Positions 1-64,000 of a stretch of 64,000 bases of DNA are shown one piece after another. Location: assembly GCA_016875915.1 (NCBI GenBank), contig VGOM01000002.1:23263-87262 (forward strand), in the 5' to 3' direction. This stretch comes from Chloroflexota bacterium (lineage in GTDB: Bacteria; Chloroflexota; Dehalococcoidia; UBA2247; RBG-13-53-26). The position numbers and the translations under genes were made by a program. The notes below the pieces were generated by a model. That model was given only the letters and a program-made list of their open reading frames with translations. It ran no database searches and was not told the DNA's origin. Numbering within the stretch: the first letter of the stretch is position 1; each line of letters starts with the position of its first letter.

Positions 1-724
1 TCTGCCGGGCCAGATCCGCGGTCACCCCGCCGGGCATGCAGTCCGACCCGTTGATGCGGCAGCTCACCGTGAAGTCCGCCCCCGCTCTCTCCTTGATGAG
101 ATGGACAATCTCCATGACGAAGCGAGCCCGGCCCTCTACACTGCCGCCGTACCTGTCACTCCGCCTGTTGGTGTGGGGCGAGAGGAAACCACTGAGCAGA
201 TAGCCGTGGCAGGCATGAAGCTCGACCATGTCGAAACCGGCCTCCCTGGCTCTCCGGGCCGCCGCCGCAAACTTCTCCACCAGGCCCTCGACCTCACCCG
301 CGGTCAGCTCTCGAGGGGCTTCCTCATTGGGGGAAAGGGGGACCGGCGAGGCCGCCACCGGCTGATAACCCTTGATCTCTCCGCCCTGCCGGCCGAGATG
401 CATCAACTGGATGCCCATGAGGGCCCCTTCGGAGTGCACCAGGTCGGTCAGCTGCCTCAGCGAAGGAATGAAACGGTCTTCGTAGATGCCCAACTGAATG
501 GGCGACGCCATGCTTATGTCCACAATACCCGGGGTCAGCACGATCAGGGCAACACCACCCCTGGCCCGGGCGGCATAGAAGTCCTTCACCCTGTCGCCGG
601 CCACGCCATCCACGGCCAGCCGGTCGATCATGGGGGGCATGATGATCCTGTTCTTCAGCTCGATCCTGCCCACCTTGATCGGAGTGAACAGCAACTGAAG
701 CGCCTTATCAGCCTTCGTCGACAT
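1..724 (-). CDS. NADH:flavin oxidoreductase, Old Yellow Enzyme family (N-terminal part; gene continues beyond window start)
   Basis: Hand translation of the minus strand from ATG at ~722-724 gives MSTKADKALQLLFTPIKVGRIELKNRIIMPPM...HACHGYLLSGFLSPHTNRRSDRYGGSVEGRARF. These are classic OYE/TIM-barrel FMN motifs. Not in the ORF track because it runs off the window edge. Confidence 0.75.
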   Translation of the reverse strand, partial: MSTKADKALQLLFTPIKVGRIELKNRIIMPPMIDRLAVDGVAGDRVKDFYAARARGGVALIVLTPGIVDISMASPIQLGIYEDRFIPSLRQLTDLVHSEGALMGIQLMHLGRQGGEIKGYQPVAASPVPLSPNEEAPRELTAGEVEGLVEKFAAAARRAREAGFDMVELHACHGYLLSGFLSPHTNRRSDRYGGSVEGRARFVMEIVHLIKERAGADFTVSCRINGSDCMPGGVTADLARQ

Positions 725-768
725 GCAGTTCCTCTCTTCGCGTTCTGGCCAAGGCCGACCCTTCAGTC

Positions 769-1431
769 TCACCGAGCCTGAAAGGCGGTCTGGAAGAAGT
801 CCGCCACCTTCCGGGCAACCTGTCCCTCGTATCCCCACCAGAAGTGGTCGGCGCCGGGGATGATCTCGCACCGGCTCGGTCCGGCCAGACCGCCGGCCAG
901 ACGCTGCACCTTGTGGCACGAGATGTGCTGGTCGGCACTGCCACAGAGCAGGAGCATAGGGATGGGGAGATTCCTGGCCCTCTCCCAGTCTTCGTCGGTG
1001 GCGAAGGGCGAGACCAGAGCGACCGCCCTGACCGACCCGTTCCGGAGGGCCACCGGCAGGGCCACCCGGGTCCCGAAGGAGTAGCCAGCCAGACCGATCC
1101 TGGCGGGGTCAACGCCCTTCAGAGATCTGAGGTGGTCCAGAGCGGCGACGACGTCGTCCTGCTCACCGATGCCCTCCGCATAGTCGCCCTCGCTACGGCC
1201 AACACCGCGGAAGTTGAAGCGCAGCGCGACGATCGATGCCTCTGCCAGATCTTCGCAGATGGAAACCACCACGCTGCTCTCCATATCGCCACCATGAAGA
1301 GGATGGGGATGGCACACCGCCACCGCCGGGTGAGGGGCCACACCGGCCGGCCAGTGGATCACGCCCTCGAGCCACAGATCAGCCGCGGCGAACCTGATCC
1401 GCTTTTGGCCTACTTCCTGCCCTTCCACCAT
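769..1431 (-). CDS. alpha/beta-fold hydrolase (dienelactone hydrolase-like)
   Basis: 220-aa ORF with HGG oxyanion-hole motif (HPLHGGDM), GYSFG nucleophile elbow (GxSxG) and a C-terminal His. True start may be internal. Confidence 0.6.
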   Translation of the reverse strand: MVEGQEVGQKRIRFAAADLWLEGVIHWPAGVAPHPAVAVCHPHPLHGGDMESSVVVSICEDLAEASIVALRFNFRGVGRSEGDYAEGIGEQDDVVAALDHLRSLKGVDPARIGLAGYSFGTRVALPVALRNGSVRAVALVSPFATDEDWERARNLPIPMLLLCGSADQHISCHKVQRLAGGLAGPSRCEIIPGADHFWWGYEGQVARKVADFFQTAFQAR

Positions 1432-2735
1432 TCCTTCATCCGCGCCTTGACCTCCGCCTCAAAGCCCAGGTCGCCCGGGGAATAGTAGCGCCTGTCCTTC
1501 AGGCTGTCGGGCATGTTCTGCTGCTCCACGAAGTGACCTTCATAGTCGTGGGCATACTTGTATCCATCCCCATATCCCACCTCCCGCATCAGAGAGGTCA
1601 CCGGATTTCGGAGATGCAGAGGCACTGGCGGGCTCCCGGTCCGCCTTATGTCATGTTGCACCTCGGAATAGGCCCGATACAGGGAGTTGCTCTTCGGCGC
1701 GGTGGCTAGATAGACCACCGCCTCGGCCAGGGCCAGATTGCCCTCGGGCATGCCCACGAAGTGCACCGCCTGCTGGGCCGCCACGGCCACTGTCAGAGCC
1801 TGCGGGTCGGCCAGGCCCACATCCTCGGAGGCGAAGCGGATCAGCCGTCGTACGATGTAGAGCGGGTCCTCGCCAGCTTCCAGCATCCGCCCCAGCCAGT
1901 ACAGCGAGGCGTCGGGGTCGGAACCCCGGAGCGACTTGTGCAAAGCGGAGATCAGATTGTAGTGCTCTTCGCCCGCCTTGTCGTACAGCAGCGACCGGCG
2001 CTGCATGGCCTCCTCGATGGTGGGCAGATCGACCGTCCTCTTCCCCTCCACATCGGGACGGGTGGACAGGGCGGCCAACTCCAGGGCATTGAGGGCGGTT
2101 CGTCCATCCCCATTGGACATGCCCACCAGGTGCTTCAGGGCACCGGCCTCCAGTTCCACCCTCAGGCGGGCCAGTCCCCTCTCCCCATCCGCCAGTGCCC
2201 CGTTCACAATGACCTCCAATTCTTCGTCGGACAGAGCACTGAGGGTGAACACCCGGCAGCGCGAAAGCAGTGGTGAGATGACCTCGAACGAGGGGTTCTC
2301 GGTGGTGGCTCCGATGAGGGTGATGGTGCCGTCCTCCACATAGGGCAGAACGGCGTCCTGCTGCGCCTTGTTGAAGCGGTGTATCTCGTCAATGAACAGA
2401 ATGGTCCGCTGCTGGTACAGGCCCCGCCTCTCCCTGGCTTCCTCAACCACGCGGCGCAGATCGGCCACGCCCGAACTCACCGCCGACAGCGGACTGTAGT
2501 GGGACTTCGTCAGGCTGGCCACGATGTAGGCCAGCGTGGTCTTGCCGCTCCCCGGTGGGCCCCACAGGATCATCGACGGCACCTGGTCGGCCTCGATGCT
2601 CTTCCTCAGCACCCGCCCCCTCCCGACTACGTGCTCCTGGCCCACGAACTCATCGAAGTTCCTGGGCCTCATCCTGGCCGCCAGCGGCGCTTCGCGCTCT
2701 CTCAGCTGTTCGCGACTCAGATCAAACAGGTCCAT
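1410..2735 (-). CDS. rarA: replication-associated recombination protein A (AAA+ ATPase RarA/MgsA)
   Basis: Walker A GPPGSGKTT, ILFIDEIHRFNK, the conserved RarA C-terminal helical domain and the sensor motifs. Start moved to the internal MDLFDL, which has a GGGGGAA RBS. Confidence 0.9.
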   Translation of the reverse strand: MDLFDLSREQLREREAPLAARMRPRNFDEFVGQEHVVGRGRVLRKSIEADQVPSMILWGPPGSGKTTLAYIVASLTKSHYSPLSAVSSGVADLRRVVEEARERRGLYQQRTILFIDEIHRFNKAQQDAVLPYVEDGTITLIGATTENPSFEVISPLLSRCRVFTLSALSDEELEVIVNGALADGERGLARLRVELEAGALKHLVGMSNGDGRTALNALELAALSTRPDVEGKRTVDLPTIEEAMQRRSLLYDKAGEEHYNLISALHKSLRGSDPDASLYWLGRMLEAGEDPLYIVRRLIRFASEDVGLADPQALTVAVAAQQAVHFVGMPEGNLALAEAVVYLATAPKSNSLYRAYSEVQHDIRRTGSPPVPLHLRNPVTSLMREVGYGDGYKYAHDYEGHFVEQQNMPDSLKDRRYYSPGDLGFEAEVKARMKEWWKGRK

Positions 2736-2834
2736 CGGGAATTCCCCCGGTGCTGCCGGCCCTGCGGCGGGACCGCAAGAGAACGTACCCTCCACGTTCT
2801 CTTGCCAGCATCTTACCGCAGGGATACGGCTTTG

Positions 2835-3668
2835 TCATCCGTCCGGACCCGCAGCCGGATGCCGCCGGCCGGTCTCCCTGATCCTGTCGATCTGTTCATT
2901 CACCCGGGCGAAGAGTGACCAGCGATCATCACGAAACAGGCGCCGCCTCTGCCGTTCCTCCGCCCAGTCGTCGATGGAGGACAGAACCAGCACCCGAACC
3001 ACCCCGTCCGCACCGGCCACCGGCACTCTCTCCAGAGGCGCGCCCAGCCTTCTCAGGCCATTCTCGAAGTCGGGATCGCGGGACGGATCGCAGGTCTGCC
3101 ACCCATCCAGATAGACCTCGCACTGCATGTGGTCCTGCTCATCAGGCACCCCGCCGAGCCTCCCGCCCAGATCCCGGTTCTGCTGTATCACCTGCTGCAA
3201 CAGCCTTCGCTCCGACCTGATCCTGAACACCCGGTACCTTGCCGGGATGAGCAGAACCCGCGACATGGCTACCAGAAGGTTGGCCTTGCCGCAGCACATA
3301 CCCCAGCCCTTTCGGAGGGTCTCCGAAGCCCTGACATCCCAGTCCTCCAGTCCATAGGGCAGCCCCCTGACGAACCGCTCGACCCGGTCGAATCTCTCGC
3401 TCAGACTGGAACAGCCACCGGTCAGCTGAAGGACTGACTCGGCTATCCTGCCGTCCCTATCGAAATCGCAGAGCCGCGTCGGTTGCAGGTAGTCCCTGTC
3501 CTCACTCAATGCCCTGCTCCCGGCACTTCGCTCTTCCGTCTGGGGACTCCCGTCCAAACGCGAAGCTGCCACCGCTATGGTACTCTGGGGAGGGCTGTCG
3601 GGGCGAGCGGCGAGAAGGAGAGGAAGATGGCAAGCGTTCCAGTCTCCCCGGCTCGGCCTCATCCCCAC
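2835..3668 (-). CDS. transglutaminase-like cysteine protease domain protein
   Basis: Core motif GWGMCCGKANLLVAMSRVLLIPARY (Cys nucleophile), followed by downstream His and Asp. The N-terminal 60-80 aa of the ORF are probably not translated (alternative start). Confidence 0.55.
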   Translation of the reverse strand: MGMRPSRGDWNACHLPLLLAARPDSPPQSTIAVAASRLDGSPQTEERSAGSRALSEDRDYLQPTRLCDFDRDGRIAESVLQLTGGCSSLSERFDRVERFVRGLPYGLEDWDVRASETLRKGWGMCCGKANLLVAMSRVLLIPARYRVFRIRSERRLLQQVIQQNRDLGGRLGGVPDEQDHMQCEVYLDGWQTCDPSRDPDFENGLRRLGAPLERVPVAGADGVVRVLVLSSIDDWAEERQRRRLFRDDRWSLFARVNEQIDRIRETGRRHPAAGPDG

Positions 3669-3677
3669 CCGGCAGGG

Positions 3678-4892
3678 TCAAGGGCGAGAGGACAGCGGGT
3701 TGACTCTCCCACAGTGAGGGCATCTGATGCTGCTGCCCCGGAGCTTCGGGGGCACCCTGAGCTTGGTGCCGCACTCGCAGTTCACCAGGCCGTAGTTGCT
3801 GTACTTCCAGAGCAGGTCGGACGTCTCCCTGGCCCGCTCCACCTTGCCGGGCTCGGCCGGCACGGCCTCGGCCTTCCGGGCGGCCACCGGTGTCTCGCCA
3901 ACGAGAGCAGAGGGGGGAATCACCCCCCTGCCGGAGCCCCTGACCTCCTGGTAGGCCTTCTCGTAGGCAGCCAGCGAAGCGCCCCCGGCCATGCTCCGCA
4001 GGATCCTGACCCTCTCCGATATCGGTGGATGGGTGCTGGTCAGATCGCTGGCCGCCCTCCCTTTGCTTCGGAAGGGATTGATGATGTACATCGGGGCGAA
4101 GGCCTGATTGGCCGTCTTCAGTTCCTGGGTCGATCCGGCGATCTTCTCCAGCGCCGAGGCCAGTCCCTCGGGGTATCTGGTGTAGAGAGCGCCCGACGCA
4201 TCGGCCAAGTACTCCCTCTTCCTGGAGATGGCATAGTAGATCAGTTGGGCGGCGATGGGCGCCAAGATCATCAGCAGGATAGCTACGGCCACGATGATCA
4301 GGGTTGCGTAGCCGCCTCCACCTCCGGAGCTTCTCCTGCCCCCGCGGGCCCCGCCGAAGAGCATCATCCTGGAGCCGAACCAAGCCAGGATGACAATAGT
4401 ACCCAGCAGGACACTGCAGAACGTCATCAAGAGCACATCCCGGTTCTTGATGTGGGATATCTCGTGAGCCATGACGCCCTGCAGTTCATCCCTGTTCAGT
4501 CTCTCCAGCAGGCCCGAGGTGATGGCCACCGACGCCCGGCTGGGATCACGGCCAACGGCGAAGGCGTTCGGCGAGGGATCGTCGATGATGTAGATGTCCG
4601 GTATCTTGGGCAGCCCCGAAGCGATCTTCATTTCCTCGACCACGTTGTAGAGACGGGGGTGATCGTCAGGGCTGATCTTCCTGGCCCGGGATATGGCCAG
4701 TATCATGCTGTCTCCCTGGAAGTAGGCGAACAGATTCATGACCACCCATATCAGGATGGCCACCACCAGACCGCCGATGCCGCTCCCGAAGATGGCCTCG
4801 CCCAGAAAGTAGCCCACCAGCAGGAGCAGCAGCCCCATGGCCACCACCAGAACCAAGGTCCGGGTCTGGTTAGACCTGATCTGTTCCCACAT
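3678..4892 (-). CDS. HtpX-like M48 zinc metalloprotease with C-terminal zinc-ribbon
   Basis: N-terminal TM helices, HEISH zinc-binding motif, a second TM pair, and a C-terminal CxCG...CPHCG ribbon. Confidence 0.85.
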   Translation of the reverse strand: MWEQIRSNQTRTLVLVVAMGLLLLLVGYFLGEAIFGSGIGGLVVAILIWVVMNLFAYFQGDSMILAISRARKISPDDHPRLYNVVEEMKIASGLPKIPDIYIIDDPSPNAFAVGRDPSRASVAITSGLLERLNRDELQGVMAHEISHIKNRDVLLMTFCSVLLGTIVILAWFGSRMMLFGGARGGRRSSGGGGGYATLIIVAVAILLMILAPIAAQLIYYAISRKREYLADASGALYTRYPEGLASALEKIAGSTQELKTANQAFAPMYIINPFRSKGRAASDLTSTHPPISERVRILRSMAGGASLAAYEKAYQEVRGSGRGVIPPSALVGETPVAARKAEAVPAEPGKVERARETSDLLWKYSNYGLVNCECGTKLRVPPKLRGSSIRCPHCGRVNPLSSRP

Positions 4893-4909
4893 CGCCGGAT
4901 GTCTTCAAA

Positions 4910-5485
4910 CTAGCCGAAACTGACCTTGGGGGCTTCCCTTTCCGCAGCCGCCGTGACCTCGAAGAACTCGCCGGTCTTGAAGCCGAACATGCCGGCGATG
5001 ATGTTCGAAGGCACCATCTGGGTCTTGTTGTTGTAGGTCAGCACCGAGTCGTTGTAGTACTGCCGGGAGAAGCTGATCTTGTTCTCCGTGGAGGTCAGCT
5101 CTTCCTGAAGGGCCATGAAGTTCTGGTTGGCCTTCAGGTCGGGGTAGTTCTCCACCACCGCCAGCAGCCTGGACAGCGCGCTGCTCAGCTCACCCTCCGC
5201 CTTGGCCTGGGCTCCCACGCCTGTCCCGATAGCCTTCTGGGCCAGGTTGCGGGCGCTAGTCACCGCCTCCAGGGTCTCCCGCTCGTGCTTCATGTAGCCC
5301 TTGACCGTCTCCATGAGGTTGGGGATCAGGTCATGCCTTCTCTTGAGCTGCACGTCGATCTGCGCCCAGGCGTTCTTCACCTGGTTGCGCAGTCTCACCA
5401 GTCCGTTGTAGGTCATCCAGATGAAGCCGATGACAAGGAACAGGACCGCCAGAACCACGATAAGCACAATGATTCCAATGCCCAC
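4910..5485 (-). CDS. LemA family membrane protein
   Basis: N-terminal TM helix followed by the typical LemA sequence (YNGLVRLRNQVKNAWAQIDVQLKRRHDLIPNL...). It sits 17 nt upstream of the HtpX-like gene, which is the usual LemA-HtpX pairing. Confidence 0.85.
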   Translation of the reverse strand: MGIGIIVLIVVLAVLFLVIGFIWMTYNGLVRLRNQVKNAWAQIDVQLKRRHDLIPNLMETVKGYMKHERETLEAVTSARNLAQKAIGTGVGAQAKAEGELSSALSRLLAVVENYPDLKANQNFMALQEELTSTENKISFSRQYYNDSVLTYNNKTQMVPSNIIAGMFGFKTGEFFEVTAAAEREAPKVSFG

Positions 5486-5509
5486 GAATCACCTCCTCAG
5501 AGTATTCCG

Positions 5510-5926
5510 CTATCCTCTGACATGAAAGACCTCCCCCAGGAAGTCAATCACCCTTCCCTGCTCGTCCGCCGCTGCGCCCTTGTCCTTCAGCTGTCCCAGC
5601 ACCTGTCCCACCTCCCCACCATCGAACCACAGCCCATCCCCTCGGGTGCAAACATCCACCAGCACCTCCGGCGCACTGCCCAGGGTCACCTTCTTCATCT
5701 TCTTCCGGCATATGGGGCAACCCCTGGCCTTCTCGGCCGCCTTCTTCTCCGGCAGGGCGGCTATCTGGTTCACATCCAGCGCCGCGCCCCGGAGATCCAA
5801 GCGCTCTGCAAGCAGAGACAACTCTCCGGCATCGAACCAGACGCCGTAGCACTTGGTGCAGTAGTCCAGCTCAATCCTCTGGTACTCCACCACGACCACC
5901 ACACCCTTGCATGCAGGACAGTCCAC
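5510..5926 (-). CDS. double zinc-ribbon (zf-TFIIB-like) domain protein
   Basis: Two CPxC...C(T/P)xC modules (CPACKG...CTKCYGVWFD and CPICRK...CTRGDGLWFD). First gene of the Zn-ribbon / LemA / HtpX operon. Confidence 0.6.
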   Translation of the reverse strand: MDCPACKGVVVVVEYQRIELDYCTKCYGVWFDAGELSLLAERLDLRGAALDVNQIAALPEKKAAEKARGCPICRKKMKKVTLGSAPEVLVDVCTRGDGLWFDGGEVGQVLGQLKDKGAAADEQGRVIDFLGEVFHVRG

Positions 5927-6074
5927 CGTCTTCTCCCTCAGGCCCCGGGAATCAGCCCTTCCTTTGACATGGAAGTATAGAACAGTCCACGGATTAGGGC
6001 AATACGGGCGTCAGGCACAATCCAGCCATCATCCCCAGCGGCCGGCCAGGCTCGCCCCGAAGGCAGATCACCCC

Positions 6075-8462
6075 TCACCTCTCGGTCTCCACCCAGAGCC
6101 TCTCCCCATCGGTGATGAAGCTCACTGTCCCGTTCATGTCGGTGCGATAGATCTCCGCCTCCCCCAATCTGGCCACCGTGGCCCCATCAGGGTGACCGAA
6201 ACCGTTGTCTTCGCCCACCGAGACGACCGCTATCTCCGGCTCGACTGCGGACAGCAATCGAGCGGACGTTGAACCGGCGCTGCCGTGATGGGGCACCTTG
6301 AGCACGGTGCAGTTCAGTTCCTGCCACTGATCGGCACCGAGGATGGCCGTCTCCGCCTCTCGATCGATATCGCCTGTGAAGAGGAAGCTCACCCCTCCCA
6401 AGACAAGCCTCAGCACCAGCGAGTTGTTGTTGGCGTCCGAGTCTGTGCCCTGGAGCATCTCCTCCTGGGGGTGGATGACGTCGATGGTGATGCCGCCGCC
6501 CAGATCGATCCGCTGCCCTGCTTCAGCCACGGCGCGCTCTATGCTCCTCTCCTCGATTGCCTCCAGCCAGGCCTCATAGGCAGGCGTGCTTTCCGCCAGA
6601 CCGGACTCCAGCACCAGGTCAACCCGGTACCGATGGAGCACCTCCACCAGTCCCGTGATGTGATCATCGTGGCCATGGCTGAGCACCACCAGATCCAGGC
6701 TCCTGTCCCAGAAGGGCAGCTTCTCCCCCAGTTCCTGACAGACCCTGTCGCCGTCCGGGCCGCCGTCGATGAGGATCTGCTGACCCGCCGGCGTCTCGAT
6801 GAGAACCGCGTCTCCCTGGCCGGTATCGAGGAAACTGACCCGCAGCCGCTCATCGGGCATGGCCAGAACGGCTATCCAGACCAGAGCCGTGCAGACCACA
6901 AGCACTGCCAGTGAGAGCCTCACGGCAAGACGAGAGTTGAGCCAACTCGACCCGGCCAGCCATGACGCGCACCTACGTGCATACCCGGACAGTCCCGAGA
7001 TGGCTATGCCTAGCTGCCTCCTGAGCACCAGTCCCCCGACCAACGCATAATACACCCAGATGAACGCCCAGTGCACCGGCCCAATCGGCAGGGACGCCGC
7101 CTCCACCGAGCCGAAGGCACCGACTACCTCAATGATACAGGTGAGGAAGAGCCAGGCGGCCCAGCCTACAACTGCAGCTACCGCGGGGGCGAAGAGTCCC
7201 AGCACGGCTGTGGCGGCCGCCAGCAGGAGCGCGCCAGGCAGAAACAGGGAAACGACGACCGTGGCTGGCAGGGCGAACAGGGAGAGATCCCCGAAGTAGT
7301 ACAGAGTCAGCGGCAGGGTAGCACCGATAGCCGCCAGGCCTAGGGCAGTGCCATCGATGACCGTCCTCACGACTGCCGCCCCGGCATGGGAACCACCGGA
7401 GGTGATCCTCGCACCCCACCGCTGAAAGACGGGGAAGAAGAGGATCAGCCCCGCCACCGCAGCGAAGCTCAACTGAAAGGACACGTCCCACAGCACCGCC
7501 GGATTGACGCCCGCCATCACCGCAGCCGCCAAGGCCAGCGAAGGCAGGGCTGTGCCCGGCCTTCCCAGCCACAGGGATGCCAGATACGTGCTGAACATGA
7601 TGGCCGCCCGGAGCACCGGCGGCTGCATTCCGGTCAGGGAAGCGTAGAGCCACACGCCGGCGAGGGCCAGGAACAGGTACGTGGGACGGCGCCTGCCCAA
7701 GGCCCACGCTCCGCCAACCAGGAGCATCCCTCCGAAGATGGCTACATTGAATCCCGAAATGGCCAGCAAGTGGGCCGTCCCCGTCTGATAGAAGCCGTTC
7801 TGAAGCGACTGGGGGATGTGGCTCCGGATGCCAAGGAGGAGCGCCCCGGCCAGCGATGCCTGTGGTTCAGACAGAGCGGACGCCAGCGACTGAGCCAGCC
7901 GCTGCCTCACCTCGAAGAGCCAGCCCTGGCCCAGCGAAACCACCTCTTCGGGGCGGGTCAGAAGCGAACAGAAGCCCTGACGGTCGAGATGGACGGCATA
8001 CTCGACGTCTTCGATGCCGGATAGCGATGTGAGCTCTCCTCTGACCTCCAGCCGCTGGCCCAGGCTGCAGGCGGGTAGGGCTGCCGTCTTGATGAGCACT
8101 TTGCCCGAGACCCCTGTCCATCGGTCGTCGGCCCATACCCGCTCGGCCGCCAGGGTGATCCTGGCCAGGCCGTCGTCGACCTCGGGGTCCCTGACCACCT
8201 CTCCTCTGACCGTCACCACCCCACGGTTGTTGAACACCTCGAGCGTCGATTCGGTGGCCCTCCACTGGTACCAGCCGATGCCGCCAAGGAGGACGATGAG
8301 GCACAGCCCTCCCCAGAGAGCAGCGGTCCGCCCCCGCCAAGCCAGCAGAGCCAGCAGAGGGATGGGGCATAGCGAAAGCAGGACGAGCCAGAGCGGCGAT
8401 AGAGACAGCGAGCCCAGATAGATGCCCAGAATCCAGGCACAACCGAGCGATACTAGCTTCAC
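6075..8462 (-). CDS. comEC: DNA internalization competence protein ComEC/Rec2
   Basis: 795 aa with a polytopic competence domain plus a C-terminal metallo-beta-lactamase domain (VLSHGHDDH). Confidence 0.9.
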   Translation of the reverse strand: MKLVSLGCAWILGIYLGSLSLSPLWLVLLSLCPIPLLALLAWRGRTAALWGGLCLIVLLGGIGWYQWRATESTLEVFNNRGVVTVRGEVVRDPEVDDGLARITLAAERVWADDRWTGVSGKVLIKTAALPACSLGQRLEVRGELTSLSGIEDVEYAVHLDRQGFCSLLTRPEEVVSLGQGWLFEVRQRLAQSLASALSEPQASLAGALLLGIRSHIPQSLQNGFYQTGTAHLLAISGFNVAIFGGMLLVGGAWALGRRRPTYLFLALAGVWLYASLTGMQPPVLRAAIMFSTYLASLWLGRPGTALPSLALAAAVMAGVNPAVLWDVSFQLSFAAVAGLILFFPVFQRWGARITSGGSHAGAAVVRTVIDGTALGLAAIGATLPLTLYYFGDLSLFALPATVVVSLFLPGALLLAAATAVLGLFAPAVAAVVGWAAWLFLTCIIEVVGAFGSVEAASLPIGPVHWAFIWVYYALVGGLVLRRQLGIAISGLSGYARRCASWLAGSSWLNSRLAVRLSLAVLVVCTALVWIAVLAMPDERLRVSFLDTGQGDAVLIETPAGQQILIDGGPDGDRVCQELGEKLPFWDRSLDLVVLSHGHDDHITGLVEVLHRYRVDLVLESGLAESTPAYEAWLEAIEERSIERAVAEAGQRIDLGGGITIDVIHPQEEMLQGTDSDANNNSLVLRLVLGGVSFLFTGDIDREAETAILGADQWQELNCTVLKVPHHGSAGSTSARLLSAVEPEIAVVSVGEDNGFGHPDGATVARLGEAEIYRTDMNGTVSFITDGERLWVETER

Positions 8463-8559
8463 CTGACGAATCCCCCAGGCTGCAGCAGAGGTCTTCGGCC
8501 GGCCGTCTCACCCGGTCGCCTGCCCTCACCGGCCAGCCAGCCGATCTGTGTTCGTGGGC

Positions 8560-9093
8560 CTAGTCCACCAGACTGATCTGGTCTCTGATCTCTTCCAGGG
8601 TCTGGGGCCCTATGCCCGGGACATTGAGAAGCTCATCGACGGTTCGGAACAGCACGTGTTCATTCCGGTAGTCCACAATGGCCTGAGCCTTCACCGGGCC
8701 GATGCCGTTTAGTGTCTCCAGTTCCTCCATCGTCGCGGTGTTGACATTGACCCTCTTCCCGACATCGGCTGGGCCAAACGGATCTTCGCCGGCATGAAGG
8801 ACATAGAGCTTGAGGCCAATTGGCTCCCCGGCGTCGGTGAGCCCACCGGCCCTCTCCAGGACGGCTTCCAGAGTGGTGTCCAAGCTGAAGGCGTAGATGC
8901 CTTCGCTGGCCAAGGCTCCGCTGAGGTAGATGTCGACCGGCGAAGCAGGCGGGGACGAACTGACCTCGATCTCAAGGGGCTTGGGGCGAGAGCTATGCTT
9001 GTAGGCCAGCACCGCGCCGCCGGCCACAAGGGCAACCATCAGGACGCCCAGCGCCAGCAGCCACCATTTCTGGTGGCTCCCGCTCTGGCTCAT
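8560..9093 (-). CDS. comEA: competence protein ComEA (helix-hairpin-helix DNA-binding)
   Basis: N-terminal TM helix, SLBB-like middle region, and a C-terminal tandem HhH motif (VNVNTATMEELETLNGIGPVKAQAIVDYR). Confidence 0.85.
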   Translation of the reverse strand: MSQSGSHQKWWLLALGVLMVALVAGGAVLAYKHSSRPKPLEIEVSSSPPASPVDIYLSGALASEGIYAFSLDTTLEAVLERAGGLTDAGEPIGLKLYVLHAGEDPFGPADVGKRVNVNTATMEELETLNGIGPVKAQAIVDYRNEHVLFRTVDELLNVPGIGPQTLEEIRDQISLVD

Positions 9094-9797
9094 CCAGCGG
9101 CATCCGCCTCGAGGACTATCCTGGCGTCAACAGCCACGGCCCCGTCCTTGTAGGCAAATACCGGATTGAGGTCGAGCTCCTTGATGACCGGATTCCGTTC
9201 CACGAAATCGGAGACCTTCAGAATCATATCCTCCAGAGCACCGACATCCGAGGGAGGCTGGCCCCGGTAGCCTTCGAGCACGGGATAGCCCTTGATGTCG
9301 CGGATCATCTCTCTGGCGTCCTTCCTCAGCAGAGGGACTATGCGGAAGGATACGTCCTTGAGGATCTCCACCAGTATGCCCCCCAGGCCGAACATGATCA
9401 CCGGCCCGAACTGGGCGTCCTTGGTCATGCCAATGATGGTCTCCACCCCTGGCTTGGCCATGGCCTGAACCGAAACACCGTGCACCGTGGCCTTGGGCTC
9501 CTTCTCCTTCACAGCGGCCATGATCTCCCGGTAGGCCTTGCTCACCTGGCTGGCGTTGCCAAGCCCCACCTTCACTCCGCCGATATCGCTCTTGTGAACT
9601 ATGTCCGGCGAGGCGACCTTGAGAACCACCGGGAAGCCCACTTCCCTGGCTATGGACGCGGCCTCCTTCATCGACCGGGCCAGTCTGGCCCTGATCACGT
9701 TTATGCCTGCTTCCTCAAGAACCTGCTTCGACTCGACCTCGGTGAGAAGGACCCTCTTCTCGCGTCTGGCGGCATCGACAGTAGCCTGAATACCCAT
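9090..9797 (-). CDS. ATP-grasp domain protein, similar to the ADP-forming acetyl-CoA synthetase beta subunit
   Basis: 235 aa consisting of an ATP-grasp_5-type domain only (EVESKQVLEEAGINV...GFPVVLK). Its stop overlaps the comEA start by 4 nt. Confidence 0.7.
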   Translation of the reverse strand: MGIQATVDAARREKRVLLTEVESKQVLEEAGINVIRARLARSMKEAASIAREVGFPVVLKVASPDIVHKSDIGGVKVGLGNASQVSKAYREIMAAVKEKEPKATVHGVSVQAMAKPGVETIIGMTKDAQFGPVIMFGLGGILVEILKDVSFRIVPLLRKDAREMIRDIKGYPVLEGYRGQPPSDVGALEDMILKVSDFVERNPVIKELDLNPVFAYKDGAVAVDARIVLEADAAG

Positions 9798-9892
9798 TCG
9801 CTTCTCCTCTTCTCCGCTTCGCGTGTCCCGGACAAGAATCGCCGAAGGCTATTATACGAACAGGACCTCTGCGGGGGCAAGTTGAAGGTCAG

Positions 9893-9935
9893 CGGAAAAA
9901 GGAGACTGGTACCCCCAACCAAGCGGAGGTACCAG
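9893..9935 (-). terminator. putative intrinsic terminator downstream of mvhA
   Basis: Minus-strand hairpin CUGGUACC...GGUACCAG followed by UCUCCUUUUUCC, about 30 nt after the mvhA stop. Confidence 0.45.
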
Positions 9936-9963
9936 TTATGCGCGACGCGTAAACGGCAGGAGT

Positions 9964-11427
9964 CTAGTCCCTCGATAGGGTACGGACCACCCTGCCTTCG
10001 CTGTCTCTGATATTGACCTGGAGTTGCATCTGGCCGGGCAACGCGTGGGTGGCGCAGGAGAGGCAGGGATCATAGGCCCGGAAGGCCATCTCCACCATAT
10101 TCAGGAAGCCTTCCTTCACCTCATGCCCCTTGACGAACCCCATGGCGGCCTTCTTCACCGAAAGGCAGATGGGCGCCGCGTTGTGCTGCGTGGCCACTAT
10201 CAGATTCACCTTCGTGATCAGACCGCGGTCATCGGTCTCATAGTGATGCAGCAGCGTGCCCCGGGCGGCCTCAACGCAGCCGATGCCGACCTTCTTCAGC
10301 TTCATATCCATGTTGCGGATGTCCTTGCCAGTCAGCAGAGGATCGCTGGCTATTCTCTGCAGATCCTCCGCGGCCTGCAAGGCCTCGATGAGCCGGGCCC
10401 AGTGGAAGGCCAGGGTGTGGTGGCTCGGCCTGCCTCCCAGCGTCTCAAACATCTGCTCGTATTCCTTGTGGGCCAGCGGCGTGGCCATCCCTTCAGCCAC
10501 GTTCAATCTCGCCAGCGGACCAACGCGGTACAGGGATGTACCGTCCCCTTCGATCAACCCGCTCCAGCCGACCTTCCTCAAATGGGTCAGTCTGATGTAT
10601 GTCCACGGCTCCACCCACTCTGCCATGTAGTCAACGTAGCGATGCGGGTCAAACAGGGCGCACTCCTTGCCCTGGGGATCCACGAGCCTGAGCTTGCCTT
10701 CGTAGAAGTTGGCCTTCTTGTCCTCATCCACCATACCCATGTAGTAGCTCTGGAGCTTGTAGGCATCGCTGAGCACCAGGTCAAGATAGGCCTTGTTCTC
10801 CAGGACAACGTCCTTGAACAGCTTCAGGGCAAAACGGGCGAACTCCACGGAATCGTCGGCCGTCTGCCTGATCCACTTCCTCTCCTCAACAGTGATCCCC
10901 CGGGACACGCCTCCGGGCAGCCCCCCCTCCGGATGAGGCGGCTTGCTGGCCACCAGCTTGATGATCTCGCGGCACCTCTTCCTTATGTCGATAACCTTGC
11001 CGCCGATCTCCAGTCCCACCTTCCTGATCACACCGATGATGTTCCTCTCGGCAGGGTCGGCGTCCGGCCCCACCACGAAGTCCGGCCCAGCGAGGAAGAA
11101 GAAGTGGATGTAGTGGTCCTCAACATAGAACGCATTGTAGTGGAGCTGCCTGATCAGCTTGGCCGTCGGCGTCGGTTCGACGCTGTACAGGTCATCCAGG
11201 GCTTTGGTGGCCGCCATGTTGTGCGGCGTGGGGCAAACCCCGCAGATGTTGGACACGATCCGGGGCATTTCCTCAGCTGGCCGGCCCAGGCAGAACCTCT
11301 CGAAACCCCTGAGCTCAACCACCTGCCAGTAGGCATCCTTTACATCTCCCTTGTCATCCAGGAAGATCTCGATCTTCCCATGCCCCTCGAGCCTGGTTAT
11401 CGGGTTTATGGTCAGTTTGCTGGTCAT
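9964..11427 (-). CDS. mvhA: [NiFe]-hydrogenase large subunit, group 3c (Mvh/Vhu-type)
   Basis: N-terminal RLEGHG and CGVCPTPH Ni-binding motifs and C-terminal DPCLSCATHAL, with a cleavable C-terminal extension. Confidence 0.92.
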   Translation of the reverse strand: MTSKLTINPITRLEGHGKIEIFLDDKGDVKDAYWQVVELRGFERFCLGRPAEEMPRIVSNICGVCPTPHNMAATKALDDLYSVEPTPTAKLIRQLHYNAFYVEDHYIHFFFLAGPDFVVGPDADPAERNIIGVIRKVGLEIGGKVIDIRKRCREIIKLVASKPPHPEGGLPGGVSRGITVEERKWIRQTADDSVEFARFALKLFKDVVLENKAYLDLVLSDAYKLQSYYMGMVDEDKKANFYEGKLRLVDPQGKECALFDPHRYVDYMAEWVEPWTYIRLTHLRKVGWSGLIEGDGTSLYRVGPLARLNVAEGMATPLAHKEYEQMFETLGGRPSHHTLAFHWARLIEALQAAEDLQRIASDPLLTGKDIRNMDMKLKKVGIGCVEAARGTLLHHYETDDRGLITKVNLIVATQHNAAPICLSVKKAAMGFVKGHEVKEGFLNMVEMAFRAYDPCLSCATHALPGQMQLQVNIRDSEGRVVRTLSRD

Positions 11428-11450
11428 AACTCAATGCTCCTCGTTCTCTT

Positions 11451-12416
11451 CTAGACTCTCTTCTTCCTCAAGAGGGATGTCGGCATCGAGAAGCGGTACA
11501 GGTAGCCGACGGGGTCGTCTATCCCGTCCATGACCTTCCTGATGTCCTCTTCCTTCTCGGCATCGACGATGGCCGCCAGGGCGGACACGAACTTGGCCCC
11601 GGAGTCCTCTACCCCCTCCACGGGTCCGAAGCAGCCCCGGCAGGGAAGATTGATATTGAGGCAAGCCTCTCCGCAGCCTGAGCGGGTGGCCGGTCCCAGG
11701 CAGAGCACGCCCTGCACCAGGAAACAGGTGTTGGGCTCCGCCTCGATCTGGTGGATCCTCTTGACCTCCTTGATGGTGAAACGGCTGGGTTTGGTCTTGT
11801 TGCGCGGACAGGTGTCGCACAGGGCTTTGTGCGGCGTCAGTGTCGAGCCCTTGGGGGGCAGCTTGCCTTCAAGGACGGCAGTCACCGCATTCATGATCAG
11901 GTCAGGAGGCGGGGGGCATCCCGGCAGGTAGTAGTCCACGTCGACGGCATGCTTGAGCGCATACACCTCACCGAAGAACTCCGGAAGCGTCAACTCCCGG
12001 CCATTCGAGGTGCATTTGGTCTGTGGGCGGCTGCCCTTGGGATTGACCACCGTTGGGGCGTCCCGGTACACCCAGTTGAAGATGTCTTCCTTCGTGGTCA
12101 GATTGGCCAGTCCGGGCGTCCCTCCAAAACAGGCGCAGGCTCCGAAGGCCAGCACCAACTGGGACTTCTTCCGGAGCAATCTGGCCACCTCTTCGTGATC
12201 GGAGTTCCTCACATTGCCGTTGATGATGCTCAGTGCGATCTCGCCGTCCTTCATGGCCTCCACGTGGTGGTACTTGAAGTCCAACGCCACCGGCCAGAGG
12301 ACGAAATCGACGGCGTCCACGACCTTGAGGACGGCCTCATTGATGTCCACGACAGCTTCGTCACAGCCCCCGCAGCCACCCAGCCAACAGATCGCCACTT
12401 TTGGTTTGTCTGCCAT
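11451..12416 (-). CDS. mvhG: [NiFe]-hydrogenase small subunit, group 3c
   Basis: Proximal-cluster Cys pattern (WLGGCGGCDEA...GACACFGG...LPGCPP) and a cytoplasmic type without a Tat signal. Confidence 0.9.
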   Translation of the reverse strand: MADKPKVAICWLGGCGGCDEAVVDINEAVLKVVDAVDFVLWPVALDFKYHHVEAMKDGEIALSIINGNVRNSDHEEVARLLRKKSQLVLAFGACACFGGTPGLANLTTKEDIFNWVYRDAPTVVNPKGSRPQTKCTSNGRELTLPEFFGEVYALKHAVDVDYYLPGCPPPPDLIMNAVTAVLEGKLPPKGSTLTPHKALCDTCPRNKTKPSRFTIKEVKRIHQIEAEPNTCFLVQGVLCLGPATRSGCGEACLNINLPCRGCFGPVEGVEDSGAKFVSALAAIVDAEKEEDIRKVMDGIDDPVGYLYRFSMPTSLLRKKRV

Positions 12417-12436
12417 CTTCGCTCCCTTTCACCAGT

Positions 12437-12862
12437 CTAGACCGCAGAGGCCTTCTCTGCGTGTTCCTTGGCCTTCTTCACCGGGCCCAGCTTGGCCAGC
12501 CTGTCGCTCATCTCCTTCACAATGGCGGGGATGGTCTTCCCCTCCGGGTCGAGAGACAGTCTGATCTCCAGCCTCTCCTTCTCGATTCCGTAGGATTCCA
12601 GCACCCGGCGCAGCAGATAGACCCTCTTCTTCGCCTCGAAGTTGCCGTCCTGGTAGTGACAATCGCCTTCCGGGCAGCCCAGGATCAGCACACCATCGGC
12701 ACCATGCTGGAAGGCACTGAGTATGTGGGTGGATTCGATCTTGCCGCTGCAGATGATGGGAATCCAGTTCTTCACCTGACGCGCCAGCGAGACCTCGTCA
12801 GCCACATAGCCCCAGCTAAACCTACAGGAGAAGCAGACCAACTTGGGTTCGTAGTTCTTCAT
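12437..12862 (-). CDS. mvhD: methyl-viologen-reducing hydrogenase delta subunit (MvhD) family protein
   Basis: FSCRFSWGY...ILGCPEGDCHYQDGN is the MvhD [2Fe-2S] signature. Confidence 0.85.
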   Translation of the reverse strand: MKNYEPKLVCFSCRFSWGYVADEVSLARQVKNWIPIICSGKIESTHILSAFQHGADGVLILGCPEGDCHYQDGNFEAKKRVYLLRRVLESYGIEKERLEIRLSLDPEGKTIPAIVKEMSDRLAKLGPVKKAKEHAEKASAV

Positions 12863-12895
12863 TTCTTCTCTCCCTAAGCCTCCTCTGGAGTAACT

Positions 12896-14686
12896 CTAGA
12901 GCGCGGCGCATGCCTCGAAGATGCGCTCTTCGGTGTCATCATCGACCAGCTTCCTGGCGTGTGACGGACAGGCCACTACGCACATGCCGCAGGACTTGCA
13001 CCGGAACATGTCCGTCGTCGATACGGTCTTGCCCTCCACATCGGTCAGCCTGGCCGAATCGTAGTTGCAGACATAGACACACATGCCGCAGCCACTGCAC
13101 CTCTTCTCGTCAACAGCCACCGAATAGAGCGACTTCTCAAAGCCTATGGAGATGCAGGCCTTGCAGGAAACGCACGGGCCGCAGGTGATACACCTCTTGG
13201 CCTCCTCCCTGGCTTCCTGCAGGGTGAAACCCTTCTCGAACAATTGGAAATGCATCCTCTTCTCAGGGGGTATCCAGGCTACCTCGGCTTCGGGCTTGTA
13301 GTCCCTCCTCAAGGGAATGCCAAACCCTTCGTAGTCCCTCTTCCGCCCCTCCCTCATGTCCAGGCCCCTGAGGAACCTCTCTATCGATTCAGCGGCGACC
13401 AATCCCTCCTTCATGGCCTCTACCATGAAGCCGATCCTCCTCACGTCGCCGCCCACAAAGACATAGCCCTTTCTCAGGCTCTGCAGGGTGAAGGGGTCCA
13501 CCACCAGCCGGCCCCGTTCGTCCAGTAGCCCCTCCCTCTGCAGGAAGGCCTTGTCCGGCACCTGCCCCACGGTGATGACCAGCATGTCACCTTCCATGTC
13601 GGTGCAGTCGGCACAGTCAAACTGGGGATTGAAGCCCTTTTCATCGAACACGCTGGTGCATTTGGGGCAGATGATCTTCTTGAATCTGCCGTGCTCACCA
13701 ACGATCTTCTGCACGCCGCGTGAGTACGTTATCGGTATCCCCTCTTCCCACGCCCCGCGGATTTCCTCCTCATCGGCAGGGATGCCATCCTTGGTGCCTT
13801 TGTCCTCACTCTCCAGACAGATGATGCTCACATCTCCACCCAGCCTCCTGGCCGTCCTGGCCACATCGAAGGCCACGTTGCCACCTCCGATGACCACCAG
13901 CCTCTTGCCCTTGAAGTAGTCCGCGGTGATATTGCCATGACTGACCTCATAGAGAAGGGTGTGGCCGTACATCACCCCGGACAGATCCTGCCCTTCCACG
14001 ACCTCTCCGTCGAAGGTCAGCACCCGGGGGTACGGCGTCCCCTTGGCCAGGAAGACAGCCCTGTAGCCTTCGTTTCTCAGCCTCTCCATCGTCAGTCGGC
14101 CCTCACCGACCCTGGACCCGAACTTGACGTCTATCCCGGCGATCCGCACCAGGCTGTCCATGGTGGTGGTCAGGACATCCTCCGGCAGGCGGTAGTTCGG
14201 TATGAGCCAAAGCGCGCCTCCCAGCCGCTTGGACTCCTCGAATATGGTCACCCGGTAGCCCTTCCTGCTCAGGGCATAGGCACACATCAGTCCGCCCGGC
14301 CCGCCACCGATGATGGCGATGTTCTCCTTGTCCTTGACGATGCTCAGTTCCTCTTTCTGTTTCAGATGCGGAGTGTAGTGATCAGAGAGGAACCTCTTGA
14401 GCAGCCTCCGCCTGATCGCCCCACCCTTGTTCTTGTAGTTGCACTCCAGCTCGCACAGTCCGCAGATATAGCCGCAGACGTTGAAGAAGGGATTCTTCTC
14501 ATACAGATAGTCGCCAATCTGAATGACCTCGTTCTTGGCCTGCTCCAACTCCTCCGGCAGCAGCGAGATGAGCACATTCGTCCGCTGGATGTCCTCGTTG
14601 ATGGGGCACTTGATCTGGCACGGTGGCAGGAGCTGCTTCATGGCTTCCTCAACCCGGGCCACTCCCTTGCTTTCGGTCCTCCACAT
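12896..14686 (-). CDS. GltD/NfnB/SudA-like FAD- and NAD(P)-binding oxidoreductase fused to a C-terminal poly-ferredoxin
   Basis: An N-terminal 2x[4Fe-4S] Cys region typical of GltD; two Rossmann GGG motifs (IIGGGPGG, VVIGGGNVAFD); and a C-terminal triple CxxCxxCxxxCP ferredoxin. GGAGG RBS. It is the first gene of the mvhD-G-A operon. Confidence 0.75.
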   Translation of the reverse strand: MWRTESKGVARVEEAMKQLLPPCQIKCPINEDIQRTNVLISLLPEELEQAKNEVIQIGDYLYEKNPFFNVCGYICGLCELECNYKNKGGAIRRRLLKRFLSDHYTPHLKQKEELSIVKDKENIAIIGGGPGGLMCAYALSRKGYRVTIFEESKRLGGALWLIPNYRLPEDVLTTTMDSLVRIAGIDVKFGSRVGEGRLTMERLRNEGYRAVFLAKGTPYPRVLTFDGEVVEGQDLSGVMYGHTLLYEVSHGNITADYFKGKRLVVIGGGNVAFDVARTARRLGGDVSIICLESEDKGTKDGIPADEEEIRGAWEEGIPITYSRGVQKIVGEHGRFKKIICPKCTSVFDEKGFNPQFDCADCTDMEGDMLVITVGQVPDKAFLQREGLLDERGRLVVDPFTLQSLRKGYVFVGGDVRRIGFMVEAMKEGLVAAESIERFLRGLDMREGRKRDYEGFGIPLRRDYKPEAEVAWIPPEKRMHFQLFEKGFTLQEAREEAKRCITCGPCVSCKACISIGFEKSLYSVAVDEKRCSGCGMCVYVCNYDSARLTDVEGKTVSTTDMFRCKSCGMCVVACPSHARKLVDDDTEERIFEACAAL

Positions 14687-14788
14687 AGTCGACGCCTCCG
14701 TTTACATAAGAATACTGGTGGCTTCAGAGGGATGGTTTCGGTTCCACTGCCCCACCACCCCACCCTCGTCAGAGCCGCAAAAACGAAC

Positions 14789-14815
14789 GGGAGAGCCCCC
14801 GCTGCGGGCTCTCCC
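14789..14815 (-). promoter_or_regulatory. perfect 10-bp GC-rich stem-loop with a downstream U-run, in the leader/upstream region of the hydrogenase operon
   Basis: Minus-strand GGGAGAGCCC-gcagcgg-GGGCUCUCCC followed by GUUCGUUUUUGCGG, about 100 nt upstream of the ATG at 14686. This is terminator-like geometry in a 5' region. Confidence 0.35.
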
Positions 14816-14978
14816 TGAGTAGCTGCTGAGCGAATACCTTGATGGCACCGTGGAAATCCACCCTTTATTGTAGGGCAGTGGCCCGCACAATGCAAAACCA
14901 GTGTACTCGACCTCCGCATTTGACCGCGGGGTCGGCCCTCTTCAGTACTAGGTGCTCGCCCGGGGGACACGGTGTGCC

Positions 14979-14995
14979 TAGGCAGAAATACCTAG
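14979..14995. promoter_or_regulatory. palindromic motif TAGGCAGAAATACCTAG (copy A), a putative regulator operator
   Basis: Near-identical motif at 26430-26446 (TAGGCATAAATGCCTAC). Both lie upstream of the paralogous small membrane-protein genes; copy B is a perfect 7-2-7 palindrome. Confidence 0.4.
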
Positions 14996-15082
14996 AGCCA
15001 ACAGGCATAATAGCGGAATCCAGTGCCACCGGCCCTGTGCTAATGTCATCAATAGCCAACAACCAAGGAGGCAGGGAACACA

Positions 15083-15253
15083 ATGGAATGGCAGTTGATT
15101 GTAGCGCTGGTCATCATGATCCCGGTAATTCTTCTGCCGGTGGCCTTCGTGTGGTACCTCAACCTCGGGGGGATGCGCCTACTGCTTCGCGCCGTTCGGA
15201 GAGGCAAGGCGACCGACAAACAACGGGCGGTCGCCCCTGAGGAGGCAAGATAG
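15083..15253 (+). CDS. small single-pass membrane protein (56 aa), paralog A
   Basis: Hand translation: MEWQLIVALVIMIPVILLPVAFVWYLNLGGMRLLLRAVRRGKATDKQRAVAPEEAR. GGAGG RBS. About 80% nucleotide identity over the first ~90 nt to the ORF at 26692. Below the size cutoff of the ORF track. Confidence 0.6.
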   Translation: MEWQLIVALVIMIPVILLPVAFVWYLNLGGMRLLLRAVRRGKATDKQRAVAPEEAR

Positions 15254-15421
15254 AGCCGCGATGCCGGTGGTGACGGGGGGAGGAAGCGCTGATCGACAGA
15301 GGGCGCTCCAGTGTGAGAACATAGCAGATGGGCCAAGTTCTCTCCCTTTCCGGAGGTCATCGGAGTACGATGCCAGGGCGCGTCTTTCGCCTGCCGAGAC
15401 TAACTCAGCCTCTCGTGTTGC

Positions 15422-16690
15422 GTGGGGCATATTGCCATGGTTAACGGCGCAGTAGCACCGTTCACAGGCGGCAACGAGGCTGAATGGGCCAGGTACCTCG
15501 AGAGGCTGCTCAAGACCGAGAGAGACCGCCTGATGTCGATCCTCAACTCCATGGAGGAGGGGGTCACCATCATCGGGCCGGACCACAAGATCCGGTTCAT
15601 GAACCCCAGCATGATGCGTCAGTTTGGTGACGGCACTGGCCTCCCCTGCTACAGACACCTCCGTGGCTACGATCAGCCCTGCCCCGACGTCTGCAGACTG
15701 CCGGAGGTGGTCAAGGGTGCTACGGAGCGATGGGAACACAGCTTTCCGGAAGGGGTGACCTACGAGGTGATCTCCTCCCCCTTTGCCGATACGGATCAGA
15801 CACCCTGCATGCTGTCAACGTTCAGGAATGTCACTCAGCAGAAGCAGATCCAGCTTGAGCTGATCAGGCTGAACCAGCTCAGATCAGAGGTCCTGGCCCA
15901 GATAACCAAGGACCTGGATCAGACCTCACATGAGGTGGTCCGCCTGCAGGAGGAGAAGCGCCGTTTCGTCCGCTTCCTGAGCGCCGTGGTACACGATCTC
16001 CGCGCTCCTCTGGCAGTCACTCAGAGCTGTCTGTGGACAATCCTGGAGGGCTACACCGGCGACGTCAACGACGAACAGAAGGACCTCCTGCAGAGGGGCA
16101 CCAGAAGGATCAATGACCTGATGGCACTTGTTGACGATCTGCTGGACATCCCCCGCATCGAATCGGGTCAACTGGTTCACGAGATGCAGGGCGTCTCCGT
16201 GAACGAAGTTGTCCGCCGGGCGCTCGATGGTCTGGACAGCCTGGCCGCAGAGAAGGGCATCAAGCTGGAGACGGCGCTGCCCGCCGTGACCCCCAGGGTC
16301 CATGGGTCAGCCCGGAGGCTGCAGCAGGTGGTCACCAATCTGGTGAACAACGCCATCGCCTACACCAACAAAGGGCAAGTGACGGTCAAGGTCTCTGAAG
16401 ACAACGGCAACGTCAAGGTTGAAGTCATGGACAGCGGCATCGGCATACCGGCGGACGATCTGTCGCGGCTCTTCGAGGATTTCTTCCGGGCCAGCAATGT
16501 GTCGGCCAAGGGTACCGGACTGGGACTGTCAATATCGAAGAGGATTGTCGAGGCCCATGGAGGCAGAATCTGGGTGGAGAGCCCGTGCCCCGAGACCAAG
16601 AAGGGCAGCAAGTTCAGCTTCACCCTGCCCAAGAGGACCGCGGTGCTGGCCGACGGAACAGCCAATGGGAATACTGGCAGACCTGCTTGA
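15422..16690 (+). CDS. cytoplasmic PAS-domain sensor histidine kinase with conserved 4-Cys PAS motif
   Basis: No TM helix. PAS domain with C-x10-C-x3-C...PCML; HisKA (AVVHDLRAPL) and HATPase_c (GTGLGLSISKRIVEAHGG). Paralog of the kinase at 23659. Confidence 0.85.
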   Translation: MGHIAMVNGAVAPFTGGNEAEWARYLERLLKTERDRLMSILNSMEEGVTIIGPDHKIRFMNPSMMRQFGDGTGLPCYRHLRGYDQPCPDVCRLPEVVKGATERWEHSFPEGVTYEVISSPFADTDQTPCMLSTFRNVTQQKQIQLELIRLNQLRSEVLAQITKDLDQTSHEVVRLQEEKRRFVRFLSAVVHDLRAPLAVTQSCLWTILEGYTGDVNDEQKDLLQRGTRRINDLMALVDDLLDIPRIESGQLVHEMQGVSVNEVVRRALDGLDSLAAEKGIKLETALPAVTPRVHGSARRLQQVVTNLVNNAIAYTNKGQVTVKVSEDNGNVKVEVMDSGIGIPADDLSRLFEDFFRASNVSAKGTGLGLSISKRIVEAHGGRIWVESPCPETKKGSKFSFTLPKRTAVLADGTANGNTGRPA

Positions 16691-16724
16691 GCCTGCCATA
16701 TAATTGTGAAGGAGGTAGGAGGCG

Positions 16725-17204
16725 ATGGAGAAGAAAGCCAAGATCCTGCTGATCGACGACGATCCCGACTTCGTGGAGGTAACCAGGAAGGTCCTGGAAA
16801 AGGGCGAGTCCTACCAGGTCGTCATTGCCGTCAACGGCAAGGAGGGCCTAGAGAAGGCCAAGAAGGAGAAGCCTGACCTCATCCTCCTGGACATCCTCAT
16901 GCCGGTGACAGATGGCTTCGGCTTCGCGGAACAGTTCAGCAAAGAGAGGTCACTGCGCAACATCCCCGTCCTGGCTCTGACCAGCTTCTCCACCTCTCTC
17001 GGGGAGCCATTTGCCTTTGACGTGGCGGAATTCATCAGGAAGCCCGTCGGCCCCCGAGACCTGATCGAGAGGGTGGAGAAGCACCTCAAACGAGCCGCAG
17101 AGAAGGCAGAGACGCGCGCTGTCAAGGTAAGCCCCAAGAGGCGTCCGGCCTCAGCCAAGCCCAGGCCGAAGGCCCCGGCCAGGACCAGCAAGCGTCCCAA
17201 GTAG
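16725..17204 (+). CDS. response regulator, receiver domain only, with a Lys/Pro/Ala-rich basic C-terminal tail
   Basis: CheY-like receiver (LLIDDDPDF...DLILLDILMP...) and then KVSPKRRPASAKPRPKAPARTSKRPK. Confidence 0.85.
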   Translation: MEKKAKILLIDDDPDFVEVTRKVLEKGESYQVVIAVNGKEGLEKAKKEKPDLILLDILMPVTDGFGFAEQFSKERSLRNIPVLALTSFSTSLGEPFAFDVAEFIRKPVGPRDLIERVEKHLKRAAEKAETRAVKVSPKRRPASAKPRPKAPARTSKRPK

Positions 17205-17275
17205 CCCTGCGGCTGCAGACCATTCCCGAGGCAGGCCAGATTGAGTCTTGACGGCAGAACGGATCAGGAAGAGAG

Positions 17276-18430
17276 GTGTCCACCATAGTCGTATCGCCTT
17301 TCAAGGAAGCCATCGATGCCGTTGTGGAGGCGGGGGGCAAGGCTCTGAAGCAGTGCTACCAGTGCGGCCTGTGCACCGGCACATGTCCGTGGAACCTGGT
17401 GAAGAGCTTCCCCACCCGCAAACTGATCCATCAGTCCCAGCTTGGCGCCGCCGACTTCGAGAGTGAGGATACCTGGACGTGCGCCACGTGCCGGGCATGC
17501 GTGGCCCGCTGCCCCAGGGGGGTGGCCATCATAGACATAATGAAGGCCCTCCGCGGAGTGATCGTGGGCATGGGGGCCGGCTATGTGCCGGACGGCCTGC
17601 GGGTGACCCTGAAGAACATCGCCGGAACGGGCAATCCTCTGGGCGAATCAGCGGAGAAGCGGACGGACTGGGCCAAGGACCTGGAGATCGCCCCTTTCAC
17701 CAGTGACACCGAGGTGCTCTACTTCTCCTGCTGCATCCCGGCCTACGACCCCAACATCAAGAGGGTGGCCAGGGCCACGGCGGCGATCCTCAAGAAGGCC
17801 GGGGTCAGCTTCGGTATGCTCGGCCCCCGGGAGAGCTGCTGCGGCGAGAGCGTGCGCAAGGCGGGAAACGAGAGCCTGTTCCAGACGCTGGCTCAGAGCA
17901 ACATCAGCGCCTTCGTGGAGAGAGGCGTGAAGAAGATCGTGGTCAGCTCTCCACACTGCTACCACACATTCAAGAATGAATACCCCGAGCTGGGCAGCAG
18001 CTTCGAGGTGACCCATCTCACCCAGTACCTTGCCGGACTGATCAGGGAGGAGCGGCTGAAGCCGAAGAAGGAACTGAACTTGAAGGTGACCTATCATGAT
18101 CCCTGCTACCTTGGGCGCCACAACAGCGTCTACGACGAACCCAGAGAGATCCTGACGAAGATCCCGGGGCTGGACCTCGTGGAGATGGCTGAGTGCCGAG
18201 AGAACAGCCTCTGCTGCGGAGGGGGCGGGAGCAGGATATGGCAGGAGACCAAGAAGGGCGAGAGGCTGTCCGATCTACGGCTGGACCAGGCGGTGGCCAC
18301 AGGGGCCAGCGTGCTGTCCACAGCCTGCCCCTACTGCATGCTCAACTTCGAGGACAGCATACTCACATCCAACAAGGGCGATATGATCAAGTTGAAGGAG
18401 ATCTCGGAACTGGTTCTGGAAGCCCTGTAG
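17276..18430 (+). CDS. heterodisulfide reductase subunit D-like protein (HdrC-like 2x[4Fe-4S] ferredoxin fused to an HdrB-like double CCG domain)
   Basis: CGLCTGTCP / CATCRACVARCP, then two CCG motifs (FSCCIPAYDP...CCGES and YHDPCYLGRHN...LCCGGGG). GTG start with an AGGAAGAGAGG RBS. Confidence 0.8.
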   Translation: MSTIVVSPFKEAIDAVVEAGGKALKQCYQCGLCTGTCPWNLVKSFPTRKLIHQSQLGAADFESEDTWTCATCRACVARCPRGVAIIDIMKALRGVIVGMGAGYVPDGLRVTLKNIAGTGNPLGESAEKRTDWAKDLEIAPFTSDTEVLYFSCCIPAYDPNIKRVARATAAILKKAGVSFGMLGPRESCCGESVRKAGNESLFQTLAQSNISAFVERGVKKIVVSSPHCYHTFKNEYPELGSSFEVTHLTQYLAGLIREERLKPKKELNLKVTYHDPCYLGRHNSVYDEPREILTKIPGLDLVEMAECRENSLCCGGGGSRIWQETKKGERLSDLRLDQAVATGASVLSTACPYCMLNFEDSILTSNKGDMIKLKEISELVLEAL

Positions 18431-18454
18431 CGAACGCGCAAGGAGATTCTGACC

Positions 18455-20452
18455 ATGGCCAGGATAGGCGTCTTCATCTGCCACTGCGGCACCAACATCG
18501 CCGGCACCGTCGACATCGGCCGTGTGGTTGAGGCAGCCGGTCAGATGCCTATGGTGGTCCACGCCGCCGACAACAAGTACAACTGCAGCGAACCGGGGCA
18601 AGCCCTGATCCGCGACGCCATCGCGGAGCACAGGCTGAGCCGGGTGGTCATCGCCGCCTGTTCGCCGCGGATGCACGAGAATACCTTCCGCAAGACCGTG
18701 GCTGCCGCGGGGCTGAACCCGTATCTGCTGGAGATGGCCAATCTGCGTGAGCACTGCAGCTGGGTCCACAGCGATGGGAAGGAAGCGGCCACCACCAAAG
18801 CCATCGAGCTGATCCGGATGGCCGTGTCCAAGGTGGCCCGCCACGAGAAGCTCTTCCCGAAGCAGGTGTCCCTCACCAAGCGGGCACTGGTCATTGGTGG
18901 GGGCATCTCGGGCATCCAGGCGGCCCTGGACATCGCCAATTCCGGCTACAAGGTGGTCCTGGTCGAGCGCGAGCCGACCATCGGCGGCCGCATGGCCCAA
19001 CTGGACAAGACATTCCCTACCCTGGACTGCTCCTCGTGCATCCTCACGCCCAAGATGGTGGATGTGGCCCAGCATGCCAACATCACCCTGCTGACCAGCG
19101 CGGAGGTGAAAGAGGTCAAGGGCTTCGTGGGCAATTTCGAGGTGAGCATTGTCCAGAAGGCCAGGAAGGTTGACCATGCCAAGTGCACCGGGTGCGGAAT
19201 ATGCTGGCAGAAATGCCCGGAGAAGGCCCCCTCGGAGTTCGACATGGGTCTGGGGAAGCGCTCCGCCATCTACATCCCCTTCCCGCAGGCGGTGCCGCCG
19301 AAGCCGGTGATTGACACCGCCAACTGCCGCTACCACAAACACCTGCGCTTCGTGGAGGAGAAGCGGGAGGGCAAGCCGCCACCCCAGTGCCGCGTCTGCG
19401 AGAAACTCTGCCCGGTGGGCGCCATTGACTGGGAGCAGAAGGACGAAGTCCTGACGGAGAAATTCGGAGCCATCATTGTGGCCACGGGCTACAAGGCCTT
19501 CGAGCCCGCGGTCTATGCAGAGCTGGGCTACGGCAAGCACCCCGACGTGATCACCGGACTGGAGATGGAGAGGATGATGAGCGCCTCCGGGCCAGCCGGC
19601 GGCGACGTGACCCGTCCCTCCAACGGCGAGCATCCCAGGGACGTGGTCTTCCTCACGTGCATTGGCTCCAGGGATGAACAGAGGGGCCGGACCTACTGCA
19701 GCAAGGTCTGCTGCATGTACATCGCCAAACACGCCATCATACTGAAGGAGCACTATCCGGACGTGCAGTGCTACGTCTTCTACATGGACGTCCGGGCAGT
19801 GAGCAAGGACTACGAGGAATTCTACAAGCGGGCCCAGGAGAGCGGCGCCATATACATCCGGGGCAAGGTGTCGGGAATACGGCAGGAGGATGGCCGGCTC
19901 GTCGTGCGGGGCGAGGACACGCTGCTGGGGGAGATGGTCGAGATCCCGGCCGATATGGTAGTGCTGGCCGTGGGCATGGAGCACAGTCCGGGATCGGCCG
20001 AGTTGGCCCAGGCCTTGAAGGTCAGCTATGACATCAACGAGCTGTTCATCGAGGCCCACCCCAAGCTGCGTCCCGTGGAGACGATGAGCGATGGGGTCTT
20101 TGTGGCCGGAGCCTGCGTGGGCCCCCGGGACATCCCTGAATCGGTAGCCAGCGGGAGCGCCGCCGCCGCCAAGGTGGCTGCCCTATTCAGCCAGGAATTC
20201 CTCACCACCGACCCCATGGTGGCCAGTGTGGACCAGATGAAATGCGGCGGCTGCCTGCTGTGCACCAAGGTCTGCCCCTTCAAGGCCATCGACACTCAGG
20301 TACTCCGGGATGGCCGGACCGTGGCCGTGGTCAACGAGAGCCTGTGCAAGGGCTGCGGCCTGTGTGTTGCCACCTGCCGGTTCGGTGCGGCCAACCTGCG
20401 CGGGTTCACGCAGCAGCAGCTGCTGGCTGAGGTGACATCTCTATGGCAATAG
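18455..20452 (+). CDS. hdrA: heterodisulfide reductase subunit A-like flavoprotein
   Basis: N-terminal GVFICHCGTNIAGTVD motif, FAD motif VIGGGISGIQAALD, an inserted ferredoxin and a C-terminal ferredoxin (CGGCLLCTKVCP...CKGCGLCVATC). Confidence 0.9.
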   Translation: MARIGVFICHCGTNIAGTVDIGRVVEAAGQMPMVVHAADNKYNCSEPGQALIRDAIAEHRLSRVVIAACSPRMHENTFRKTVAAAGLNPYLLEMANLREHCSWVHSDGKEAATTKAIELIRMAVSKVARHEKLFPKQVSLTKRALVIGGGISGIQAALDIANSGYKVVLVEREPTIGGRMAQLDKTFPTLDCSSCILTPKMVDVAQHANITLLTSAEVKEVKGFVGNFEVSIVQKARKVDHAKCTGCGICWQKCPEKAPSEFDMGLGKRSAIYIPFPQAVPPKPVIDTANCRYHKHLRFVEEKREGKPPPQCRVCEKLCPVGAIDWEQKDEVLTEKFGAIIVATGYKAFEPAVYAELGYGKHPDVITGLEMERMMSASGPAGGDVTRPSNGEHPRDVVFLTCIGSRDEQRGRTYCSKVCCMYIAKHAIILKEHYPDVQCYVFYMDVRAVSKDYEEFYKRAQESGAIYIRGKVSGIRQEDGRLVVRGEDTLLGEMVEIPADMVVLAVGMEHSPGSAELAQALKVSYDINELFIEAHPKLRPVETMSDGVFVAGACVGPRDIPESVASGSAAAAKVAALFSQEFLTTDPMVASVDQMKCGGCLLCTKVCPFKAIDTQVLRDGRTVAVVNESLCKGCGLCVATCRFGAANLRGFTQQQLLAEVTSLWQ

Positions 20453-20874
20453 ACTTCGAACCCAGGATTGTGGGCTTCCTCTGCAACTGGTGCAGCTACG
20501 CCGGGGCTGATATGGCCGGCACGGCACGGATCTGCTACCCCTCGAACATCCGCGTCATCAGGGTGCCCTGCTCGGCCAGGATCGACCCCCTCCTGGTGGT
20601 CAAGGCCTTTCAACTCGGCGCCGACGGCGTGCTGGTGGCGGGCTGCCACCCCGGCGACTGCCACTACACCGAAGGTAACTACTACTCCCGGCGCCGCTTC
20701 GCGCTGCTCTATCCCTTCCTGGAATACCTCGGCATCGAGAAAGGCCGGCTCCGACTGGAATGGGTGTCAGCCTCCGAAGGGAGGAAGTTCTCACATGTGG
20801 TGTCCTCCTTCACCGAGGGCCTGGTCAGCCTGGGCCCCCGGGAGAAGGTCCCGGCAGAAGGAGCGCTGCCATGA
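20443..20874 (+). CDS. MvhD/FlxD-like [2Fe-2S] protein
   Basis: FLCNWCSYAGADMAG...VAGCHPGDCHY. Overlaps the hdrA stop by 10 nt and the next gene by ATGA. Confidence 0.85.
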   Translation: MAIDFEPRIVGFLCNWCSYAGADMAGTARICYPSNIRVIRVPCSARIDPLLVVKAFQLGADGVLVAGCHPGDCHYTEGNYYSRRRFALLYPFLEYLGIEKGRLRLEWVSASEGRKFSHVVSSFTEGLVSLGPREKVPAEGALP

Positions 20875-21731
20875 GCCAGACAGCCCAGATCCGCCAAGCG
20901 GCCAGGGAACTGCTGCAGGGCAAGGCCGTGGAGTGCGTCATCGGCTATGAACGTGGCACCGATGGCGTGAACGCCAGGCCATTCTTCGCCTACGAGGCGG
21001 CGGAGGCCGACAGGCTGATCTTCGATCAAACCTGCACTCACGACCTGGCCAAGTATCTGCTCAACCGCAAGGGCAAGTCCACAGCCATAGTGGTCAAACC
21101 CTGCGATTCACGGGCCATCAACTTGCTCCTCAACGAGAGCCAGATTCAGCGGGACAAGCTCCACATCATTGGAGTGGTCTGCCCCGGCGTGGTGGAGAGG
21201 CGCTGGGGGACTCCCGGCGCCAAGCAGCTCAACGCCTGCCAGGTGTGCCAGCAGCATACGCCGGTGGTCTACGACACCCTGGTAGGCCAACCCGTCTCAG
21301 AGCCGGCGGTTGCCGACCCATACCCCGACGTCGCCGGGATGGAAGCCAAACCGGCCGACGAGAGACGAACCTTCTGGGAAGAGCAGTTCAGCCGGTGCCT
21401 GCGCTGCTATGCCTGCCGTCAGGCCTGCCCTGGCTGCTATTGCCCGGAGTGCTTCGCGGAGAGGCTGGACCCGCTGTGGGTGGGGATCAGGATCGCTCCG
21501 GGCGAGAACGAGGTCTGGAACACCATGCGGGCCTTCCATCTGGCCGGGCGGTGCATCGGCTGCTACCAGTGCGAGCAGGTCTGCCCTGTGAACATCCGAC
21601 TCAGTCTCCTCAACCGCAAGCTGGAGAAGGACGTCCTGGGTATGTTCCATTTCCAAGCGGGCATGGATGCCGAAAGCCCGCCGCCCTTCTCCACATATCA
21701 GAAGGACGAGAAGCTGGGGATAGGCGAATGA
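20871..21731 (+). CDS. iron-sulfur subunit (2x[4Fe-4S]; FrhB/FlxC-like)
   Basis: Start chosen at MSQTAQIRQ (ATGA overlap with the upstream gene). CLRCYACRQACPGCYCPEC and CIGCYQCEQVCP motifs. Confidence 0.65.
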   Translation: MSQTAQIRQAARELLQGKAVECVIGYERGTDGVNARPFFAYEAAEADRLIFDQTCTHDLAKYLLNRKGKSTAIVVKPCDSRAINLLLNESQIQRDKLHIIGVVCPGVVERRWGTPGAKQLNACQVCQQHTPVVYDTLVGQPVSEPAVADPYPDVAGMEAKPADERRTFWEEQFSRCLRCYACRQACPGCYCPECFAERLDPLWVGIRIAPGENEVWNTMRAFHLAGRCIGCYQCEQVCPVNIRLSLLNRKLEKDVLGMFHFQAGMDAESPPPFSTYQKDEKLGIGE

Positions 21732-22720
21732 GACAGTTCATCTCAAAGCAGAATCTGATCTCGTGGCTGCGCCAGCAGATGGAGGCTCGCCAGTTGGTGG
21801 CGCCAACGCAGGTAGATGACCTCATCCTCTTCAGGAGGATCGACCGTGTAGATGACGTCATCCTTCAGTTCCAGAACACCGCAACATCTCCCAAGGAATG
21901 GCTGTTCCCCAAGACCGAGACCCTGTTCCATGTGGAGCGAAAGGACGGAAAGGCGGAACTGATCCCCGCCGAGATCGACGGGGAAACCGTGATCTTCGGC
22001 CTTCGCCCATGCGATGCCAGGGGCATCACCATGCTGGACCTGCCCTACCTGGCGGACCCGGCTGACACCCTCTACCGTCAGCACCGCCAGAAGACCGTTC
22101 TGGTGGGCCTCTCCTGTCTGACGGCCTGCCCGGAGTGCTTCTGTGAAAGCATGGGCAGCGGACCAGAGGACACGGCGGCACTGGACATCATGTTTACCGA
22201 GGTCCGGGACGGCTACCTCGTTCAGGCGATCACAGAGAAGGGCAGGAGTCTCATGCCTCAGGCACTGCTGTCGCCTGCAGAGACGGTCAAGCCGCCAGCC
22301 CCCGAGACGGCCCCGGTGCCAAGTGAAGGCATCACGGCCAAGATGCGCCAAGCCTTCGACGGTCCCTATTGGGGAAGGGTGGCAGACAGATGCATCCACT
22401 GCAATGTCTGCGCCTATGTCTGCCCCACATGCTACTGCTTCGACGTCCGCGACTACACCAACAAGGGCAGCGTGGAGCGGGTGCGCAGCTGGGAGAGCTG
22501 TCAATCGCCGGGGTTCACCAAGATCGCCGGCGGCCATGACCCCCGGGCCAACAAGGGGGCCAGGATGAGACAGAGATTCAGCCACAAACTGCTCTACTTC
22601 CCGGAGCAGTTCGGTCCCCTGCATTGCGTCGGCTGCGGCCGATGCGTCAGGGCCTGCCCGGTGAACATCGACATCAGAGAGATCATGCAGGACGTACAGA
22701 GAATGGGGGCCCCCAAGTGA
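21728..22720 (+). CDS. iron-sulfur subunit, sulfhydrogenase-beta (HydB) / AsrA / FlxB-like
   Basis: Start at MRQFISKQ (ATGA overlap). CPECFCESMG, CIHCNVCAYVCPTCYC and CVGCGRCVRACP motifs. 330 aa, typical of HydB/AsrA. Confidence 0.7.
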   Translation: MRQFISKQNLISWLRQQMEARQLVAPTQVDDLILFRRIDRVDDVILQFQNTATSPKEWLFPKTETLFHVERKDGKAELIPAEIDGETVIFGLRPCDARGITMLDLPYLADPADTLYRQHRQKTVLVGLSCLTACPECFCESMGSGPEDTAALDIMFTEVRDGYLVQAITEKGRSLMPQALLSPAETVKPPAPETAPVPSEGITAKMRQAFDGPYWGRVADRCIHCNVCAYVCPTCYCFDVRDYTNKGSVERVRSWESCQSPGFTKIAGGHDPRANKGARMRQRFSHKLLYFPEQFGPLHCVGCGRCVRACPVNIDIREIMQDVQRMGAPK

Positions 22721-23550
22721 AGTCCGACAACCCCTTCGTGCCCCATATGGCCACGCTGCGGGAGGCAGTGGAGCTGACCCCCGACGTGATGCTCTTCAGG
22801 ATCGACCTCGACGACCCCGACCTCAAGCCCGACTTCAGCTACCAGCCCGGCCAGTTCGTCTTCGTATCCGCCTTCGGGACAGGTGAGTCTCCCTTCGGAT
22901 TGACCTCAGTGTCGTACCGCCGCGGGCCGCTGGAAGTAGCCGTGAGAAAGGTGGGCACGGTGACCGGTTCGCTGCACGAACTGGAGGCCGGGGCCTCCGT
23001 GGGCGTGAGGGGTCCGTTCGGCAATCACTTCCCCCTGGATGATTTCAGAGGGAAGAACATCCACATCATCGGAGGCGGCATCGGTTTCGCACCGCTGCGG
23101 CCGGTGATCCTGACCATCCTGGACCACAGGTCGGACTACGAGGACCTGCTCATCCTCAACGGGGCCCGTACTCCACAGGACCTGGTCTTCGCCAGCGAGT
23201 TCGACACCTGGGCGGCATCGCCGAGGACGAGGCTGGAACTCACCGTTGATGCCGGTGACAAGAGCTGGACGGGCCGGGTGGCCCTGATCCCTTCGGTGGT
23301 CAGGGAGCTGAACCTCTCGCCGCAGAACTCCGTGGCCGTGATCTGCGGTCCGCCGATCATGATCCATTTCACCCTGATTGAACTGAAGAAGCTGGGCTTC
23401 GCCGACCATCAGATCGTGACCACCCTGGAAGGAAAGATGAAGTGCGGCCTGGGCAAGTGCGCCCGCTGCAATGTCGGCGACAAGTACGTCTGCAAAGACG
23501 GTCCCGTCTTCACCCTGGAGCAGATCTCCACGCTCCTGGAGCAGTTCTGA
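22717..23550 (+). CDS. FAD/NAD(P)-binding oxidoreductase with C-terminal [2Fe-2S] (HydG/AsrB/PyrK/FlxA-like)
   Basis: FNR-like fold (RLFSI-type FAD region GQFVFV; NAD(P) motif IGGGIGFAPLRP) and C-terminal CGLGKCARCNVG...C. GTG start in a GTGA overlap with the upstream stop; an ATG at 22747 is the alternative. Confidence 0.8.
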   Translation: MKSDNPFVPHMATLREAVELTPDVMLFRIDLDDPDLKPDFSYQPGQFVFVSAFGTGESPFGLTSVSYRRGPLEVAVRKVGTVTGSLHELEAGASVGVRGPFGNHFPLDDFRGKNIHIIGGGIGFAPLRPVILTILDHRSDYEDLLILNGARTPQDLVFASEFDTWAASPRTRLELTVDAGDKSWTGRVALIPSVVRELNLSPQNSVAVICGPPIMIHFTLIELKKLGFADHQIVTTLEGKMKCGLGKCARCNVGDKYVCKDGPVFTLEQISTLLEQF

Positions 23551-23658
23551 GCATCGTTGGAGACAGCCCTACTCATCGCCACATCCCCCCTCAGACCAGT
23601 CCGCACCCGATGGCTGCCGGCACGATGGACAGACCGATTTCCGGTGTGAGAATATAGG

Positions 23659-24960
23659 ATGTACGAAGATCCTTCAGATTCCGGAGACAACCGGAGAATG
23701 CTTCGTGCGCATGGCCCTCATCTGGTCCTGGTGCTCCTGGCGACTGGGGCACTGCTCTGGCATTCGCCCGGCTCAGTCGGCCTCCCGGCAGCGGGCGTCT
23801 TCGGATTCGCCGGGCTGACCGTCCTTCTGGCCATGGTCAGCAGCGTCCTCGGTCCTTTCGCCGGAGGCAACGAGGCGGAATGGACCGTGTACCTGGAGAA
23901 GGCCCTCAAGGCAGAGAGGGACAGGCTGATGGCCATGCTCAACACCATGGAGGAAGGGGTGGCCATCATCGGCCCGGACCACCGGATCCGCTTCATGAAT
24001 CCCAGCATGGTCAGGGACTTCGGCCACGGCATTGGCGCGCTGTGCCACCGGCATCTCTACGGCTTCGACGAGCCGTGCAACGAGGTGTGCAAGCTCCCAC
24101 AGGTGATCAGGGGCTCCACGGAGAGGTGGGACTACACCTTCGCCGACGGCCGGACCTACGACATGATCGCCGCACCGTTCGCCGACTCCGACGAGAGTCC
24201 CTGCATGCTGGCCACCTACAGGAACGTCACCCGGCAGAAGCAGGTTGAGCTGGAGCTAATCAAGCTCAACCGCCTCAAGTCCGAGCTTCTGTCCAACGTG
24301 TCACACGAACTCAAGTCACCGCTGACCTCCATCAAGGGGATCATCAGCAGCCTGCTGCAGGAGGACATCAGATGGGACGATGCCACCGGCAAGATGCTGC
24401 TGGCCGGAATAAGCGAGGAATCGGACCGGTTGGCCAGCCTGGTGACCAACCTGCTGAACATGAGCAAGCTCGAGGCGGGGGTGTGGAATCCCGAGAAGGA
24501 GGCCTGCGACATATCGGAGATCATTCGTGAGACCCTGGAACGCCAGAAGTGGGTCCACAAGAGCCACACGTTCGAGGCCAACGTCGCCCCGGACCTGCCG
24601 GAGATCTCTGCGGACTCCAACCAGATCAAGCAGGTCCTGATCAATCTGCTGGAAAATGCCGCGGCCTACTCTGAAGAAGGCACCAGGATCGTAGTGGCGG
24701 CCAGGGCGGACGGCAGAGAGATCGAGGTGTCGGTGTCCGACCAAGGCATCGGCATGCCGGCGGAGGAACTGGAGAAGGCCTTTGAGAAGTTCTACCGCGG
24801 CAGCCAGAAGCGCCGCCGCCCCGGAGGCACCGGACTGGGCCTGGCCATCTGCAAATCCATTGTCATGGCTCACGGTGGGCGGATCTGGGCCGAGAGCCAA
24901 CTTGGCAGAGGAAGCACCTTCCGCTTCACCCTGCCCCCAGGCGAGCAGGCCAAGCACTAG
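23659..24960 (+). CDS. membrane-anchored PAS sensor histidine kinase (paralog of the 15422 kinase; same 4-Cys PAS motif)
   Basis: Two N-terminal TM segments; the PAS core has ~60% identity to the kinase at 15422, including C-x10-C-x3-C...PCML. HisKA and HATPase_c domains. The start codon is uncertain (23659 or 23698). Confidence 0.85.
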   Translation: MYEDPSDSGDNRRMLRAHGPHLVLVLLATGALLWHSPGSVGLPAAGVFGFAGLTVLLAMVSSVLGPFAGGNEAEWTVYLEKALKAERDRLMAMLNTMEEGVAIIGPDHRIRFMNPSMVRDFGHGIGALCHRHLYGFDEPCNEVCKLPQVIRGSTERWDYTFADGRTYDMIAAPFADSDESPCMLATYRNVTRQKQVELELIKLNRLKSELLSNVSHELKSPLTSIKGIISSLLQEDIRWDDATGKMLLAGISEESDRLASLVTNLLNMSKLEAGVWNPEKEACDISEIIRETLERQKWVHKSHTFEANVAPDLPEISADSNQIKQVLINLLENAAAYSEEGTRIVVAARADGREIEVSVSDQGIGMPAEELEKAFEKFYRGSQKRRRPGGTGLGLAICKSIVMAHGGRIWAESQLGRGSTFRFTLPPGEQAKH

Positions 24961-24974
24961 AGACTGAAAGCGCG

Positions 24975-25664
<690 letters not shown>

Positions 25665-25688
25665 ACCGGAGAGAGAAACCCCGTCCCC

Positions 25689-26354
25689 TCACGGGATATC
25701 CTCCAGGGTGACCCAGCCCTCCTTCAGCGCCCTGACCACCGCCTCGGTCCGGGAACTGACCTGCAGTTTGTTGAAGATGTGCCCCAGGTGCCCCTGCACC
25801 GTCCTGATGCTCAGACAGAGATCTCTGGCGATATCGGCGTTACTGAGACCGTGGGTGGCCATCCTGAGTATCTCCTTCTCCCGGTCGCTGAGCACCTCCG
25901 CGGACTTGGCCGGCGACGCCTTTGCACCGCCGGCCACGAAGCGATTGAGCACCTTCTTGGCCACCGCCGGATGCAGCACTGACTCGCCGCCGTGCACCGC
26001 ACGCACCGCGTCTATGAACTCGCGGCTGCGTACGCTCTTGAGCAGATACCCGGCAGCCCCGGCCTCCAGCAGACTGAAGACGAACTGATCATCGTCATAG
26101 GCGGACAGTATCAGGATGGTCACCGAAGGGCAGCGGGCCTTGATCTGTCTGGTCGCCTCTATGCCGTCCAGCTTCGGCATCGATATGTCCACGATGGCAA
26201 CATCGGGCCTGGTCTCGTCCGCCAGTTTGACCGCCTCTTCCCCATCAGCAGCCTCACCCACCACCTCCATATCCCCCTCTTGTTCCAGCATCCTCCTGGT
26301 CCCTTCCCTCACCACAGCATGATCATCCGCTATCAGCACACGTATCTTGCCCAC
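25689..26354 (-). CDS. NarL/LuxR-family response regulator (paralog of 37223-37888)
   Basis: Receiver plus LuxR helix-turn-helix (ILRMATHGLSNADIARDL). The ORF track extends it to 26399. The preferred start is the GTG at ~26354, which has a GGAGAGG RBS and an extended -10 TGCTATAAT 26 nt upstream. Confidence 0.85.
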   Translation of the reverse strand: MGKIRVLIADDHAVVREGTRRMLEQEGDMEVVGEAADGEEAVKLADETRPDVAIVDISMPKLDGIEATRQIKARCPSVTILILSAYDDDQFVFSLLEAGAAGYLLKSVRSREFIDAVRAVHGGESVLHPAVAKKVLNRFVAGGAKASPAKSAEVLSDREKEILRMATHGLSNADIARDLCLSIRTVQGHLGHIFNKLQVSSRTEAVVRALKEGWVTLEDIP

Positions 26355-26377
26355 GTTGCCTCTCCTCTGCCTAGGGC

Positions 26378-26388
26378 GGATTATAGCA
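26378..26388 (-). promoter_or_regulatory. extended -10 promoter element TGCTATAAT for the LuxR-type regulator
   Basis: The minus strand reads TGCTATAATC. The identical element sits at the same spacing upstream of the paralogous gene at 37911-37921. Confidence 0.45.
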
Positions 26389-26429
26389 TCGCGCCTCACC
26401 GCCCCCCAGAGGGGAACTACCCGATGCAG

Positions 26430-26446
26430 TAGGCATAAATGCCTAC
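26430..26446. promoter_or_regulatory. palindromic motif TAGGCATAAATGCCTAC (copy B), a putative operator
   Basis: Perfect TAGGCAT-AA-ATGCCTA palindrome. About 45 nt upstream of the LuxR -10 element and ~245 nt upstream of small gene B. Matches copy A in 14 of 17 positions. Confidence 0.4.
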
Positions 26447-26536
26447 CTCATACCCCGACCATGGGAGTTTTAGGCAAGGGCAAACAAGCATTACTGCGGA
26501 AGCCATCCTTCCCCTCCAGATGATACCTTTGGGCCT

Positions 26537-26611
26537 GGAGGTAAGAGATGCGATGAACACCGCAGAAACTCCCTTCTTCGGCTTCCCTTGCGCATGTCTG
26601 CTCTTACCTCC
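26537..26611 (+). promoter_or_regulatory. long imperfect stem-loop in the 5' region of small-protein gene B
   Basis: GGAGGTAAGAG(ATGCG)...(CGCATGTCTG)CTCTTACCTCC. The outer stem is a perfect 11 bp, extendable to ~18 bp; ~80 nt upstream of the ATG at 26692. Confidence 0.3.
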
Positions 26612-26691
26612 AATTTCTTAACAAGACACGCGGCTGAGAGCGAACATGGCGTTCCGGAAACGGCAGGGGGATGGGGAAGGAGGAGTGAGCC

Positions 26692-26874
26692 ATGGACTGG
26701 GAGTTCATTGTAGCGCTGGTGGTGGCCATTCCCATCGTTCTTCTGCCCGTGGCGTTCGTGTGGTACCTCAATATCGGCGGCATCTACGCAACCATACGAG
26801 CTGCGCGGCGCAGGAGGGCGGCACGCCGCGAAAGGGAGGCCGCGTCCACTAGACAGGGACAAGGAGGAGCCTGA
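26692..26874 (+). CDS. small single-pass membrane protein (60 aa), paralog B
   Basis: MDWEFIVALVVAIPIVLLPVAFVWYLNIGG..., then an Arg-rich tail. GGAAGGAGGAG RBS. Its stop overlaps the next start (TGATG). Confidence 0.6.
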   Translation: MDWEFIVALVVAIPIVLLPVAFVWYLNIGGIYATIRAARRRRAARREREAASTRQGQGGA

Positions 26875-27293
26875 TGGCGGACAGGAAGATTGAACAGATC
26901 CGGGAGATTGTCAGTGGAATCGCTGAACCCGACGAAATCGCGGAAGTGGACAGAGTCGTCGGTGAAGCCAAAGGCAGAATCCTGATGGAGTCGAAGCGGG
27001 GGTTCTGGGCCGGCAAGACCCCGTGCTGGGAAATGGTCCGTTGCCCGGAGGCCATCAAGAACGACTGCCCGGCATCAAAAGGCCACTCAGTGGCCTGCTG
27101 GGAGATCGCAGGGACCTACTGCAAGCTGCCTTCGGGACACGACACCAGTATCTGTGAGGTATGCCGGGTGTACAAGAGGTGGGGCGATGGAGAGGTCATC
27201 GCCATCAAGCTCGATACCACAGGGACCACAGGCAGCGCAGCGGCTGAGACCCGCACAAAGGCGGCTTCAGCCAAGGCAAAGGGCGGGAAGTAA
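26874..27293 (+). CDS. cysteine-rich protein of unknown function (8 Cys, two CWE(M/I) motifs)
   Basis: Cysteine array: ...CWEMVRCPEAIKNDCPASKGHSVACWEIAGTYCKLPSGHDTSICEVCRVY... Translationally coupled to the upstream small membrane protein, with an A/K-rich C-terminal tail. Confidence 0.55.
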   Translation: MADRKIEQIREIVSGIAEPDEIAEVDRVVGEAKGRILMESKRGFWAGKTPCWEMVRCPEAIKNDCPASKGHSVACWEIAGTYCKLPSGHDTSICEVCRVYKRWGDGEVIAIKLDTTGTTGSAAAETRTKAASAKAKGGK

Positions 27294-27385
27294 CTCAGGG
27301 ACGTGAATGGCCACGAACAAGGAGTCCATCGGTTGTTGACACAGGCAGGAAGTATGAGATCGCAGAGGTGTAGAGAGGGGGCAGC

Positions 27386-27410
27386 CGGGCGGCGAAGCCC
27401 CCGTTTCTTT
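27386..27410 (+). terminator. putative intrinsic terminator after the Cys-rich protein gene
   Basis: GC-rich hairpin CGGGCGGC-gaa-GCCCCCG followed by UUUCUUU, ~95 nt after the stop. Confidence 0.35.
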
Positions 27411-27462
27411 GGATAAGGGATCTGGTTCCGCGGCTCGTGCGGCACCGCTTAGGAGGCAAGGG

Positions 27463-27975
27463 ATGACCAAGGCCGAACTAGAATCACTGGTGAAGAGAGA
27501 GGCTGGCACAGGGTACGCCCCCCGCATCTTCAGGGACATCCAGAAGGTCATTGAAGACACCGGAGGGCGGTCGGGGGCATTGATCAGAGTCCTGCAGCAA
27601 GCCCAGGGACTGGTGGGGTATCTGCCGCCGCCGGTGCTCATGACCATCTCCAGGGACCTGAACATACCTCTCAGCGAAGTGAACGGCATAGTCAGTTTCT
27701 ACAGCTTCTTCACCACCGTTCCCCGCGGGAAGTATGTCGTTCAGGTGTGCCTGGGTACATGCTGCTACGTCAGAGGCGGGCAGAGGATCCTGGATGTCCT
27801 GAAGAAGGAGTACGGGCTTGAACCCGGCGATACGTCGCCTGACGGACTGCTGTCCGTGGACACCATCCGCTGTCTGGGGGCCTGCGCCCTGGCCCCGGTG
27901 GTTACTCTGGACGGACAGGTGCACAGAAGGGTGAAGGCCACCGGTGTGAAAGAACTAGTCAGCCACTGCAAATAG
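27463..27975 (+). CDS. hoxE: NuoE-like [2Fe-2S] thioredoxin-fold diaphorase subunit (HoxE/HndA-like)
   Basis: CLGTCC...C...C motif of NuoE/24-kDa-subunit type. Start at MTKAELESL, with an AGGAGG RBS. Confidence 0.85.
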   Translation: MTKAELESLVKREAGTGYAPRIFRDIQKVIEDTGGRSGALIRVLQQAQGLVGYLPPPVLMTISRDLNIPLSEVNGIVSFYSFFTTVPRGKYVVQVCLGTCCYVRGGQRILDVLKKEYGLEPGDTSPDGLLSVDTIRCLGACALAPVVTLDGQVHRRVKATGVKELVSHCK

Positions 27976-27985
27976 GGGGTTAGCC

Positions 27986-30900
27986 GTGAAGAGAATTGAC
28001 TCCTTGGAAGCCCTGGACGCCATCAAGAAGAAGGTAAGGCCCCGTCTGGCCGTCAGAGAGGACACCGACCACAGCAAGATCAAGGATGCCGCTCAGGTCG
28101 ATGTGCTCGTCTGCAGAGGCACCGGCTGCACGGCTGCCGGCGCCGACCTGGTCGAAGAGGCTTTCCGCGACCTCATTGCCAAGAAAGGCCTCGAGTCCAA
28201 AGCCAGAGTCGTTGGCGTGACCAAGATCGGCTGCCGCGGTTTCTGTGAGAAGGGCCCCAACGTGACCATCACCCCCGGTGACATCCTCTACACCCTGGTG
28301 AAGCCCGAAGACGTGGAGGAGATCATCGAGACGCACCTCATCCACGGTGAGATCGTGGACAGGCTGGTCTACGTTGACCCCATCAGCCGCAAGGCCAGTC
28401 CGGCGAACCATGACATCGAGTTCTATAAGAAGCAGAAGAGGATCGTTCTGGGCCTCAACGGCCTGATAGACCCATGGAGCATAGAGGACTACATCGCCTT
28501 TGACGGCTACCGCGCCTTTGTCCGCGCGCTGACCCAGATGAACGCCGATCAGGTCCTGGAAGAGGTGAATAAGTCGGGCCTCCGCGGGCGGGGCGGGGCC
28601 GGATTCCCCACGGCGCGCAAATGGACGTTCGTCCGCAATGCCACCGGCGATGAGAAGTTCGTGGTCTGCAACGGAGACGAAGGCGACCCCGGGGCTTTCA
28701 TGAACCGCTCCGTCCTCGAAGGCAACCCCCACGCCGTGGTTGAGGGCATGCTGCTGGGAGCATATGCCATCAAGAATGTCCGCCAGGGATATGCCTACGT
28801 CCGTGCCGAGTACCCGCTGGCCATCGAGACGCTGGGCCACGCCATAAGCCAGGCTCGCCAGTACGGGCTGCTGGGCAAGGACATCCTGGGGACCGGCTTC
28901 GAGTTCGATCTCGACATCTTCCCCGGTGCGGGAGCCTTCGTCTGCGGAGAAGAGACCGCCCTGCTCATATCCATCGAAGGCAAGCGGGGCAATCCCCGCC
29001 AAAGGCCCCCGTTCCCGGCCAACAAGGGTCTCTTCGACAAGCCGACCACCATCAACAATGTGGAGACGTGGTCCATAGTCCCGCAGATCATCCTCAACGG
29101 CGGGGAGTGGTACAAGAGCCTGGGAGTGAAGGGGAACGCGGGAACCAAGACCTTCTGCCTGGTGGGCAAGATCAGTAGCTCCGGAATCGCTGAAGTCCCG
29201 GTCGGCACTCCCTTGGGGAACATAGTCTTCGACATCGGCGGAGGTCCTCCCGGCGACAAGGCCTTCAAGGCCGTCCAGATCGGCGGACCCTCCGGCGGCG
29301 TGATCCCTATCGAGCATATCAACACCTCCGTTGACTATGAATCGGTGACCAGCCTGGGGGCCATCATGGGCTCCGGCGGCCTCATCGTCATGGATGAAGA
29401 CAGCTGCATGGTGGACATGGCCAAGTTCTTCCTCCAGTTCACCAAGGACGAGTCCTGCGGCAAATGCCTCCCGTGCCGCGCCGGCATCCCCAAGATGCTG
29501 GACATCCTGAACAAGATCACCCGGGGCGAAGGCAGCCTGGAAGACCTGGCCGTCCTCCAGGAGTTGGCCGAGATGGTGGGCTCCGCGTCCCTCTGCGGAC
29601 TGGGCCAGACCGCCCCCAACCCCGTGTTGAGCACCATCCGCCACTTCCGTCAGGAGTACGAGGCGCATATCATCGACAAGAGGTGTCCGGCGGCTGTCTG
29701 CGCAGCGCTGTTCAAGGCACCATGCCAGCACACCTGTCCGGTGGGCCTGGATGTCCCGGGCTACGCCGCCTTCATCAAGGAAGGCCGGTTCGCCGATGCC
29801 TACCGACTGATCAAGCAGAGGAATCCCTTCCCCTCGATTTGTGGCCGAGTCTGCCACCACCCCTGCGAGAGCAAGTGCCGGCGGGGGCAGATGGATGAGC
29901 CCGTGGCAATCAGGCACCTGAAGCGGTTCGCCGCTGACTGGGCTATCGAACACGGCTTCGAATATATACCGCCGGTGAAGGAGAGAAGGGCGGAGAAGGT
30001 GGCCATCGTTGGGGCCGGCCCCGCCGGACTGTCCGCGGCTCACGACCTGGCCCTTGACGGCTACCCGGTCACGGTCTTCGAGGCTTTGTCCGTGGCCGGC
30101 GGCATGCTTGCGGTGGGCATACCCGAATACCGGCTGCCCAGGAACGCCATCCAGAGAGAGATCGACGCCATCCGGAGAATGGGCGTTGATATCCAACTGA
30201 ACACCAGCATCGACGATCTGAAGGCCCTGTTCAAGGATGGCTACAAGGCCGTCTTCATGGCCGTGGGTGCCCACAGCGGGGACAAGATGAAGATCGCCGG
30301 CGAGGACATGAAAGGCGTGTACGACGCCGTGGAGTTCCTCCGCGACGCCAACCTGGGCCGCGCCGCCAAGGTAGGGAAGAAGGTGGCCGTGGTCGGCGGG
30401 GGCAATACTGCCACCGACTCCGCCAGAGTGGCCCTGAGGATGGGCGCCGAAGAGGTGCACATGTTCTACAGGCGGGAGAAGAAGGATATGCCCGCCATAG
30501 CCGAGGAGGTGGTGGCCGTCGAGGAAGAGGATATCCACCTTCACCTGCTGACCGCCCCCACCCGGATAGTGGGCCAGGACGGCAGGGTGTCAGGGCTGGA
30601 GCTGATCCAGATGACGCTGGGAGAGTTCGACAAGAGCGGCAGGAGAACGCCGAGCAATGTTGCCGGCTCTGAGTACGTCTTCAAGTGCGACACCATCATC
30701 GAGGCCATCGGGCAGCGGCCAGCCACCGCCTCGTTCAGCGGCAACGGACTCAAGATCGGCCGGGGCGGGACCATATCCGCAGATGCCCGCACCCTGGCCA
30801 CGGATCAGCCGGGCGTGTTTGCCGGTGGAGATGCAGTGACCGGCCCCCAGACGGTGATAGAAGCCATCGCCGCCGGCCAGAGGGCCGCTTCTTCCATCAA

Positions 30901-31141
30901 GCGCTTCCTGCGGGGAAGCGATCTGGCCCCGAGGGTGGATCGCCCCGACGTCGAGGCCTTCGTGCTGCCTGCGCCTGACGAGGTGGAGGACGTCAAAGAG
31001 AAAGCACGGCTGGTCATCGAGGAGGTGACCTCGAAGAAGAGGAAGGGCTCATTCGACGAAGTGGTCCTGGGCTACAGCGCTCCGGAGGCCATGGAAGAGG
31101 CAGCGCGATGCCTCAGGTGCGATGCAGAAGCTGGAGGATAA
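27986..31141 (+). CDS. hoxF: NuoF-like NAD(H)-binding FMN/[4Fe-4S] diaphorase subunit (HoxF) with N-terminal [2Fe-2S] domain, fused to a C-terminal GltD-like FAD/NAD(P)-binding domain
   Basis: GTG start. N-terminal thioredoxin-like [2Fe-2S] (CRGTGCTAAG...CRGFCEKGP). NuoF core (GRGGAGFPTARKW, CGKCLPCR). 2x[4Fe-4S]. Then, from about residue 650, VAIVGAGPAGLSAAHDL...VAVVGGGNTATDSAR, typical of the glutamate synthase small chain. Confidence 0.88.
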   Translation: MKRIDSLEALDAIKKKVRPRLAVREDTDHSKIKDAAQVDVLVCRGTGCTAAGADLVEEAFRDLIAKKGLESKARVVGVTKIGCRGFCEKGPNVTITPGDILYTLVKPEDVEEIIETHLIHGEIVDRLVYVDPISRKASPANHDIEFYKKQKRIVLGLNGLIDPWSIEDYIAFDGYRAFVRALTQMNADQVLEEVNKSGLRGRGGAGFPTARKWTFVRNATGDEKFVVCNGDEGDPGAFMNRSVLEGNPHAVVEGMLLGAYAIKNVRQGYAYVRAEYPLAIETLGHAISQARQYGLLGKDILGTGFEFDLDIFPGAGAFVCGEETALLISIEGKRGNPRQRPPFPANKGLFDKPTTINNVETWSIVPQIILNGGEWYKSLGVKGNAGTKTFCLVGKISSSGIAEVPVGTPLGNIVFDIGGGPPGDKAFKAVQIGGPSGGVIPIEHINTSVDYESVTSLGAIMGSGGLIVMDEDSCMVDMAKFFLQFTKDESCGKCLPCRAGIPKMLDILNKITRGEGSLEDLAVLQELAEMVGSASLCGLGQTAPNPVLSTIRHFRQEYEAHIIDKRCPAAVCAALFKAPCQHTCPVGLDVPGYAAFIKEGRFADAYRLIKQRNPFPSICGRVCHHPCESKCRRGQMDEPVAIRHLKRFAADWAIEHGFEYIPPVKERRAEKVAIVGAGPAGLSAAHDLALDGYPVTVFEALSVAGGMLAVGIPEYRLPRNAIQREIDAIRRMGVDIQLNTSIDDLKALFKDGYKAVFMAVGAHSGDKMKIAGEDMKGVYDAVEFLRDANLGRAAKVGKKVAVVGGGNTATDSARVALRMGAEEVHMFYRREKKDMPAIAEEVVAVEEEDIHLHLLTAPTRIVGQDGRVSGLELIQMTLGEFDKSGRRTPSNVAGSEYVFKCDTIIEAIGQRPATASFSGNGLKIGRGGTISADARTLATDQPGVFAGGDAVTGPQTVIEAIAAGQRAASSIKRFLRGSDLAPRVDRPDVEAFVLPAPDEVEDVKEKARLVIEEVTSKKRKGSFDEVVLGYSAPEAMEEAARCLRCDAEAGG

Positions 31142-31144
31142 GAG

Positions 31145-33124
31145 ATGAAGCAGATAACGCTCACTGTTGACGGCAAGGAAGTCAAGGGCCGCGAGGGTGA
31201 TACTGTCCTCGATGTCTGCCAGGCCAACGGCTTCGATGTCCCCACACTGTGCCATTTCAAGGGTCTTACCAGTGTCGGCGCCTGCCGCATGTGTGTCGTT
31301 GACATTGAGGGTGAGAGAAGGATAAACCCCGCCTGCACCTACCCCGCCAGGGACGGCTTGGTGGTGCAGACCAAGACCGAGACGCTGGAGAGATACCGCC
31401 GCCTGATGCTGGAACTGATGTTCACGGAGAGGAACCACCTCTGCATGTTCTGCGAGCAGAGCGGCGACTGCGAGCTGCAGAAGATGGCCTACCGCTATCA
31501 GATGGATAATGTCCGCTACCCCTACACCTTTCCGTCGCAGCCGCTGGACCCGTCCACGGACGCCATTGCCGTGGACCACAACCGCTGCATCCTCTGCGGC
31601 AGGTGCGTCCGCGCCTGCGCTCAGATTGAAGCCAACCACACCCTGGATTTCTCCAAGCGCGGCTGGAAGACCATGGTGGCGGCCGATCTGGGCCAGTTGC
31701 TGGGCGAATCGTCATGCACACTCTGCGGGGCCTGTATGCAGGTCTGCCCCACCGGAGCAGTATTCTCCAAACTTAGCATCTATAAGGGGAGGACCGCGGA
31801 GTGTCAGAAGACTGATACGGTCTGCCCCATCTGCGGGGTGGGCTGCGAGCTGCGGGTCTTCTCCAAGGACAACAACGTGATACTTATTCAGGCCCCGGAA
31901 CCGGCTCAGCCAAGGGGAGCCCTCTGCAAAGAGGGCCGCTTCGGGCTGCTCCGCAACGGGCATCTGAGGGTCGCCTCACCCCTGATCAGGGACAGGCATG
32001 GCAGGCAGTCGGAGAGCACTCTGGATGAAGCCCTGGAGGCGGCGGCAGAGAAGCTCAAGGCGGCGGGGCGGGGCTCCACTGCCGGGGTTGTCTCGTCCAG
32101 ACTGCCCGGCGAGACCCTCTCCCTCTTCGACAACTTCGTGCGCGATGTGCTGGGCAGCGACTGCATCGATACCTGCGATGGCAGGTCCTTCCGGGTGATT
32201 GCCCAGGGCATCAAGCAGTTCCACGGCAAGAGGAAGGGCCTGGACATCGAATGCGGTGCCGAGGAGATCCTTCAGGCCGACTGCATCCTCCTGGTGGGGG
32301 CTGACCCCCTGAAGACCCACCCGGTCATCGGCGCGCTGATCCGCAGAGCCTTGGACGAGAGGAAGGCCAAGCTGGTGGTGGTCAACGTTGAGAGGGATGT
32401 CTTCCCCCTATGGAGCACCCTCTGGCTGAAGCCCAGGGCGGGCAGCGAAGGAGCGGTGCTCAGCGGCCTGTCCAAGAGCATCATCGACAACGGCCTGGTG
32501 AAGACCAAGAAGACGCCGGCTGAGCTCATTCAGTCCCAGCGCCGCTACTGGACCGAGGAACCGGTCCATTCCACCGGCGTCGATCCGGAGAAGATCGATG
32601 CCGCGGCCAGGATGTACGCCGAGGCTGAGAACGCCGTGATCATCTACGGTGAAGGGTTGCTGGAGAGGAATGACTCCAATCTGGTCACCCTCCTGCTCAA
32701 CCTGGCCGATCTGACCGGGAACCAGGCGGGAAGCCATCTCCGCGTGCTCTCCCTCAAACCGCACTGCAACAGCCGCGGCGCCTGGGATCTGGGCATAGCA
32801 GACAAGGAGATCCCCCGGGGCAAGGTGAACGGGCTTTATCTGCTTCTGGGTGAGGAGCAGGGAAGCGAGAGGCTGCAGAGCTGGCTTCGGGGCATGGATT
32901 TCCTCATTGTCCAGGCCAGCTACCAGTCGCCGGTGACCTCGATGGCCGACATCGTATTGCCATCGCCAACCTGGGCGGAGAGGGAGCCGGGGGAGTTCAT
33001 CAGCATGGACGGTCGTATCTACGAGTCACGACCGGTCGTCAGCCCGGCGGATGGCGTGCTTCAAGACAGGGAGATCCTGGTGAGGCTCTCGAAGAAGCTG
33101 GGACACAGATTGACCCCAAGGTAG
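31145..33124 (+). CDS. hoxU: NuoG/HoxU-like Fe-S subunit with an N-terminal [2Fe-2S] and [4Fe-4S] region and a degenerate molybdopterin-oxidoreductase-like C-terminal domain
   Basis: 2Fe-2S motif (CRMCVVDIEGERRINPAC), 4Fe-4S His/Cys cluster motifs, CILCGRCVRAC and CTLCGACMQVCP. No Mo-ligating Cys/Sec context. Confidence 0.85.
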   Translation: MKQITLTVDGKEVKGREGDTVLDVCQANGFDVPTLCHFKGLTSVGACRMCVVDIEGERRINPACTYPARDGLVVQTKTETLERYRRLMLELMFTERNHLCMFCEQSGDCELQKMAYRYQMDNVRYPYTFPSQPLDPSTDAIAVDHNRCILCGRCVRACAQIEANHTLDFSKRGWKTMVAADLGQLLGESSCTLCGACMQVCPTGAVFSKLSIYKGRTAECQKTDTVCPICGVGCELRVFSKDNNVILIQAPEPAQPRGALCKEGRFGLLRNGHLRVASPLIRDRHGRQSESTLDEALEAAAEKLKAAGRGSTAGVVSSRLPGETLSLFDNFVRDVLGSDCIDTCDGRSFRVIAQGIKQFHGKRKGLDIECGAEEILQADCILLVGADPLKTHPVIGALIRRALDERKAKLVVVNVERDVFPLWSTLWLKPRAGSEGAVLSGLSKSIIDNGLVKTKKTPAELIQSQRRYWTEEPVHSTGVDPEKIDAAARMYAEAENAVIIYGEGLLERNDSNLVTLLLNLADLTGNQAGSHLRVLSLKPHCNSRGAWDLGIADKEIPRGKVNGLYLLLGEEQGSERLQSWLRGMDFLIVQASYQSPVTSMADIVLPSPTWAEREPGEFISMDGRIYESRPVVSPADGVLQDREILVRLSKKLGHRLTPR

Positions 33125-33134
33125 GAGGTATAAC

Positions 33135-33671
33135 GTGGCCAAACCGAAGATCGCTACTGCGTGGCTAGCCGGGTGTGCTGGATGTCATATGTCCTTCCTT
33201 GACATCGATGAGGCGATCATCGAGGTCGCCAAACTGGTGGAGATCACCGCCAGTCCCATCACCGACTTCAAGGAGTTCCCCGCTGTTGACGTCGGCATCG
33301 TCGAAGGCGCCGTCAATACCACGGACAACGTCGAGGTAGTGCACAAGCTGCGGCACGCCTGCAAGATACTCATGGCCTGGGGTGACTGCGCCTGCTTCGG
33401 GGGCATACCTACCATGCGCAATATGTTCGACAAGAACGAACTGCTCCGGCGGGCTTTCGTCGAAACCGAGAGCACCGCGAAGGGGAGGATCCCCTCCTCT
33501 GACGAGCTGCCCCGCCTTCTGGATCAGTGCAAGCCGGTGCACAACGTCGTCAAGGTGGATTGCTTCGTCCCCGGCTGTCCCCCCAGTGCCAAAGCGATTC
33601 ACTACGCCCTGGTGGAGCTCCTCAATGGCAGGATCCCGGTGCTGCCCGCCGAAATGATGAAGTTCGACTGA
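33135..33671 (+). CDS. hoxY: [NiFe]-hydrogenase small subunit, group 3d (HoxY)
   Basis: GTG start after a GGAGG RBS. WLAGCAGCHMSF...WGDCACFGG...VPGCPP; short (178 aa), HoxY-type. Confidence 0.88.
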   Translation: MAKPKIATAWLAGCAGCHMSFLDIDEAIIEVAKLVEITASPITDFKEFPAVDVGIVEGAVNTTDNVEVVHKLRHACKILMAWGDCACFGGIPTMRNMFDKNELLRRAFVETESTAKGRIPSSDELPRLLDQCKPVHNVVKVDCFVPGCPPSAKAIHYALVELLNGRIPVLPAEMMKFD

Positions 33672-33697
33672 ATGTGCAGAGTTGTGGAGGCATTCAA

Positions 33698-35128
33698 ATG
33701 ACCAAGAAGATCGTCATCGAGCCGATTACCCGTATCGAGGGCCACGGGAAGGTGACCATCGAACTGGACAACGACGGGAATGTTGCCGACACCAGGTTCA
33801 ATGTCGTGGAGTTCCGGGGGGTGGAGAAGTTCTGTGAGGGGCGGCTCTTCTGGGAAATGCCACTGATCACTGCACGGGTCTGCGGCATCTGCCCCGTCAG
33901 CCATCATCTGGCCGCCGCCAAGGCCGGCGATGCCATCCTGGGCGTTGAACTGCCCCCGGCGGCCAAGAGACTGCGCGAGCTGCTCCACATGGCCCAGTAC
34001 GTCCAATCCCATTCTCTTCACTTCTTCCACCTGGCCAGCCCCGATCTGCTCCTGGGTATGGACGCCGATCCGGCCAAACGGAACGTCATCGGGCTCATCG
34101 CCGAGAAACCTGAAATCGCAGTCAAAGGGGTGATGCTGCGCAAGTTCGGCCAGGAGCTGATTGAAGCCCTGGGCGGCAAGAAGGTGCATCCCAACGCTGC
34201 CATCCCGGGAGGGATGAACAAGGCCCTCTCCCATGCGGAGCGGGACAGGTTCCTGGGGCAGGCAGACCGGGTCATCGCTGACATCGGCGTTGCCCTGGAC
34301 ATCGCCAAGGACTACTTCGCCCACCACGGGCGCGAAGCGGCTACCTTCGCCGTGTTCCCGTCCTGCTATATGGGACTGGTGGGCCAGAGCGGGAATCTCG
34401 AGCTGTACGACGGCACTCTGAGGGTCAGAGACAGCAAGGGGTTCATCCTCGAAGATAACGTGGATCCCAGCGACTACCTGTCCATCATCGAGGAAACGGT
34501 GGAGGACTGGTCCTACCTCAAGTTCCCCTACTACAAGAAGTGGGGCTACCCCGCCGGCACCTACCGCGTCGGCCCGCTGGGCAGGCTGAACGTGGCGGAC
34601 AGGATTGCCACGCCTCTGGCCGACAAGGAGTTCCGCGCCTTCAAGAAGCTCGGAAACGACGGGATAGTCGAGGGTTCGCTGTACTACCACTATGCCCGGC
34701 TCATCGAGGCCCTGTACGCCGCCGAGAGGCTGAAGGCACTGCTGGAGGATGAACTCACCTGTTCAACTGAGATAAACGTCAACTCCTCGACCTTCAACGA
34801 AGAGGGTATCGGGGTCATCGAGGCCCCCAGGGGCACGCTGATCCATCACTACTGGGTGGACCGCAACGGGACAGTGAGGAAGGCCAACCTCATCGTGGCC
34901 ACCGGGCACAACAACGGGGCCATCAACCGCGCCGTTCACGAGGTGGCCAAGGAGTACATCAAGGGGACCAAGATCGCCGAGGGAATGCTGAACCGGGTGG
35001 AGGCAGCCATTCGCTGCTACGACCCCTGTCTCTCCTGTTCAACGCACGCCCTGGGGCAGATGCCCCTGAGAATCGAAGTGGTCTCCCCCTCCGGGGAGGT
35101 CTTGGACTGCTCTCAGACCCGGCCGTAG
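33698..35128 (+). CDS. hoxH: [NiFe]-hydrogenase large subunit, group 3d (HoxH)
   Basis: Start at [17 protein letters not shown] with a [16 protein letters not shown] and C-terminal [12 protein letters not shown], plus a C-terminal extension for endopeptidase processing. The ORF track entry starts further upstream. Confidence 0.92.
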
Positions 35129-35149
35129 CTAGCAGCAGCGGCGCGGGCC

Positions 35150-35183
35150 AGAACATCTCCTGATGTGGGACAGGAGATGTTCT
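35150..35183. terminator. perfect 13-bp inverted repeat between convergent hoxH and the histidine kinase (putative bidirectional terminator)
   Basis: AGAACATCTCCTG-atgtggga-CAGGAGATGTTCT, lying between the hoxH stop (35128) and the kinase stop (35185). No strong U-run. Confidence 0.35.
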
Positions 35184-35184
35184 C

Positions 35185-37191
35185 TTATGCGGCGATCTCC
35201 ACCACCACCGATGTACCTTTGCCCGGCTCGGAGTGAAAGGTCACATTGCCGCCGAGCAGGCCCGCCCTCTCCTGCATGCCGGTCAACCCGAGCTTGCCGT
35301 CCCTGGTCAGATCACCGACGGAACTCGGCACGGCGAAGCCCTTGCCATTGTCCTTGATGATCATCACCACCTTGGATCCCTGGAAATCCACGCTGACTTC
35401 TGCTTCTGTTGCCTCGGAATGCCGCCAGACATTCCTCAGGGACTCCTGAGCGATCCGAAACAGAGTCAGCTCGACATCGGGAGGTAGTCGCCGGCTGGCG
35501 CCGCCCACTTTGACCTTGACATCTATGCCTGAGTACCGGGACACATCGCTGGCCAGCCACTCCAGCCCGGCCAGCAGGCCGAGCCGGTCCAGCGTCGAAG
35601 GTCTCAGGTCCTGAGTCAGACGCCTCACCCCGTCCATGATGCCGGTGGTCTGCTGCCGCAGGCTCTCCAGGAGAGCCCTCTTCTCCTCCGGCATGCTCCT
35701 GCCCGAAGAGGCCGCATCCTCGAGCTGCCGCGAAAGGACCACCAGCGCCTGTATGGTGTCATCGTGAAGCTCGCGGGCAATGCGCTTTCTCTCCTCTTCC
35801 TGGGCCTTGGTCACCTGGCTCAGGTAGCGGCGCAGGTTCTCTTTCAGACGGATCTCCTCGGTCACATCCCTGGCGATGTTGTGGAAGCCCACGGGCTTTC
35901 CATCCTCCGCCACCATGCTGGTGGTCACCATCAGTATCGCCTCGGAACCGTCCCTGCGCCCCATGCGCAGCTCATAGGGCTGTTCCAGGGGCTCGCCGTC
36001 CATCAACTTGGACTTGACCTCCCTGGCACGGCCTAGGCCCTCCTCCGACAGGAAACCCCTGACGTTCATGGTGAGTAGTTCTGCCATGCTATATCCAGTG
36101 ACCTTCTCGGAGGCCCTGTTGGCAACGATGTAGTTCCCTTCCAGGTCGTGCACCCAGATGGCATCGTAGGCGTTCTCGAAGAGCCCCCGGTAGTTCCTCT
36201 CCGAGACAGCCAGCCTCTGGGTCGCCAGACGCTCCATCTCATACAGTCGAGCGTTGTCTGTGGCCACCCCGATCTGGTTGGCGATGGCGGTGAGCAATTC
36301 CACGTCGTCCTTCAGGAAGCGCCTGACACTCCGCGTAGCCACGTAGAGGGTCCCAGCCACCCTGCCCTTGGCCTTCATAGGCACCACCAACTGGGACCGA
36401 ATCCCCTCCTGCTTCACTGCCTGCCTGGCCACATCGTAGTGCTGGAAGGCATCCTCCACCAGCTTCATCTCGCCCGACTCAGCGACATGATTCTGGAAGC
36501 CGCGGCGCACCTTCACCCGGCCCACGGCCAGCACGAATTCCTGGGACGCACCGTGGTGGGCGGAGACCACCAGCTCGCCCGCCTCCTCATCGACAAGGGC
36601 GATCATGGCCACGTCTACCTTGGTCACATCGACCACATTCCGCACCGCCCTGTTCAACACATCATCCAGCTGCAGCGACTCAGACAGTATGGCCGACATC
36701 CGGTTCAGAGCCCCCAGTTTCCTCTCATTCTCCTTGATCACCTGGAGCTGCAGTTGCAGCCTCTTCTCCGCCATCTCCAGCTGGGTCCGGCGGTTGTGCT
36801 CCTCTCTGAGGGACTTGAAGGATAGGGCCACAACCATGCCGATGCTGAATACGGCAATGCTCTCCAGAATCGCGTCCGTGGGGTGGTCCGAGATGGCGAT
36901 GGCCCGCGGCAGCATGCAGGCCAGGGCCACGACGGAGGTGGCCACCACCCCCCGCTGGCCGAAAAGGAATCCCGCCCAGACCATCGGGGCCAGGTAGAGT
37001 ATTCTCTCGAACGAGTGTCTGTCCAGCTTGATGTTGTCAAGGACGCTGTTCAGCCACTGGGGATAGCCCGCCGTGTCCCGGTAGTGCAGGACGGTGATCA
37101 GTGCCAGCAGGACGACTGTCAGCCAGAAGCCAGGGCGCTTCAACAACCCCGACAGACGTCTGGTCAACGGCATTCTCTCGTGTTCAGCCAC
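35185..37191 (-). CDS. NarL-family sensor histidine kinase (TM + GAF + PAS + HisKA_3 + HATPase)
   Basis: N-terminal TM helices, GAF and PAS regions, the HisKA_3 H-box (ARELHDDTIQAL) and HATPase_c (GKGTSV). Confidence 0.88.
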   Translation of the reverse strand: MAEHERMPLTRRLSGLLKRPGFWLTVVLLALITVLHYRDTAGYPQWLNSVLDNIKLDRHSFERILYLAPMVWAGFLFGQRGVVATSVVALACMLPRAIAISDHPTDAILESIAVFSIGMVVALSFKSLREEHNRRTQLEMAEKRLQLQLQVIKENERKLGALNRMSAILSESLQLDDVLNRAVRNVVDVTKVDVAMIALVDEEAGELVVSAHHGASQEFVLAVGRVKVRRGFQNHVAESGEMKLVEDAFQHYDVARQAVKQEGIRSQLVVPMKAKGRVAGTLYVATRSVRRFLKDDVELLTAIANQIGVATDNARLYEMERLATQRLAVSERNYRGLFENAYDAIWVHDLEGNYIVANRASEKVTGYSMAELLTMNVRGFLSEEGLGRAREVKSKLMDGEPLEQPYELRMGRRDGSEAILMVTTSMVAEDGKPVGFHNIARDVTEEIRLKENLRRYLSQVTKAQEEERKRIARELHDDTIQALVVLSRQLEDAASSGRSMPEEKRALLESLRQQTTGIMDGVRRLTQDLRPSTLDRLGLLAGLEWLASDVSRYSGIDVKVKVGGASRRLPPDVELTLFRIAQESLRNVWRHSEATEAEVSVDFQGSKVVMIIKDNGKGFAVPSSVGDLTRDGKLGLTGMQERAGLLGGNVTFHSEPGKGTSVVVEIAA

Positions 37192-37222
37192 AGCCCTGCT
37201 CCGGCAAAGCCACGGAGGCCAC

Positions 37223-37888
37223 TCAGGGCACGTCTTCCAGAGTGACCCACTCTTCCTTCAAGGCCCGGACCACCGCCTCAGTGCGGGAGCCAACCTGCAG
37301 CTTGTTGAATATGTGCCCCAGATGCCCCTGCACAGTCCGTATGCTGAGGCACAACTCCTCGGCGATGTCGGCATTGCTCAGGCCGCGGGCGGCCAGCTTG
37401 AGGATCTCCTTCTCTCGATCGCTCAGTATCTCGGCCGACCTAGCGGCCACCGTCTTCTTGTTGCCGGCCATGAAGCGGTTGAGCACCTTCTTGGCCACGG
37501 CAGGGTGCAGCACAGACTCGCCGGAATAGACCGCCCTGACCGCATCCACCACCTCGCGGCTGCGCACGCTCTTGATCAGATAGCCCGCCGCGCCGGCCTC
37601 CAGCAGAGCGAAGACAAACTGATCATCATCATAGGCAGAGAGGATCAGCACCGTCACTGAAGGGCAGCGCCTCTTGATCTCCTTGGTGGCCTCTATGCCA
37701 TCGAGCTTCGGCATCGAGATGTCCATTATGGCTACGTCCGGCCTCAACTCATCGGCCAGGCATACCGCCTCTTCACCATCGCCGGCCTCGCCCACCACCT
37801 CGAGGTCCTTCTCGCGCTCGAACATCCTCCTCATCCCCTCCCTCACCATCGCATGATCATCAGCTATCAGCACTCGGATATTGGTCAT
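37223..37888 (-). CDS. NarL/LuxR-family response regulator (cognate of the upstream kinase; paralog of 25689-26354)
   Basis: About 75% aa identity to the other LuxR regulator. Start set at MTNIRVLIADDH, which has a GGGGG RBS and the TGCTATAAT element 26 nt upstream. The ORF track extends it to 37948. Confidence 0.88.
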   Translation of the reverse strand: MTNIRVLIADDHAMVREGMRRMFEREKDLEVVGEAGDGEEAVCLADELRPDVAIMDISMPKLDGIEATKEIKRRCPSVTVLILSAYDDDQFVFALLEAGAAGYLIKSVRSREVVDAVRAVYSGESVLHPAVAKKVLNRFMAGNKKTVAARSAEILSDREKEILKLAARGLSNADIAEELCLSIRTVQGHLGHIFNKLQVGSRTEAVVRALKEEWVTLEDVP

Positions 37889-37910
37889 GCCACCCCCTCG
37901 TAGCTGACGT

Positions 37911-37921
37911 AGATTATAGCA
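37911..37921 (-). promoter_or_regulatory. extended -10 promoter element TGCTATAAT for the LuxR-type regulator (copy 2)
   Basis: Same sequence and spacing as at 26378-26388. Confidence 0.45.
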
Positions 37922-38040
37922 CAGGCCGAACGTGATCTCGCGTTGCATTGGACCAGGCGCACCGGCACCGCACGGGTTTCTTTGACACTCGCGTTCGGCA
38001 CAGCGTACAATCTACACAGGAGACTCGCTCAGGAGGCCAG

Positions 38041-39216
38041 ATGGATTTCAGCTTCACCGATGAGGAAAAGAAGTTCCGCTTAGAGGTCCTCGACTTCATC
38101 AAGAGGGAGCTCCCTGACAACTGGACCGGGACCGGCCTTCTTCAGGAGGCCAAGGACGGTGCGGAGTGGGAATTCGCCCGGGGCATGCTGCGCAAGGTGG
38201 GAGAGAAGGGCTGGCATTCTCTGTCCTGGCCCCGGGAGCATGGCGGAGAGGACTCCGTAACCAAGCAGTTCATCTTGAGCGACGAGATGTACTACCACGA
38301 GCTTCCCGGCGTGGACATCCAGGGCGCTCTGATGTGCGCTCCCACCCTGATACAGTATGGCAGCGAGGCCCAGAGGAAGAACTTCCTGCCCGAGATCGCC
38401 CGCGGCGAGCAGGTCTGGTGTCAGGGCTTCAGTGAACCGGGGGCCGGCTCCGACCTGGCCGCGGTGTCAACCAAGGCTGTGGACAAGGGGGACCATTTCG
38501 TCGTTGATGGGCAGAAGGTCTGGAGCACCGGGGCCATGCGCGCCGATTGGACCTTCATCCTGGCCAGGACCGACCCCGAGGCCGCCAAGCACAAGGGGAT
38601 AAGCTTCCTCCTCGTTGATCTGAAGACGCCCGGGGTTGAGGTGCGCTTCCTGCCGAACATCGTCGGCACCTACTGCGAGATCTTCTTCGACAACGTCAAG
38701 GTGCCCAAGGAGAACCTAATAGGCAAGCAGAACGACGGCTGGCGGGTCACCGGAGCCATCCTTGGCTACGAGAGATCGGGCATTCACCGCATTGCCGCCG
38801 CCCGGCGGAATCTCACCCGTCTGATCGAGTTCGCCAAGGAAACGAAGCGCAACGGCAGGCCGCTCTTTGCCAATCCGGTTGTCCGCAGCCGCCTGGCTCA
38901 ACTCTACGTCGAAGCTGAGGTGGCCAGGATCCTGGCCCACCGCATCGTCTGGATGCAGGGTGCCGGCAAAGCCGTGGACCACGAAGCCTCGATGTCCAGG
39001 GTGTTCGGCGCGGAGTTCCAGCAGCGCGTGGCCCAGGCCGGACTGCAGATCACCGGGGCTTTCGGGCAACTCGACGAGGGCTGCAAGTGGGCCCCTCTCT
39101 CGGGGTTCTTCCAGCGTCAGTATTTCTACGCCGCCGCGGCCACCGTGGGCGCTGGCACCGCCGAGATACAGAGGAACATCATCGCTCTCAGAGGACTGGG
39201 GCTGCCCAGGGGCTAG
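38041..39216 (+). CDS. acyl-CoA dehydrogenase
   Basis: Start at MDFSFTDEEKKF. ACAD N-terminal, middle (CQGFSEPGAGSD) and C-terminal domains, with a catalytic Glu near the C-terminus. Confidence 0.88.
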   Translation: MDFSFTDEEKKFRLEVLDFIKRELPDNWTGTGLLQEAKDGAEWEFARGMLRKVGEKGWHSLSWPREHGGEDSVTKQFILSDEMYYHELPGVDIQGALMCAPTLIQYGSEAQRKNFLPEIARGEQVWCQGFSEPGAGSDLAAVSTKAVDKGDHFVVDGQKVWSTGAMRADWTFILARTDPEAAKHKGISFLLVDLKTPGVEVRFLPNIVGTYCEIFFDNVKVPKENLIGKQNDGWRVTGAILGYERSGIHRIAAARRNLTRLIEFAKETKRNGRPLFANPVVRSRLAQLYVEAEVARILAHRIVWMQGAGKAVDHEASMSRVFGAEFQQRVAQAGLQITGAFGQLDEGCKWAPLSGFFQRQYFYAAAATVGAGTAEIQRNIIALRGLGLPRG

Positions 39217-40421
39217 TCCAGAACGCCCTCGTTCAGCAGCCGGACGAACTCCTCGTCGCTCATGCCCAAGATGTGCTTGCACACGTATTCATTGTGCTCG
39301 CCCAGACAGGGGGCCGGCCGTCTGGGCTCTCCGGGCGTCTTCGAGAATCTGAACGGCGGCAGCAGGTACCGGTGGCGGCCGATCTCGGGGTGCACCAGCT
39401 CCTTGTAGAAGCCCCTGGCACTGAGATGATCGTTCTCCACCAGGTCACGGCCGTTGAGCACGGCGCCGGCGGCCACCCCGGCCTGCTGCAGTAGTCCCAT
39501 CACCTCCTCGGCCGAACGGGCACCAGTCCACTCCTCTATCAGCGCATCCAGGGGCTCAGAGTTCTGAACCCGGTCCAGCATGGTGGCAAACCTGGGATCT
39601 CCGGCCAGTTCCGGCCGCCCCATAGCCGCACACAGTCTGGACCACTCCTCCTCGGTGAACACGGCAATGGCGCACCACCTCTCACGGCCACGGCACCGGT
39701 ACACACCGTGGGGAGCGACGCCGGCGCACCGGTTGCCCGCCCGATTCGGCTCGCGGCCATGCGCAAACCAGTCCATCATCACCGGCGCCAGGAACTGGAT
39801 ACCTGCTTCATACTGGGCGATCTCCACGAACTGCCCCCTGCCCGTTCTGCGCCGGGAGTCCAGTGCCGCCATCACAGCGCAGACCGCGTAGTAGGGGATG
39901 ATGAAATCGGTGTAGGCGCCCGGCGGAGAACTGGGCTCGCGATCCGGCCAGCCAGTGAGATTGCCGAACCCGATCAGGTCCGACAACTGGGAGCCCAGGC
40001 CCGGCTGCCCGGACCACGGCCCCGTGTGCCCAAACATGGGCAGGCTGACCATGATCAGGTCAGGCCTTGCCTGCCTCAGGTCGGAGTAGCCCAGGCCCAG
40101 CCTGTCCATTGTCCCCGAGCTGAAGTTCTCCACCACCACATCGGCCCAGGCCACGAGCCTCCCGGCCAAGGCCACCCCCTCGGGCTTCCTCAGATTGAGG
40201 CTCAGCCCGTACTTGCTGCTGTTGTACCGGGCGAAGGCCGCCGAGCGGTTGATCCCCGGCACGTTGCCCTTCATCGGAGTGGTGCTCCGCATGTTGTCCG
40301 GACTGGTGACCGACTCAACGTGAACCACCTCGGCCCCGCAATCACCGAGGAACTTGGTGGTCAGCGGACCAGAGATGAACCAGGTGAAATCGATGACCTT
40401 GATGCCCTCAAGTGCCTGCAA
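39213..40421 (-). CDS. CoA-transferase family III (CaiB/BaiF/Frc-like)
   Basis: LEGIKVIDFT...GP and VENFSSG motifs typical of family III CoA-transferases. Confidence 0.88.
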   Translation of the reverse strand: MQALEGIKVIDFTWFISGPLTTKFLGDCGAEVVHVESVTSPDNMRSTTPMKGNVPGINRSAAFARYNSSKYGLSLNLRKPEGVALAGRLVAWADVVVENFSSGTMDRLGLGYSDLRQARPDLIMVSLPMFGHTGPWSGQPGLGSQLSDLIGFGNLTGWPDREPSSPPGAYTDFIIPYYAVCAVMAALDSRRRTGRGQFVEIAQYEAGIQFLAPVMMDWFAHGREPNRAGNRCAGVAPHGVYRCRGRERWCAIAVFTEEEWSRLCAAMGRPELAGDPRFATMLDRVQNSEPLDALIEEWTGARSAEEVMGLLQQAGVAAGAVLNGRDLVENDHLSARGFYKELVHPEIGRHRYLLPPFRFSKTPGEPRRPAPCLGEHNEYVCKHILGMSDEEFVRLLNEGVLD

Positions 40422-40431
40422 GCAGCACCTC

Positions 40432-41664
40432 CTAGATCACCCCGGCCTCAGCGAGCGCGGCCAGGTCCCCCCTCGACAGGCCAATCTCGCCGTACACCTC
40501 TTCGTTGTGCTCACCGATGAGCGGCGCTCTTCGCCGCAGACCGCCGCCGCCTTCTGACGGCCTGATGCAGACCCCGGGGTAGGTGACATCCCCGCCGAGA
40601 TGATCATGCCTCAAACCCACCCAGTAACCCCTTTGCTTCAGCTGGGCGCTGCCGCAGACCTCCCGGGGAGAAGCCACCGGGTAGACGCAGCAGCGCCGGG
40701 CCAGGCCGCCCCGCCACAGTTCCTCCTTGGTATGGGCCAGGAAGAACCGGCCGACGGGCTGGGAGATCCCCTCCACCAGCTCGGGTGGCACCGCCGAATA
40801 GTCGAACGTGGCCCAGTCGATTTCCCTGATGAAGTCGGGGGCCATGCCCTCTTCTGCCATCCAGGCTGCCAGCGGGATCATGAAGTTGCGGGCGAGCCGG
40901 CCACCGTAGAGGTCGAAACTGACGTAGCCATCGGCGCACCGCCAGACGCGTCTCATCCGGGCCCCGGTCGTCGGTCTGACCCGCACTGCCCCGTGTCGCT
41001 CCTCCAGAAGCCGGTTCATCTCCCAGAAGGCGGCGGAGTCCGGCGGTATCCAGGCACAGGCCTCATGGATGGACACATCCACCCACTGCCCCTCTCCGGT
41101 GGACTGCCTGGCACAGTGGGCAATCATCGCCCCGGCAGCGCCGGCCATGCCACCATGGAGATAGGCCTGGGGAAAGCCGATGCGCACCGGCGGCCGGTCT
41201 GGCTCCCCGGTGAGGTACAGATAGCCGCCCAGGGCCATGCTGACGATGTCCGCCGTCCTGTGGTCGCGATAGGGACCGCTCTGTCCGAAGGGAGCTATCG
41301 AGGTCAGGATCACCCGGGGATTCAACCGGCTCAACTCCTCGTAGCCTAGGCCGAGGCCCTTCAGATGCCCGGGGGCAAAGGATTCGATGATGAAGTCGGA
41401 CTCCCGGGCCAGCCTTCCGAAGATGGCCTGACCGTCCTTCGTCTCGATGTTCAGGGTGATGCCCCGCTTGTTGGCATTGTAGGCCATCCAGTACAGGCTC
41501 GCCTCTGGGTGGGGGGTGTCACCGAAGAACGGGCCGATGTTCCTCGCCCGATCACCACCGGGCGGCTCGATCTTGACCACGTCCGCACCCAGGTCGGCCA
41601 GGGTCTTGCCGCATATGAAGCCCTTCTCGTCCGTCAGATCGAGCACTCGATAGGCATCAAGCAT
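40432..41664 (-). CDS. CoA-transferase family III (CaiB/BaiF/Frc-like), second copy
   Basis: LDAYRVLDLTDEKGFICGKTLADLGADVVKIEPPGG is the N-terminal signature. About 35% identity to the neighbouring transferase. Confidence 0.88.
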   Translation of the reverse strand: MLDAYRVLDLTDEKGFICGKTLADLGADVVKIEPPGGDRARNIGPFFGDTPHPEASLYWMAYNANKRGITLNIETKDGQAIFGRLARESDFIIESFAPGHLKGLGLGYEELSRLNPRVILTSIAPFGQSGPYRDHRTADIVSMALGGYLYLTGEPDRPPVRIGFPQAYLHGGMAGAAGAMIAHCARQSTGEGQWVDVSIHEACAWIPPDSAAFWEMNRLLEERHGAVRVRPTTGARMRRVWRCADGYVSFDLYGGRLARNFMIPLAAWMAEEGMAPDFIREIDWATFDYSAVPPELVEGISQPVGRFFLAHTKEELWRGGLARRCCVYPVASPREVCGSAQLKQRGYWVGLRHDHLGGDVTYPGVCIRPSEGGGGLRRRAPLIGEHNEEVYGEIGLSRGDLAALAEAGVI

Positions 41665-41810
41665 GATGGTCAGTCACCAACGGGGTCCGGGCTTTCTTCA
41701 CACCAGGATTCATGTTTTACCACCGCGCCGTCGCGGTTTCAAATCCGCAGCGTCCCGCATGTGACTGGCGAAGGCACAGATGCTAAACTAGTCGGCAGAG
41801 CGCAGCAGCG

Positions 41811-42857
41811 ATGGAACCGGTCGTTTGGCTCGGCGACGGCATCGAGATCGTTGATCAGACCAGGCTCCCCTGGGAGGAGGTCTGCCTTCGCCTGTCGACA
41901 TGCCAGGAGGTGGCCGCGGCCATCAACGAGATGAGGGTCCGGGGAGCGCCGGTGATCGGCATAGCAGCCGCCTATGGCATCGCGCTGGGAGCCCGGTCCA
42001 TCGAGGCGCCGGACAAGGAGTCGTTCCTGGCCGATCTGAGCCGCATGGCTGAGATGCTGGCCTGCACCAGGCCCACGGCGGTCAATCTCTTCAAGGCCAT
42101 CGACCGGATGCTGTCGGCGGCCGGCGGGGGTGGGGACGCGGCCACGATCAAGGCCTCGCTGGTGGCTGAGGCAGAGGCGATCCACGCTGAGGAAAGGGCG
42201 GCCACCAGAAGCATATCCCGACTCGGCGCTGAACTGATCAGGGATGGCTCCACCATCATCACCCACTGCAACGCCGGGCCGCTGGCCACCGGCGGGTATG
42301 GAACGGCCCTGGGCGTGATCATCGAAGCCAAGCGGCAGGACAAGGCGATTGCCGTCCTGGCCACGGAGACCCGGCCCCTGCTCCAGGGAGCACGGCTGAC
42401 CATGTGGGAGCTCATGCGGGAGGGTATTCCCGTCACGCTCATCACCGACTCCATGGCCGGCCATTTCATCAACAGAGGCGACGTGGACTGCGCCTTGGTC
42501 GGTGCCGACAGGATCGCCGCCAACGGGGACGTGGCCAACAAGATCGGCACCTATGCACTGGCGGTCCTGGCCAGGGAGAACGGCGTCCCCTTCTACGTTG
42601 CCGCCCCCACTTCCACGATTGACCTCTCACTGGCCTCCGGCGACGGAATCCCCATCGAGCAGAGGAGGCCCGACGAGGTGACCCTGATCCGGGGCATGTC
42701 AATTGCCCCCCAGGGGGCACCGGCAGCCAACCCCGCCTTCGACGTCACCCCGCACCGCTACGTCTCTGCCATCGTCACCGACAGAGGCATACTGCGGGAA
42801 CCCTATGTTTCCACCATACCCCGCGTCCTCAGCAGGGCGAGCACTACTGGCGGATAG
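41811..42857 (+). CDS. mtnA: S-methyl-5-thioribose-1-phosphate isomerase (eIF-2B alpha/beta/delta-like)
   Basis: MtnA family: conserved C...THCNAG and DRIAANGDVANKIGTY motifs. Confidence 0.85.
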   Translation: MEPVVWLGDGIEIVDQTRLPWEEVCLRLSTCQEVAAAINEMRVRGAPVIGIAAAYGIALGARSIEAPDKESFLADLSRMAEMLACTRPTAVNLFKAIDRMLSAAGGGGDAATIKASLVAEAEAIHAEERAATRSISRLGAELIRDGSTIITHCNAGPLATGGYGTALGVIIEAKRQDKAIAVLATETRPLLQGARLTMWELMREGIPVTLITDSMAGHFINRGDVDCALVGADRIAANGDVANKIGTYALAVLARENGVPFYVAAPTSTIDLSLASGDGIPIEQRRPDEVTLIRGMSIAPQGAPAANPAFDVTPHRYVSAIVTDRGILREPYVSTIPRVLSRASTTGG

Positions 42858-42872
42858 AGGAAGGAGGCCCCA

Positions 42873-43736
42873 GTGATTCAGGCCAGCATCGGCGTCATCG
42901 GAGGCAGCGGCCTCTACCGGATTGAAGGGTTGACCGACGTTGAACAGGCGGAGGTGAGCACCCCCTTTGGCGAACCCAGCGACCTCATCACCACGGGCAC
43001 CCTGCGCGGTGTCCGAGTGGCCTTCGTGCCCCGGCATGGCAAGGGACACCGCATCAGCCCGGCCGAGGTCCCGGCCAGAGCCAACATCTATGCACTCAGG
43101 TCCCTGGGCGTGGAACGGATCATCTCCATCAGCGCCGTGGGCAGCCTGAAGGAGGACATCCATCCCCTGGATCTGGTCATTCCAGACCAGATCATCGACC
43201 GAACCAGCAGCCGGGTGAACACCTTCTTCGGACAGGGACTGGTGGCCCACGTGGGACTGGCTGAGCCGTTCTGCCCCGACCTGAGCCGTCTCCTGTATCA
43301 GACGTCGCGGCAGGCGGGGGCAGTCGCGCACCAGGGAGGAACCTGCGTGGTTATAGAGGGCCCGTCGTTCTCCACCCGGGCGGAATCCTTCCTGTACCGC
43401 TCCTGGGGCGCCAGCATTGTGGGCATGACCGCCGTGCCGGAGGCCAGACTGGCCCGGGAAGCCGAGATGTGCTACGCCACTCTGGCCTTCGTTACCGACT
43501 ACGACTGCTGGCATCACAGTGAGGAGTCGGTCACGGTGGAGATGGTCGTAGCCAACCTCGAGCGGAGCGTGGAGGTGGCGAAGAACATCGTCAAGGCTGT
43601 GGTGGCCCAGATCCCCCGGCAGCGGGGCTGTGAGTGCGCCACAGCTCTCAGAGATGCTATCATTACCTCTCCGGAACAGATCCCGGCATACCTGAAGAAG
43701 GACCTGGATCTGCTGATCGGGAAGTACGTCAAGTAG
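42873..43736 (+). CDS. mtnP: S-methyl-5'-thioadenosine phosphorylase
   Basis: PNP/MTAP family: IGVIGGSGLY, RHG.GH and GMTAVPEARLAREAEMCYA. Confidence 0.88.
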   Translation: MIQASIGVIGGSGLYRIEGLTDVEQAEVSTPFGEPSDLITTGTLRGVRVAFVPRHGKGHRISPAEVPARANIYALRSLGVERIISISAVGSLKEDIHPLDLVIPDQIIDRTSSRVNTFFGQGLVAHVGLAEPFCPDLSRLLYQTSRQAGAVAHQGGTCVVIEGPSFSTRAESFLYRSWGASIVGMTAVPEARLAREAEMCYATLAFVTDYDCWHHSEESVTVEMVVANLERSVEVAKNIVKAVVAQIPRQRGCECATALRDAIITSPEQIPAYLKKDLDLLIGKYVK

Positions 43737-43748
43737 AAGGGATGAACC

Positions 43749-44777
43749 ATGACCGGCACACCTGACTTCGGCTGCCTGCCCACCATCATCGGCAGCATGC
43801 CGCACACTGATCCCCAGGCGGCCTGCCGCCTGATCGGGCGCTTCCTCAAGGACATCCCTGTCTGGCCACAGTTGCCCAACCGCTCCGCCGAGGAGAACAT
43901 GTACGCCCAGTTCGGTCAGGGCTTCCCCGGCATAGTCATGGCCGATGGCAGGATAACCATTGACCGTTCACGCGACCTTGAACTGGGTCTGGAGCGGCTG
44001 TATACCGCCCACGCCAGCAACGCCTACGCTGACTACCCCATCGGCCCGGACCATGCCGCTGGCCTTCAGGCATTCCTGAACCTTGACTTGGCGACGCCCC
44101 TGGCGGTCAAGGGACAGGTCACCGGCCCCATAAGCTGGGGCCTCTGCGTCACCGACGGCGTCCACTACGCCGTCTACGATGATTCCCTGGCCGACGCCAT
44201 GGCAAGACACCTCCGCCTCAAGGCCGCCTGGCAGGAAAGCGTCCTCAGGCGGCTGTCACCGAATGTCATCCTGTTCGTCGACGAGCCCTACCTCACATCG
44301 CTGGGTTCCGCCTTCGTCTCCCTGCCCTCCGAGAAGGTGGTGGCCCTCCTGACTGAAACCCTGGGAGGCATAGCCGGCATCCGCGGACTCCACTGCTGTG
44401 GCAACACCGACTGGACCCTCCTGCTGGATCTGCCCATCCACATCCTCAGCTTTGACGCCTACAACTACGCCGGTGCCCTGAGCACCTATCCGGAGCAGGT
44501 GCAGTCCTTCCTGAAACGGGGCGGCACCGTGGCCTGGGGCATCGTCCCCAACGACGAAGAGGCGCTGGCCAGGGAGTCCGTGGCCAGCCTGAAGGACCGG
44601 CTGGAAGAGGCCATGGCGCCCTATGCCAGGTCCGGCACTCCGTTCAAGCGACTGCTGCAGCAAGCCCTGCTCACCCCTTCCTGTGGCCTGGCATCGCTGT
44701 CGGCAGAGGCCGCAGAGCACTGCCTGGAATTCCTGGCACAGCTCTCCGCCAGGATGCGCCAGCAGCACGCCTTGTAG
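43749..44777 (+). CDS. core-MetE-like zinc methyltransferase (MetE C-terminal/UroD-like fold; possible corrinoid-dependent methionine synthase)
   Basis: About 340 aa with MetE C-domain signatures: ILFVDEPYL (compare IQIDEPA), LHCCG (compare H-x-C) and TPSCGLASL (compare NPDCGLKTR). It sits between mtnP and ahcY. Confidence 0.55.
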   Translation: MTGTPDFGCLPTIIGSMPHTDPQAACRLIGRFLKDIPVWPQLPNRSAEENMYAQFGQGFPGIVMADGRITIDRSRDLELGLERLYTAHASNAYADYPIGPDHAAGLQAFLNLDLATPLAVKGQVTGPISWGLCVTDGVHYAVYDDSLADAMARHLRLKAAWQESVLRRLSPNVILFVDEPYLTSLGSAFVSLPSEKVVALLTETLGGIAGIRGLHCCGNTDWTLLLDLPIHILSFDAYNYAGALSTYPEQVQSFLKRGGTVAWGIVPNDEEALARESVASLKDRLEEAMAPYARSGTPFKRLLQQALLTPSCGLASLSAEAAEHCLEFLAQLSARMRQQHAL

Positions 44778-44890
44778 ACCTCCCAGGCCCCGCGCCTCGA
44801 ACCCTGAGGCCAGCCCAGGCAACCCGGGGATTGCAGCCTCTGGCGAGCGGTGGGCAAGTCCCGACCAGTGAAGAACAACGCGCCACTATG

Positions 44891-44899
44891 TGCTACAAT
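44891..44899 (+). promoter_or_regulatory. candidate extended -10 element TGcTACAAT upstream of ahcY
   Basis: tgTGcTACAATg sits about 200 nt upstream of the ahcY start, implying a long leader. Confidence 0.25.
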
Positions 44900-44994
44900 G
44901 TGGCCATGATACTGAGAGATGTCCTTCCGGAAGGACGGCGGCCGCGCCGGGAACTCCACGGCCATTCCGCACGGGAAGTTGCCCTCATGACGAC

Positions 44995-45078
44995 CTGAGG
45001 CGGCGATCGCCGCTCCCGCCGGGGACCCTGCTCCCCGAACCATGCTCCACCACTCAGACTGCGCCGCTCACCATTTGA
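44995..45078 (+). ncRNA. candidate SAH riboswitch-like element in the ahcY leader
   Basis: A 5' GAGGCGGCG can pair with a 3' GCGCCGCUC, which would form P1. The 3' end UCAGACUGCGCCGCUCACCAUU resembles the SAH-riboswitch consensus ...UCAGGCUCGG..ACGGCGCUCACCAUU, and the element ends ~15 nt before the RBS. The core is imperfect and lacks CGGAAAC. Confidence 0.3.
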
Positions 45079-45096
45079 AACGAAAGGGGGGACTTG

Positions 45097-46368
<1,272 letters not shown>

Positions 46369-46399
46369 CCGAAGACACGCACTTGAAGGAGAAGCGACC

Positions 46400-47644
46400 A
46401 TGACTCTGACTTTCTCAAGATCTTCCTCATACATGCTCACTTCTGAATCCGTCACCGAAGGGCATCCCGACAAGGTATGTGACCTCATCGCCGACGCCAT
46501 TCTGGACGCTATCCTGGCCAAGGATCCCGTAGCCAGAGTAGCCTGCGAGGCCATGGCCACCACCGGCCTGGTAATCACCACGGGGGAGATCACCACCAAC
46601 TGCTACGTTGACATACCGCAGATCGTCAGGGATACGGTCTTGGAGATTGGCTACACCCGGGCCAAGTACGGCTTTGACGGCGAGACCTGCGGGGTGATCG
46701 CCTCCATCAAGGAGCAGTCCCAGGACATCGCTATGGGTGTCAACCACGCCCAGGAGTCGAAGCAGAAGACGGAGAACGCCAGCGACAAGGACGGCCTGGG
46801 CGCCGGCGACCAGGGGATGATGATCGGTTTCGCCTGTGACGAAACGCCGGAACTGATGCCGCTGCCCATCTCGCTGGCCCACAAGCTCTGCCGCCGTCTG
46901 GCTGAGGTGCGGAAGGACGGCACCCTGTCCTATCTGCGCCCCGACGGGAAGTCTCAGGTAACCGTCGAGTACAGTCACGGCGTTCCCAAGAGGGTGGACG
47001 CCGTGGTCATCGCGGCCCAGCACAGCGAGACGGCCAGCAACGACACCATCCATCGCGATATCCAGCAGATGGTGATCAAGAAGGTTATTCCCGCCCATTT
47101 GCTGGACAAGAAGACCAAGTACCATATCAATGCCACCGGCCGCTTCGTCACCGGTGGCCCCATGGGCGACACCGGCCTCACCGGGCGCAAGATACTGGTG
47201 GACACCTACGGGGGCATCGCCAGACACGGCGGCGGCTCCTTCTCCGGAAAGGATCCCACCAAAGTGGACCGCTCGGCGGCCTACTACGCCCGCTACGTTG
47301 CCAAGAACATCGTGGCCGCCGGACTGGCCAAGCGCCTGGAGATTCAGGTCTCCTATGCCATTGGGATCGCCCACCCCATCTCCATCTCCATCGAGACCTT
47401 CGGGACGGCCAAGGCAGACGAGGACCTGATCGTGAGCCTCATCAGGAAGCACTTCGACTTCCGGCCCAGCGCCATCATCGATTCACTGGGGTTGCGCCGG
47501 CCCATATACAAGCAGACCGCGGCCTACGGTCACTTCGGCCGGCCCGACCTGGATCTTCCCTGGGAAAGGACTGACAAGGTCGCCCTGCTCCAGGCCGACA
47601 TGGAGCTGGCCAAGGTCAGCGGCTCTCTCCAGAAGCAACCGTAG
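46400..47644 (+). CDS. metK: S-adenosylmethionine synthetase
   Basis: [20 protein letters not shown] and DTYGG...GGGAFSGKD motifs. GGAGAAG RBS. Confidence 0.92.
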
Positions 47645-47665
47645 GCGCCACGGAAGCGACAGGAT

Positions 47666-49090
47666 ATGCAGCCCGCAATCAGGTTCGGCACCGACGGCTG
47701 GCGCGGTGTCATTGCCGACGACTTCACCTTCGGCAACGTCAGGTACTGCGCCCAGGGGCTGGCCGATCACCTCAACGACGATGGCGTGGGCCGCCAGGGC
47801 CTGGTCATTGGCTACGACACCCGCTTCGCTTCGGAGAACTTCGCCGCCGCCGCCGCGGAGGTGGTCGCCGCCAACGGGATCAAGGCGTACCTCTGCACCC
47901 AGGCCACTCCCACCCCGATGGTGAGCTACGCCACGGTGAACCACAGGGCGGCCGGGGCCATCATCATCACGGCCAGCCACAACCCGGCGCAGTGGAACGG
48001 ATTCAAGATCAAGACCTCAGATGGAGCCAGCGCGCCAACCAGCGTTGAAGCAGACATCGAGTCGCGCCTGCCTCAGATCATAGCCTCAGGCAGCGTGAAG
48101 CGCCTGCCTCTGGAGGAAGCGGTCAAGAAGGGACTGGTGGAGCACCTCGATGCGTCGCCAGCCTACTACGAGCACATAGCCCGGTTCGTCGATCTGGGGG
48201 AACTGCGCCGGGCGGGGCTGAAGGTGGCGGTGGACTCGATGTACGGCGCGGGGTCCGGCCATTTCAGGAGGCTCCTGCAGGGGGGAGAAACGCAAATAGC
48301 GGAGATCAATGGGGAACGGAATCCATCCTTCCCCGGAATACAGCCTGAGCCCATTGCCCGGCACCTCACCAGGCTGTCCGAGACGGTCAGGACCCGCGGG
48401 GCAGACGTCGGCCTGGCCACCGATGGCGACGCCGACCGCGTGGGCATTGTAGATGAGAAGGGCATCCCGCTCACGCCGCTGCAGATCTTCGCCCTGCTTG
48501 CCCTCTATCTCCTGGAGGTGCGCGGCGAGCGGGGTCCCATCGTCAAGACCCTGACCACCAGCAGCATGCTGTTCAAGTTGGGGGACCTGTACAACGTGCC
48601 GGTGCACGAGACCCGGGTGGGCTTCAAGTACGTGGCGCCCAAGATGATCAGCGACAACGCCCTCATCGGCGGGGAGGAGAGCAGCGGCTTCGGATTCAGG
48701 GGCCACCTGCCGGAGCGAGACGGTATTCTCGCCGGCCTGTATTTCCTGGACTTCATGCACAAGCTGGGCAGAACCCCGTCACAGCTCATCGACTACCTCT
48801 ACAGCAAGGTCGGACCGCATCACTACCAGCGGGTCGACCTGGAGTTCCCGCCGGTCGACCGACAGCGGATCATCGGCCAACTAGCCTCTGACAGGCCGTC
48901 GCGGATCTCCGGCAGCGAGGTGGTGAAGGTCAACACCGTGGACGGCTATCACTTCTCCCTGGCCGATGGCTCGTGGCTGCTCATCCGTCTCTCAGGCACG
49001 GAGCCCATCCTGCGCATCTATGCCGAAGCCAGCAGTATGGACAGGGCCCAGACACTGGTGGCCGAGGGCAGGCGGCTCCTGGGGGTGTAG
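47666..49090 (+). CDS. phosphoglucomutase/phosphomannomutase (alpha-D-phosphohexomutase family)
   Basis: Active-site TASHNP, FGTDGWRG, GDADR metal loop, and the four-domain architecture. Confidence 0.85.
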   Translation: MQPAIRFGTDGWRGVIADDFTFGNVRYCAQGLADHLNDDGVGRQGLVIGYDTRFASENFAAAAAEVVAANGIKAYLCTQATPTPMVSYATVNHRAAGAIIITASHNPAQWNGFKIKTSDGASAPTSVEADIESRLPQIIASGSVKRLPLEEAVKKGLVEHLDASPAYYEHIARFVDLGELRRAGLKVAVDSMYGAGSGHFRRLLQGGETQIAEINGERNPSFPGIQPEPIARHLTRLSETVRTRGADVGLATDGDADRVGIVDEKGIPLTPLQIFALLALYLLEVRGERGPIVKTLTTSSMLFKLGDLYNVPVHETRVGFKYVAPKMISDNALIGGEESSGFGFRGHLPERDGILAGLYFLDFMHKLGRTPSQLIDYLYSKVGPHHYQRVDLEFPPVDRQRIIGQLASDRPSRISGSEVVKVNTVDGYHFSLADGSWLLIRLSGTEPILRIYAEASSMDRAQTLVAEGRRLLGV

Positions 49091-49093
49091 GGC

Positions 49094-50155
49094 ATGAGCG
49101 TCCTGGACAGTCCTCCTCTCTACAAGCAACTGGACCCCTCGGGGATGCTGGGGCATCTTCACCGCTTCCCGGAGGAGTGCCGCCGCGCCTGGGACAACTC
49201 CATGCGGCTTGGCCTGCCATCGGAGTACGCCAGCGTCAACAAGGTGGTCATCTCAGGCATGGGGGGCTCGGCCATTGGAGGCGAGTTCATTCGCCGTCTG
49301 GCCGTTCTCGACAACAGCGTGCCGGTGGCAGTGCACCGCGACTACGGACTGCCGCCCTTCGTCGACAGGGACACATTGCTCATCTTCTCCAGCTACTCCG
49401 GGAACACCGAGGAGACCATCTCCTGCTTCACGGAATCCCTGAGCACCCCAGCGAGGAAGCTGGCCATCACCACCGGCGGGAAACTGAAGGAACTGGCGCA
49501 GCAGGAGGGATTCCCGGTTCTAGCCATAGACTATGCCTCTCCGCCCCGGGCGGCCTTCCCCCACAGCTTCGTCTCCCTGCTGGGCATCTTCAACGCTCTG
49601 GGACTGATCCGGGACAAGACCGCTGACTCCCAGGAGACGCTGCAGGTTCTGGGGTCCATCGCGGGGCAGGCGGGCCAGGGAGTGCCCCTGGCTTCAAATC
49701 CGGCCAAGCAACTGGCCACCCAGTTGCACGGCCGCGTGACTGTGGTCTATGGGGCCGGACTGCTCACGGAAGTGGCCCAGCGCTGGAAGACCCAGATCAA
49801 TGAGAACAGCAAGGCCTGGGCTTTCCACGAGGCCCTCCCCGAACTGAACCACAACGCCGTCGTGGGCTACCAGTTCCCGCCCGAGGTTGGAGCCGGAGCC
49901 GTAGTGGTCCTGCTCCACTCCCCGCTCCTCCATCAGCGTGTCTCTCTCCGGTACCATCTGACCCAGGAACTACTGGCCCGGCAGGCTGTGAAGCACAGGA
50001 TGGTGGAAGCCACGGGGCGGAGCGCTCTGGCCCAGATGCTGGGGATGGTCCTGCTGGGGGACTACGTCAGCCTCTATCTGGCCATGCTGAACGGTGTTGA
50101 CCCAACAGGCGTGCCGCAGATCGACTACCTGAAATCGCGCCTCTCGCAATCCTAG
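49094..50155 (+). CDS. bifunctional phosphoglucose/phosphomannose isomerase (SIS-domain, archaeal-type PGI/PMI)
   Basis: Two SIS domains (ISGMGGSAIGG; TVVYGAG) and the size and pattern of PGI/PMI. Confidence 0.7.
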   Translation: MSVLDSPPLYKQLDPSGMLGHLHRFPEECRRAWDNSMRLGLPSEYASVNKVVISGMGGSAIGGEFIRRLAVLDNSVPVAVHRDYGLPPFVDRDTLLIFSSYSGNTEETISCFTESLSTPARKLAITTGGKLKELAQQEGFPVLAIDYASPPRAAFPHSFVSLLGIFNALGLIRDKTADSQETLQVLGSIAGQAGQGVPLASNPAKQLATQLHGRVTVVYGAGLLTEVAQRWKTQINENSKAWAFHEALPELNHNAVVGYQFPPEVGAGAVVVLLHSPLLHQRVSLRYHLTQELLARQAVKHRMVEATGRSALAQMLGMVLLGDYVSLYLAMLNGVDPTGVPQIDYLKSRLSQS

Positions 50156-50246
50156 AGAGGCGTGTGACGGGAAGCCAGGCAGCCCCCTGGAGTATGTATG
50201 CCACTGCGGGGCGCGGCCTCCGCCGTGTGCCGGGCCGGGTGGCGAT

Positions 50247-50642
50247 CTACCTCTTGGTGTACTGAGGTGCCTTGCGGGCCCGCTTCAACCCGTACTTCTT
50301 GCGTTCCTTGATCCTGGCGTCCCTGGTCAGCAATCCGTACTGGCGTAGCACCGACCGCAGTCCCTCGTCAGACTCCACCAGGGCCCGGGCGATGCCATGA
50401 CGAAGGGCCCCCGCCTGACCCATGGCACCACCACCAACCACCTTCACCGCAGCGTCCATCTTGTTGAGAGTGCCCGTGACCTTGAGGGGCTCGAGGACAG
50501 CGTTCTGGAGGGCCAGGCTGGGGAAGTACTCCTGGAATGCCCGGCCGTTGACAACAATGCTGCCATTGCCGGCCAGCAGCTTCACCCGGGCTATGGCGGT
50601 CTTCCTCTTCCCCGTGCCGTAGGTGTATTCCGGATCAGCCAC
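50247..50642 (-). CDS. rpsI: 30S ribosomal protein S9
   Basis: Typical S9 sequence ending KKYGLKRARKAPQYTKR. Confidence 0.95.
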   Translation of the reverse strand: MADPEYTYGTGKRKTAIARVKLLAGNGSIVVNGRAFQEYFPSLALQNAVLEPLKVTGTLNKMDAAVKVVGGGAMGQAGALRHGIARALVESDEGLRSVLRQYGLLTRDARIKERKKYGLKRARKAPQYTKR

Positions 50643-50643
50643 T

Positions 50644-51075
50644 TCAGCCCTCCCTCTCTACCGTGATCTGAGCCTGGTGCGGGTGAGCGCCTTCGGCATA
50701 GACCTTCAGTCTCCTGGCCATGGCACGCCCCTGGCTGTTGTGAGGCAGCATCCCCTTGACGGCATGCTCAATGACACGTGTGGGATGCGTCTCCATCATC
50801 TTGGCAAAGGTGGTCTCTCTCAGCCCTCCGGGATACTGGGTGTGGTGGCGGTAGACCTTCTGCTCCGCCTTCTTGCCGGTCACCCGGACCTTGGCCGCGT
50901 TTATGACCACCACGAAATCACCATTGTCGAGGTGCCGGGAATACGCCGGCTTACCCTTTCCCTGGAGCAATGCCGCTGCCTCGGTGGCCAGCCTGCCCAG
51001 GGTCTTCCCTGAGGCATCCTGCAGATGCCAGCGGCGCTTCACATCCGAGCTCTTCACGCTGTATGTCATGATCAC
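50644..51075 (-). CDS. rplM: 50S ribosomal protein L13
   Basis: L13 family; adjacent to rpsI. Confidence 0.95.
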
Positions 51076-51827
51076 TCCTCAGTCTCCGTCTGGGACGGTG
51101 GGAAGTCTCTGTATTTCACGCTCATCAGGCACAAGCCTCGAGCGGGCGCGGTCGGCCCCACTACCCCGGGCTTGCCGGAGGCCGCCATGCTCCGGAAGTC
51201 ATCGCATTTGGTCTTCCCCAGGCCGACCTTCACCAGGCCTCCCACCGTATTGCGCACCTGGTGCGGCAAGAAGGAATCGGCCGCCATGTCGAAGACAACG
51301 AGATCGCCCCTTCCGGATACCCCGGCCTCGAAGACCCGGCGATGCGTGGACCGGCCATCCGCCACCGATGCGAAGGGGGCGAAATCGTGCCGCCCCACCA
51401 GAACCTGGCAGGCCTCGTTCATGGCATCAACGTCAAGAGGCCAGCGCACGAAATCACAGAACCCGCGACAGAGAGCAGGTGGAGCAGGCCGGTTCATGAT
51501 GCAGTACCGGTACTCCCGGCGTACAGCATGACGTCTGACATCGAATCCCATCTCGACCTCATAGGCAGCAGTGCTCGATATGTCCTTGGGCAGATGATGG
51601 TTCAGAGCGCTGACCCATGCCTTCAAGGGCAGGGTCTTGTTGGTCCTGAAACTGGCCACCTGTCCCCGGGCGTGAACGCCCGCATCGGTGCGACTGGCCA
51701 TGGACACCCGGTGTGCCTCACCGGTGAGTTTGAGCAGGGAGCACTCGACCTCCCCCTGAACAGTGGGGGCATTGGTCTGATACTGGGAGCCGTGGTATCT
51801 GGTGCCATCGTATTCCATAACTAGCAC
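51072..51827 (-). CDS. truA: tRNA pseudouridine(38-40) synthase
   Basis: TruA family: [13 protein letters not shown] and RTDAGVHA with the catalytic Asp. Confidence 0.9.
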
Positions 51828-51879
51828 AATTCTGGTCGGCTCCCCTGCGTTCCGAATACCACACTCCCCAAGGCAGCTT

Positions 51880-52233
51880 CTACTTCACCAACTCGATTAT
51901 GGCCATTGAGGCCCCGTCACCCGGCCGGGCTCCCAGCTTCAGGACGCGGGTGTAGCCTCCGTTGCGGCTGGAGTATCTGGTGGCCAGTTCGCCGAAAGCC
52001 TTGTCAACGGCCTTCTTGTCGTTCACCATCGTCAGAGCCCGCCTCCGGGCATGGAGGCTACCCGCTTTGCTCAGCGTAATCACCCTGTCCGCCAGACCTC
52101 GTATCTCCTTGGCCTTGGGCTCCGTGGTCACAATCCTCTCATACTGCAGCAGGTCGCCAACCAGATTCCGGTACATGGCCGTGCGGTGACTGCCACGTCT
52201 GGAGAACTCCCTTCCCGCGACTCTATGCTTCAT
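51880..52233 (-). CDS. rplQ: 50S ribosomal protein L17
   Basis: MKHRVAGREFSRRGSHR is a typical L17 N-terminus. Confidence 0.95.
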   Translation of the reverse strand: MKHRVAGREFSRRGSHRTAMYRNLVGDLLQYERIVTTEPKAKEIRGLADRVITLSKAGSLHARRRALTMVNDKKAVDKAFGELATRYSSRNGGYTRVLKLGARPGDGASMAIIELVK

Positions 52234-53188
52234 CTTCCTTTTCCGATCTCAGGCTCAATCCCATCTCCTGAAGGTGTTGCTGCAGTTCCTCCACCGACTT
52301 GCGGCCGAACTTCTTCAAGGCCAGGAGATCCTTCTCGCTCTTCTCCAGCAGCTCGCCCACCTTGCTGATCTTGTTCCTTCTCAGGCAGTTGAAGACGCGG
52401 GGCGACAGTCCGAGTTGCTCCAACGGCATCTCGTACTGCTCCACCGATACCCCGCCGATGGCCTGCTCCGCTTCGGTCGGGGGCGTCAGTACCAGTGAAG
52501 CGAAGGAGGCCAGCTGTTCCCTGAGGATCTGGGCGCTCTGGTTCAGAGCCTCAAGTGCGGGGATGGTCCCGTCGGTCCAGATGTCCAGAACCAGTCTCTC
52601 GTAGCCGCTGTACTGACCGGTCCGAACGGGTTCAACGATGTAGTTCACCTTGCGCACCGGAGTGAATATGGCGTCGACCGGGATGGTGCCGATGGGAAGA
52701 CCGTCGCCGTGGTCCGCCGCGGACAGGTACCCCTTGCCCAGCTTCACGCTCATCTCCACGTACAGGCTGGCCTCAGCCGAATCCAGTGTGGCCAGATAGA
52801 GATCCGGGTTGACCACTTCGAAATCGGCCGATGGCTGGATGTCGCCAGCATGGAGGATCCCCTCACCATCCGCCTTCAGGACGAGCCTGCCTTCGCTCTT
52901 GCTTGTGGACCGCAGACGGATGGCTTTGACGTTCAACAGGAACTCCGTCACATCCTCTTTCACGTACGGGATGGTGGAGAACTCATGATCGATGCCTTCG
53001 ATCCTCACCGAGGCCACCGCCGCCCCAAGGAGAGAGCCAAGAAGGACCCGCCGCAAGGCATTGCCCAGGGTGATCCCAAACCCGCTCTCCAGTGGCTCGG
53101 CAACGAAGCGTCCGTAGCTGTTCGCGCTCTCCACGCATTCAACTCTTGGCGTAACAAGATGAGACAAAGCTAAAGCCTCCTTCCGCAA
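52223..53188 (-). CDS. rpoA: DNA-directed RNA polymerase subunit alpha
   Basis: N-terminal dimerisation domain and C-terminal alpha-CTD (VEELQQHLQEMGLSL). Confidence 0.95.
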   Translation of the reverse strand: MRKEALALSHLVTPRVECVESANSYGRFVAEPLESGFGITLGNALRRVLLGSLLGAAVASVRIEGIDHEFSTIPYVKEDVTEFLLNVKAIRLRSTSKSEGRLVLKADGEGILHAGDIQPSADFEVVNPDLYLATLDSAEASLYVEMSVKLGKGYLSAADHGDGLPIGTIPVDAIFTPVRKVNYIVEPVRTGQYSGYERLVLDIWTDGTIPALEALNQSAQILREQLASFASLVLTPPTEAEQAIGGVSVEQYEMPLEQLGLSPRVFNCLRRNKISKVGELLEKSEKDLLALKKFGRKSVEELQQHLQEMGLSLRSEKEDEA

Positions 53189-53818
53189 TCACCGGGAGTA
53201 GTGCTCAACTATCAGCTTCCCATCGAACTTGGCGCCCACTTCGCCAGCCAACGGAAGGCTCAGGACCCGCCCCGAAAGATTGCTCTTGTCTACGTTGAGC
53301 CAGCTCGGAATGACCTTCGATTCGATCCCCTGCAGAGCGCTCTTGTAGGGCTCCTTGTTCAAGCTCCTCTCACTCCAGGCGATGGCGTCGCCCGGCTTGA
53401 CCAGGAACGAAGGTATGTTGACCCTTCGTTTGTTCACCGTAAGATGACCGTGAAGCACCAGCTGTCGCGCCTCATTCCGAGACTCGGCGAAGCCCGCCCG
53501 GTACACCGTGTTGTCCAAACGTCTCTCCAGCAGTTGTATCAGCGACTCACCCGTCTTCCCCGGGGACTTCTGGGCCTCGGCAAAGAGACGCCGAAACTGC
53601 TGTTCCAGGACTCCGTAGGTGTATCTGGCCTTCTGCTTCTCACGAAGTCGAACCCCGTAGTCGGACAGTTTCTTGGGACGGCCGCCGCGCCGCCGGCCAG
53701 AAACCATCGACCTCTTCTGCACAGCGCACTTTGGGCCCGCACATCTCTCCCCCTTCAACATGAGCTTCTCGTCCACTCGACGACACAGTCGGCAATTGGG
53801 TCCGGTATATCGAGCCAT
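53189..53818 (-). CDS. rpsD: 30S ribosomal protein S4
   Basis: MARYTGPNCRLCRR with the zinc-finger-like N-terminus. Confidence 0.95.
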   Translation of the reverse strand: MARYTGPNCRLCRRVDEKLMLKGERCAGPKCAVQKRSMVSGRRRGGRPKKLSDYGVRLREKQKARYTYGVLEQQFRRLFAEAQKSPGKTGESLIQLLERRLDNTVYRAGFAESRNEARQLVLHGHLTVNKRRVNIPSFLVKPGDAIAWSERSLNKEPYKSALQGIESKVIPSWLNVDKSNLSGRVLSLPLAGEVGAKFDGKLIVEHYSR

Positions 53819-53823
53819 CGCCC

Positions 53824-54195
53824 CTATACCCTCCTTCGCTTCGGTGCCCGGCAGCCGTTATGAGGGACAGGAGTCACATCCCTGATGCCGGTCACGCTCA
53901 GGCCGGCGATCTGCAGGGACCGGATGGCGGCCTCACGACCGCTCCCCGGACCTCTGACGTAGACCTCCACCTGGCGCAGACCGTACTCCTTGGCACGCCG
54001 CGCCGCCTGCTCGGCGGCCAACTGGGCTGCAAACGGAGTCCCCTTGCGGGACCCCTTGAAGCCGGCTGTGCCCGAGCTCCCCCAGGCGATGACGTTTCCG
54101 CCGCCATCGGTCAGGGTCACGATGACGTTGTTGAACGTCGAGTAGATATATGCCTTCCCATGGGGGACGACCTTCTTCTCCTTCTTCTTCGCCAT
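53824..54195 (-). CDS. rpsK: 30S ribosomal protein S11
   Basis: S11 family. Confidence 0.95.
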
Positions 54196-54238
54196 ACCAC
54201 TCTCCTTGTCTGCGCCAGCCTCAGATTATGTCAACTCC

Positions 54239-54628
54239 CTACTTCTTGGCCACGCCGCGGCGTCTGCCTCTGCCGGCCACAGTCTGTCTCGGACCGCGTT
54301 TGGTTCTGGCGTTGGTCCGGGTGCGCTGCCCTCGAACCGGCAACCGCCGGCGGTGTCTCACCCCCCGGTAGCAGCCGATCTCTCTCAGCCGCCCGATGTT
54401 GAGGTTGATCTCCCTTCTCAGATCACCCTCGACGCGGTAGCCCTTGTCGATGGTGTCACGAATCCGGGACACCTCCTCTTCCGCCAGATCCTTCACCTTC
54501 TTGCCGGGGTCAACCCCGGCCTGGGCCAGGATGCGCCTACTGAAGGCCGGCCCGATGCCGTAGATGTAGGTCAATCCAATCTCAACGCGTTTCTCGTTGG
54601 GAATGTCAACACCAGCAATACGTGCCAC
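54239..54628 (-). CDS. rpsM: 30S ribosomal protein S13
   Basis: [10 protein letters not shown]; GTG start. Confidence 0.95.
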
Positions 54629-54642
54629 TGGAAGCCTCCCCT

Positions 54643-54756
54643 CTAGCCTTGCCTCTGCTTATGCCTGGGGTTCGAACAAATCACCCGGACGATCCCCTTC
54701 CGCCTGACTATCTTGCACTTGTTACAGCGGCGCTTGACCGAAGCTCGTACCTTCAT
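54643..54756 (-). CDS. rpmJ: 50S ribosomal protein L36
   Basis: Hand translation gives [37 protein letters not shown]. Below the ORF-track size cutoff. Confidence 0.9.
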
Positions 54757-54773
54757 CTGACTGTCTCCAAACC

Positions 54774-54992
54774 CTACTTGAAACGGTAGACTACCCTGCC
54801 GCGGCCCAGGTCATACGGAGAAAGCTCCACCCGCACGATATCCCCCGGCAGGATCTTGATGAAGTGCTTCCTCATCCTCCCGGATATGTGGGCCAGCACC
54901 TTGTGCCCGTTGGCCAGCTCAACCCGGAACATGGCATTGGGCAGGCACTCCACCACCGTACCTTCGACTTCTATCCTTTCCTTCTTGGCCAT
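54774..54992 (-). CDS. infA: translation initiation factor IF-1
   Basis: [26 protein letters not shown]. Confidence 0.95.
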
Positions 54993-55012
54993 GCTTGCTG
55001 TAACTGCGAAAC

Positions 55013-55762
55013 CTAGACCAGGGTCAGGATCTCCGCCTCGCCGTTGGTGACAGCCACGGTATGCTCGAAATGCGCGGAGAGACTGCCGTCGGCGGTGACC
55101 ACCGTCCAGTGATCATCGCCAACGCGGGTGCTCCAACCGCCGCTGTTCACCATCGGCTCAATAGCCAGCGTCATGCCCCTGCGAAGGCGGGGGCCATGCC
55201 CCGGCCTGCCGAAATTGGGTATCTGGGGCTCCTCATGCATCTCTCGACCGATCCCATGTCCGGTATACTCTCTCACCACCGAGAACCCGTTCGATTCAAC
55301 ATAGTCCTGAATGGCCGCGGAGATGTCCCCGAGGCGTGCATTCTCCTTGGCCGCGGCAATGCCGGCCCCCAGAGAACCCTCTGTGACCTCCAGCAGCCTC
55401 CTGGCCTCGGCGCTGATCGTACCCACTCCCACCGTCATGGCCGCATCCCCCTGGAAGCCATTGTGCACCACACCCACGTCAATGGAGAGCACATCTCCCT
55501 CCCGGAGGATCCGCTCTCCGGGGATGCCATGGACCACCTCATCATTGATCGAGGTGCAGATGTGAGCCGGAAACCCGCGATAGCCTTTGAAAGAGGACTT
55601 CACTCTGTACCTGGTCAACTCCTCGACACAGACCCTGTCCAGATCAGCCGTTCTCACCCCCGGTCTGACTTCCGCAGCCAGCCTTTGTAGTATCCTGGCC
55701 ACGATCCTGCCCGCTTCCCGCATGGCGGCGATTTCATCATCCGACTTAGTGCCTATGGCCAT
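55013..55762 (-). CDS. map: type I methionine aminopeptidase
   Basis: M24 metal ligands (D..D..H..E..E pattern) and the typical size. Confidence 0.93.
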
Positions 55763-56399
55763 CCTGTCTCAATCGGAGCCTGGCCACGAGATCCTTGTTC
55801 ACCGTCTCTATCGGCCTCTCCCCGGCGATCTCAACCAGCCTTCCCTTCCTCCGGTAGTACTCCACCAGAGGAGCCGTCTGTTCCAAATAGACCTCCAGCC
55901 TCTTCTCGGCGGTTTCCACCGTGTCGTCGGGACGCTGATACAGCTCCCCTCCGCAGTTGTCGCACCTGCCGGCCTTCTTGGGCGGAGATGTCACCAGGTG
56001 ATACGGCTTCTGACACTGGCGGCATATCCAGCGTCCGCTCAGACGCTTGAGCAGTTCACCGCGCGAGACCTCGATGTAGACCGCCTTGTCTATGCCGCCC
56101 TCTCCCAGCGCCTTGTCCAGGGACTCCGCCTGCTCCAGCGTCCGGGGGAAGCCATCGAATATGACCCCCGCCTTGTTGCCCGCGATCCGCTCCAGGACCA
56201 TCCTGATGACCACCTCGTCGGGAACCAGCAGTCCCTTTTCCATATGCGACTTGGCCAGCTTGCCCAGCTCTGTGCCCTCTTTCTCGGCCTGGCGGAACAG
56301 ATCTCCCGATGACAGGTGCATCATGCCCGTAGCCGCCGCAAGCCGCTCCGCCTGCGTTCCCTTGCCCGACCCCGGAGCACCGAGCAGAATAATCCGCAA
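55746..56399 (-). CDS. adk: adenylate kinase (with zinc-lid CxxC...CxxC)
   Basis: MRIILLGAPGSGKGTQ; the lid contains CRQCQ...CDNCGG. Confidence 0.95.
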   Translation of the reverse strand: MRIILLGAPGSGKGTQAERLAAATGMMHLSSGDLFRQAEKEGTELGKLAKSHMEKGLLVPDEVVIRMVLERIAGNKAGVIFDGFPRTLEQAESLDKALGEGGIDKAVYIEVSRGELLKRLSGRWICRQCQKPYHLVTSPPKKAGRCDNCGGELYQRPDDTVETAEKRLEVYLEQTAPLVEYYRRKGRLVEIAGERPIETVNKDLVARLRLRQDGHRH

Positions 56400-56413
56400 C
56401 TTCTATCTCCCCA

Positions 56414-57727
56414 TCACTTGAGGAAGCCCTCGTAGCGGCGCATCAGCAGCTGAGCCTCAAGCTGTTTCATCGTGTCCAGGGCCACGCCGACCATGATCAG
56501 CAGACCGGTGCTGGAGATGGCCACAGCGGTGACATTGGTGAGATTCTTGGCAATGAAGGGCAGCACCGCCACCACAGCCAGGAAGATGGCCCCACCCCAG
56601 GTGATCCGGGTGGTCACCTGGCTGAGGTAGGTGGCCGTGGCCTGGCCGGGGCGAATCCCGGGCACAAAGCCTCCCTGCTTCTGCAGCGTCTCCGCCAGAT
56701 TCATCTGCTCGAAGATGACCATGGTATAGAAGAAGGTGAAGGCCAACACCAGGAGCCCCAGCACCAGCCAGTAGCTCCAGTGGCTGGTCCACGTGTACAG
56801 GAAATGGGCGATGTCACCGCCGATTCCGGAGGCGTTGGTGAAGTAGCTGGCGATCACCCCCGGCAGAGTCACCATGGAGAAAGCGAAGATCAGCGGGATC
56901 ATGCCTGCTGAGTTCACCCTCAACGGTATGTGGGTTGACCCTGACTGGCGGTACATCCGCCTGCCCCGAAAGACGCTCCTCGAGTAGTGCACCGGGATGC
57001 GCCGGGCACCTTCAGTGAACAGGACGATGAACAGCACCGTGGCCAGCCCCAGCACGATGAAGGCGATCAGCCCCGGCAGGTTGTCTCTGGCCGACATCTC
57101 CCCGGTGGCGACCATGCTGGGCAGACCGGCCACAATCCCGGCGAAGATGATGATGGACACGCCATTGCCGATGCCGCGTTCGGTGATCAGCTCGCCCAGC
57201 CATACCAGGAACATGGTGCCGGCGATCACGGCGATGATTATCGCCGCAACGCCCAGGGGGCCAGACGACTCAATGGCCGTTATCCCCGACTCATCCGGCC
57301 GGCTCAGAGTGACATAAAGAGCGTAACCCTGAAGGCCGGCCAGAGGCAGCGTCAGCCAGTGGGTGATCACATTGATCTTGTTCCTGCCCGCCTCGCCTTC
57401 CCTGGAGAGATTCTGCAGCTGGGGGATGACCGGCACCAGGAGCTGCATCACAATCGACGCCGTGATGTAGGGATAGACCCCCATGGCCACGACGCTGAAG
57501 TTCCTCATTGCCCCGCCGCTGAATATGTTCAGCATCCCCAGCAGCTGATTCCCTTCGAAGACCTTCTCCAGCGCAGTAGTGTCAACCCCCGGAGCAGGGA
57601 TATGGGCCACAAAGCGGAAGATGATCAGAGCGCCAATGGTGAAGATGAGCCTGGCCCTTAGATCAGGCAAGCTGAAGGCATCGATCATCGCCTGGATGAG
57701 GCGTGGCCTAGCTTGCCTTTGCTGCAC
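56414..57727 (-). CDS. secY: preprotein translocase subunit SecY
   Basis: 10-TM SecY topology with the conserved plug and hinge regions. Confidence 0.95.
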   Translation of the reverse strand: MQQRQARPRLIQAMIDAFSLPDLRARLIFTIGALIIFRFVAHIPAPGVDTTALEKVFEGNQLLGMLNIFSGGAMRNFSVVAMGVYPYITASIVMQLLVPVIPQLQNLSREGEAGRNKINVITHWLTLPLAGLQGYALYVTLSRPDESGITAIESSGPLGVAAIIIAVIAGTMFLVWLGELITERGIGNGVSIIIFAGIVAGLPSMVATGEMSARDNLPGLIAFIVLGLATVLFIVLFTEGARRIPVHYSRSVFRGRRMYRQSGSTHIPLRVNSAGMIPLIFAFSMVTLPGVIASYFTNASGIGGDIAHFLYTWTSHWSYWLVLGLLVLAFTFFYTMVIFEQMNLAETLQKQGGFVPGIRPGQATATYLSQVTTRITWGGAIFLAVVAVLPFIAKNLTNVTAVAISSTGLLIMVGVALDTMKQLEAQLLMRRYEGFLK

Positions 57728-58175
57728 TTCTCACCTCCTCCACTCTCCCCCCCACCGCTTCAATCTTCTCTCTGGCCGCTGCCGATACCTTCTCGGCCCG
57801 CACTACCAGCGCTCGGTCAAGAGAGCCCCCGCCAAGGAGCTTGAGAGGCTTTGCAGTTGATTTGATCACCCTGGCGCTCACCAGCTTCTCCCGGTCGATG
57901 ATGCTGTTGGGCTCAAAGACATTCAGCCTGCCCACGTTCACCACGCAGTACTCCTTCCGGAATATGTTGTTGAAGCCCCGCTTGGCAGGCAGGCGTTTCA
58001 CCAGAGGCAACTGACCGCCCTCGAAGTAGGGATGAATGCCCGGGCCGCTGCGCGCTTTCTGCCCCTTCATGCCCCGTGTGGAATACGTGCCATGGCCGCT
58101 TCCCAGGCCTCGGCCGACGCGCTTTCTCTTCTTCCTGGAACCACTGGCGGGTGCAAGACTGTCCTGTCTGACCAC
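57708..58175 (-). CDS. rplO: 50S ribosomal protein L15
   Basis: RKRVGRGLGSGHGTYSTRG. Confidence 0.93.
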   Translation of the reverse strand: MVRQDSLAPASGSRKKRKRVGRGLGSGHGTYSTRGMKGQKARSGPGIHPYFEGGQLPLVKRLPAKRGFNNIFRKEYCVVNVGRLNVFEPNSIIDREKLVSARVIKSTAKPLKLLGGGSLDRALVVRAEKVSAAAREKIEAVGGRVEEVRSAAKAS

Positions 58176-58360
58176 TACGCTTCTATCTCCTCAACCTTGA
58201 CCAGATGCTTGATCTTAAGGAGCATACCGCGAACGGAGGGTGAATCCTCTCGCTCGACCTTCTGGTGCAAGCGCCGCAGACCCAGTGCCTCGAGCGTACC
58301 TCTCTGATCCCGTTCGTAGCCTATGCAGCTCTTGGTCCACGTGATACGCAGTTTGGACAT
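58175..58360 (-). CDS. rpmD: 50S ribosomal protein L30
   Basis: [31 protein letters not shown]. Confidence 0.93.
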
Positions 58361-58366
58361 CTATGT

Positions 58367-58870
58367 CTATCCCCTGGCAGCAGACGCTGCCTTTCTCTCA
58401 GCGATGACCTTGTCCGGCTCCCTCAAGCGGCTCAGCGCGACCATCGTCGCCCTGACTACGTTGGTGGGATTGGAGCTGCCCAGGGACTTGGCCAGGACAT
58501 CCTTCACCCCGGCCACCTCCACCACGGCACGCATGCTGCCGCCCGCGATAACCCCGCTGCCGGGCCTTGCCGGCCGGAGCAGCACATCGGCCCCGCCGAA
58601 CTTGGCCCGGATTTCATGCGGAACGGTTGTCCCCGCCAGGGGAACGCTGATCATGGCCTTCTTGGCCACGCTGTTGGCCTTCTGGATGGCCTGAGCCACC
58701 TCGTTGGCCTTGCCCATCCCTATGCCAACCTGGCCGTTCCCATCGCCAACCGCCACCAGAGCCCTGAACCTCAGGTGCTTCCCGCCCTTGACCACCTTGG
58801 CCACGCGGGTGACGGAGATCACCCGTTCGGACAACTCCTCCTTGGCTTCCGCTATCTCTTCACGCACCAT
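58367..58870 (-). CDS. rpsE: 30S ribosomal protein S5
   Basis: S5 family ([23 protein letters not shown]). Confidence 0.95.
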
Positions 58871-58883
58871 CGTCTCACCAAGC

Positions 58884-59216
58884 CTAGAACTTCAGTCCCG
58901 ACGTCCTGGCTGCTTCAGCCAGAGCCTTCACCCGCCCGTGATACTTGAACCCATGCCGATCAAACACCACCTCCACCACACCCTTCTCAATGGCCCGCTT
59001 GCCCACCAAGCTGCCCACAGCAGCAGCCACCTCCGTCTTCTTTCGCTTCTCAGCGGCGATCTCGGGTTCGCAACTGGAGGCGCTGGCTATGGTCCGCGAC
59101 TGCCTGTCGTCAATGACTTGGGCACTGATGTGCTTCAGGCTCCGGGAAACACACAAACGAACCCGCGATTGATGCCTCAGTCTCCGGCTTGAGTCTCTCT
59201 TCTTCTTCAGTGCCAT
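58884..59216 (-). CDS. rplR: 50S ribosomal protein L18
   Basis: L18 family; position between rpsE and rplF. Confidence 0.9.
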
Positions 59217-59768
59217 CTATTTCTTCTTAGCCGCAGCCCTGCCGGCCTTGCCCGCCTTCAGCCGCAAGGTCTCTCCCACGTATTTGACACCCTTCCCCTT
59301 ATAGGAGTCGCAGCGACGGATAGCCCGGATCTTCGCCGCCGCCTCACCAACGGCCTCCTTGTCTATGCCCGCCACCTTGATCCTGTTCGTCCCCTCCACT
59401 GAAAAAGATATGCCTGAGGCAGGCGACACTTCCACCGGATGAGTGAAGCCTACCTGGAGGACCAGTTTCTCCCCCACCTTCTGAGCCCGATAGCCCACGC
59501 CGACCACCTCTAGGAGCTTCTCATAGCCCTTGCTCACTCCATCAACCATGTTGGCCAGCAGCGATCTGGTAAGTCCGTGCAGAGCACCAAGACCATCTCT
59601 GCTTCCCGTCGAAACGACTAAGGCGCCTCCTTCAAGAGCAATCGACATCTTCGGGTCAAAGGATCGACACAGTTCGCCCTTTGGCCCCTTCACAGTCACC
59701 TCGTTTTCCCTTATCTCCACCGCCACGCCCGGCGGCAGATCTATTGGCAGTTTCCCGACTCTCGACAT
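59217..59768 (-). CDS. rplF: 50S ribosomal protein L6
   Basis: MSRVGKLPIDLPPGV. Confidence 0.95.
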   Translation of the reverse strand: MSRVGKLPIDLPPGVAVEIRENEVTVKGPKGELCRSFDPKMSIALEGGALVVSTGSRDGLGALHGLTRSLLANMVDGVSKGYEKLLEVVGVGYRAQKVGEKLVLQVGFTHPVEVSPASGISFSVEGTNRIKVAGIDKEAVGEAAAKIRAIRRCDSYKGKGVKYVGETLRLKAGKAGRAAAKKK

Positions 59769-59798
59769 CGCAGAATCACCACATCATTCCGTCGCAGG

Positions 59799-60194
59799 TC
59801 ACCATATGTAGCACAGCAACTCACCGCCCAGGTGTTGCTTCCAGGCCTTCTGCCCCGCCATTATCCCCTTGGAAGTGGACAGCATGGCTATGCCCAGTCC
59901 CCCGTAGACGCGGGGGATTTCCGAAGACCCGACGTACACCCTGAGTCCCGGCCTGCTCACTCTCTTCAGGCCCAGGATCGCCGGCCGGCTCCGGTCAACG
60001 TATTTGAGGTGAAGCTTCATTGTCCGCCCCGGTTTGCCCTTCAGTATCTCGTAGTCCTGAATGAACCCCTCTTCCTTCAGGATCTTGGCCATCGACATCT
60101 TCATTCTGGACCAGGGTATCAGGACGAAGTCCTGCCTCACCATATTGGCGTTCCGTATTCTGGTCAGCATATCGGCGATCGGATCAGTAGTCAT
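59799..60194 (-). CDS. rpsH: 30S ribosomal protein S8
   Basis: Start moved to the internal [16 protein letters not shown] (131 aa). The upstream 56 codons of the track ORF are probably not translated. Confidence 0.9.
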
Positions 60195-60202
60195 ACTATT
60201 AC

Positions 60203-60388
60203 TCACCAACTCGATTTCTTCACTCCGGCGATCTCTCCCTTGAGGGCCAGCTCGCGGAAGCAGATACGACAGAGGCCGAATCTGCGTATGTAGGCCCGTG
60301 GTCTGCCGCACAGGTTGCACCTGTTGTGCTTCTGCACCTTGTACTTGGGTTCCCGTTGCCATTTGACGATCTTGGACAGCTTTGCCAA
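60203..60388 (-). CDS. rpsN: 30S ribosomal protein S14 type Z (zinc-binding)
   Basis: 61 aa with CNLCGRP...CRIC. Confidence 0.93.
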
Positions 60389-60392
60389 CTTG

Positions 60393-60950
60393 CTAACCTC
60401 TCACAAAGGGCATTCCCAGAAGCTCCAGCAGCCGTCTGGCTTCATCGTCCGTCTTGGCACTGGTCACAATGGTGACTTCCAGGCCCCGGGCCTTGTCCAC
60501 CTTGTCGTATTCAATCTCCGGGAACACCAACTGATCCTTCATGCCCAAACTGTAGTTGCCCCGGCCATCGAATGAGCCCCTGGGAACGCCCCGGAAATCC
60601 CTGATGCGCGGCAGCACCGCGTTGACCAGCCTGTCCAGGAATTCATACATCCTGCGCCCCCGCAGGGTCACTTTCATCCCGATGGGCATCCCCGTCCTGA
60701 GTTTGAAGGCGGCGATGGATCTCCGCGCCCGGGTGATGATGGGATGCTGTCCTGAGATGGTGGCCAGGTCCTTCTCCGCGCTCTCCAGAGCCTTGGGGTC
60801 CTGGATGGCCTCGCCCAGCCCGATGTTGATCACCACCTTCTCCAGCCGGGGCACACACATGACATTGGGGTACTTGAAGTCCTTCATCAGCGCCGGAAGG
60901 GCCTGACGGCTGTACCTGTCCTGCAGTCTCGGTCGGTTCTGCTTCTCCAT
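60393..60950 (-). CDS. rplE: 50S ribosomal protein L5
   Basis: L5 family. Confidence 0.95.
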
Positions 60951-60955
60951 CTCCG

Positions 60956-61264
60956 CTAGTCCATAACCTCATGACAGGAAGAGCAGACACGAACCTTCTT
61001 CTCTTCCGTGAACCGGAAGCCCACCCGGGTGGGCTTGCTGCACTTGTTGCAGATCAGCATCACCTTGGACACCGGAAGCGGGGCCTCGCGTTCGATGACT
61101 CCCGCCTGTCTGGCCATGGCTCTGGCCTTGGTGTGCCTCTTGATCATGTTCACGCCGTCCACGATCAGCCGCTTCTTGTCAGGATAGGCGTACCTAACCT
61201 TGCCCTTCTTGCCCCTATCCTTCCCGGCGATGACCAGCACGTTGTCGTTCTTGTGGATCTTCAC
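60956..61264 (-). CDS. rplX: 50S ribosomal protein L24
   Basis: [23 protein letters not shown]. Confidence 0.93.
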
Positions 61265-61268
61265 TTGT

Positions 61269-61637
61269 CTAGAATACCTCCGGCGCCAGGGAGATTATCT
61301 TCGTGAAATCCTTCTCACGAAGCTCTCTCGCCACAGGCCCAAAAATGCGGCTGCCTTTGGGGTTGTTCTGCTCACCCAGAATCACGGCCGCATTGTCATC
61401 AAACCTGATGTACGAGCCGTCACGACGGCGATACGACTTGGTGGTCCTCACAATCACAGCCTTCACTACCTCCCCTTGCTTCACCACCCCCCTGGGCATG
61501 GCCTGCTTCACCGTGGCCACAATGATATCGCCGATGCTGGCGTATCTCCTCTTCGTGCCTCCAGAGACATGGATACACATGATGGTCTTGGCTCCAGTAT
61601 TGTCCGCCACTCGAAGCCGGCTATATATTTGGATCAT
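61269..61637 (-). CDS. rplN: 50S ribosomal protein L14
   Basis: Start at [17 protein letters not shown] (122 aa). Confidence 0.93.
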
Positions 61638-61908
61638 CCCGCTTAACCTCAACCATGTCGGCTCTGGCAACTATCTCTGCTATTCGCCAATGCTTGCTCT
61701 TGGAGATGGGGCGGCTCTCCACGATCCTCACCGTGTCGCCCGCCTGGCACGAGTTGCCCTCATCATGGGCCTTGAACTTGGCCTGACGTCTGACGATCTT
61801 CTTGTACAAGGGATGGGCTCGCCTGGACTCCACAGCCACCACCGCCGTCTTGTCCATAGCCCTGCTGACGACATGTCCGACCAGCGTCTTCCGCTTTCCC
61901 CTGCTCAT
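61621..61908 (-). CDS. rpsQ: 30S ribosomal protein S17
   Basis: S17 family. Confidence 0.93.
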
Positions 61909-61969
61909 CGGTCAACCCCGGACGATTCTCGCGCCTGCCTCTGCGCCATTCTCCATCTCTTCCTTCCAG

Positions 61970-62176
61970 CTAGGTTTGGGCTCCGGCCAGCTCCCTCTCC
62001 CGCAGCACGGTCTTGATCCTGGCGATCTTCCTCTTCGCCCTTCTCACCTCTCGGTGATTGGTGAGCTGCTTCGTGGCCAGGCGGAACCGCAGGTTGAACA
62101 GCTCGCGCTGCGCCTCCTCCAATTGACCTACCAGGTCAGTGTCGCTCAGCCCCCGGACCTCCTCCGCCTTCATCAA
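61970..62176 (-). CDS. rpmC: 50S ribosomal protein L29
   Basis: [31 protein letters not shown]. Confidence 0.93.
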
Positions 62177-62583
62177 GCCCCCTTGCCCACGACCTTGGTC
62201 TCCATGGGAAGCTTGTGTGAGGCAAGCCGAAACGCCCCCTTGGCCGCCTCCTCGTTCACGCCGCCGATTTCGAATATCACTCTACCCGGCTTCACCACCG
62301 CCACCCAGTGATCCAGGCTGCCCTTGCCACTACCCATTCGCGTCTCCGCCGGCTTCTTGGTTATCGGCTTGTCCGGAAACACCCGAATCCACAGCATCAC
62401 TCCGCGCCGAAGATTGTGCACAATAGCCCGCCGTGCCGCCTCAATCTGCCTGGCACTCAGCCGCCCACCCTGTGATGCCTGAAGCCCGAATTCCCCGAAG
62501 ACCAGGGTGTTGCCGGATTGAGCTTCCCCTCTGATCCTACCCTTCTGGATTTTTCGGTACTTCACTCTCTTTGGCTGCAGCAT
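62173..62583 (-). CDS. rplP: 50S ribosomal protein L16
   Basis: [16 protein letters not shown]. Confidence 0.95.
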
Positions 62584-63313
62584 CTCTTCCCACCTCAGCG
62601 ATCTGTCCCAAAGTCACACCCTTATTGGATGCCCCACCAGCCGCCTGGGCCACGGGCTGCCCGGCCGGCGCCTCCATCTCCTCCATCTTCGGGAACACAT
62701 CGCCCTTGTATATCCAGACCTTAACGCCGATGCGACCCATCATGGTGCGTGCCTCACAGAGACCATAGTCGATGTCAGCACGCAGCGTGTGCAGAGGCAC
62801 CCTGCCCTCGCGGAGCGTCACTGTGCGTGCGATTTCAGCCCCGCCCAGCCTCCCGGAGCAGATGACCTTCACTCCCTTCGCACCCGCTTGCATCGTCCGC
62901 ATAATCGCACGCTTGATTGCCCTGCGATAAGATATCTGACGTTCCATCTGACCGGCAATGCTCTTGGCTACCAGATAGGCCTCCAGCTCGGGGATCCTGA
63001 CTTCCTGGATGTTCAGGCGGATCTTCTTGCCGCAAAGCGCCTCCAGCGAATTCCTCAATGCCTCCACCCTCTGCCCCCCACGCCCGATGACTATCCCCGG
63101 CTTGGCAGCATGAACAGTGACAGTCACTTCATTCGCCCACCGTTCAATATCCATCCTAGACACACCGGCTTCGTCGGTGCGCTCCCGAACCAGCCTGCGG
63201 ATGCGCGCATCCTCCTGCACCAGCGCGCCGTAGTTCCTGTGGGCATACCATTTGGAACGCCACTCGGTGCTTATGCCGATCCTGAACCCTACGGGATGAA
63301 CCTTATGCCCCAA
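62537..63313 (-). CDS. rpsC: 30S ribosomal protein S3 (with low-complexity C-terminal extension)
   Basis: KH and S3-C domains. The C-terminal Ala/Gly-rich tail overlaps the rplP start by ~47 nt. Confidence 0.93.
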
Positions 63314-63649
63314 TTATCCCTCCACATCAACTACGACTGTGATATGACTCGTGTGTCTCAGGATGGGACTCACCCTCCCCCTGGCCTGAGCGCGAATCCT
63401 CTTCAGAGTGGCACCCTGGTCTATCTGAATCCCGACCACCCTCAGATCAGAGGGCGTCATCTGGTGGTTGTTCTCAGCATTGGCAGCGGCCGACTTCACC
63501 ACCTTGGCCAGTGCCCGGGCACATGGAGAAGGCGATAGCTTCAGAATGGCCAGGGACTCCTCCACTCTCCTGCCCCGAACCAGACCGGCATACAGACGCA
63601 GCTTCTGCGGAGACACGCCCACGTATTTGGCCACAGCCTTGACTTCCAT
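63314..63649 (-). CDS. rplV: 50S ribosomal protein L22
   Basis: L22 family. Confidence 0.93.
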   Translation of the reverse strand: MEVKAVAKYVGVSPQKLRLYAGLVRGRRVEESLAILKLSPSPCARALAKVVKSAAANAENNHQMTPSDLRVVGIQIDQGATLKRIRAQARGRVSPILRHTSHITVVVDVEG

Positions 63650-63657
63650 CGAACCCT

Positions 63658-63933
63658 CTAGGCGGCTTTCTCCACCTTGCCAACATGGCTTCTGAACGTG
63701 CGGGTGGGGGCGAACTCACCCAGCCTGTGCCCCACCATGTTCTCGGTGACGAATATGGGCACATGCCTCCGGCCATCATGGACGGCAATGGTGTGACCCA
63801 CCATCTCGGGTACAATGGTCGAGGCCCGGGACCAAGTCTTGATCACCGTCTTCTGCCCCGCCACATCAACGGCCTTGACCTTCGCCATCAGCTTCGGGTC
63901 GACAAAGGGACCCTTCTTTATGGACCTGCCCAT
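63658..63933 (-). CDS. rpsS: 30S ribosomal protein S19
   Basis: [19 protein letters not shown]. Confidence 0.95.
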
Positions 63934-63936
63934 TAT

Positions 63937-64000
63937 CTACTTCCCTCTCCGCTTCACGATCAACTTGTCACTGGCTCTCTTCTTGCGCGTCTTGTAGCCC
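63937..64000 (-). CDS. rplB: 50S ribosomal protein L2 (C-terminal end; gene continues beyond window)
   Basis: The minus-strand translation ends ...GYKTRKKRASDKLIVKRRGK*. Confidence 0.8.
   Translation of the reverse strand, partial: GYKTRKKRASDKLIVKRRGK

Follow-up and report, generated by a model that had tools for sequence, protein, structure and literature searches.

The two kinases and their partners

The window, i.e. the whole stretch of 64,000 nucleotides that was analysed, comes from a Dehalococcoidia-like Chloroflexota genome and carries two paralogous class-I (HisKA) histidine kinases, HK1 and HK2. Both ORFs were found exactly where the initial annotation had placed them (Table 1). 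Each protein has a HisKA domain (PF00512) with a phospho-acceptor histidine and a HATPase_c domain (PF02518), with Pfam E-values of 6.5e-11 and 2e-32, respectively, in HK1. The H-box reads SAVVHDLRAPL around H191 in HK1 and SNVSHELKSPL around H216 in HK2. The sole sensor module of either kinase is a PAS domain, for which the Pfam matches were weak.

Full-length HK1 and HK2 were 43% identical over ~400 aa (BLASTP, E 3e-121). Identity rose to 65% (89/136) in the PAS segment and was 63% (57/91) in its beta core, close to the ~60% proposed earlier. Hydropathy also agreed with the description of HK1 as soluble and HK2 as membrane-anchored: HK1 has no hydrophobic N-terminus, while in HK2 hydrophobic stretches cover approximately residues 22-66. 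An upstream extension of HK1 is impossible because the ORF calling begins at the first start codon past a stop.

Table 1. Positions of the kinases, their cysteine codons, the regulators and the candidate target operons in the window.
Feature	Position	Strand	Evidence or remarks
Candidate target operon 1	9964..14686	-	Pfam; kept beside HK1-RR1 orthologues
[NiFe] hydrogenase large subunit (operon 1)	9964-11427	-	
[NiFe] hydrogenase small subunit (operon 1)	11451-12416	-	
MvhD (operon 1)	12437-12862	-	
GltD/HdrA-like flavoprotein (operon 1)	12896-14686	-	
Small single-TM ORF, 56 aa (MEWQLIVAL...WYLNLGG)	15083..15253	+	AAGGAGG ribosome-binding site; ~170 nt upstream of HK1
HK1, soluble histidine kinase, 422 aa: N-cap helix, 4-Cys PAS, long coiled-coil linker, HisKA (H191), HATPase_c	15422..16690	+	ORF, Pfam, hydropathy
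HK1 sensor module, residues 15-150: GGNEAEW motif, N-cap helix, PAS core	15464..15871	+	
HK1 Cys codons C76; C87; C91; C129	15647-15649; 15680-15682; 15692-15694; 15806-15808		
HK1 phospho-acceptor codon H191	15992-15994		
RR1, single-domain receiver, 159 aa	16725..17204	+	Pfam Response_reg 4.4e-21 only
RR1 C-terminal Lys/Arg/Pro-rich tail	~17088-17201	+	Lineage-specific
Candidate target operon 2: HdrD-like CCG protein, HdrA, MvhD, two Fe-S proteins, FAD/NAD/[2Fe-2S] reductase	17276..23550	+	Pfam
HK2, membrane-anchored paralogue, 433 aa: two hydrophobic segments, 4-Cys PAS, HisKA (H216), HATPase_c	23659..24960	+	ORF, Pfam, hydropathy, identity to HK1
HK2 sensor module, residues 68-203	23860..24267	+	
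HK2 Cys codons C129; C140; C144; C182	24043-24045; 24076-24078; 24088-24090; 24202-24204		
RR2, OmpR-type regulator	24975..25664	+	Pfam Response_reg + Trans_reg_C; adjoins HK2 in L003-L008
RR3, NarL-type regulator (REC + GerE), without adjacent kinase	25689..26399	-	Pfam
Candidate target operon 3: NuoE, NuoF-GltD fusion, NuoG/molybdopterin-like subunit, second [NiFe] hydrogenase small and large subunits	27409..35128	+	Pfam

The initial annotation had paired one kinase with a receiver bearing a basic tail and the other with an OmpR-type regulator. Both regulators are there, but the tail of RR1 was confined to the window and its closest relative (locus L002 carries it), and the orthologues in L005, L006, L008, L009 and L010 stop right after the receiver. 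Judging from its domains and position, RR2 is likely the DNA-binding output of HK2. RR3 was co-conserved with the HK2-RR2 pair in L003, L005, L006 and L007.

The 56-aa ORF appeared as a conserved block in the intergenic alignment of the window with L001, and tblastn detected its orthologues; homologs also flank genes of kinase-less four-cysteine PAS proteins. This ORF may be co-transcribed with HK1; its membership in the kinase system is uncertain.

Conservation and position of the cysteines

The four cysteines common to the two kinases (C76, C87, C91 and C129 in HK1; C129, C140, C144 and C182 in HK2) follow the pattern C-x10-C-x3-C-x37-C(ML). Thus the spacing described in the initial annotation was reproduced, with 37 residues separating Cys3 from Cys4. 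No other cysteines are shared, since the two that remain in each protein have no counterpart in the paralogue.

We observed all four cysteines with exact spacing in 15 of 15 orthologous or paralogous PAS copies with identities from 41 to 87%; the copies came from 10 related genomic loci in Dehalococcoidia MAGs. All related loci belonged to Chloroflexota/Dehalococcoidia MAGs. In an alignment of 61 wider homologs (32-87% identity), the only invariant columns were G55, C62 and C77 (alignment numbering), while C73 and C115 were at least 90% conserved, which puts the four cysteines among the best-kept columns. The expectation that the cysteines persist in orthologues was therefore borne out. The same could not be said of the adjacent histidine, which had been called conserved: HK1 and HK2 both have histidine at Cys1+3, but tyrosine replaces it in two of the 15 copies and in most members of the wider family.

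An AF2 model (pLDDT 93) showed a canonical PAS fold, with a five-stranded antiparallel sheet (A, B, G, H, I) and the intervening C-F helices. In this model Cys1 opens the D-alpha helix, Cys2 and Cys3 occupy the loop right before a short helix (79-83), and strand I-beta has Cys4 as its second residue. The Cys2/3 loop (71-80) made the block of lowest pLDDT (82), a feature of the model that might fit a cofactor-dependent loop. The best structural matches included the cofactor-binding PAS domains LOV, FixL and DosP. The top match in a sequence search of the PDB was WalK, at a non-significant E of 0.25.

A wider family of cysteine-triad PAS domains

Cys1-3 turned out to mark a PAS family, very large and so far without annotation, which was defined here from an exhaustive search that produced 4006 representatives (of 50%-identity clusters) at E<=1e-10. 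The family pattern, G-x-x-C-[YHF]-x-x-x(7)-P-C-x(2,3)-C, falls in the D-F helix region, and HK1 and HK2 conform to it. Among ~300 domains in the best 150 proteins, Cys1, Cys2 and Cys3 were present in 295, 291 and 275 domains, respectively. Cys2 and Cys3 were separated by x2 in 246 domains and by x3, as in HK1 and HK2, in 24; the usual form is C-x10-C-x2-C. The domains often occurred in tandem, with up to 5-6 matched stretches per protein.

By sequence comparison, then, Cys1-3 are not peculiar to HK1 and HK2, while Cys4, located on the final strand of the sheet, is found in one subclade only. Across the family the Cys4 column holds L, S, M, C or A and the Cys1+2 column E, D, R, K or Q. The wider consensus around Cys1 is C-Y-E-Y; the two window kinases have arginine at Cys1+2. 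An acidic residue at Cys1+2 was found in 154 of 234 three-cysteine domains versus 7 of 25 four-cysteine domains (Fisher p=3.5e-4, a value that ignores phylogeny and is mainly driven by one clade). Such an anticorrelation would follow if the fourth ligand were either Glu/Asp or Cys4.

Comparison with known sensors

The initial annotation likened these domains to NreB, which carries a [4Fe-4S] cluster in Staphylococcus. In the crystal structure of the B. licheniformis NreB PAS domain, a [2Fe-2S] cluster is bound by C63, C66 and C78, the last of which directly precedes helix alpha2 (79-82) (PMC13478379). We found that the comparison is limited to the topological position of the cysteines. As in NreB, the histidine kinases have a cytoplasmic PAS domain as their one sensor, the clustered cysteines fall between strand B-beta and the short helix preceding G-beta, Cys3 (like the last NreB cysteine) comes right before that helix, and the outer cysteines show the same distance of 15 residues (C62-C77 and C63-C78 in NreB, Cys1-Cys3 here). 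The order of the motif, however, is reversed: C58, C61, C73 and C76 in our NreB alignment make C-x2-C-x11-C-x2-C, and the C-x2-C-x11-C(-x2-C) motif is absent from the PAS domains of HK1 and HK2, where Cys4 is located 38 residues downstream on strand I-beta. The profile-profile comparison with NreB-PAS was not significant (hhalign probability 1.3%, E 0.041). Unlike NreB, with its HisKA_3 domain (PF07730) and NarL-type partner NreC, HK1 and HK2 have PF00512 and receiver-only or OmpR-type partners. An NreB-type identity was ruled out on the cysteine order, the hhalign result and the kinase class.

The closest motif is that of OrpR, a sigma54 activator of the strict anaerobe Desulfovibrio vulgaris, which senses redox potential through a redox-sensitive [4Fe-4S] cluster in a PAS domain, bound via C52-x8-C61-x3-C65 with a conserved Asp/Glu at Cys1+2 (PMC8359166). 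This likeness was drawn from the published motif. The triad order and the x3 element are the same, the first spacing is two residues shorter in OrpR (x8 instead of x10), and the acidic residue at Cys1+2 matches the consensus of the wider family, in contrast to the arginine of the window kinases. OrpR is a one-component enhancer-binding protein with three cysteines rather than a kinase with four.

HoxJ/HupT-HoxBC systems have PAS kinases dedicated to [NiFe] hydrogenase genes that sense H2 indirectly via a regulatory hydrogenase. Our two-component PAS kinases may similarly control [NiFe] hydrogenase genes, although neither a regulatory hydrogenase nor a comparable cysteine motif is implied here. 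ArcB and RegB are also redox-responsive kinases with cysteines in or near a cytoplasmic PAS domain or linker, but they use one or two cysteines and form intermolecular disulfides on a quinone signal, with no clustered triad or tetrad (PMC8063818).

Among NCBIfam models, HK2 scored 238 bits for PnpS (cut-off 400), 206.8 for WalK (cut-off 725) and 200.7 for PhoR (cut-off 334, whole model matched); the scores of HK1 were lower. Equivalog status for PhoR, PnpS or WalK was rejected on these curated cut-offs.

Gene neighborhood

Pfam searches confirmed that the kinases sit between hydrogenase and bifurcation operons, as had been claimed: the [NiFe]-MvhD, Hdr-like and NuoEF-hydrogenase clusters of Table 1. 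In seven of the 10 related loci HK1-RR1 adjoins the GltD-MvhD-[NiFe] hydrogenase operon, in both divergent and co-directional arrangements; this synteny survives rearrangement down to 54% identity. The gene order of operon 2 is the same in L002, L003 and L007.

In some genomes, kinase-less membrane proteins with the four-cysteine PAS domain are encoded directly upstream of HdrC-HdrB-HdrA-MvhD clusters, while others adjoin molybdopterin oxidoreductases with no Hdr genes; NarL-type two-component systems flank such genes as well. The operon association is thus conserved over genomes and over two distinct protein architectures. We identified no operator sites, which counts against a regulatory reading, as does the absence of an output domain from RR1 in most orthologues. 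Adjacency by itself does not establish control.

Discussion

HK1 and HK2 are probably metal- or Fe-S-based redox regulators. With moderate confidence we read the cysteines as binding a metal, Fe-S in the likeliest case, and the PAS domain as a redox sensor that controls the flanking redox operons. The metal site is suggested by the retention of four cysteines in every one of the 15 copies and by their being the only ones common to both kinases. An Fe-S center is suggested because Fe-S sensors, NsrR and IscR among them, typically combine three invariant cysteines with a variable fourth ligand. The three-cysteine NreB is also of this type (PMC13478379).

In the mechanism we propose, the triad of the D/E/F-helix region and the clade-specific Cys4 of I-beta would ligate a metal center, most probably Fe-S, inside the cofactor pocket of the PAS domain. 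If the cluster is oxidized, reduced, converted or lost, or exchanges a ligand, the PAS domain would move relative to its N-cap helix and to the coiled coil on its C-terminal side, and the kinase/phosphatase balance would change. Phosphoryl groups would pass to RR1, serving as a sink or for protein-protein output, and to RR2. The latter, possibly with RR3, would tune transcription of the [NiFe] hydrogenase/MvhD/GltD, Hdr-like and NuoEF-hydrogenase operons to the redox state of the cell.

It is rather unlikely, in our view, that the cysteines bind Zn or another single metal ion, structural or regulatory, which stabilizes the D/E/F region while a small ligand or protein partner provides the signal. 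A short C-x2/3-C element in Cys3 or Cys4 arrangements is a common Zn site, and repetition of the triad PAS domain up to 5-6 times per protein would be easier with a structural metal; structural Zn suits such repeats no less than several Fe-S clusters would. Still, a fourth ligand that varies over the family is unusual for structural Zn, normally held by four protein ligands, and the strict tie to Fe-S-rich redox operons suggests a redox signal. In favor of Zn, the cytoplasmic PAS domain of WalK, the top though non-significant PDB match, is known to be Zn-regulated, with His271 as a ligand (10.1101/405365). Against it, the Zn ligands of WalK are reported to be non-cysteine residues, none equivalent to the cysteines here. 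We consider improbable a metal-free thiol-disulfide or persulfide switch that senses cytoplasmic thiol redox, possibly that of the thiol/disulfide substrate of the neighboring Hdr-like enzymes. There is precedent in ArcB and RegB, kinases with thiol switches in a PAS domain or linker (reviewed in PMC8063818), and the recurrent heterodisulfide-reductase-like neighbors make a disulfide signal physiologically sensible. Yet three or four clustered, near-invariant cysteines exceed what a disulfide switch needs, the kinase-less members next to molybdopterin oxidoreductases lack Hdr, and a triad kept across the family next to a fourth position that varies resembles a metal site.

Least probable is that HK2-RR2, and HK1 with them, are ordinary PhoR/PnpS/WalK-like housekeeping proteins, with an incidental location and cysteines that are a lineage quirk. 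The best NCBIfam matches of HK2, its PhoR-like TM-TM-PAS-HisKA layout (without a periplasmic domain) and the KdpE/PhoB type of RR2 fit that view. But the NCBIfam scores were all well below the cut-offs (400, 725, 334 and 325 bits), the cysteines are among the most conserved columns, the hydrogenase synteny outlasts rearrangements, and kinase-free four-cysteine PAS domains recur beside Hdr and molybdoenzyme operons.

A more tentative extension of the Fe-S reading, which we find possible but would not favor, is that the C-x10-C-x2/3-C PAS domains form a very large unrecognized family of Fe-S sensors with an exchangeable fourth ligand, and that the four-cysteine clade is a dedicated regulator of redox operons in Dehalococcoidia. 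If true, the Fe-S family would number thousands of 50%-identity representatives, far more than the NreB group. The I-beta cysteine would serve as fourth ligand in the Dehalococcoidia clade, and in other cases Glu/Asp at Cys1+2 or an exogenous ligand would take that role. The four-cysteine clade, as a kinase-fused or kinase-less membrane protein, would then regulate electron-bifurcating hydrogenase/Hdr and other anaerobic redox operons.

Two paralogous kinases with a common four-cysteine PAS domain

In the window (G+C ~62%), the paralogous histidine kinases HK1 and HK2 had 43% identity across ~400 residues (E 3e-121) and 65% identity (89/136) in the N-terminal sensor segment. The only cysteines common to both are C76, C87, C91 and C129 of HK1, matching C129, C140, C144 and C182 of HK2 in the arrangement C-x10-C-x3-C-x37-C (Cys1 to Cys4). 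The paired kinases with a common four-cysteine PAS motif amid redox genes, as described in the initial annotation, were thus found. The HK1 N-terminus is devoid of a hydrophobic stretch and its ORF could not be extended upstream; HK2 begins with two hydrophobic segments (~residues 22-66). Compared with HK2, the helical linker from the PAS domain to the H-box is extended in HK1 by a 28-residue insertion.

Genes and sequence elements of the window and of related loci (L001, L002 etc. are loci from Chloroflexota/Dehalococcoidia MAGs)
Feature	Locus	Coordinates	Strand	Remarks
GltD/HdrA-like flavoprotein, MvhD, [NiFe] hydrogenase small and large subunits	window	9964-14686	-	start codon at 14686
[NiFe] operon leader	window	14786-14896	-	
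Sigma70-like promoter match	window	14896-14867	-	in the leader
Terminator-like hairpin and T-run	window	14815-14789	-	10 bp stem, 8 GC pairs
Small TM ORFs	window	15083-15253, 26692-26874	+	
HK1	window	15422-16690	+	422 aa; HisKA, HATPase_c, weak PAS matches (ORF call and domain search)
RR1	window	16725-17204		receiver-only, basic tail
HdrD-like CCG protein, HdrA, MvhD, two Fe-S proteins, FAD/NAD reductase	window	17276-23550		
HK2	window	23659-24960	+	433 aa; HisKA, HATPase_c, weak PAS matches (ORF call and domain search)
RR2	window	24975-25664		OmpR type
NarL-type regulator	window	25689-26399	-	after RR2
Cys-rich ORF	window	26874-27293	+	139 aa; two CW motifs (CWEMVRCP ... CWEIAGTYC)
NuoE, NuoF-GltD fusion, NuoG/molybdopterin-like subunit, second [NiFe] hydrogenase	window	27409-35128		
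Small TM ORF	L001	3514-3681		
Additional single-domain receiver	L002	2612-2998	+	128 aa
Small TM ORF	L002	3292-3456		
Small TM ORF	L007	5373-5525		
Small TM ORFs	L008	37-132, 235-390		
Small TM ORFs	L011	5142-5327, 7288-7473, 11620-11802		
Kinase-less four-Cys PAS protein	L011	6001-6717		
HdrA, MvhD (split calls)	L011	8981-10942, 10939-11358		
Small TM ORFs	L013	5172-5357, 7353-7538, 11797-11988		

Queried with the HK1 sensor, a word-based search yielded six close relatives only; the motif was kept in all where the region was present. A scan of the genome collection with a six-sequence alignment produced ten loci. All ten came from Chloroflexota/Dehalococcoidia MAGs, and several of these MAGs had both paralogues. 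The 15 PAS copies of the ten loci, 41-87% identical to the window kinases, all had the exact spacing. Therefore, the loss of cysteines from orthologues, named in the initial annotation as one of two observations that would refute its reading, was not seen. The adjacent histidine at Cys1+3, described there as conserved, was replaced by Tyr in two of the 15 copies and is mostly Tyr across the wider family; it does not define the family. A profile search returned 63 proteins, and in a 61-sequence alignment G55, C62 and C77 only were invariant, with C73 and C115 at least 90% conserved.

The two-TM anchor is kept in more distant HK1-type orthologues, such as the protein P0002 (TM region ending ...MMGPFTGGNEAEW), but is absent from HK1 of the window, L001 and L002 (the regions compared were window 15422-15470, P0002, L005 around ~5791, and L008). 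From these sequences, the anchor seems to have been lost secondarily in the soluble form, where the junction motif PF.GGNEAEW is still present.

A large family of Cys-triad PAS domains

When 1.84 billion representatives were searched exhaustively with HMMER, 10,522 matched at E<=1e-3; of these, 4,006 also passed E<=1e-10, and 112 passed E<=1e-30. Among ~300 complete PAS domains (320 matched stretches) of the best 150 proteins, Cys1, Cys2 and Cys3 were present in 295, 291 and 275, respectively, while the Cys4 column held Cys in just 25 and L, S, M, A or V otherwise. In this set, C-x10-C-x2-C was the commonest spacing (246 domains), and 24 domains had the x3 form. The triad Cys1-3 is thus the hallmark of the family, and Cys4 marks a subclade to which the window kinases belong.

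Long proteins with several PAS domains are frequent among the members, and one protein can have as many as 5-6 matched stretches. Databases name them just “PAS domain(-containing)/S-box”, and their Pfam assignments are the generic PAS_4, PAS_8 or PAS; a cluster look-up of ten members gave generic names only and one taxon label (Chloroflexota). In the main text of a 2023 survey of PAS cofactor families, just nine NreB-like Fe-S PAS domains are counted, and no Cys-triad family is described (PMC10468136).

Predicted structure and comparison with NreB and OrpR

The AlphaFold2 model built from the 61-sequence alignment was confident (mean pLDDT 93.1, pTM 0.80) and showed an N-cap helix (3-29), strands A (33-37) and B (42-46), helices 48-54, 62-65 and 79-83, strands G (88-93), H (99-108) and I (114-122), and a C-terminal helix. 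In the model, the D helix begins with Cys1 (residue 62). Cys2 (73) and Cys3 (77) are residues of the loop preceding the 79-83 helix, and this loop is the lowest-confidence block (pLDDT 82). Cys4 (115) is residue two of strand I. Neither the single domain nor the profile had a significant match among PDB sequences (LOV, E 0.3; WalK, E 0.25), and no solved relative was found there.

The initial annotation had drawn an analogy to NreB-type PAS domains. In the aligned NreB sequences the cysteines occupy alignment positions 58, 61, 73 and 76 (C-x2-C-x11-C-x2-C), the profile-profile comparison of the NreB PAS with the four-Cys clade was not significant (probability 1.3%), and the kinase core of NreB is HisKA_3, compared to HisKA in the window kinases. 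On these three grounds, with real NreB sequences in the comparison, we rejected membership of HK1 and HK2 in the NreB family; the rejection concerns family membership. In the 1.52 A structure of the B. licheniformis NreB PAS domain, a [2Fe-2S] cluster is held by C63, C66 and C78, with C78 immediately before helix alpha2 (79-82) (PMC13478379). The window PAS domains have the same 15-residue separation of Cys1 and Cys3, and Cys3 is likewise predicted to stand immediately before a short helix; the cysteine positions are topologically comparable.

The closest motif in the searchable literature was that of the PAS domain of D. vulgaris OrpR, where C52-x8-C61-x3-C65 binds a redox-sensitive [4Fe-4S] cluster and a conserved Asp/Glu54 was proposed as the fourth ligand (PMC8359166); the likeness is one of motif. 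The consensus of the wider family at Cys1 is C-Y-E-Y. An acidic residue at Cys1+2 was observed in 154/234 three-Cys domains compared to 7/25 four-Cys domains (Fisher p=3.5e-4, a value that ignores phylogeny and comes largely from one clade), a distribution that fits Glu/Asp at Cys1+2 and Cys4 as possible alternative fourth ligands.

Genomic context of the sensors

The hydrogenase and Hdr genes that the initial annotation had placed beside both kinases were seen in the window. Orthologues of HK1 and its partner regulator RR1 adjoin the GltD-MvhD-[NiFe] small/large subunit operon in 7/10 loci, down to 54% identity; the pair and the operon diverge in the window, L001 and L002, and in L005, L006, L008, L009 and L010 the pair lies downstream of the operon in the same direction. 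The HK2-RR2 pair stays intact, following the Hdr-like cluster in the window, L003 and L007, and standing back-to-back with HK1-RR1 in L005, L006 and L008. A NarL-type regulator is often near HK2-RR2 in the related loci.

The four-Cys PAS also occurs in kinase-less proteins of ~238 aa, in which a conserved membrane domain and the PAS domain are followed by a stop. Their genes are immediately upstream of HdrC-HdrB-HdrA-MvhD clusters in L011-L015 and adjoin molybdopterin oxidoreductases in L016 and L017, with a NarL-type two-component system beside them in every such locus. Thus, in two architectures the four-Cys PAS is repeatedly tied to anaerobic redox-enzyme operons, and the case for a regulatory role related to redox state is good, though indirect.

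Domain searches agreed with the receiver and OmpR-type partners of the initial annotation. RR1 has the receiver catalytic residues, as read from its sequence, and no output domain. The “histone-like tail” noted earlier does exist in the window as a basic tail; its only other occurrence was in L002, and the orthologues in L005, L006, L008, L009 and L010 stop just past the receiver, so the tail is a recent addition outside the conserved system. RR2 is likely the transcriptional output, and RR1 may be a phosphate sink or a protein-protein effector.

Additional features of the loci

The additional receiver gene of L002 is flanked by the GltD-like gene on one side and by the small TM ORF/HK1 on the other; nothing equivalent exists in the intergenic region of the window. 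The hairpin in the [NiFe] operon leader, 3' of the promoter match and 5' of the start codon, may be an attenuator; the leader region is poorly conserved in L001. An Rfam search of window 8-32 kb, hairpin leader included, gave no matches. The repeat scan upstream of HK1 found short two-copy matches only, judged to be chance, and established no operator motif.

In L011, and also in L013 and L014, in-frame TGA codons (TLDCSA*ILTPKM; VLVCG*HPGECHY) led to split gene calls for HdrA and MvhD. The TGA positions align with Cys in the window HdrA (TLDCSSCILTPKM) and MvhD2 (VLVAGCHPGDCHY), and these proteins are probably selenocysteine forms of the window proteins.

The kinase-less family includes P0174, P0180, P0197 and ~40 similar proteins (alignment A3), all without an output domain. 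The N-terminal multi-TM domain has the motifs FYYFGEL.DWAAW ... HD[IV]HRLLFL.PI.YA.Y ... FLPRAFFISP.PDPLLRM; it matched no Pfam family, with a weak DUF4118 match (E 0.02).

Small ORFs of ~56-63 aa, with one TM helix, a basic tail and the consensus MEWQ[IL][IV]VAL..[IV]P[VL][IL]L[IL]P.[AV]F[VI]WYLN[IVL]GG, occur several per locus, directly upstream of HK1, the two-CW-like ORF, kinase-less four-Cys PAS genes and Hdr clusters. Copy 1 has a strong ribosome-binding site. They had no Pfam or NCBIfam match; they could act with the sensors as small membrane partners, or be uORFs that lead the operons. The Cys-rich ORF follows the second small TM ORF, precedes the NuoE/NuoF operon and is divergent from the NarL-type regulator. 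Its match to the NCBIfam two_CW_domain was weak (E 9e-4), with 19.6 bits against a cut-off of 35.

Discussion

We give about an even chance to the reading in which the cysteines serve as ligands to a metal centre within the PAS pocket, with an Fe-S cluster as its most probable identity; the state of this predicted centre would set the kinase activity, which in turn would govern expression of the flanking redox operons. The occurrence of the domain as tandem repeats would agree with a structural or regulatory Zn site, but the fourth ligand is not conserved, and we consider such a site unlikely. Still less probable, in our view, is a thiol/disulfide switch with no metal, which may read out the Hdr substrate pool. 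That HK1 and HK2 are incidental PhoR-like kinases is contradicted by the synteny and context, and the scores were under curated cut-offs; we rejected this possibility as very improbable.

Sensing of metal or Fe-S by PAS domains is already known from NreB and OrpR. New here are a cysteine arrangement of another kind, within another PAS family that is very large and unannotated, the clade-specific Cys4 on strand I-beta, and the conserved association with hydrogenase/Hdr operons in Dehalococcoidia. Should the triad prove to bind Fe-S, PAS domains that sense through a metal cluster would be far commoner than now thought. Uncultured Dehalococcoidia are abundant in anoxic sediments and aquifers, and to our knowledge the control of their electron-bifurcating hydrogenase/Hdr complexes is essentially unknown; a conserved sensor beside the hydrogenase/Hdr operons is a concrete and testable candidate regulator.

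What the first reader, a model, noticed from the sequence alone, without database searches (positions are those of the whole stretch)
17276..23550. Flx-Hdr-like six-gene cluster built around an HdrD-type (CCG) subunit rather than HdrBC
Six overlapping or tightly spaced genes (ATGA and GTGA overlaps) encode an HdrD-like HdrC+HdrB fusion, HdrA, an MvhD/FlxD-like protein, two Fe-S proteins, and an FNR-like FAD/NAD(P)H oxidoreductase with [2Fe-2S] (FlxA/HydG/AsrB-like). This matches the logic of NADH-dependent FlxABCD-HdrABC bifurcating complexes. The gene order and the HdrD-type catalytic subunit differ from those systems, and no hydrogenase is encoded in the cluster. The physiological disulfide or other acceptor is unknown in a non-methanogen.
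Basis: partly seen in the sequence, partly recalled or inferred. Interest (0 to 1): 0.65.

Follow-up and report, generated by a model that had tools for sequence, protein, structure and literature searches.

The report
Flx–HdrA operon with BamD-like subunit
A six-gene operon in an anaerobic Chloroflexota genome encodes an electron-splitting (bifurcating) enzyme complex of a kind already noticed but never characterised, and its supposed "disulfide reductase" subunit looks instead like BamD of benzoyl-CoA reductase, which passes electrons to a flavoprotein rather than to a disulfide.

Summary
Six tightly coupled + strand genes (17276-23550) encode a fused HdrC+HdrB-like protein, a full-length HdrA, MvhD/FlxD, two Fe-S proteins and an FNR-type FAD/NAD(P)H/[2Fe-2S] protein. 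The operon recurs with the same order in two independent Chloroflexota assemblies and in Smithella/Syntrophaceae.

The Flx-Hdr logic holds, and HdrA keeps the bifurcating-FAD residues (E372, K425). The CCG subunit, however, is not an HdrD orthologue: it is 31-33% identical to Methanosarcinales HdrD. It belongs to the BamD family (50-55% identity to BamD in class II benzoyl-CoA reductase operons). It carries the four BamD hallmarks: a Cys-to-Ser change (S225) and H227, W322 and Y353, which fill the heterodisulfide pocket. In BamD, EtfD and EMO such modules exchange electrons with ETF.

The most likely function is a reversible NAD(P)H:ferredoxin plus flavoprotein (ETF-like) oxidoreductase, not a heterodisulfide reductase.

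"No hydrogenase" is true only inside the stated coordinates, because two [NiFe]-hydrogenase operons flank the cluster.

Hdr/Flox clusters with "HdrD" replacing HdrBC were already noted in Syntrophobacter fumaroxidans. This is therefore a new member of a known, uncharacterised kind.

The parts
17276..18430 (+). g1: a soluble 384-aa subunit with two cubane [4Fe-4S] motifs (C27/30/33/37 and C69/72/75/79) and two CCG (non-cubane-cluster) domains. It is a BamD-family protein, labelled 'HdrD-like' only by domain architecture. Inferred role: high-potential output module.
   Evidence: Pfam CCG x2 plus Fer4. Best PDB match is EtfD 9ojn_A at 238 bits; HdrC scores 75 bits and HdrB 30 bits. It is 31-33% identical to real HdrD and 50-55% identical to BamD homologues in Bam operons. 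S225, H227, W322 and Y353 match BamD Ser, His230, Trp325 and Tyr356.
18455..20452 (+). g2: a full-length type I HdrA (665 aa) with an N-terminal cluster domain, a TrxR-like FAD domain, and inserted and C-terminal ferredoxin domains. Inferred role: the bifurcating flavin site.
   Evidence: 735 bits and 53% identity to 5odc_A over residues 3-663, with 28/31 Cys conserved. E372 and K425 are equivalent to E356 and K409. Best NCBIfam model is HdrA2 at 851 bits, below its cutoff.
20443..20874 (+). g3: an MvhD/FlxD-type [2Fe-2S] adaptor (143 aa). It overlaps g2 by 10 nt.
   Evidence: Pfam FlpD, E 7.8e-52, full length. It matches the MvhD part of the HdrA2 model at 172 bits and VhuD at 116 bits. Junction shown.
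20871..21731 (+). g4: an FlxC-like Fe-S protein (286 aa) related to FdhB/FrhB but lacking about 85 residues of the central part. It has two CxxCxxCxxxC motifs. Inferred role: docks on MvhD and wires g5/g6 to it.
   Evidence: It matches FdhB of Fdh-Hdr complexes (8rvu_E, 92 bits), aligning residues 13-108 with 29-126 and 168-275 with 272-377. Weak Pfam hit to FrhB_FdhB_C. Cys motifs shown. ATGA overlap with g3.
21728..22720 (+). g5: an FlxB-like Fe-S protein (330 aa) of the AsrA / sulfhydrogenase-beta type.
   Evidence: Pfam Fer4_22, E 7e-34. NCBIfam AsrA 176 bits, ShyB 171 bits and HydB 163 bits, all below their cutoffs. PDB 9nez_B, sulfhydrogenase I beta, 160 bits. ATGA overlap with g4.
22717..23550 (+). 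g6: an FlxA-like FNR-type subunit (277 aa) with FAD and NAD(P)H binding domains and a C-terminal [2Fe-2S] site. Inferred role: entry or exit point for NAD(P)H.
   Evidence: Pfam FAD_binding_6, NAD_binding_1 and DHODB_Fe-S_bind. PDB 9nez_C, sulfhydrogenase I gamma, 201 bits. GGGIGFAP and CGLGKCARC...VC motifs. GTGA overlap with g5.
15422..17204 (+). An upstream histidine kinase (15422-16690) and a receiver-only response regulator (16725-17204) on the same strand, ending 71 nt before g1. This is a probable regulator of the operon; the association is inferred from conserved adjacency only.
   Evidence: Pfam HisKA/HATPase_c and Response_reg. The same RR-to-g1 adjacency occurs in L089 and L090. Receiver genes also lie next to HdrA/g1 homologues in L007, L013 and L059.
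9964..14686 (-). A linked neighbour, not part of the operon. It is a divergent operon encoding a GltD/NfnB-like NAD(P) Fe-S flavoprotein (12896-14686), MvhD (12437-12862), a VhuG-like small subunit (11451-12416) and a VhuA-like [NiFe] large subunit (9964-11427). It may be an alternative or upstream electron-input module.
   Evidence: NCBIfam hits. DPCLSCATH motif. In the closest Chloroflexota relatives, g1 homologues lie directly upstream of this hydrogenase set on the same strand (L005-L009, L058). Mvh genes also adjoin g1/HdrA homologues in L013, L059 and L086.

Best explanation
The six genes encode one soluble, HdrA-centred, flavin-based electron-bifurcating (or, run backwards, confurcating) complex.

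**Proposed electron path**
- g6 (FAD, [2Fe-2S]) exchanges a hydride with NAD(P)H.
- g5 and g4 (Fe-S) relay single electrons to the [2Fe-2S] cluster of MvhD (g3).
- MvhD feeds the bifurcating FAD of HdrA (g2).
- From that flavin, the low-potential electron leaves through HdrA's ferredoxin domains to ferredoxin.
- The high-potential electron goes through the two cubane clusters of g1 to its two non-cubane-type clusters.

**The acceptor**
g1 is a BamD-type module whose heterodisulfide pocket is filled by His227, Trp322 and Tyr353, and whose distal cluster has lost one cysteine (Ser225). The high-potential partner is therefore most probably a flavoprotein that docks on g1, with ETF the best candidate. 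It is probably not a CoM-S-S-CoB-like or DsrC-like disulfide.

**Net reaction**
2 NAD(P)H + Fd(ox) + ETF(ox) <-> 2 NAD(P)+ + Fd(red) + ETF(red). In a fatty-acid-oxidising, H2-producing anaerobe the reverse direction would re-oxidise ETF.

**Shown versus inferred**
- Shown: gene content, coupling and conservation; cofactor motifs; HdrA FAD-site residues; BamD-family membership and signature residues of g1.
- Inferred: that the six proteins form one complex, the electron path, bifurcation itself, the identity of the acceptor, the direction, and NADH versus NADPH.
For: **Operon structure and conservation**
- Overlapping or 24-nt-spaced genes.
- The same operon occurs in L089 and L090. The same order occurs in Smithella/Syntrophaceae loci L068, L069 and L075.

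**HdrA**
- 53% identical to structurally solved HdrA, with 28/31 Cys conserved.
- It keeps E372 and K425, the residues used to tell bifurcating from non-bifurcating HdrA.

**Input module**
- g5 and g6 match the NADPH-linked beta/gamma subunits of P. furiosus sulfhydrogenase.
- g4 matches FdhB, a subunit present in solved HdrABC-formate dehydrogenase assemblies. That FdhB contacts MvhD in those structures is from memory of the literature and was not checked here.

**g1 as a BamD-family protein**
- 37 of the 88 loci in the clustering (41 of 91 aligned homologues) carry AFOR-type BamB and/or BamC next to the g1 homologue; the full BamB-BamC-[g1 homologue]-BamE-BamF-BamGHI order was read in example loci such as L038 and L032.
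- The NJ tree puts g1's Chloroflexota clade next to the BamD clade and far from real HdrD.
- S225 is present in 90/91 family members, H227 in 91/91, W322 in 89/91 and Y353 in 88/91.
- The spacing is H+95 and H+126, identical to BamD His230/Trp325/Tyr356.
- HdrB and HdrD have Cys, Gly, Ala and Phe at those four sites.

**Published structures**
- In BamD these residues occupy the CoM-S-S-CoB site, the Cys-to-Ser change remodels the distal cluster, and cryo-ET shows ETF docked on BamD (bioRxiv 10.64898/2026.04.10.717634).
- The equivalent His blocks the substrate site in M. smegmatis EtfD (PMC13083937).
- The same holds in S. aciditrophicus EMO, whose non-cubane clusters take electrons from ETF (bioRxiv 10.64898/2026.08.18.745454).

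**Context**
- An acyl-CoA dehydrogenase gene lies in the window at 37948-39216. From general knowledge of that family, this implies an ETF somewhere in the genome.
Against: - No ETF gene lies in the 64-kb window. None lies next to the cluster in L012 or L069.
- The BamD-ETF assignment comes from a preprint, based on a roughly 10 Å subtomogram map.
- g1 keeps the CCG double cysteine in both domains. It also keeps both cysteines equivalent to HdrB's substrate-displaced bridging Cys81 and Cys234 (C228, C354). Residual thiol/disulfide chemistry is therefore not excluded by sequence.
- The literature on homologous clusters assumes a thiol/disulfide pair.
- Complex formation, bifurcation and nucleotide specificity are untested.
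- Orthology of g4-g6 to D. vulgaris FlxCBA was not tested directly, because no sequences were available.
Confidence: 0.5

Rival explanations
1. This is a classical Hdr/Flox complex. NAD(P)H is bifurcated to ferredoxin and to a still-unknown thiol/disulfide couple (a DsrC-like protein, a lipoyl-type carrier or a small heterodisulfide), which is reduced at the CCG clusters of g1. That is the first reader's reading.
For: The domain architecture equals HdrC+HdrB. Both CCG double cysteines and both HdrB bridging-Cys equivalents are kept. The best NCBIfam model for g1 is TfrB, a thiol-oxidising enzyme, at 168 bits. The literature on homologous clusters assumes a thiol/disulfide pair.
Against: g1 lacks one of the ten HdrB/HdrD cluster cysteines (S225). 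It has His, Trp and Tyr where BamD blocks the heterodisulfide site, and genuine HdrD and HdrB have Gly, Ala and Phe there. No DsrC/TusE-type gene was found in the window. The TfrB score is far below the model cutoff of 385. In Smithella a set with separate HdrC and HdrB lies directly beside the g1-type set, which suggests the two output modules are not equivalent.
Confidence: 0.2
2. The HdrA/g1 core is chiefly an H2-linked system. The neighbouring GltD-like/MvhD/MvhG/MvhA hydrogenase plugs into HdrA through its own MvhD, or feeds it via NAD(P)H. The Flx-like module is then an alternative input, much as Mvh and Fdh share Hdr in methanogens.
For: g1 homologues in the closest Chloroflexota relatives are adjacent to the same hydrogenase set and have no Flx genes (L005-L009, L058). 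L059 has MvhD-MvhG-MvhA-g1-HdrA, and L013 and L086 also combine g1/HdrA with MvhGA. The window holds two MvhD genes.
Against: In the window the hydrogenase operon is divergent. It is separated from g1 by about 2.6 kb that includes a two-component system, whereas g3-g6 are translationally coupled to HdrA. The hydrogenase has its own GltD-like flavoprotein and may be a self-contained NAD(P)-linked or bifurcating enzyme. This rival concerns only the donor, and it is compatible with the best explanation for the acceptor side.
Confidence: 0.12
3. This is a non-bifurcating redox chain. The complex simply moves electrons between NAD(P)H and one acceptor bound at g1, and the HdrA flavin acts as a plain relay.
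For: Bifurcation has not been shown biochemically for any Hdr/Flox complex in the papers read here. Some HdrA-like flavins are non-bifurcating, for example the second FAD of BamE.
Against: g2 keeps the Lys/Glu pair (K425, E372) and the complete cluster set, including both ferredoxin domains that form the low-potential exit in solved HdrA.
Confidence: 0.08
4. g1/HdrA serve a BCRII-like low-potential reductase (an aromatic ring or similar substrate) whose catalytic BamBC-type partner is encoded elsewhere in the genome.
For: g1 is most similar to BamD. A NuoF homologue 51% identical to BamH and a BamI-like N-terminus lie 4-8 kb downstream.
Against: tblastn finds no BamB or BamC homologue in the window. 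g2 is a single-TrxR HdrA, not a fused double HdrA like BamE. The downstream NuoEFG-like genes belong to a [NiFe]-hydrogenase operon. g1 branches outside the Bam-context clade.
Confidence: 0.03

Closest known systems
FlxABCD-HdrABC (Hdr/Flox) of Desulfovibrio vulgaris / D. alaskensis
   Same: Both have an FNR-type NAD(P)H/FAD/[2Fe-2S] subunit, two Fe-S subunits, an MvhD-like subunit and HdrA in one operon. Both have a proposed NAD(P)H-driven flavin-based bifurcation to ferredoxin plus a high-potential acceptor.
   Different: Here the output module is a single fused BamD-type protein, not separate HdrB and HdrC. It has 9 rather than 10 cluster cysteines, and His/Trp/Tyr fill the substrate pocket. 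The gene order is the mirror image (g1-hdrA-flxD-flxC-flxB-flxA). The host is a Chloroflexota with no dsr genes in the window. Orthology of g4-g6 to DVU Flx proteins was not tested.
Hdr/Flox cluster of Syntrophobacter fumaroxidans (Sfum_1969-1977), and the related loci of Desulfotomaculum reducens (Dred_0137-0148) and Smithella
   Same: These are Flox genes plus HdrA, with an 'HdrD' replacing HdrBC, as described in PMC5947623 and PMC4759654. Smithella/Syntrophaceae loci L068, L069 and L075 have exactly the same six-gene order.
   Different: Amino-acid identity to the Smithella proteins is only 33-61%. Those genomes carry extra hdrA copies or a second tandem set with split HdrC/HdrB. None has been characterised biochemically, and the published reading is a thiol/disulfide pair. 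The Sfum sequences themselves were not compared.
BamDEF module of class II benzoyl-CoA reductase (BamBCDEFGHI, Geobacter metallireducens)
   Same: g1 is 50-55% identical to BamD homologues and shares the Ser/His/Trp/Tyr signature. It is paired with an HdrA-type bifurcating flavoprotein and an MvhD-type adaptor. The high-potential branch of BCRII ends at BamD, where ETF docks.
   Different: The window has no BamB/BamC tungsten module. HdrA here is a canonical single-TrxR protein, not the fused double BamE. MvhD is short, with no wHTH extension. The input is an Flx-type FNR module instead of the NuoEFG-like BamGHI. The low-potential output is presumably free ferredoxin.
MvhADG-HdrABC and FdhAB-MvhD-HdrABC of methanogens
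   Same: HdrA is 53% identical and has the full domain and cluster set. An MvhD adaptor is present. g4 is homologous to FdhB.
   Different: The donor module is NAD(P)H-type. There is no HdrB-type open catalytic site. The organism is bacterial and no CoM/CoB metabolism is expected.
EtfD / EMO (ETF:menaquinone oxidoreductases; PDB 9ojn)
   Same: This is the best solved-structure match for g1 (238 bits). It shares the His that completes or blocks the proximal non-cubane cluster and the variable distal cluster. Its non-cubane domain works as an ETF-docking electron-transfer module.
   Different: g1 has no haem-b membrane domain and no C-terminal extension. It has SPHC rather than CPHC, and it keeps the second Cys of the first CCG motif (T539 in EtfD). 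It is attached to HdrA, not to the quinone pool.

Membership tests
FlxABCD-HdrABC (Hdr/Flox) | FlxA: an FNR-type subunit with FAD, an NAD(P)H site and [2Fe-2S] | tested here: met
   g6 has FAD_binding_6, NAD_binding_1 and DHODB_Fe-S_bind. It scores 201 bits to sulfhydrogenase gamma 9nez_C. Motifs shown.
FlxABCD-HdrABC (Hdr/Flox) | FlxB and FlxC: two Fe-S subunits, plus FlxD, an MvhD-like subunit, in the same operon as hdrA | tested here: met
   g5 (Fer4_22, AsrA/HydB-like), g4 (FdhB-related, two CxxCxxCxxxC motifs) and g3 (FlpD, E 7.8e-52) overlap each other and hdrA. This is an architecture-level test. Orthology to DVU2399-2401 was not tested.
FlxABCD-HdrABC (Hdr/Flox) | Separate HdrB and HdrC with the full HdrB-type cysteine set (two 5-Cys CCG motifs) | tested here: not met
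   g1 is a single fused protein. Its first CCG domain reads C...CCG...SPHC, with 4 conserved Cys; C152 is present in only 50/91 homologues.
FlxABCD-HdrABC (Hdr/Flox) | NADH oxidation coupled to reduction of ferredoxin and a disulfide (DsrC) | not testable with these tools
   Needs enzyme assays. No DsrC-type gene was found in the window.
HdrA, bifurcating type I | Lys and Glu at the flavin N5 (K409 and E356 of M. thermolithotrophicus HdrA) | tested here: met
   K425 and E372 align to K409 and E356. The criterion comes from PMC12054007.
HdrA, bifurcating type I | Full domain set and cluster cysteines, including the CxGSRD...CSxxCC motif and C194/C197 | tested here: met
   The alignment covers residues 3-663 against 5-649 of 5odc_A at 53% identity, with 28/31 Cys conserved. 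An 18-residue insertion lies in the inserted ferredoxin domain.
HdrD of HdrDE (methanogens) | Close sequence relationship to Methanosarcinales HdrD and the CxGC third motif in the first CCG domain | tested here: not met
   g1 is 31-33% identical to P0148, P0132, P0197, P0208, P0214, P0221 and P0239. These have CAGC where g1 has SPHC, Ala where g1 has W322, and Phe where g1 has Y353. In the tree they form a distant outgroup.
HdrD of HdrDE (methanogens) | A partner membrane cytochrome b (HdrE) | tested here: not met
   No such gene lies in or next to the operon. The neighbours are HdrA and a response regulator.
BamD (class II benzoyl-CoA reductase) | Cys-to-Ser change at the distal cluster, and His/Trp/Tyr filling the heterodisulfide pocket (Ser, His230, Trp325, Tyr356 in G. 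metallireducens) | tested here: met
   g1 has S225, H227, W322 and Y353 with the same +95/+126 spacing. They are conserved in 88-91 of 91 family members. The G. metallireducens sequence itself was not available. The match rests on spacing and on Bam-context homologues.
BamD (class II benzoyl-CoA reductase) | Sequence and phylogenetic affiliation with BamD of Bam operons | tested here: inconclusive
   g1 is 50-55% identical to homologues flanked by AFOR-type BamB and BamC. In an NJ tree without support values, g1's clade is sister to the Bam-context clade, not inside it.
BamD (class II benzoyl-CoA reductase) | Operon partners BamB (tungsten AOR-type) and BamC, a fused double-HdrA BamE, and BamGHI | tested here: not met
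   tblastn finds no BamB or BamC in the window. g2 is a single HdrA. The input module is Flx-type.
BamD (class II benzoyl-CoA reductase) | ETF as the docking partner | not testable with these tools
   No ETF gene was found in the window. This needs the whole genome, complex prediction or biochemistry.
EtfD / EMO | An N-terminal haem-b membrane domain fused to the Fe-S and non-cubane domains | tested here: not met
   g1 is 384 aa and aligns only to residues 404-743 of the 1042-aa EtfD.
Sulfhydrogenase beta-gamma / AsrAB | Co-encoded catalytic partner ([NiFe] alpha-delta subunits, or AsrC sirohaem subunit) | tested here: not met
   g5 and g6 score below the NCBIfam cutoffs for AsrA/B and HydB/G. 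They are followed by a histidine kinase, not by catalytic subunits.

The most novel reading that the evidence does not exclude
The widespread bacterial 'Hdr/Flox' and 'Mvh-Hdr-like' clusters built on this BamD-type subunit use no heterodisulfide at all. Under this reading they are soluble NAD(P)H (or H2):ferredoxin/ETF oxidoreductases. Their HdrA flavin bifurcates to ferredoxin and to ETF, or run in reverse confurcates ETF(red) + Fd(red) to NAD(P)H. This would give quinone-poor anaerobes such as Dehalococcoidia-like Chloroflexota and syntrophs a membrane-independent way to re-oxidise the ETF pool from beta-oxidation. BamD of benzoyl-CoA reductase would then be one specialised offshoot of this older module.
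Probability: 0.35. Interest if true: 0.7.

Novelty: new member of a known kind. Interest (0 to 1): 0.45.

Why it matters
Hdr/Flox-type clusters are among the most common "uncharacterised redox complexes" in genomes of anaerobes, including sulfate reducers, syntrophs, acetogens and Chloroflexota. Metabolic reconstructions routinely invoke an unknown thiol/disulfide couple for them.

The output subunit of one large subset is BamD-like. Its disulfide pocket is blocked, and the characterised proteins that share the blocking His (BamD, EtfD, EMO) all work with ETF. This turns the open question of what the heterodisulfide is into a concrete test: assay ETF versus disulfides.

If the ETF reading is right, energy budgets for fatty-acid and aromatic degradation and for H2 metabolism in these organisms would need revising. 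The non-cubane-cluster domain would also be seen mainly as a flavoprotein-docking electron-transfer module, not a catalytic site.

If the classical reading is right, this is simply one more Hdr/Flox operon in a new phylum.

Tried and rejected
1. **Thiol carrier in the window.** I looked for a DsrC/TusE-type or other thiol carrier. Pfam/NCBIfam scans of about 55 ORFs found none.
2. **Conserved Cys-rich ORF in relatives.** A 134-aa Cys-rich ORF (ITCxGNIGYCCGLxKxCxWRDxC) lies between g1 homologues and the hydrogenase in relatives. I tested it as a possible carrier. It is absent from the window and confined to one sub-clade, so it was dropped.
3. **C152 as a compensating ligand.** I considered that C152 replaces the missing fifth ligand of the first CCG domain. 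It is conserved in only 50/91 homologues, so this was rejected.
4. **Assembly chimaera at the g1/g2 junction.** All four Logan contigs carrying the exact g1 end 66-74 nt after it. This suspicion was rejected because L089 and L090 show the same junction.
5. **E. coli GlpC and GlcF.** These share the loss of the first Cys of the CxxC motif but lack the His. g1 is therefore not of that type.
6. **ETF genes beside the cluster.** I looked in L012 and L069. The neighbours there are HydEFG maturases, an ABC transporter and NifU/NifS.
7. **Promoter and terminator scan.** Counts were no higher than in shuffles, so the scan was uninformative.
8. **Unavailable sources.** Pereira 2011 was looked up by DOI and PMC id and is not held in the library. 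Ramos 2015 was not looked up and is known here only through citing papers. BCRII coordinates are not in the PDB copy, because no BamD hit appeared.
9. **Unused resources.** Structure prediction was not run because no coordinates are returned and complexes cannot be modelled. The metagenome-contig scan and the representative-protein search were also not used.

Full report

Yes. ORF listing and translation show six + strand genes between 17276 and 23550.

Refined boundaries are as follows:

| Gene | Coordinates |
|---|---|
| g1 | 17276 (GTG)-18430 |
| g2 | 18455-20452 |
| g3 | 20443-20874 |
| g4 | 20871 (ATG)-21731 |
| g5 | 21728-22720 |
| g6 | 22717 (GTG)-23550 |

There is a 24-nt spacer with AAGGAG before g2. 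g2 and g3 overlap by 10 nt. g3/g4 and g4/g5 overlap as ATGA, and g5/g6 as GTGA.

Third-position GC is 0.82-0.86 for g1, g2, g3 and g6 in a window of about 62% GC. The over-long ORF that contains g5 scored 0.69, and g4 was not scored.

Domain assignments are strong:
- g1: a 4Fe-4S dicluster domain plus two CCG domains.
- g2: HdrA.
- g3: FlpD/MvhD.
- g4: an Fe-S protein.
- g5: Fer4_22, AsrA/HydB-like.
- g6: FAD_binding_6 + NAD_binding_1 + DHODB [2Fe-2S].

The consensus scan found no terminator-like site on the + strand, the coding strand, anywhere in 14600-24200. The three - strand matches inside g1 are no more than shuffles give.

**2. Conservation and host**

The closest homologues of g1 are all from Chloroflexota/Dehalococcoidia MAGs. 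The window is therefore from an anaerobic Chloroflexota.

Two independent assemblies of close relatives carry the same six genes in the same order. They also share the upstream receiver gene and the downstream histidine kinase and response regulator. L089 (GCA_964388585.1) has 88-96% identity per protein, and L090 has 77-92%.

The same six-gene order also occurs in Smithella/Syntrophaceae (L068, L069, L075) at 33-61% identity. A Dehalococcoidia single-cell genome (L012) has g1-g2 facing g6-g5-g4-g3.

Four short Logan contigs with the exact g1 all stop 66-74 nt after it. I treated that as a possible chimaera signal and rejected it, because L089 and L090 share the junction.

**3. The individual parts**

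*HdrA (g2).* It aligns end to end with the crystallised HdrA of Methanothermococcus thermolithotrophicus (5odc_A, 735 bits). Identity is 53% and 28 of 31 cysteines are conserved.

The two residues used in the literature to tell bifurcating from non-bifurcating HdrA are K409 and E356 (PMC12054007). They align to K425 and E372.

The CIGSRD...CSKVCC motif and C194/C197 are also present.

*MvhD (g3).* g2 plus g3 together resemble a split version of the Methanosarcina HdrA2 (HdrA-MvhD fusion) model, with 851 and 172 bits.

*The NAD(P)H module (g4-g6).* g5 and g6 match the beta and gamma subunits of Pyrococcus sulfhydrogenase I (9nez_B 160 bits, 9nez_C 201 bits).

g4 is related to FdhB, a subunit of solved Fdh-Hdr super-complexes (8rvu_E). 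It aligns at both ends and lacks about 85 central residues.

This matches the published description of FlxABCD as an NAD(P)H module joined to HdrA through an MvhD-like subunit. The order here is the mirror image of flxABCD-hdrABC.

I could not obtain D. vulgaris Flx sequences, so orthology of g4-g6 is untested.

**4. The CCG subunit is not HdrD**

By sequence, the best solved relative of g1 is the soluble part of mycobacterial EtfD (9ojn_A, 238 bits). HdrC gives 75 bits and HdrB only 30.

I retrieved genuine Methanosarcinales HdrD sequences with a bait query. They are 31-33% identical to g1.

The diagnostic difference is in the third element of the first CCG domain:

| Protein | Motif | Source |
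|---|---|---|
| HdrB | CNGC | |
| HdrD | CAGC | |
| EtfD | CPHC | |
| E. coli GlpC | SSTC | |
| E. coli GlcF | ASGC | |
| g1 | SPHC | |

Across 91 family members from many phyla, S225 is present in 90, H227 in 91 and C189 in 90. The extra C152 is present in only 50.

**5. What the family is**

I clustered all ORFs from 88 related loci. In 37 of those loci (41 of the 91 aligned homologues) an AFOR-type BamB and/or BamC gene lies next to the g1 homologue, which is 50-55% identical.

Read in example loci such as L038 and L032, that operon consists of:
- an AOR-family protein (Pfam AFOR_N/AFOR_C);
- a 180-aa Fe-S protein;
- the g1 homologue;
- a large double HdrA-like protein;
- an MvhD+HTH protein;
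- NuoE-, NuoF- and [2Fe-2S]-type subunits.

A 2026 preprint with the cryo-EM structure of the G. metallireducens enzyme (10.64898/2026.04.10.717634) reports three things:
- A Cys-to-Ser change converts the distal non-cubane cluster into a modified [3Fe-4S] cluster.
- Cryo-electron tomography shows ETF docked on BamD as the high-potential acceptor.

g1 has S225, H227, W322 and Y353, with the identical +95/+126 spacing. W and Y are conserved in 89 and 88 of 91 members. HdrB and HdrD have Ala and Phe there.

The same His blocks or completes the proximal cluster in two other proteins:
- M. smegmatis EtfD (PMC13083937).
- S. aciditrophicus EMO, where a 3.0 Å structure shows ETF delivering electrons to the non-cubane clusters (10.64898/2026.08.18.745454).

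An NJ tree, without support values, places the Bam-context clade as sister to the Chloroflexota clade that contains g1. Flx-linked Smithella and Mvh-linked sequences branch deeper, and real HdrD is a distant outgroup.

The BamD-type features therefore look ancestral to a broad family, not specific to ring reduction.

**6. A modular picture**

The conserved core across the family is the g1 type plus HdrA (single, fused or with a GltD insertion) plus MvhD. The electron-input or low-potential module is swapped:
- an Flx-type NAD(P)H module (window, L089, L090, L012, Smithella);
- an Mvh-type [NiFe]-hydrogenase (L005-L009, L058, L013, L059, L086);
- BamGHI plus BamBC (Bam operons).

In Smithella, a set with separate HdrC and HdrB lies immediately upstream of the g1-type set. 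This argues that the two output modules are not interchangeable.

**7. Surroundings in the window**

Divergently upstream (9964-14686, - strand) lies a GltD/NfnB-like Fe-S flavoprotein with MvhD and VhuG/VhuA-like [NiFe]-hydrogenase subunits.

Downstream (27409-35128) lies a Hox-type operon. It comprises a NuoE-like protein, a 1051-aa NuoF+GltD fusion, a NuoG/molybdopterin-like protein, and small and large [NiFe] subunits.

The three redox operons are separated by two-component systems.

No ETF or DsrC gene was found by the Pfam/NCBIfam scans, and tblastn found no BamB or BamC. An acyl-CoA dehydrogenase and two CoA-transferases lie at 37948-41664.

**8. Most likely mechanism**

Confidence is 0.5.

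The proposed electron path is NAD(P)H <-> g6 <-> g5/g4 <-> MvhD <-> HdrA FAD. From the flavin, the low-potential electron goes to ferredoxin. The high-potential electron passes through g1 to a docked flavoprotein, most likely ETF. The system would be reversible.

Shown:
- the genes, their coupling and their conservation;
- the cofactor motifs;
- the HdrA flavin-site residues;
- BamD-family membership and signature residues of g1.

Inferred:
- complex formation and bifurcation;
- the acceptor;
- the direction;
- the nucleotide specificity.

Main weaknesses:
- No ETF gene lies nearby.
- The BamD-ETF evidence is a preprint at about 10 Å.
- g1 retains the CCG double cysteines and both HdrB bridging-Cys equivalents.

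The classical disulfide reading remains a live rival (0.2). A hydrogenase-fed variant (0.12) concerns only the donor side.

**9. Comparison with what is known, and novelty**

An Hdr/Flox cluster in which HdrBC is replaced by "HdrD" was explicitly described for S. fumaroxidans (PMC5947623).

A Flx-like/MvhD/HdrD locus was described for D. reducens (PMC4759654).

The window therefore holds a new, Chloroflexota member of a known but biochemically uncharacterised kind.

This analysis adds that the "HdrD" of these clusters is a BamD-type module. The recent BamD, EtfD and EMO structures therefore point to ETF rather than a disulfide. I did not find this link stated in the papers read.

Noticed in passing
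window 9964-14686 (- strand): A divergent operon encodes a 596-aa GltD/NfnB-like NAD(P)-binding Fe-S flavoprotein with an HdrA-like C-terminal ferredoxin domain, then MvhD, a VhuG-like small subunit and a VhuA-like [NiFe] large subunit (DPCLSCATH present). It looks like a group-3c-type hydrogenase in which a GltD-like flavoprotein takes HdrA's place. It may be NAD(P)-linked or bifurcating. The same four genes follow g1 homologues in the closest relatives.
   Followed up: partly
window 27409-35128 (+ strand): A Hox-type [NiFe]-hydrogenase operon. It comprises a NuoE-like protein (188 aa), a 1051-aa NuoF+GltD fusion, a 659-aa NuoG-like protein with a molybdopterin domain, a small subunit (178 aa) and a large subunit ([10 protein letters not shown] and DPCLSCSTH motifs). 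The NuoF part is 51% identical to a BamH homologue. This is a third candidate flavin-based bifurcating system within 25 kb.
   Followed up: partly
window 26874-27293 (+ strand): A 139-aa ORF without any Pfam match, rich in cysteines (…CWEMVRCPEAIKNDCPASKGHSVACWEIAGTYCKLPSGHDTSICEVCRVYKRW…), lies just upstream of the Hox-type operon. A 139-aa ORF without Pfam match sits at the same place in L089.
   Followed up: no
L005 11265-11672; L007 11295-11699; also L006, L008, L009, L058: A conserved 134-aa ORF with no Pfam match lies between the g1 homologue and the GltD-like/Mvh hydrogenase in related Chloroflexota. It carries the motif ITCxGNIGYCCGLxKxCxWRDxCRQALG, which contains a CCG. It is absent from the window.
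   Followed up: partly
L068, L069, L075 (Smithella/Syntrophaceae), about 430-16700: Two tandem Flx-Hdr sets. The first has a 1476-aa GltD+HdrA giant, MvhD, an FlxC-like protein, an HdrC-like protein (Fer4), an HdrB-like protein (CCG only, 282 aa), an FlxB-like protein and an FlxA-like protein. It is directly followed by a BamD-type set in the same order as the window. NifU/NifS-like genes lie downstream.
   Followed up: partly
window 14789-14815 (- strand): A strong GC-rich hairpin followed by a T-run (GGGAGAGCCCGCAGCGGGGGCTCTCCC GTTCGTTTTT) sits about 100 nt upstream of the start of the GltD-like hydrogenase gene on its own strand. It is therefore in the leader rather than at a gene end, and may be an attenuator or the terminator of an unannotated transcript.
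   Followed up: no
window 15083-15253 (+ strand): A 56-aa ORF encodes a single hydrophobic helix followed by a basic tail (MEWQLIVALVIMIPVILLPVAFVWYLNLGG…). It lies upstream of the histidine kinase and is also called as a gene on the Logan contigs L001 and L002.
   Followed up: no
window 15422-17204, 23659-26399, 35185-37948: There is an unusual density of two-component regulators between the redox operons: HK plus receiver-only RR, HK plus OmpR-type RR, a NarL-type RR, and a GAF-PAS HK plus NarL-type RR. Receiver genes also flank HdrA/g1 homologues in L007, L013 and L059.
   Followed up: no
L001-L004 (Logan contigs SRR7979708, SRR7008010, SRR7008372, SRR7989281): All four metagenome contigs carrying the exact g1 protein end 66-74 nt after its stop codon, at the start of hdrA. 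This suggests an assembly-graph branch there, from hdrA paralogues or strain variation in what follows g1.
   Followed up: partly
window 9090-9797 (- strand) and 37948-41664: A 235-aa ORF matches only one domain of ADP-forming acetate/acyl-CoA ligases. It lies next to ComEA/ComEC genes. Further on there is an acyl-CoA dehydrogenase flanked by two family III CoA-transferases.
   Followed up: no

Follow-up and report, generated by a model that had tools for sequence, protein, structure and literature searches.

A 64,000-nucleotide stretch of DNA from a Chloroflexota bacterium, here referred to as the window, encodes a small cysteine-rich protein which, as judged by transitive homology, belongs to the two-CW superfamily (NCBIfam NF045718) as a divergent member that stands alone. 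Its gene is flanked by a two-component regulator on one side and a hydrogenase (hox) operon on the other, and we see about an even chance that the protein serves as a stand-alone metal-dependent sensory module, through which the regulatory circuit of the hydrogenase operon is informed of the oxygen or redox state. A function as redox or oxygen sensor rather than as enzyme subunit appears most likely, because two-CW relatives are fused to signalling proteins and because of the position of the gene. The hox operon and the two-component system form the decisive context of the two-CW gene, which was missed in an earlier note on this DNA. The domain itself is already known by name from NCBIfam and is uncharacterised, and no functional study of it was found in the literature. 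As far as our searches show, the link to hydrogenase and oxygen-stress operons of Dehalococcoidia, the partner two-component system, the operator motif and the recurring small membrane protein are new; literature searches on cysteine-rich or Fe-S chemoreceptor domains and on Hox regulation in Dehalococcoidia returned nothing relevant.

The two-CW gene and its surroundings

The open reading frame described in the earlier note was indeed present, on the plus strand and with an ATG start (Table 1). Its product is identical to the Chloroflexi MAG protein FJ020_00985, which is annotated as 'hypothetical protein', and consists of two predicted helices (residues 1-36), a seven-cysteine core (residues ∼43-114) and an A/K-rich tail (residues 115-139). 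The tandem CWE(M/I) motifs were recovered as C51-W52-E53-M54 and C75-W76-E77-I78, and the earlier description of a tailed protein lacking a TM helix was in agreement with our inspection by eye, in which no such helix was evident. The cysteines, however, number seven rather than eight, and the spacers previously given as x7, x10 and x12 are actually x6, x8 and x10 in the pattern C-x5-C-P-x6-C-P-x8-C-W-x6-C-x10-C-x2-C. There is one CxxC knuckle (C94-x2-C97), the remaining cysteine spacings being x5, x7, x9, x7 and x10. In the AF2 model, the N-terminal helices fall within residues 2-36, and the core was modelled with a pLDDT of 88 and a pTM of 0.71 and with little regular secondary structure. The tail, which is variable among homologues, was modelled as disordered (pLDDT ∼34).

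Table 1. Features of the two-CW locus (positions in the window)
Feature	Position	Strand	Remarks
LuxR/NarL-family response regulator (REC + GerE)	25689..26399	-	divergent from the pair of small-membrane-protein and two-CW genes
Perfect 7-2-7 palindrome TAGGCATAAATGCCTA	26430..26445		in the intergenic region between the divergent genes; 31 bp upstream of the regulator start
Small single-pass membrane protein, 60 aa	26692..26874	+	TM helix at residues ∼5-27, Arg-rich tail
Two-CW protein, stand-alone	26874..27293	+	139 aa, ATG start
Core two-CW domain, residues 43-114	27000..27215	+	Cys 51, 57, 65, 75, 83, 94, 97; Trp 45, 52, 76
HoxE/NuoE-like [2Fe-2S] subunit	27409..27975	+	
HoxF-like FMN/NAD(P)H subunit fused to GltD-like pyridine-nucleotide oxidoreductase module	27986..31141	+	
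HoxU/NuoG-like Fe-S subunit with molybdopterin-oxidoreductase-like domain	31145..33124	+	
HoxY-like [NiFe]-hydrogenase small subunit	33135..33671	+	
HoxH-like [NiFe]-hydrogenase large subunit	33698..35128	+	mechanical ORF begins 33527
Sensor kinase	35185..37191	-	N-terminal part with about four hydrophobic segments, followed by GAF, PAS, HisKA_3, HATPase_c
Second LuxR-type response regulator	37223..37948	-	paired with the kinase

The two-CW gene is preceded by a gene for a small membrane protein, the TGA stop codon of which overlaps the two-CW ATG by 1 nt (ccTGATGg; shared A), and a AAGGAGGAG Shine-Dalgarno sequence is located shortly 5′ of each of the two ORFs. Because of this overlap and of the ribosome-binding site before both ORFs, their translational coupling appears plausible. 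To this extent the co-translation claimed in the earlier note is tenable; the pairing of the two genes, however, is recurrent and not obligate, as described below. Downstream follow the genes for five Hox subunits, of which HoxE may start at ATG 27454, preceded by AGGAGG. The probable start of HoxH is MTKKIV at 33698; its homologues are 474-480 aa long and match PF27537 HoxH. The second LuxR-type regulator is 81% identical to the one beside the two-CW gene, and a GAF-PAS sensor kinase of the type found here accompanies two-CW genes in most loci. Rfam and promoter/terminator scans of positions 26300-27600 found nothing, and there was no terminator-like site between the two-CW gene and hoxE.

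Conservation and family assignment

A homologue search with the two-CW protein retrieved 184 proteins, all unnamed or 'hypothetical' and, where the source was named, from Chloroflexota/Dehalococcoidia. A renewed search with a diverse two-CW alignment returned essentially the same Chloroflexota set with uninformative names. Among 56 aligned homologues, six of the seven cysteines were invariant and C83 was found in 55; also invariant were both CW dipeptides (W52, W76), W45, G80-T81-Y82, K84-L85, V99 and Y100. An extra eighth cysteine at position 55, absent from the window copy, was present in 26 of the 56 homologues, and the alignment contained no conserved His in the domain. Scanning one genome per species revealed relatives in 204 genomes, the best 80 matches all being Chloroflexota MAGs, and with a core profile (A2), 427 of 1.84 billion cluster representatives were retrieved at E≤1e-3, 74 of them at E≤1e-10. 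Relatives with a recorded source belong to Dehalococcoidia, Thermodesulfobacteriota and Nitrospirae, which are anaerobic lineages. Conservation in relatives, on which the earlier note had made its proposal depend, was thus evident, and the conserved Cys, Trp and other residues together with the spread across genomes rule out a chance origin of the motif. Homologues of 212 aa were considered as possible fusions with the small membrane protein, and this was rejected since the ∼80 additional N-terminal residues are soluble and match no Pfam family.

The window protein matched NF045718 (two_CW_domain) with 19.6 bits (E 8.9e-4), below the curated cut-off of 35 bits, in an alignment of residues 50-102 with model positions 2-76 of 80; its close homologue P0110 reached 21.7 bits. 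The A2 profile, however, retrieved proteins that do pass this cut-off, namely P0182 (93.4 bits; E 2.7e-13 against A2), P0186 (78.2 bits) and P0121 (38.9 bits). In an alignment of 62 diverse two-CW relatives (A3), C11, W12, C17, C25, C35, W36 and C54 were invariant, while C57 was present in at least 90% of the sequences. It is this retrieval, with the Cys and CW columns in register, that supports membership of the window protein in the superfamily. NF045718 members share with it the seven-Cys scaffold and the two Cys-Trp dipeptides; the divergent Chloroflexota clade of the window protein differs in having two additional N-terminal helices and in being strongly associated with hox operons. Furthermore, the high-scoring NF045718 members that we examined are domains within MCPs and cyclases, whereas the window protein stands alone. 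That the two-CW motif already has a name in NCBIfam had not been recognised in the earlier note.

No other family accounted for the domain. With Pfam at E≤1, the window protein gave only a weak, sub-threshold match to the unrelated His_Me_b4a2 (E 0.069), and no family covered the domain in the 62 diverse relatives, among which weak zinc-finger-like matches were isolated and non-recurrent and weak matches to DUF2769 occurred in three (best E 0.0046). Pfam has no model for the two-CW domain, a sequence profile search of the PDB gave no match at E≤10, and fold searches against solved structures detected no relative. The earlier statement that the motif falls outside the ferredoxin, rubredoxin and zinc-ribbon families is in agreement with these Pfam results and with the single CxxC. 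A 4Fe-4S ferredoxin was rejected, as Fer4 had no match at E≤1 in the window protein or the 62 relatives and the protein has a single CxxC as opposed to CxxCxxCxxxCP; rubredoxins and zinc ribbons require two CxxC knuckles. We likewise rejected a WhiB-like (Wbl) protein, for which the Pfam Whib match, the C-Xn-C-X2-C-X5-C motif and the G[V/I]WGG turn were all absent, and CZB (PF13682), for which the window protein had neither a match nor a conserved His that could contribute to a 3His/1Cys site. Homology to a structural Hox subunit was dismissed too: there was no similarity to the HoxE, F, U, Y, H or I families, gene adjacency being the sole link.

Since the seven near-invariant cysteines hold the core together, these ∼72 residues very probably bind a metal centre. 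Our guess is that the cofactor is an Fe-S cluster, zinc or a thiol switch being the alternative; the fold searches remained without matches and so lend structural support to none of these.

Fusions of the two-CW domain to signalling proteins

A Pfam scan of 30 long two-CW relatives identified an MCP signalling domain (MCPsignal) in 12, HisKA plus HATPase_c in five and GGDEF in two. One relative each carried HD_5 (HD-GYP-type), a LysR HTH with substrate-binding domain, a receiver (REC), PAS only or HEAT repeats, and six had no Pfam match. Signalling-output or DNA-binding domains (MCP, kinase, GGDEF, HD, LysR) were thus present in 21 of the 30, and three short relatives contained an XRE-type HTH; a redox-enzyme domain was fused to two-CW in none of the 30. 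The domain is located between HAMP and the output domain in the kinases, the cyclases and the HD protein, whereas it forms a C-terminal appendage in MCPs and some kinases. In P0140 the order is REC-two-CW, which places two-CW where the output domain normally sits, and P0188 combines CZB and two-CW in one protein. The domain therefore shows the recurrent fusion to diverse signalling outputs by which sensory domains of signal transduction are recognised and, as far as domain order can tell, its positions are the signature of a cytoplasmic signal-input module. Fusions to MCP, histidine-kinase, GGDEF, HD, LysR, XRE and receiver domains back the 'sensor' that the earlier note had proposed. Its second suggestion, an 'electron-transfer adaptor', is less supported, given the lack of redox-enzyme fusions among the 30 and the occurrence of paralogues in non-hydrogenase contexts.

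Conceivably, the same signalling role could be fulfilled by a zinc or thiol redox switch, from which oxidants such as oxygen-derived species or HOCl release the zinc, as in ZAS anti-sigma factors, Hsp33 and CZB. The C-terminal position in MCPs is that of CZB, with which two-CW co-occurs once (P0188), and a small cysteine-rich core with little regular secondary structure as well as a link to oxidative-stress operons would fit such a switch. Zinc sites usually use paired knuckles, however, and two-CW has a single CxxC knuckle among its seven cysteines; moreover, conserved His residues are absent, and zinc-finger or CZB matches were not recurrent. We hold a zinc or thiol switch to be unlikely and favour an Fe-S-based sensor.

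Operons headed by two-CW genes

In every homologous locus first examined, the kinase and regulator genes were divergent from the two-CW gene, which was followed by hoxEFUYH. A census of 78 distinct Dehalococcoidia genome loci showed that hoxE is located within 2.6 kb downstream of two-CW and on the same strand in 44, then continuing as hoxE-F-U-Y-H. A divergent LuxR response regulator was present in 32 of the 37 Hox-type loci with enough upstream sequence. Thirteen loci contained a tandem two-CW pair without an obvious operon, adjacent regulator or palindrome (see below), and seven an operon for rubrerythrin, flavin reductase-rubredoxin, an ODP/flavodiiron-type protein and desulfoferrodoxin. 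Three loci, plus L084, carried an HdrCBA-MvhDGA hydrogenase operon (the Hdr-Mvh operons headed by two-CW paralogues include L060, L062 and L084), three a cNMP-binding protein with acetyl-CoA synthetase, and eight another context or a contig that was too short. The gap between two-CW and hoxE was ∼115-330 bp in most loci and 18 bp in L001 and L002, compared with 3-15 bp among the hox subunit genes. The links to oxygen-sensitive enzymes and oxygen detoxification, the several unrelated operon types and the loose spacing to hoxE argue for a regulatory rather than a structural role. As the tandem-pair and oxidative-stress loci lacked a response regulator and mostly the palindrome, the partner of these two-CW proteins would be encoded elsewhere or be paralogue-specific.

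The same operons could also suggest that cytoplasmic [NiFe]-hydrogenases use the two-CW protein as an additional Fe-S subunit or electron-transfer adaptor, which would connect HoxEFU or Hdr-Mvh with a partner, for example ferredoxin. In that case one would point to the 44 of 78 loci with two-CW directly 5′ of hoxE on the same strand, to its position upstream of Hdr-Mvh, to the uninterrupted stretch from two-CW to hoxE with no terminator-like site, and to L086, where two-CW is found beside hox genes with no two-component system nearby. The cysteines can be read in the same sense, as 7Fe ferredoxins have seven Cys ligands and the two Cys-Pro pairs resemble those in ferredoxin motifs. However, a subunit does not match the fusions, of which none was to a redox enzyme as compared with 21 to signalling or DNA-binding domains and two more to REC or PAS, and no Fer4-type Pfam match appeared even at E≤1. 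Nor does it match the paralogues that head oxygen-detoxification and acetyl-CoA synthetase loci or form tandem pairs, or the gap to hoxE, which usually far exceeds the gaps between subunit genes. In addition, such a subunit is not known to be required by Hox enzymes. We therefore regard a subunit or adaptor as rather unlikely.

A maturation or protection factor, acting as a chaperone or against oxygen on the NiFe module common to Hox and Mvh, would explain why two-CW is tied to two types of [NiFe]-hydrogenase which have nothing but the small and large subunits in common. The two-CW gene is, however, located at the opposite end of the operon from hyp/hycI, its paralogues occur in loci without hydrogenase genes, and in other phyla the domain is fused to signalling proteins; we give this possibility very little credence.

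A candidate operator and a small membrane protein

The palindrome found between the divergent genes of the window has the form TAGGCAT-N2-ATGCCTA near two-CW genes. With up to two mismatches allowed, the 1-kb stretches preceding two-CW genes (75 kb in total) contained 36 copies and the other 1077 kb of locus sequence 10, an enrichment of ∼50-fold, and 25 of the 44 Hox-type loci had a copy within 1 kb upstream of two-CW. Copies were also present upstream of molybdo-oxidoreductase operons led by the small membrane protein (L087, L088), and a second copy in the window (14979-14994) adjoins a second paralogue of that protein. A 7-2-7 inverted repeat is a classic NarL-family site, which makes the adjacent LuxR/NarL-type regulator the most economical binder of the palindrome as a candidate operator.

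We also considered that the two-CW protein itself might be an autonomous transcription factor or RNA-polymerase-binding regulator, acting like WhiB on promoters, possibly via the palindrome, and without a two-component system. Its small size, cysteine-rich core and, in the window copy, basic tail would be compatible with this, as would the stand-alone genes and tandem pairs without adjacent regulators and the palindromes upstream of the regulator-less two-CW genes in L037, L051 and L071. Yet a DNA-binding fold was not detected and the tail is not conserved. Two-CW transcription factors carry a separate HTH (LysR, XRE), which argues that two-CW is not their DNA-binding part, and the palindrome is of the NarL-family type, with such a regulator adjacent in most loci. 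An autonomous regulator is in our view highly improbable, and the LuxR/NarL-type protein remains our preferred binder of the palindrome.

The small membrane protein belongs to a large family of its own, with 688 homologues at E≤0.01 that are unnamed or 'hypothetical' and whose named sources are all Dehalococcoidia/Chloroflexota. Its gene is adjacent to two-CW, before or after it, in the window, L006, L024, L045, L060 and L084, and L024 shows the same 1-nt overlap as the window; a weaker match is located ∼1.6 kb downstream of two-CW in L062. In total, the two genes adjoin in five of the 78 genome loci plus L084, and among the 44 Hox-type loci only in L006. Tandem pairs of the small membrane protein head Mo-oxidoreductase/FeS/NrfD operons without a two-CW gene. 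It was rejected as an obligate partner because its gene is absent upstream of two-CW in L001-L005. The membrane recruitment proposed in the earlier note is thus weakly supported: the family is real and the pairing recurs, but adjacency is seen in a minority of loci and the family is wider than its association with two-CW.

Proposed role

In the model that we favour, the two-CW protein would be a cytoplasmic module and the first product, sometimes behind the small membrane protein, of a unit that continues into hoxEFUYH or lies just upstream of it, with a NarL/LuxR-type two-component system beside the unit and TAGGCAT-N2-ATGCCTA as the likely operator in the shared intergenic region. The metal centre would alter its state with oxygen or the cellular redox state, and this change could be relayed by protein-protein contact via the conserved N-terminal helices to the circuit of the membrane-anchored GAF-PAS kinase and regulator, or to another partner. 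The relay would then tune the expression of oxygen-sensitive redox enzymes. Both the signal and the interaction partner are what we infer from these contexts.

Several observations weaken the sensor model. Sensors are more often encoded beside their regulator than within or at the start of an operon that they help to control, and since such a position is typical of accessory subunits and assembly factors, the location of two-CW at the operon head counts against a sensor. The adjacency to a hydrogenase without a two-component system in L086, the sub-cut-off NF045718 score and the domain position in P0140 weaken it as well.

Dehalococcoidia are abundant anaerobes of the subsurface and of sediments, and their regulation has scarcely been worked out experimentally. 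A conserved small putative sensor at the head of hydrogenase operons, together with an operator and a two-component system, provides a testable circuit for hydrogen metabolism and oxygen stress. In several anaerobic phyla, the two-CW domain is present in chemoreceptors, kinases and c-di-GMP enzymes, and once its cofactor and signal are identified, it would be a new entry among the input domains of bacterial signal transduction. More tentatively, and with the odds rather against it, two-CW might represent an unrecognised class of cluster-based, probably Fe-S, oxygen or redox input domain in chemoreceptors, kinases, c-di-GMP enzymes and transcription factors of anaerobes. Its stand-alone form in Dehalococcoidia, the small membrane protein, the GAF-PAS kinase and the NarL-type regulator at TAGGCAT-N2-ATGCCTA would then make up a multi-component switch for cytoplasmic hydrogenases and other redox enzymes. 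The interest of the domain would be greater if it proves to be such a new Fe-S-based sensor class.

Comparison with known systems

CZB, a small metal-dependent sensory module of the cytoplasm, is located at the ends of MCPs, occurs in diguanylate cyclases and exists as a stand-alone protein too. Two-CW is similarly C-terminal in MCPs and occurs together with CZB in P0188. However, CZB folds into a four-helix bundle and holds zinc in a 3His/1Cys site, whereas in two-CW there are seven cysteines, conserved His residues are absent and the sequence does not match CZB. NreB (of NreBC), FNR and WhiB-like proteins sense oxygen or redox state through cysteine-ligated Fe-S clusters and regulate anaerobic or redox genes; the partner of NreB is a NarL-type regulator, as it would be for the kinase at the two-CW locus. 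In these sensors four cysteines are held in a PAS, CRP or Wbl fold, while two-CW is a separate small protein with a putative cofactor, for which no sequence or fold relationship to them was detected.

MgrB is a small single-pass membrane modulator of the sensor kinase PhoQ, and we speculate that the small membrane protein could modulate the kinase in an analogous manner. It too is single-pass and of ∼50-60 aa, and its gene follows a likely regulator-binding site and is located next to that of a kinase with a multi-pass membrane anchor. In contrast to this likeness, the two are not homologous, the interaction is hypothetical, and the small-membrane-protein family also forms the tandem pairs that head Mo-oxidoreductase operons. 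In Cupriavidus necator, finally, the accessory sensor HoxBC, the histidine kinase HoxJ and the response regulator HoxA control hydrogenase operons. Although HoxBC is a regulatory [NiFe]-hydrogenase in its own right and HoxA an NtrC-type regulator, whereas two-CW has no hydrogenase features, the two-CW protein would, as proposed here, similarly act as an accessory sensor with a kinase/regulator pair for a hydrogenase operon.

A second operator-like site and the small membrane protein family

Within the window, a second operator-like palindrome (7-2-7 type) is followed by a paralogue of the small single-pass membrane protein encoded directly 5′ of the Cys-rich two-CW gene (Table). Both lie between the minus-strand operon of a second cytoplasmic [NiFe]-hydrogenase and a plus-strand histidine kinase/Hdr cluster, and this site lacks a two-CW gene (14979-15253). 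The family of the small membrane protein comprises 688 homologues, all of them unannotated. In Dehalococcoidia, tandem pairs of its members head operons for a molybdopterin oxidoreductase, a 4Fe-4S protein and NrfD (L087:5001-5432, L088:5001-5457 and L089:5001-5432). The L088 locus carries a LuxR regulator and a GAF-PAS sensor kinase, the same as those of two-CW loci and both divergent, with a palindrome-like site within the gap.

Two paralogous histidine kinases in the window are 43% identical to each other, and Pfam detected only HisKA and HATPase_c in them. Their N-terminal sensor region is conserved in both, including four Cys residues (C-x11-C-x3-C ... PCML), and may represent another metal- or redox-sensing domain.

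Features of the window discussed here
Feature	Position	Strand	Remark
Second [NiFe]-hydrogenase, large subunit	9964-11427	-	
Second [NiFe]-hydrogenase, small subunit	11451-12416	-	
GltD-like/Fer4 gene, same operon	12896-14686	-	
Second operator-like palindrome	14979-14994		TAGGCAGAAATACCTA
Second small membrane protein	15083-15253		56 aa; 57% identity to that at 26692
Histidine kinase, REC-only regulator, HdrCB-like protein, HdrA	15422-20452	+	cluster
Histidine kinase paralogue 1	15422-16690	+	
Histidine kinase paralogue 2	23659-24960	+	
LuxR-type response regulator	25689-26399	-	upstream of hox operon
hoxY	33135-33671		
hoxH, likely start	33698		MTKKIV
LuxR-type response regulator	37223-37948	-	downstream of hox operon

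Long and tandem short two-CW proteins

An additional N-terminal domain of ~80 aa (MKIGDTVKI...YGF.Y.EVE) is present in many of the two-CW proteins linked to Hox, for example P0005, P0016, P0036, P0042, P0049 and P0078 (~212-239 aa) and L003:8001-8645. Pfam gave no match for this domain, which is soluble and does not represent a fused small membrane protein. Some Dehalococcoidia genomes encode two short paralogues in tandem, of ~112 aa each and lacking the N-terminal helices, at positions ~-530 and +15 counted from the match (L047, L052, L055, L061, L063, L064, L072, L073 and L083, and probably L076 and L079-L081 as well). These pairs adjoin genes for an MFS transporter and an RNase H-like protein, and neither an adjacent regulator nor a palindrome was found at their loci.

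Organization of the hox operon

During mechanical ORF calling at 33135-35128, hoxY was masked by spurious antisense ORFs and the hoxH start was stretched to 33527. In contrast to most homologous loci, the window has no hycI/hoxW protease gene after hoxH. The two LuxR-type regulators flanking the operon share 81% identity. Since only the downstream one has a GAF-PAS-HisKA_3 kinase partner, the upstream regulator looks like an orphan duplicate. At L016 and L020, a palindrome-like site (TAGGCATTTATGCTTA) lies ~+592 to +600 from the two-CW start, between two-CW and hoxE, suggesting that the regulated promoter of hoxE is separate from two-CW in some genomes.
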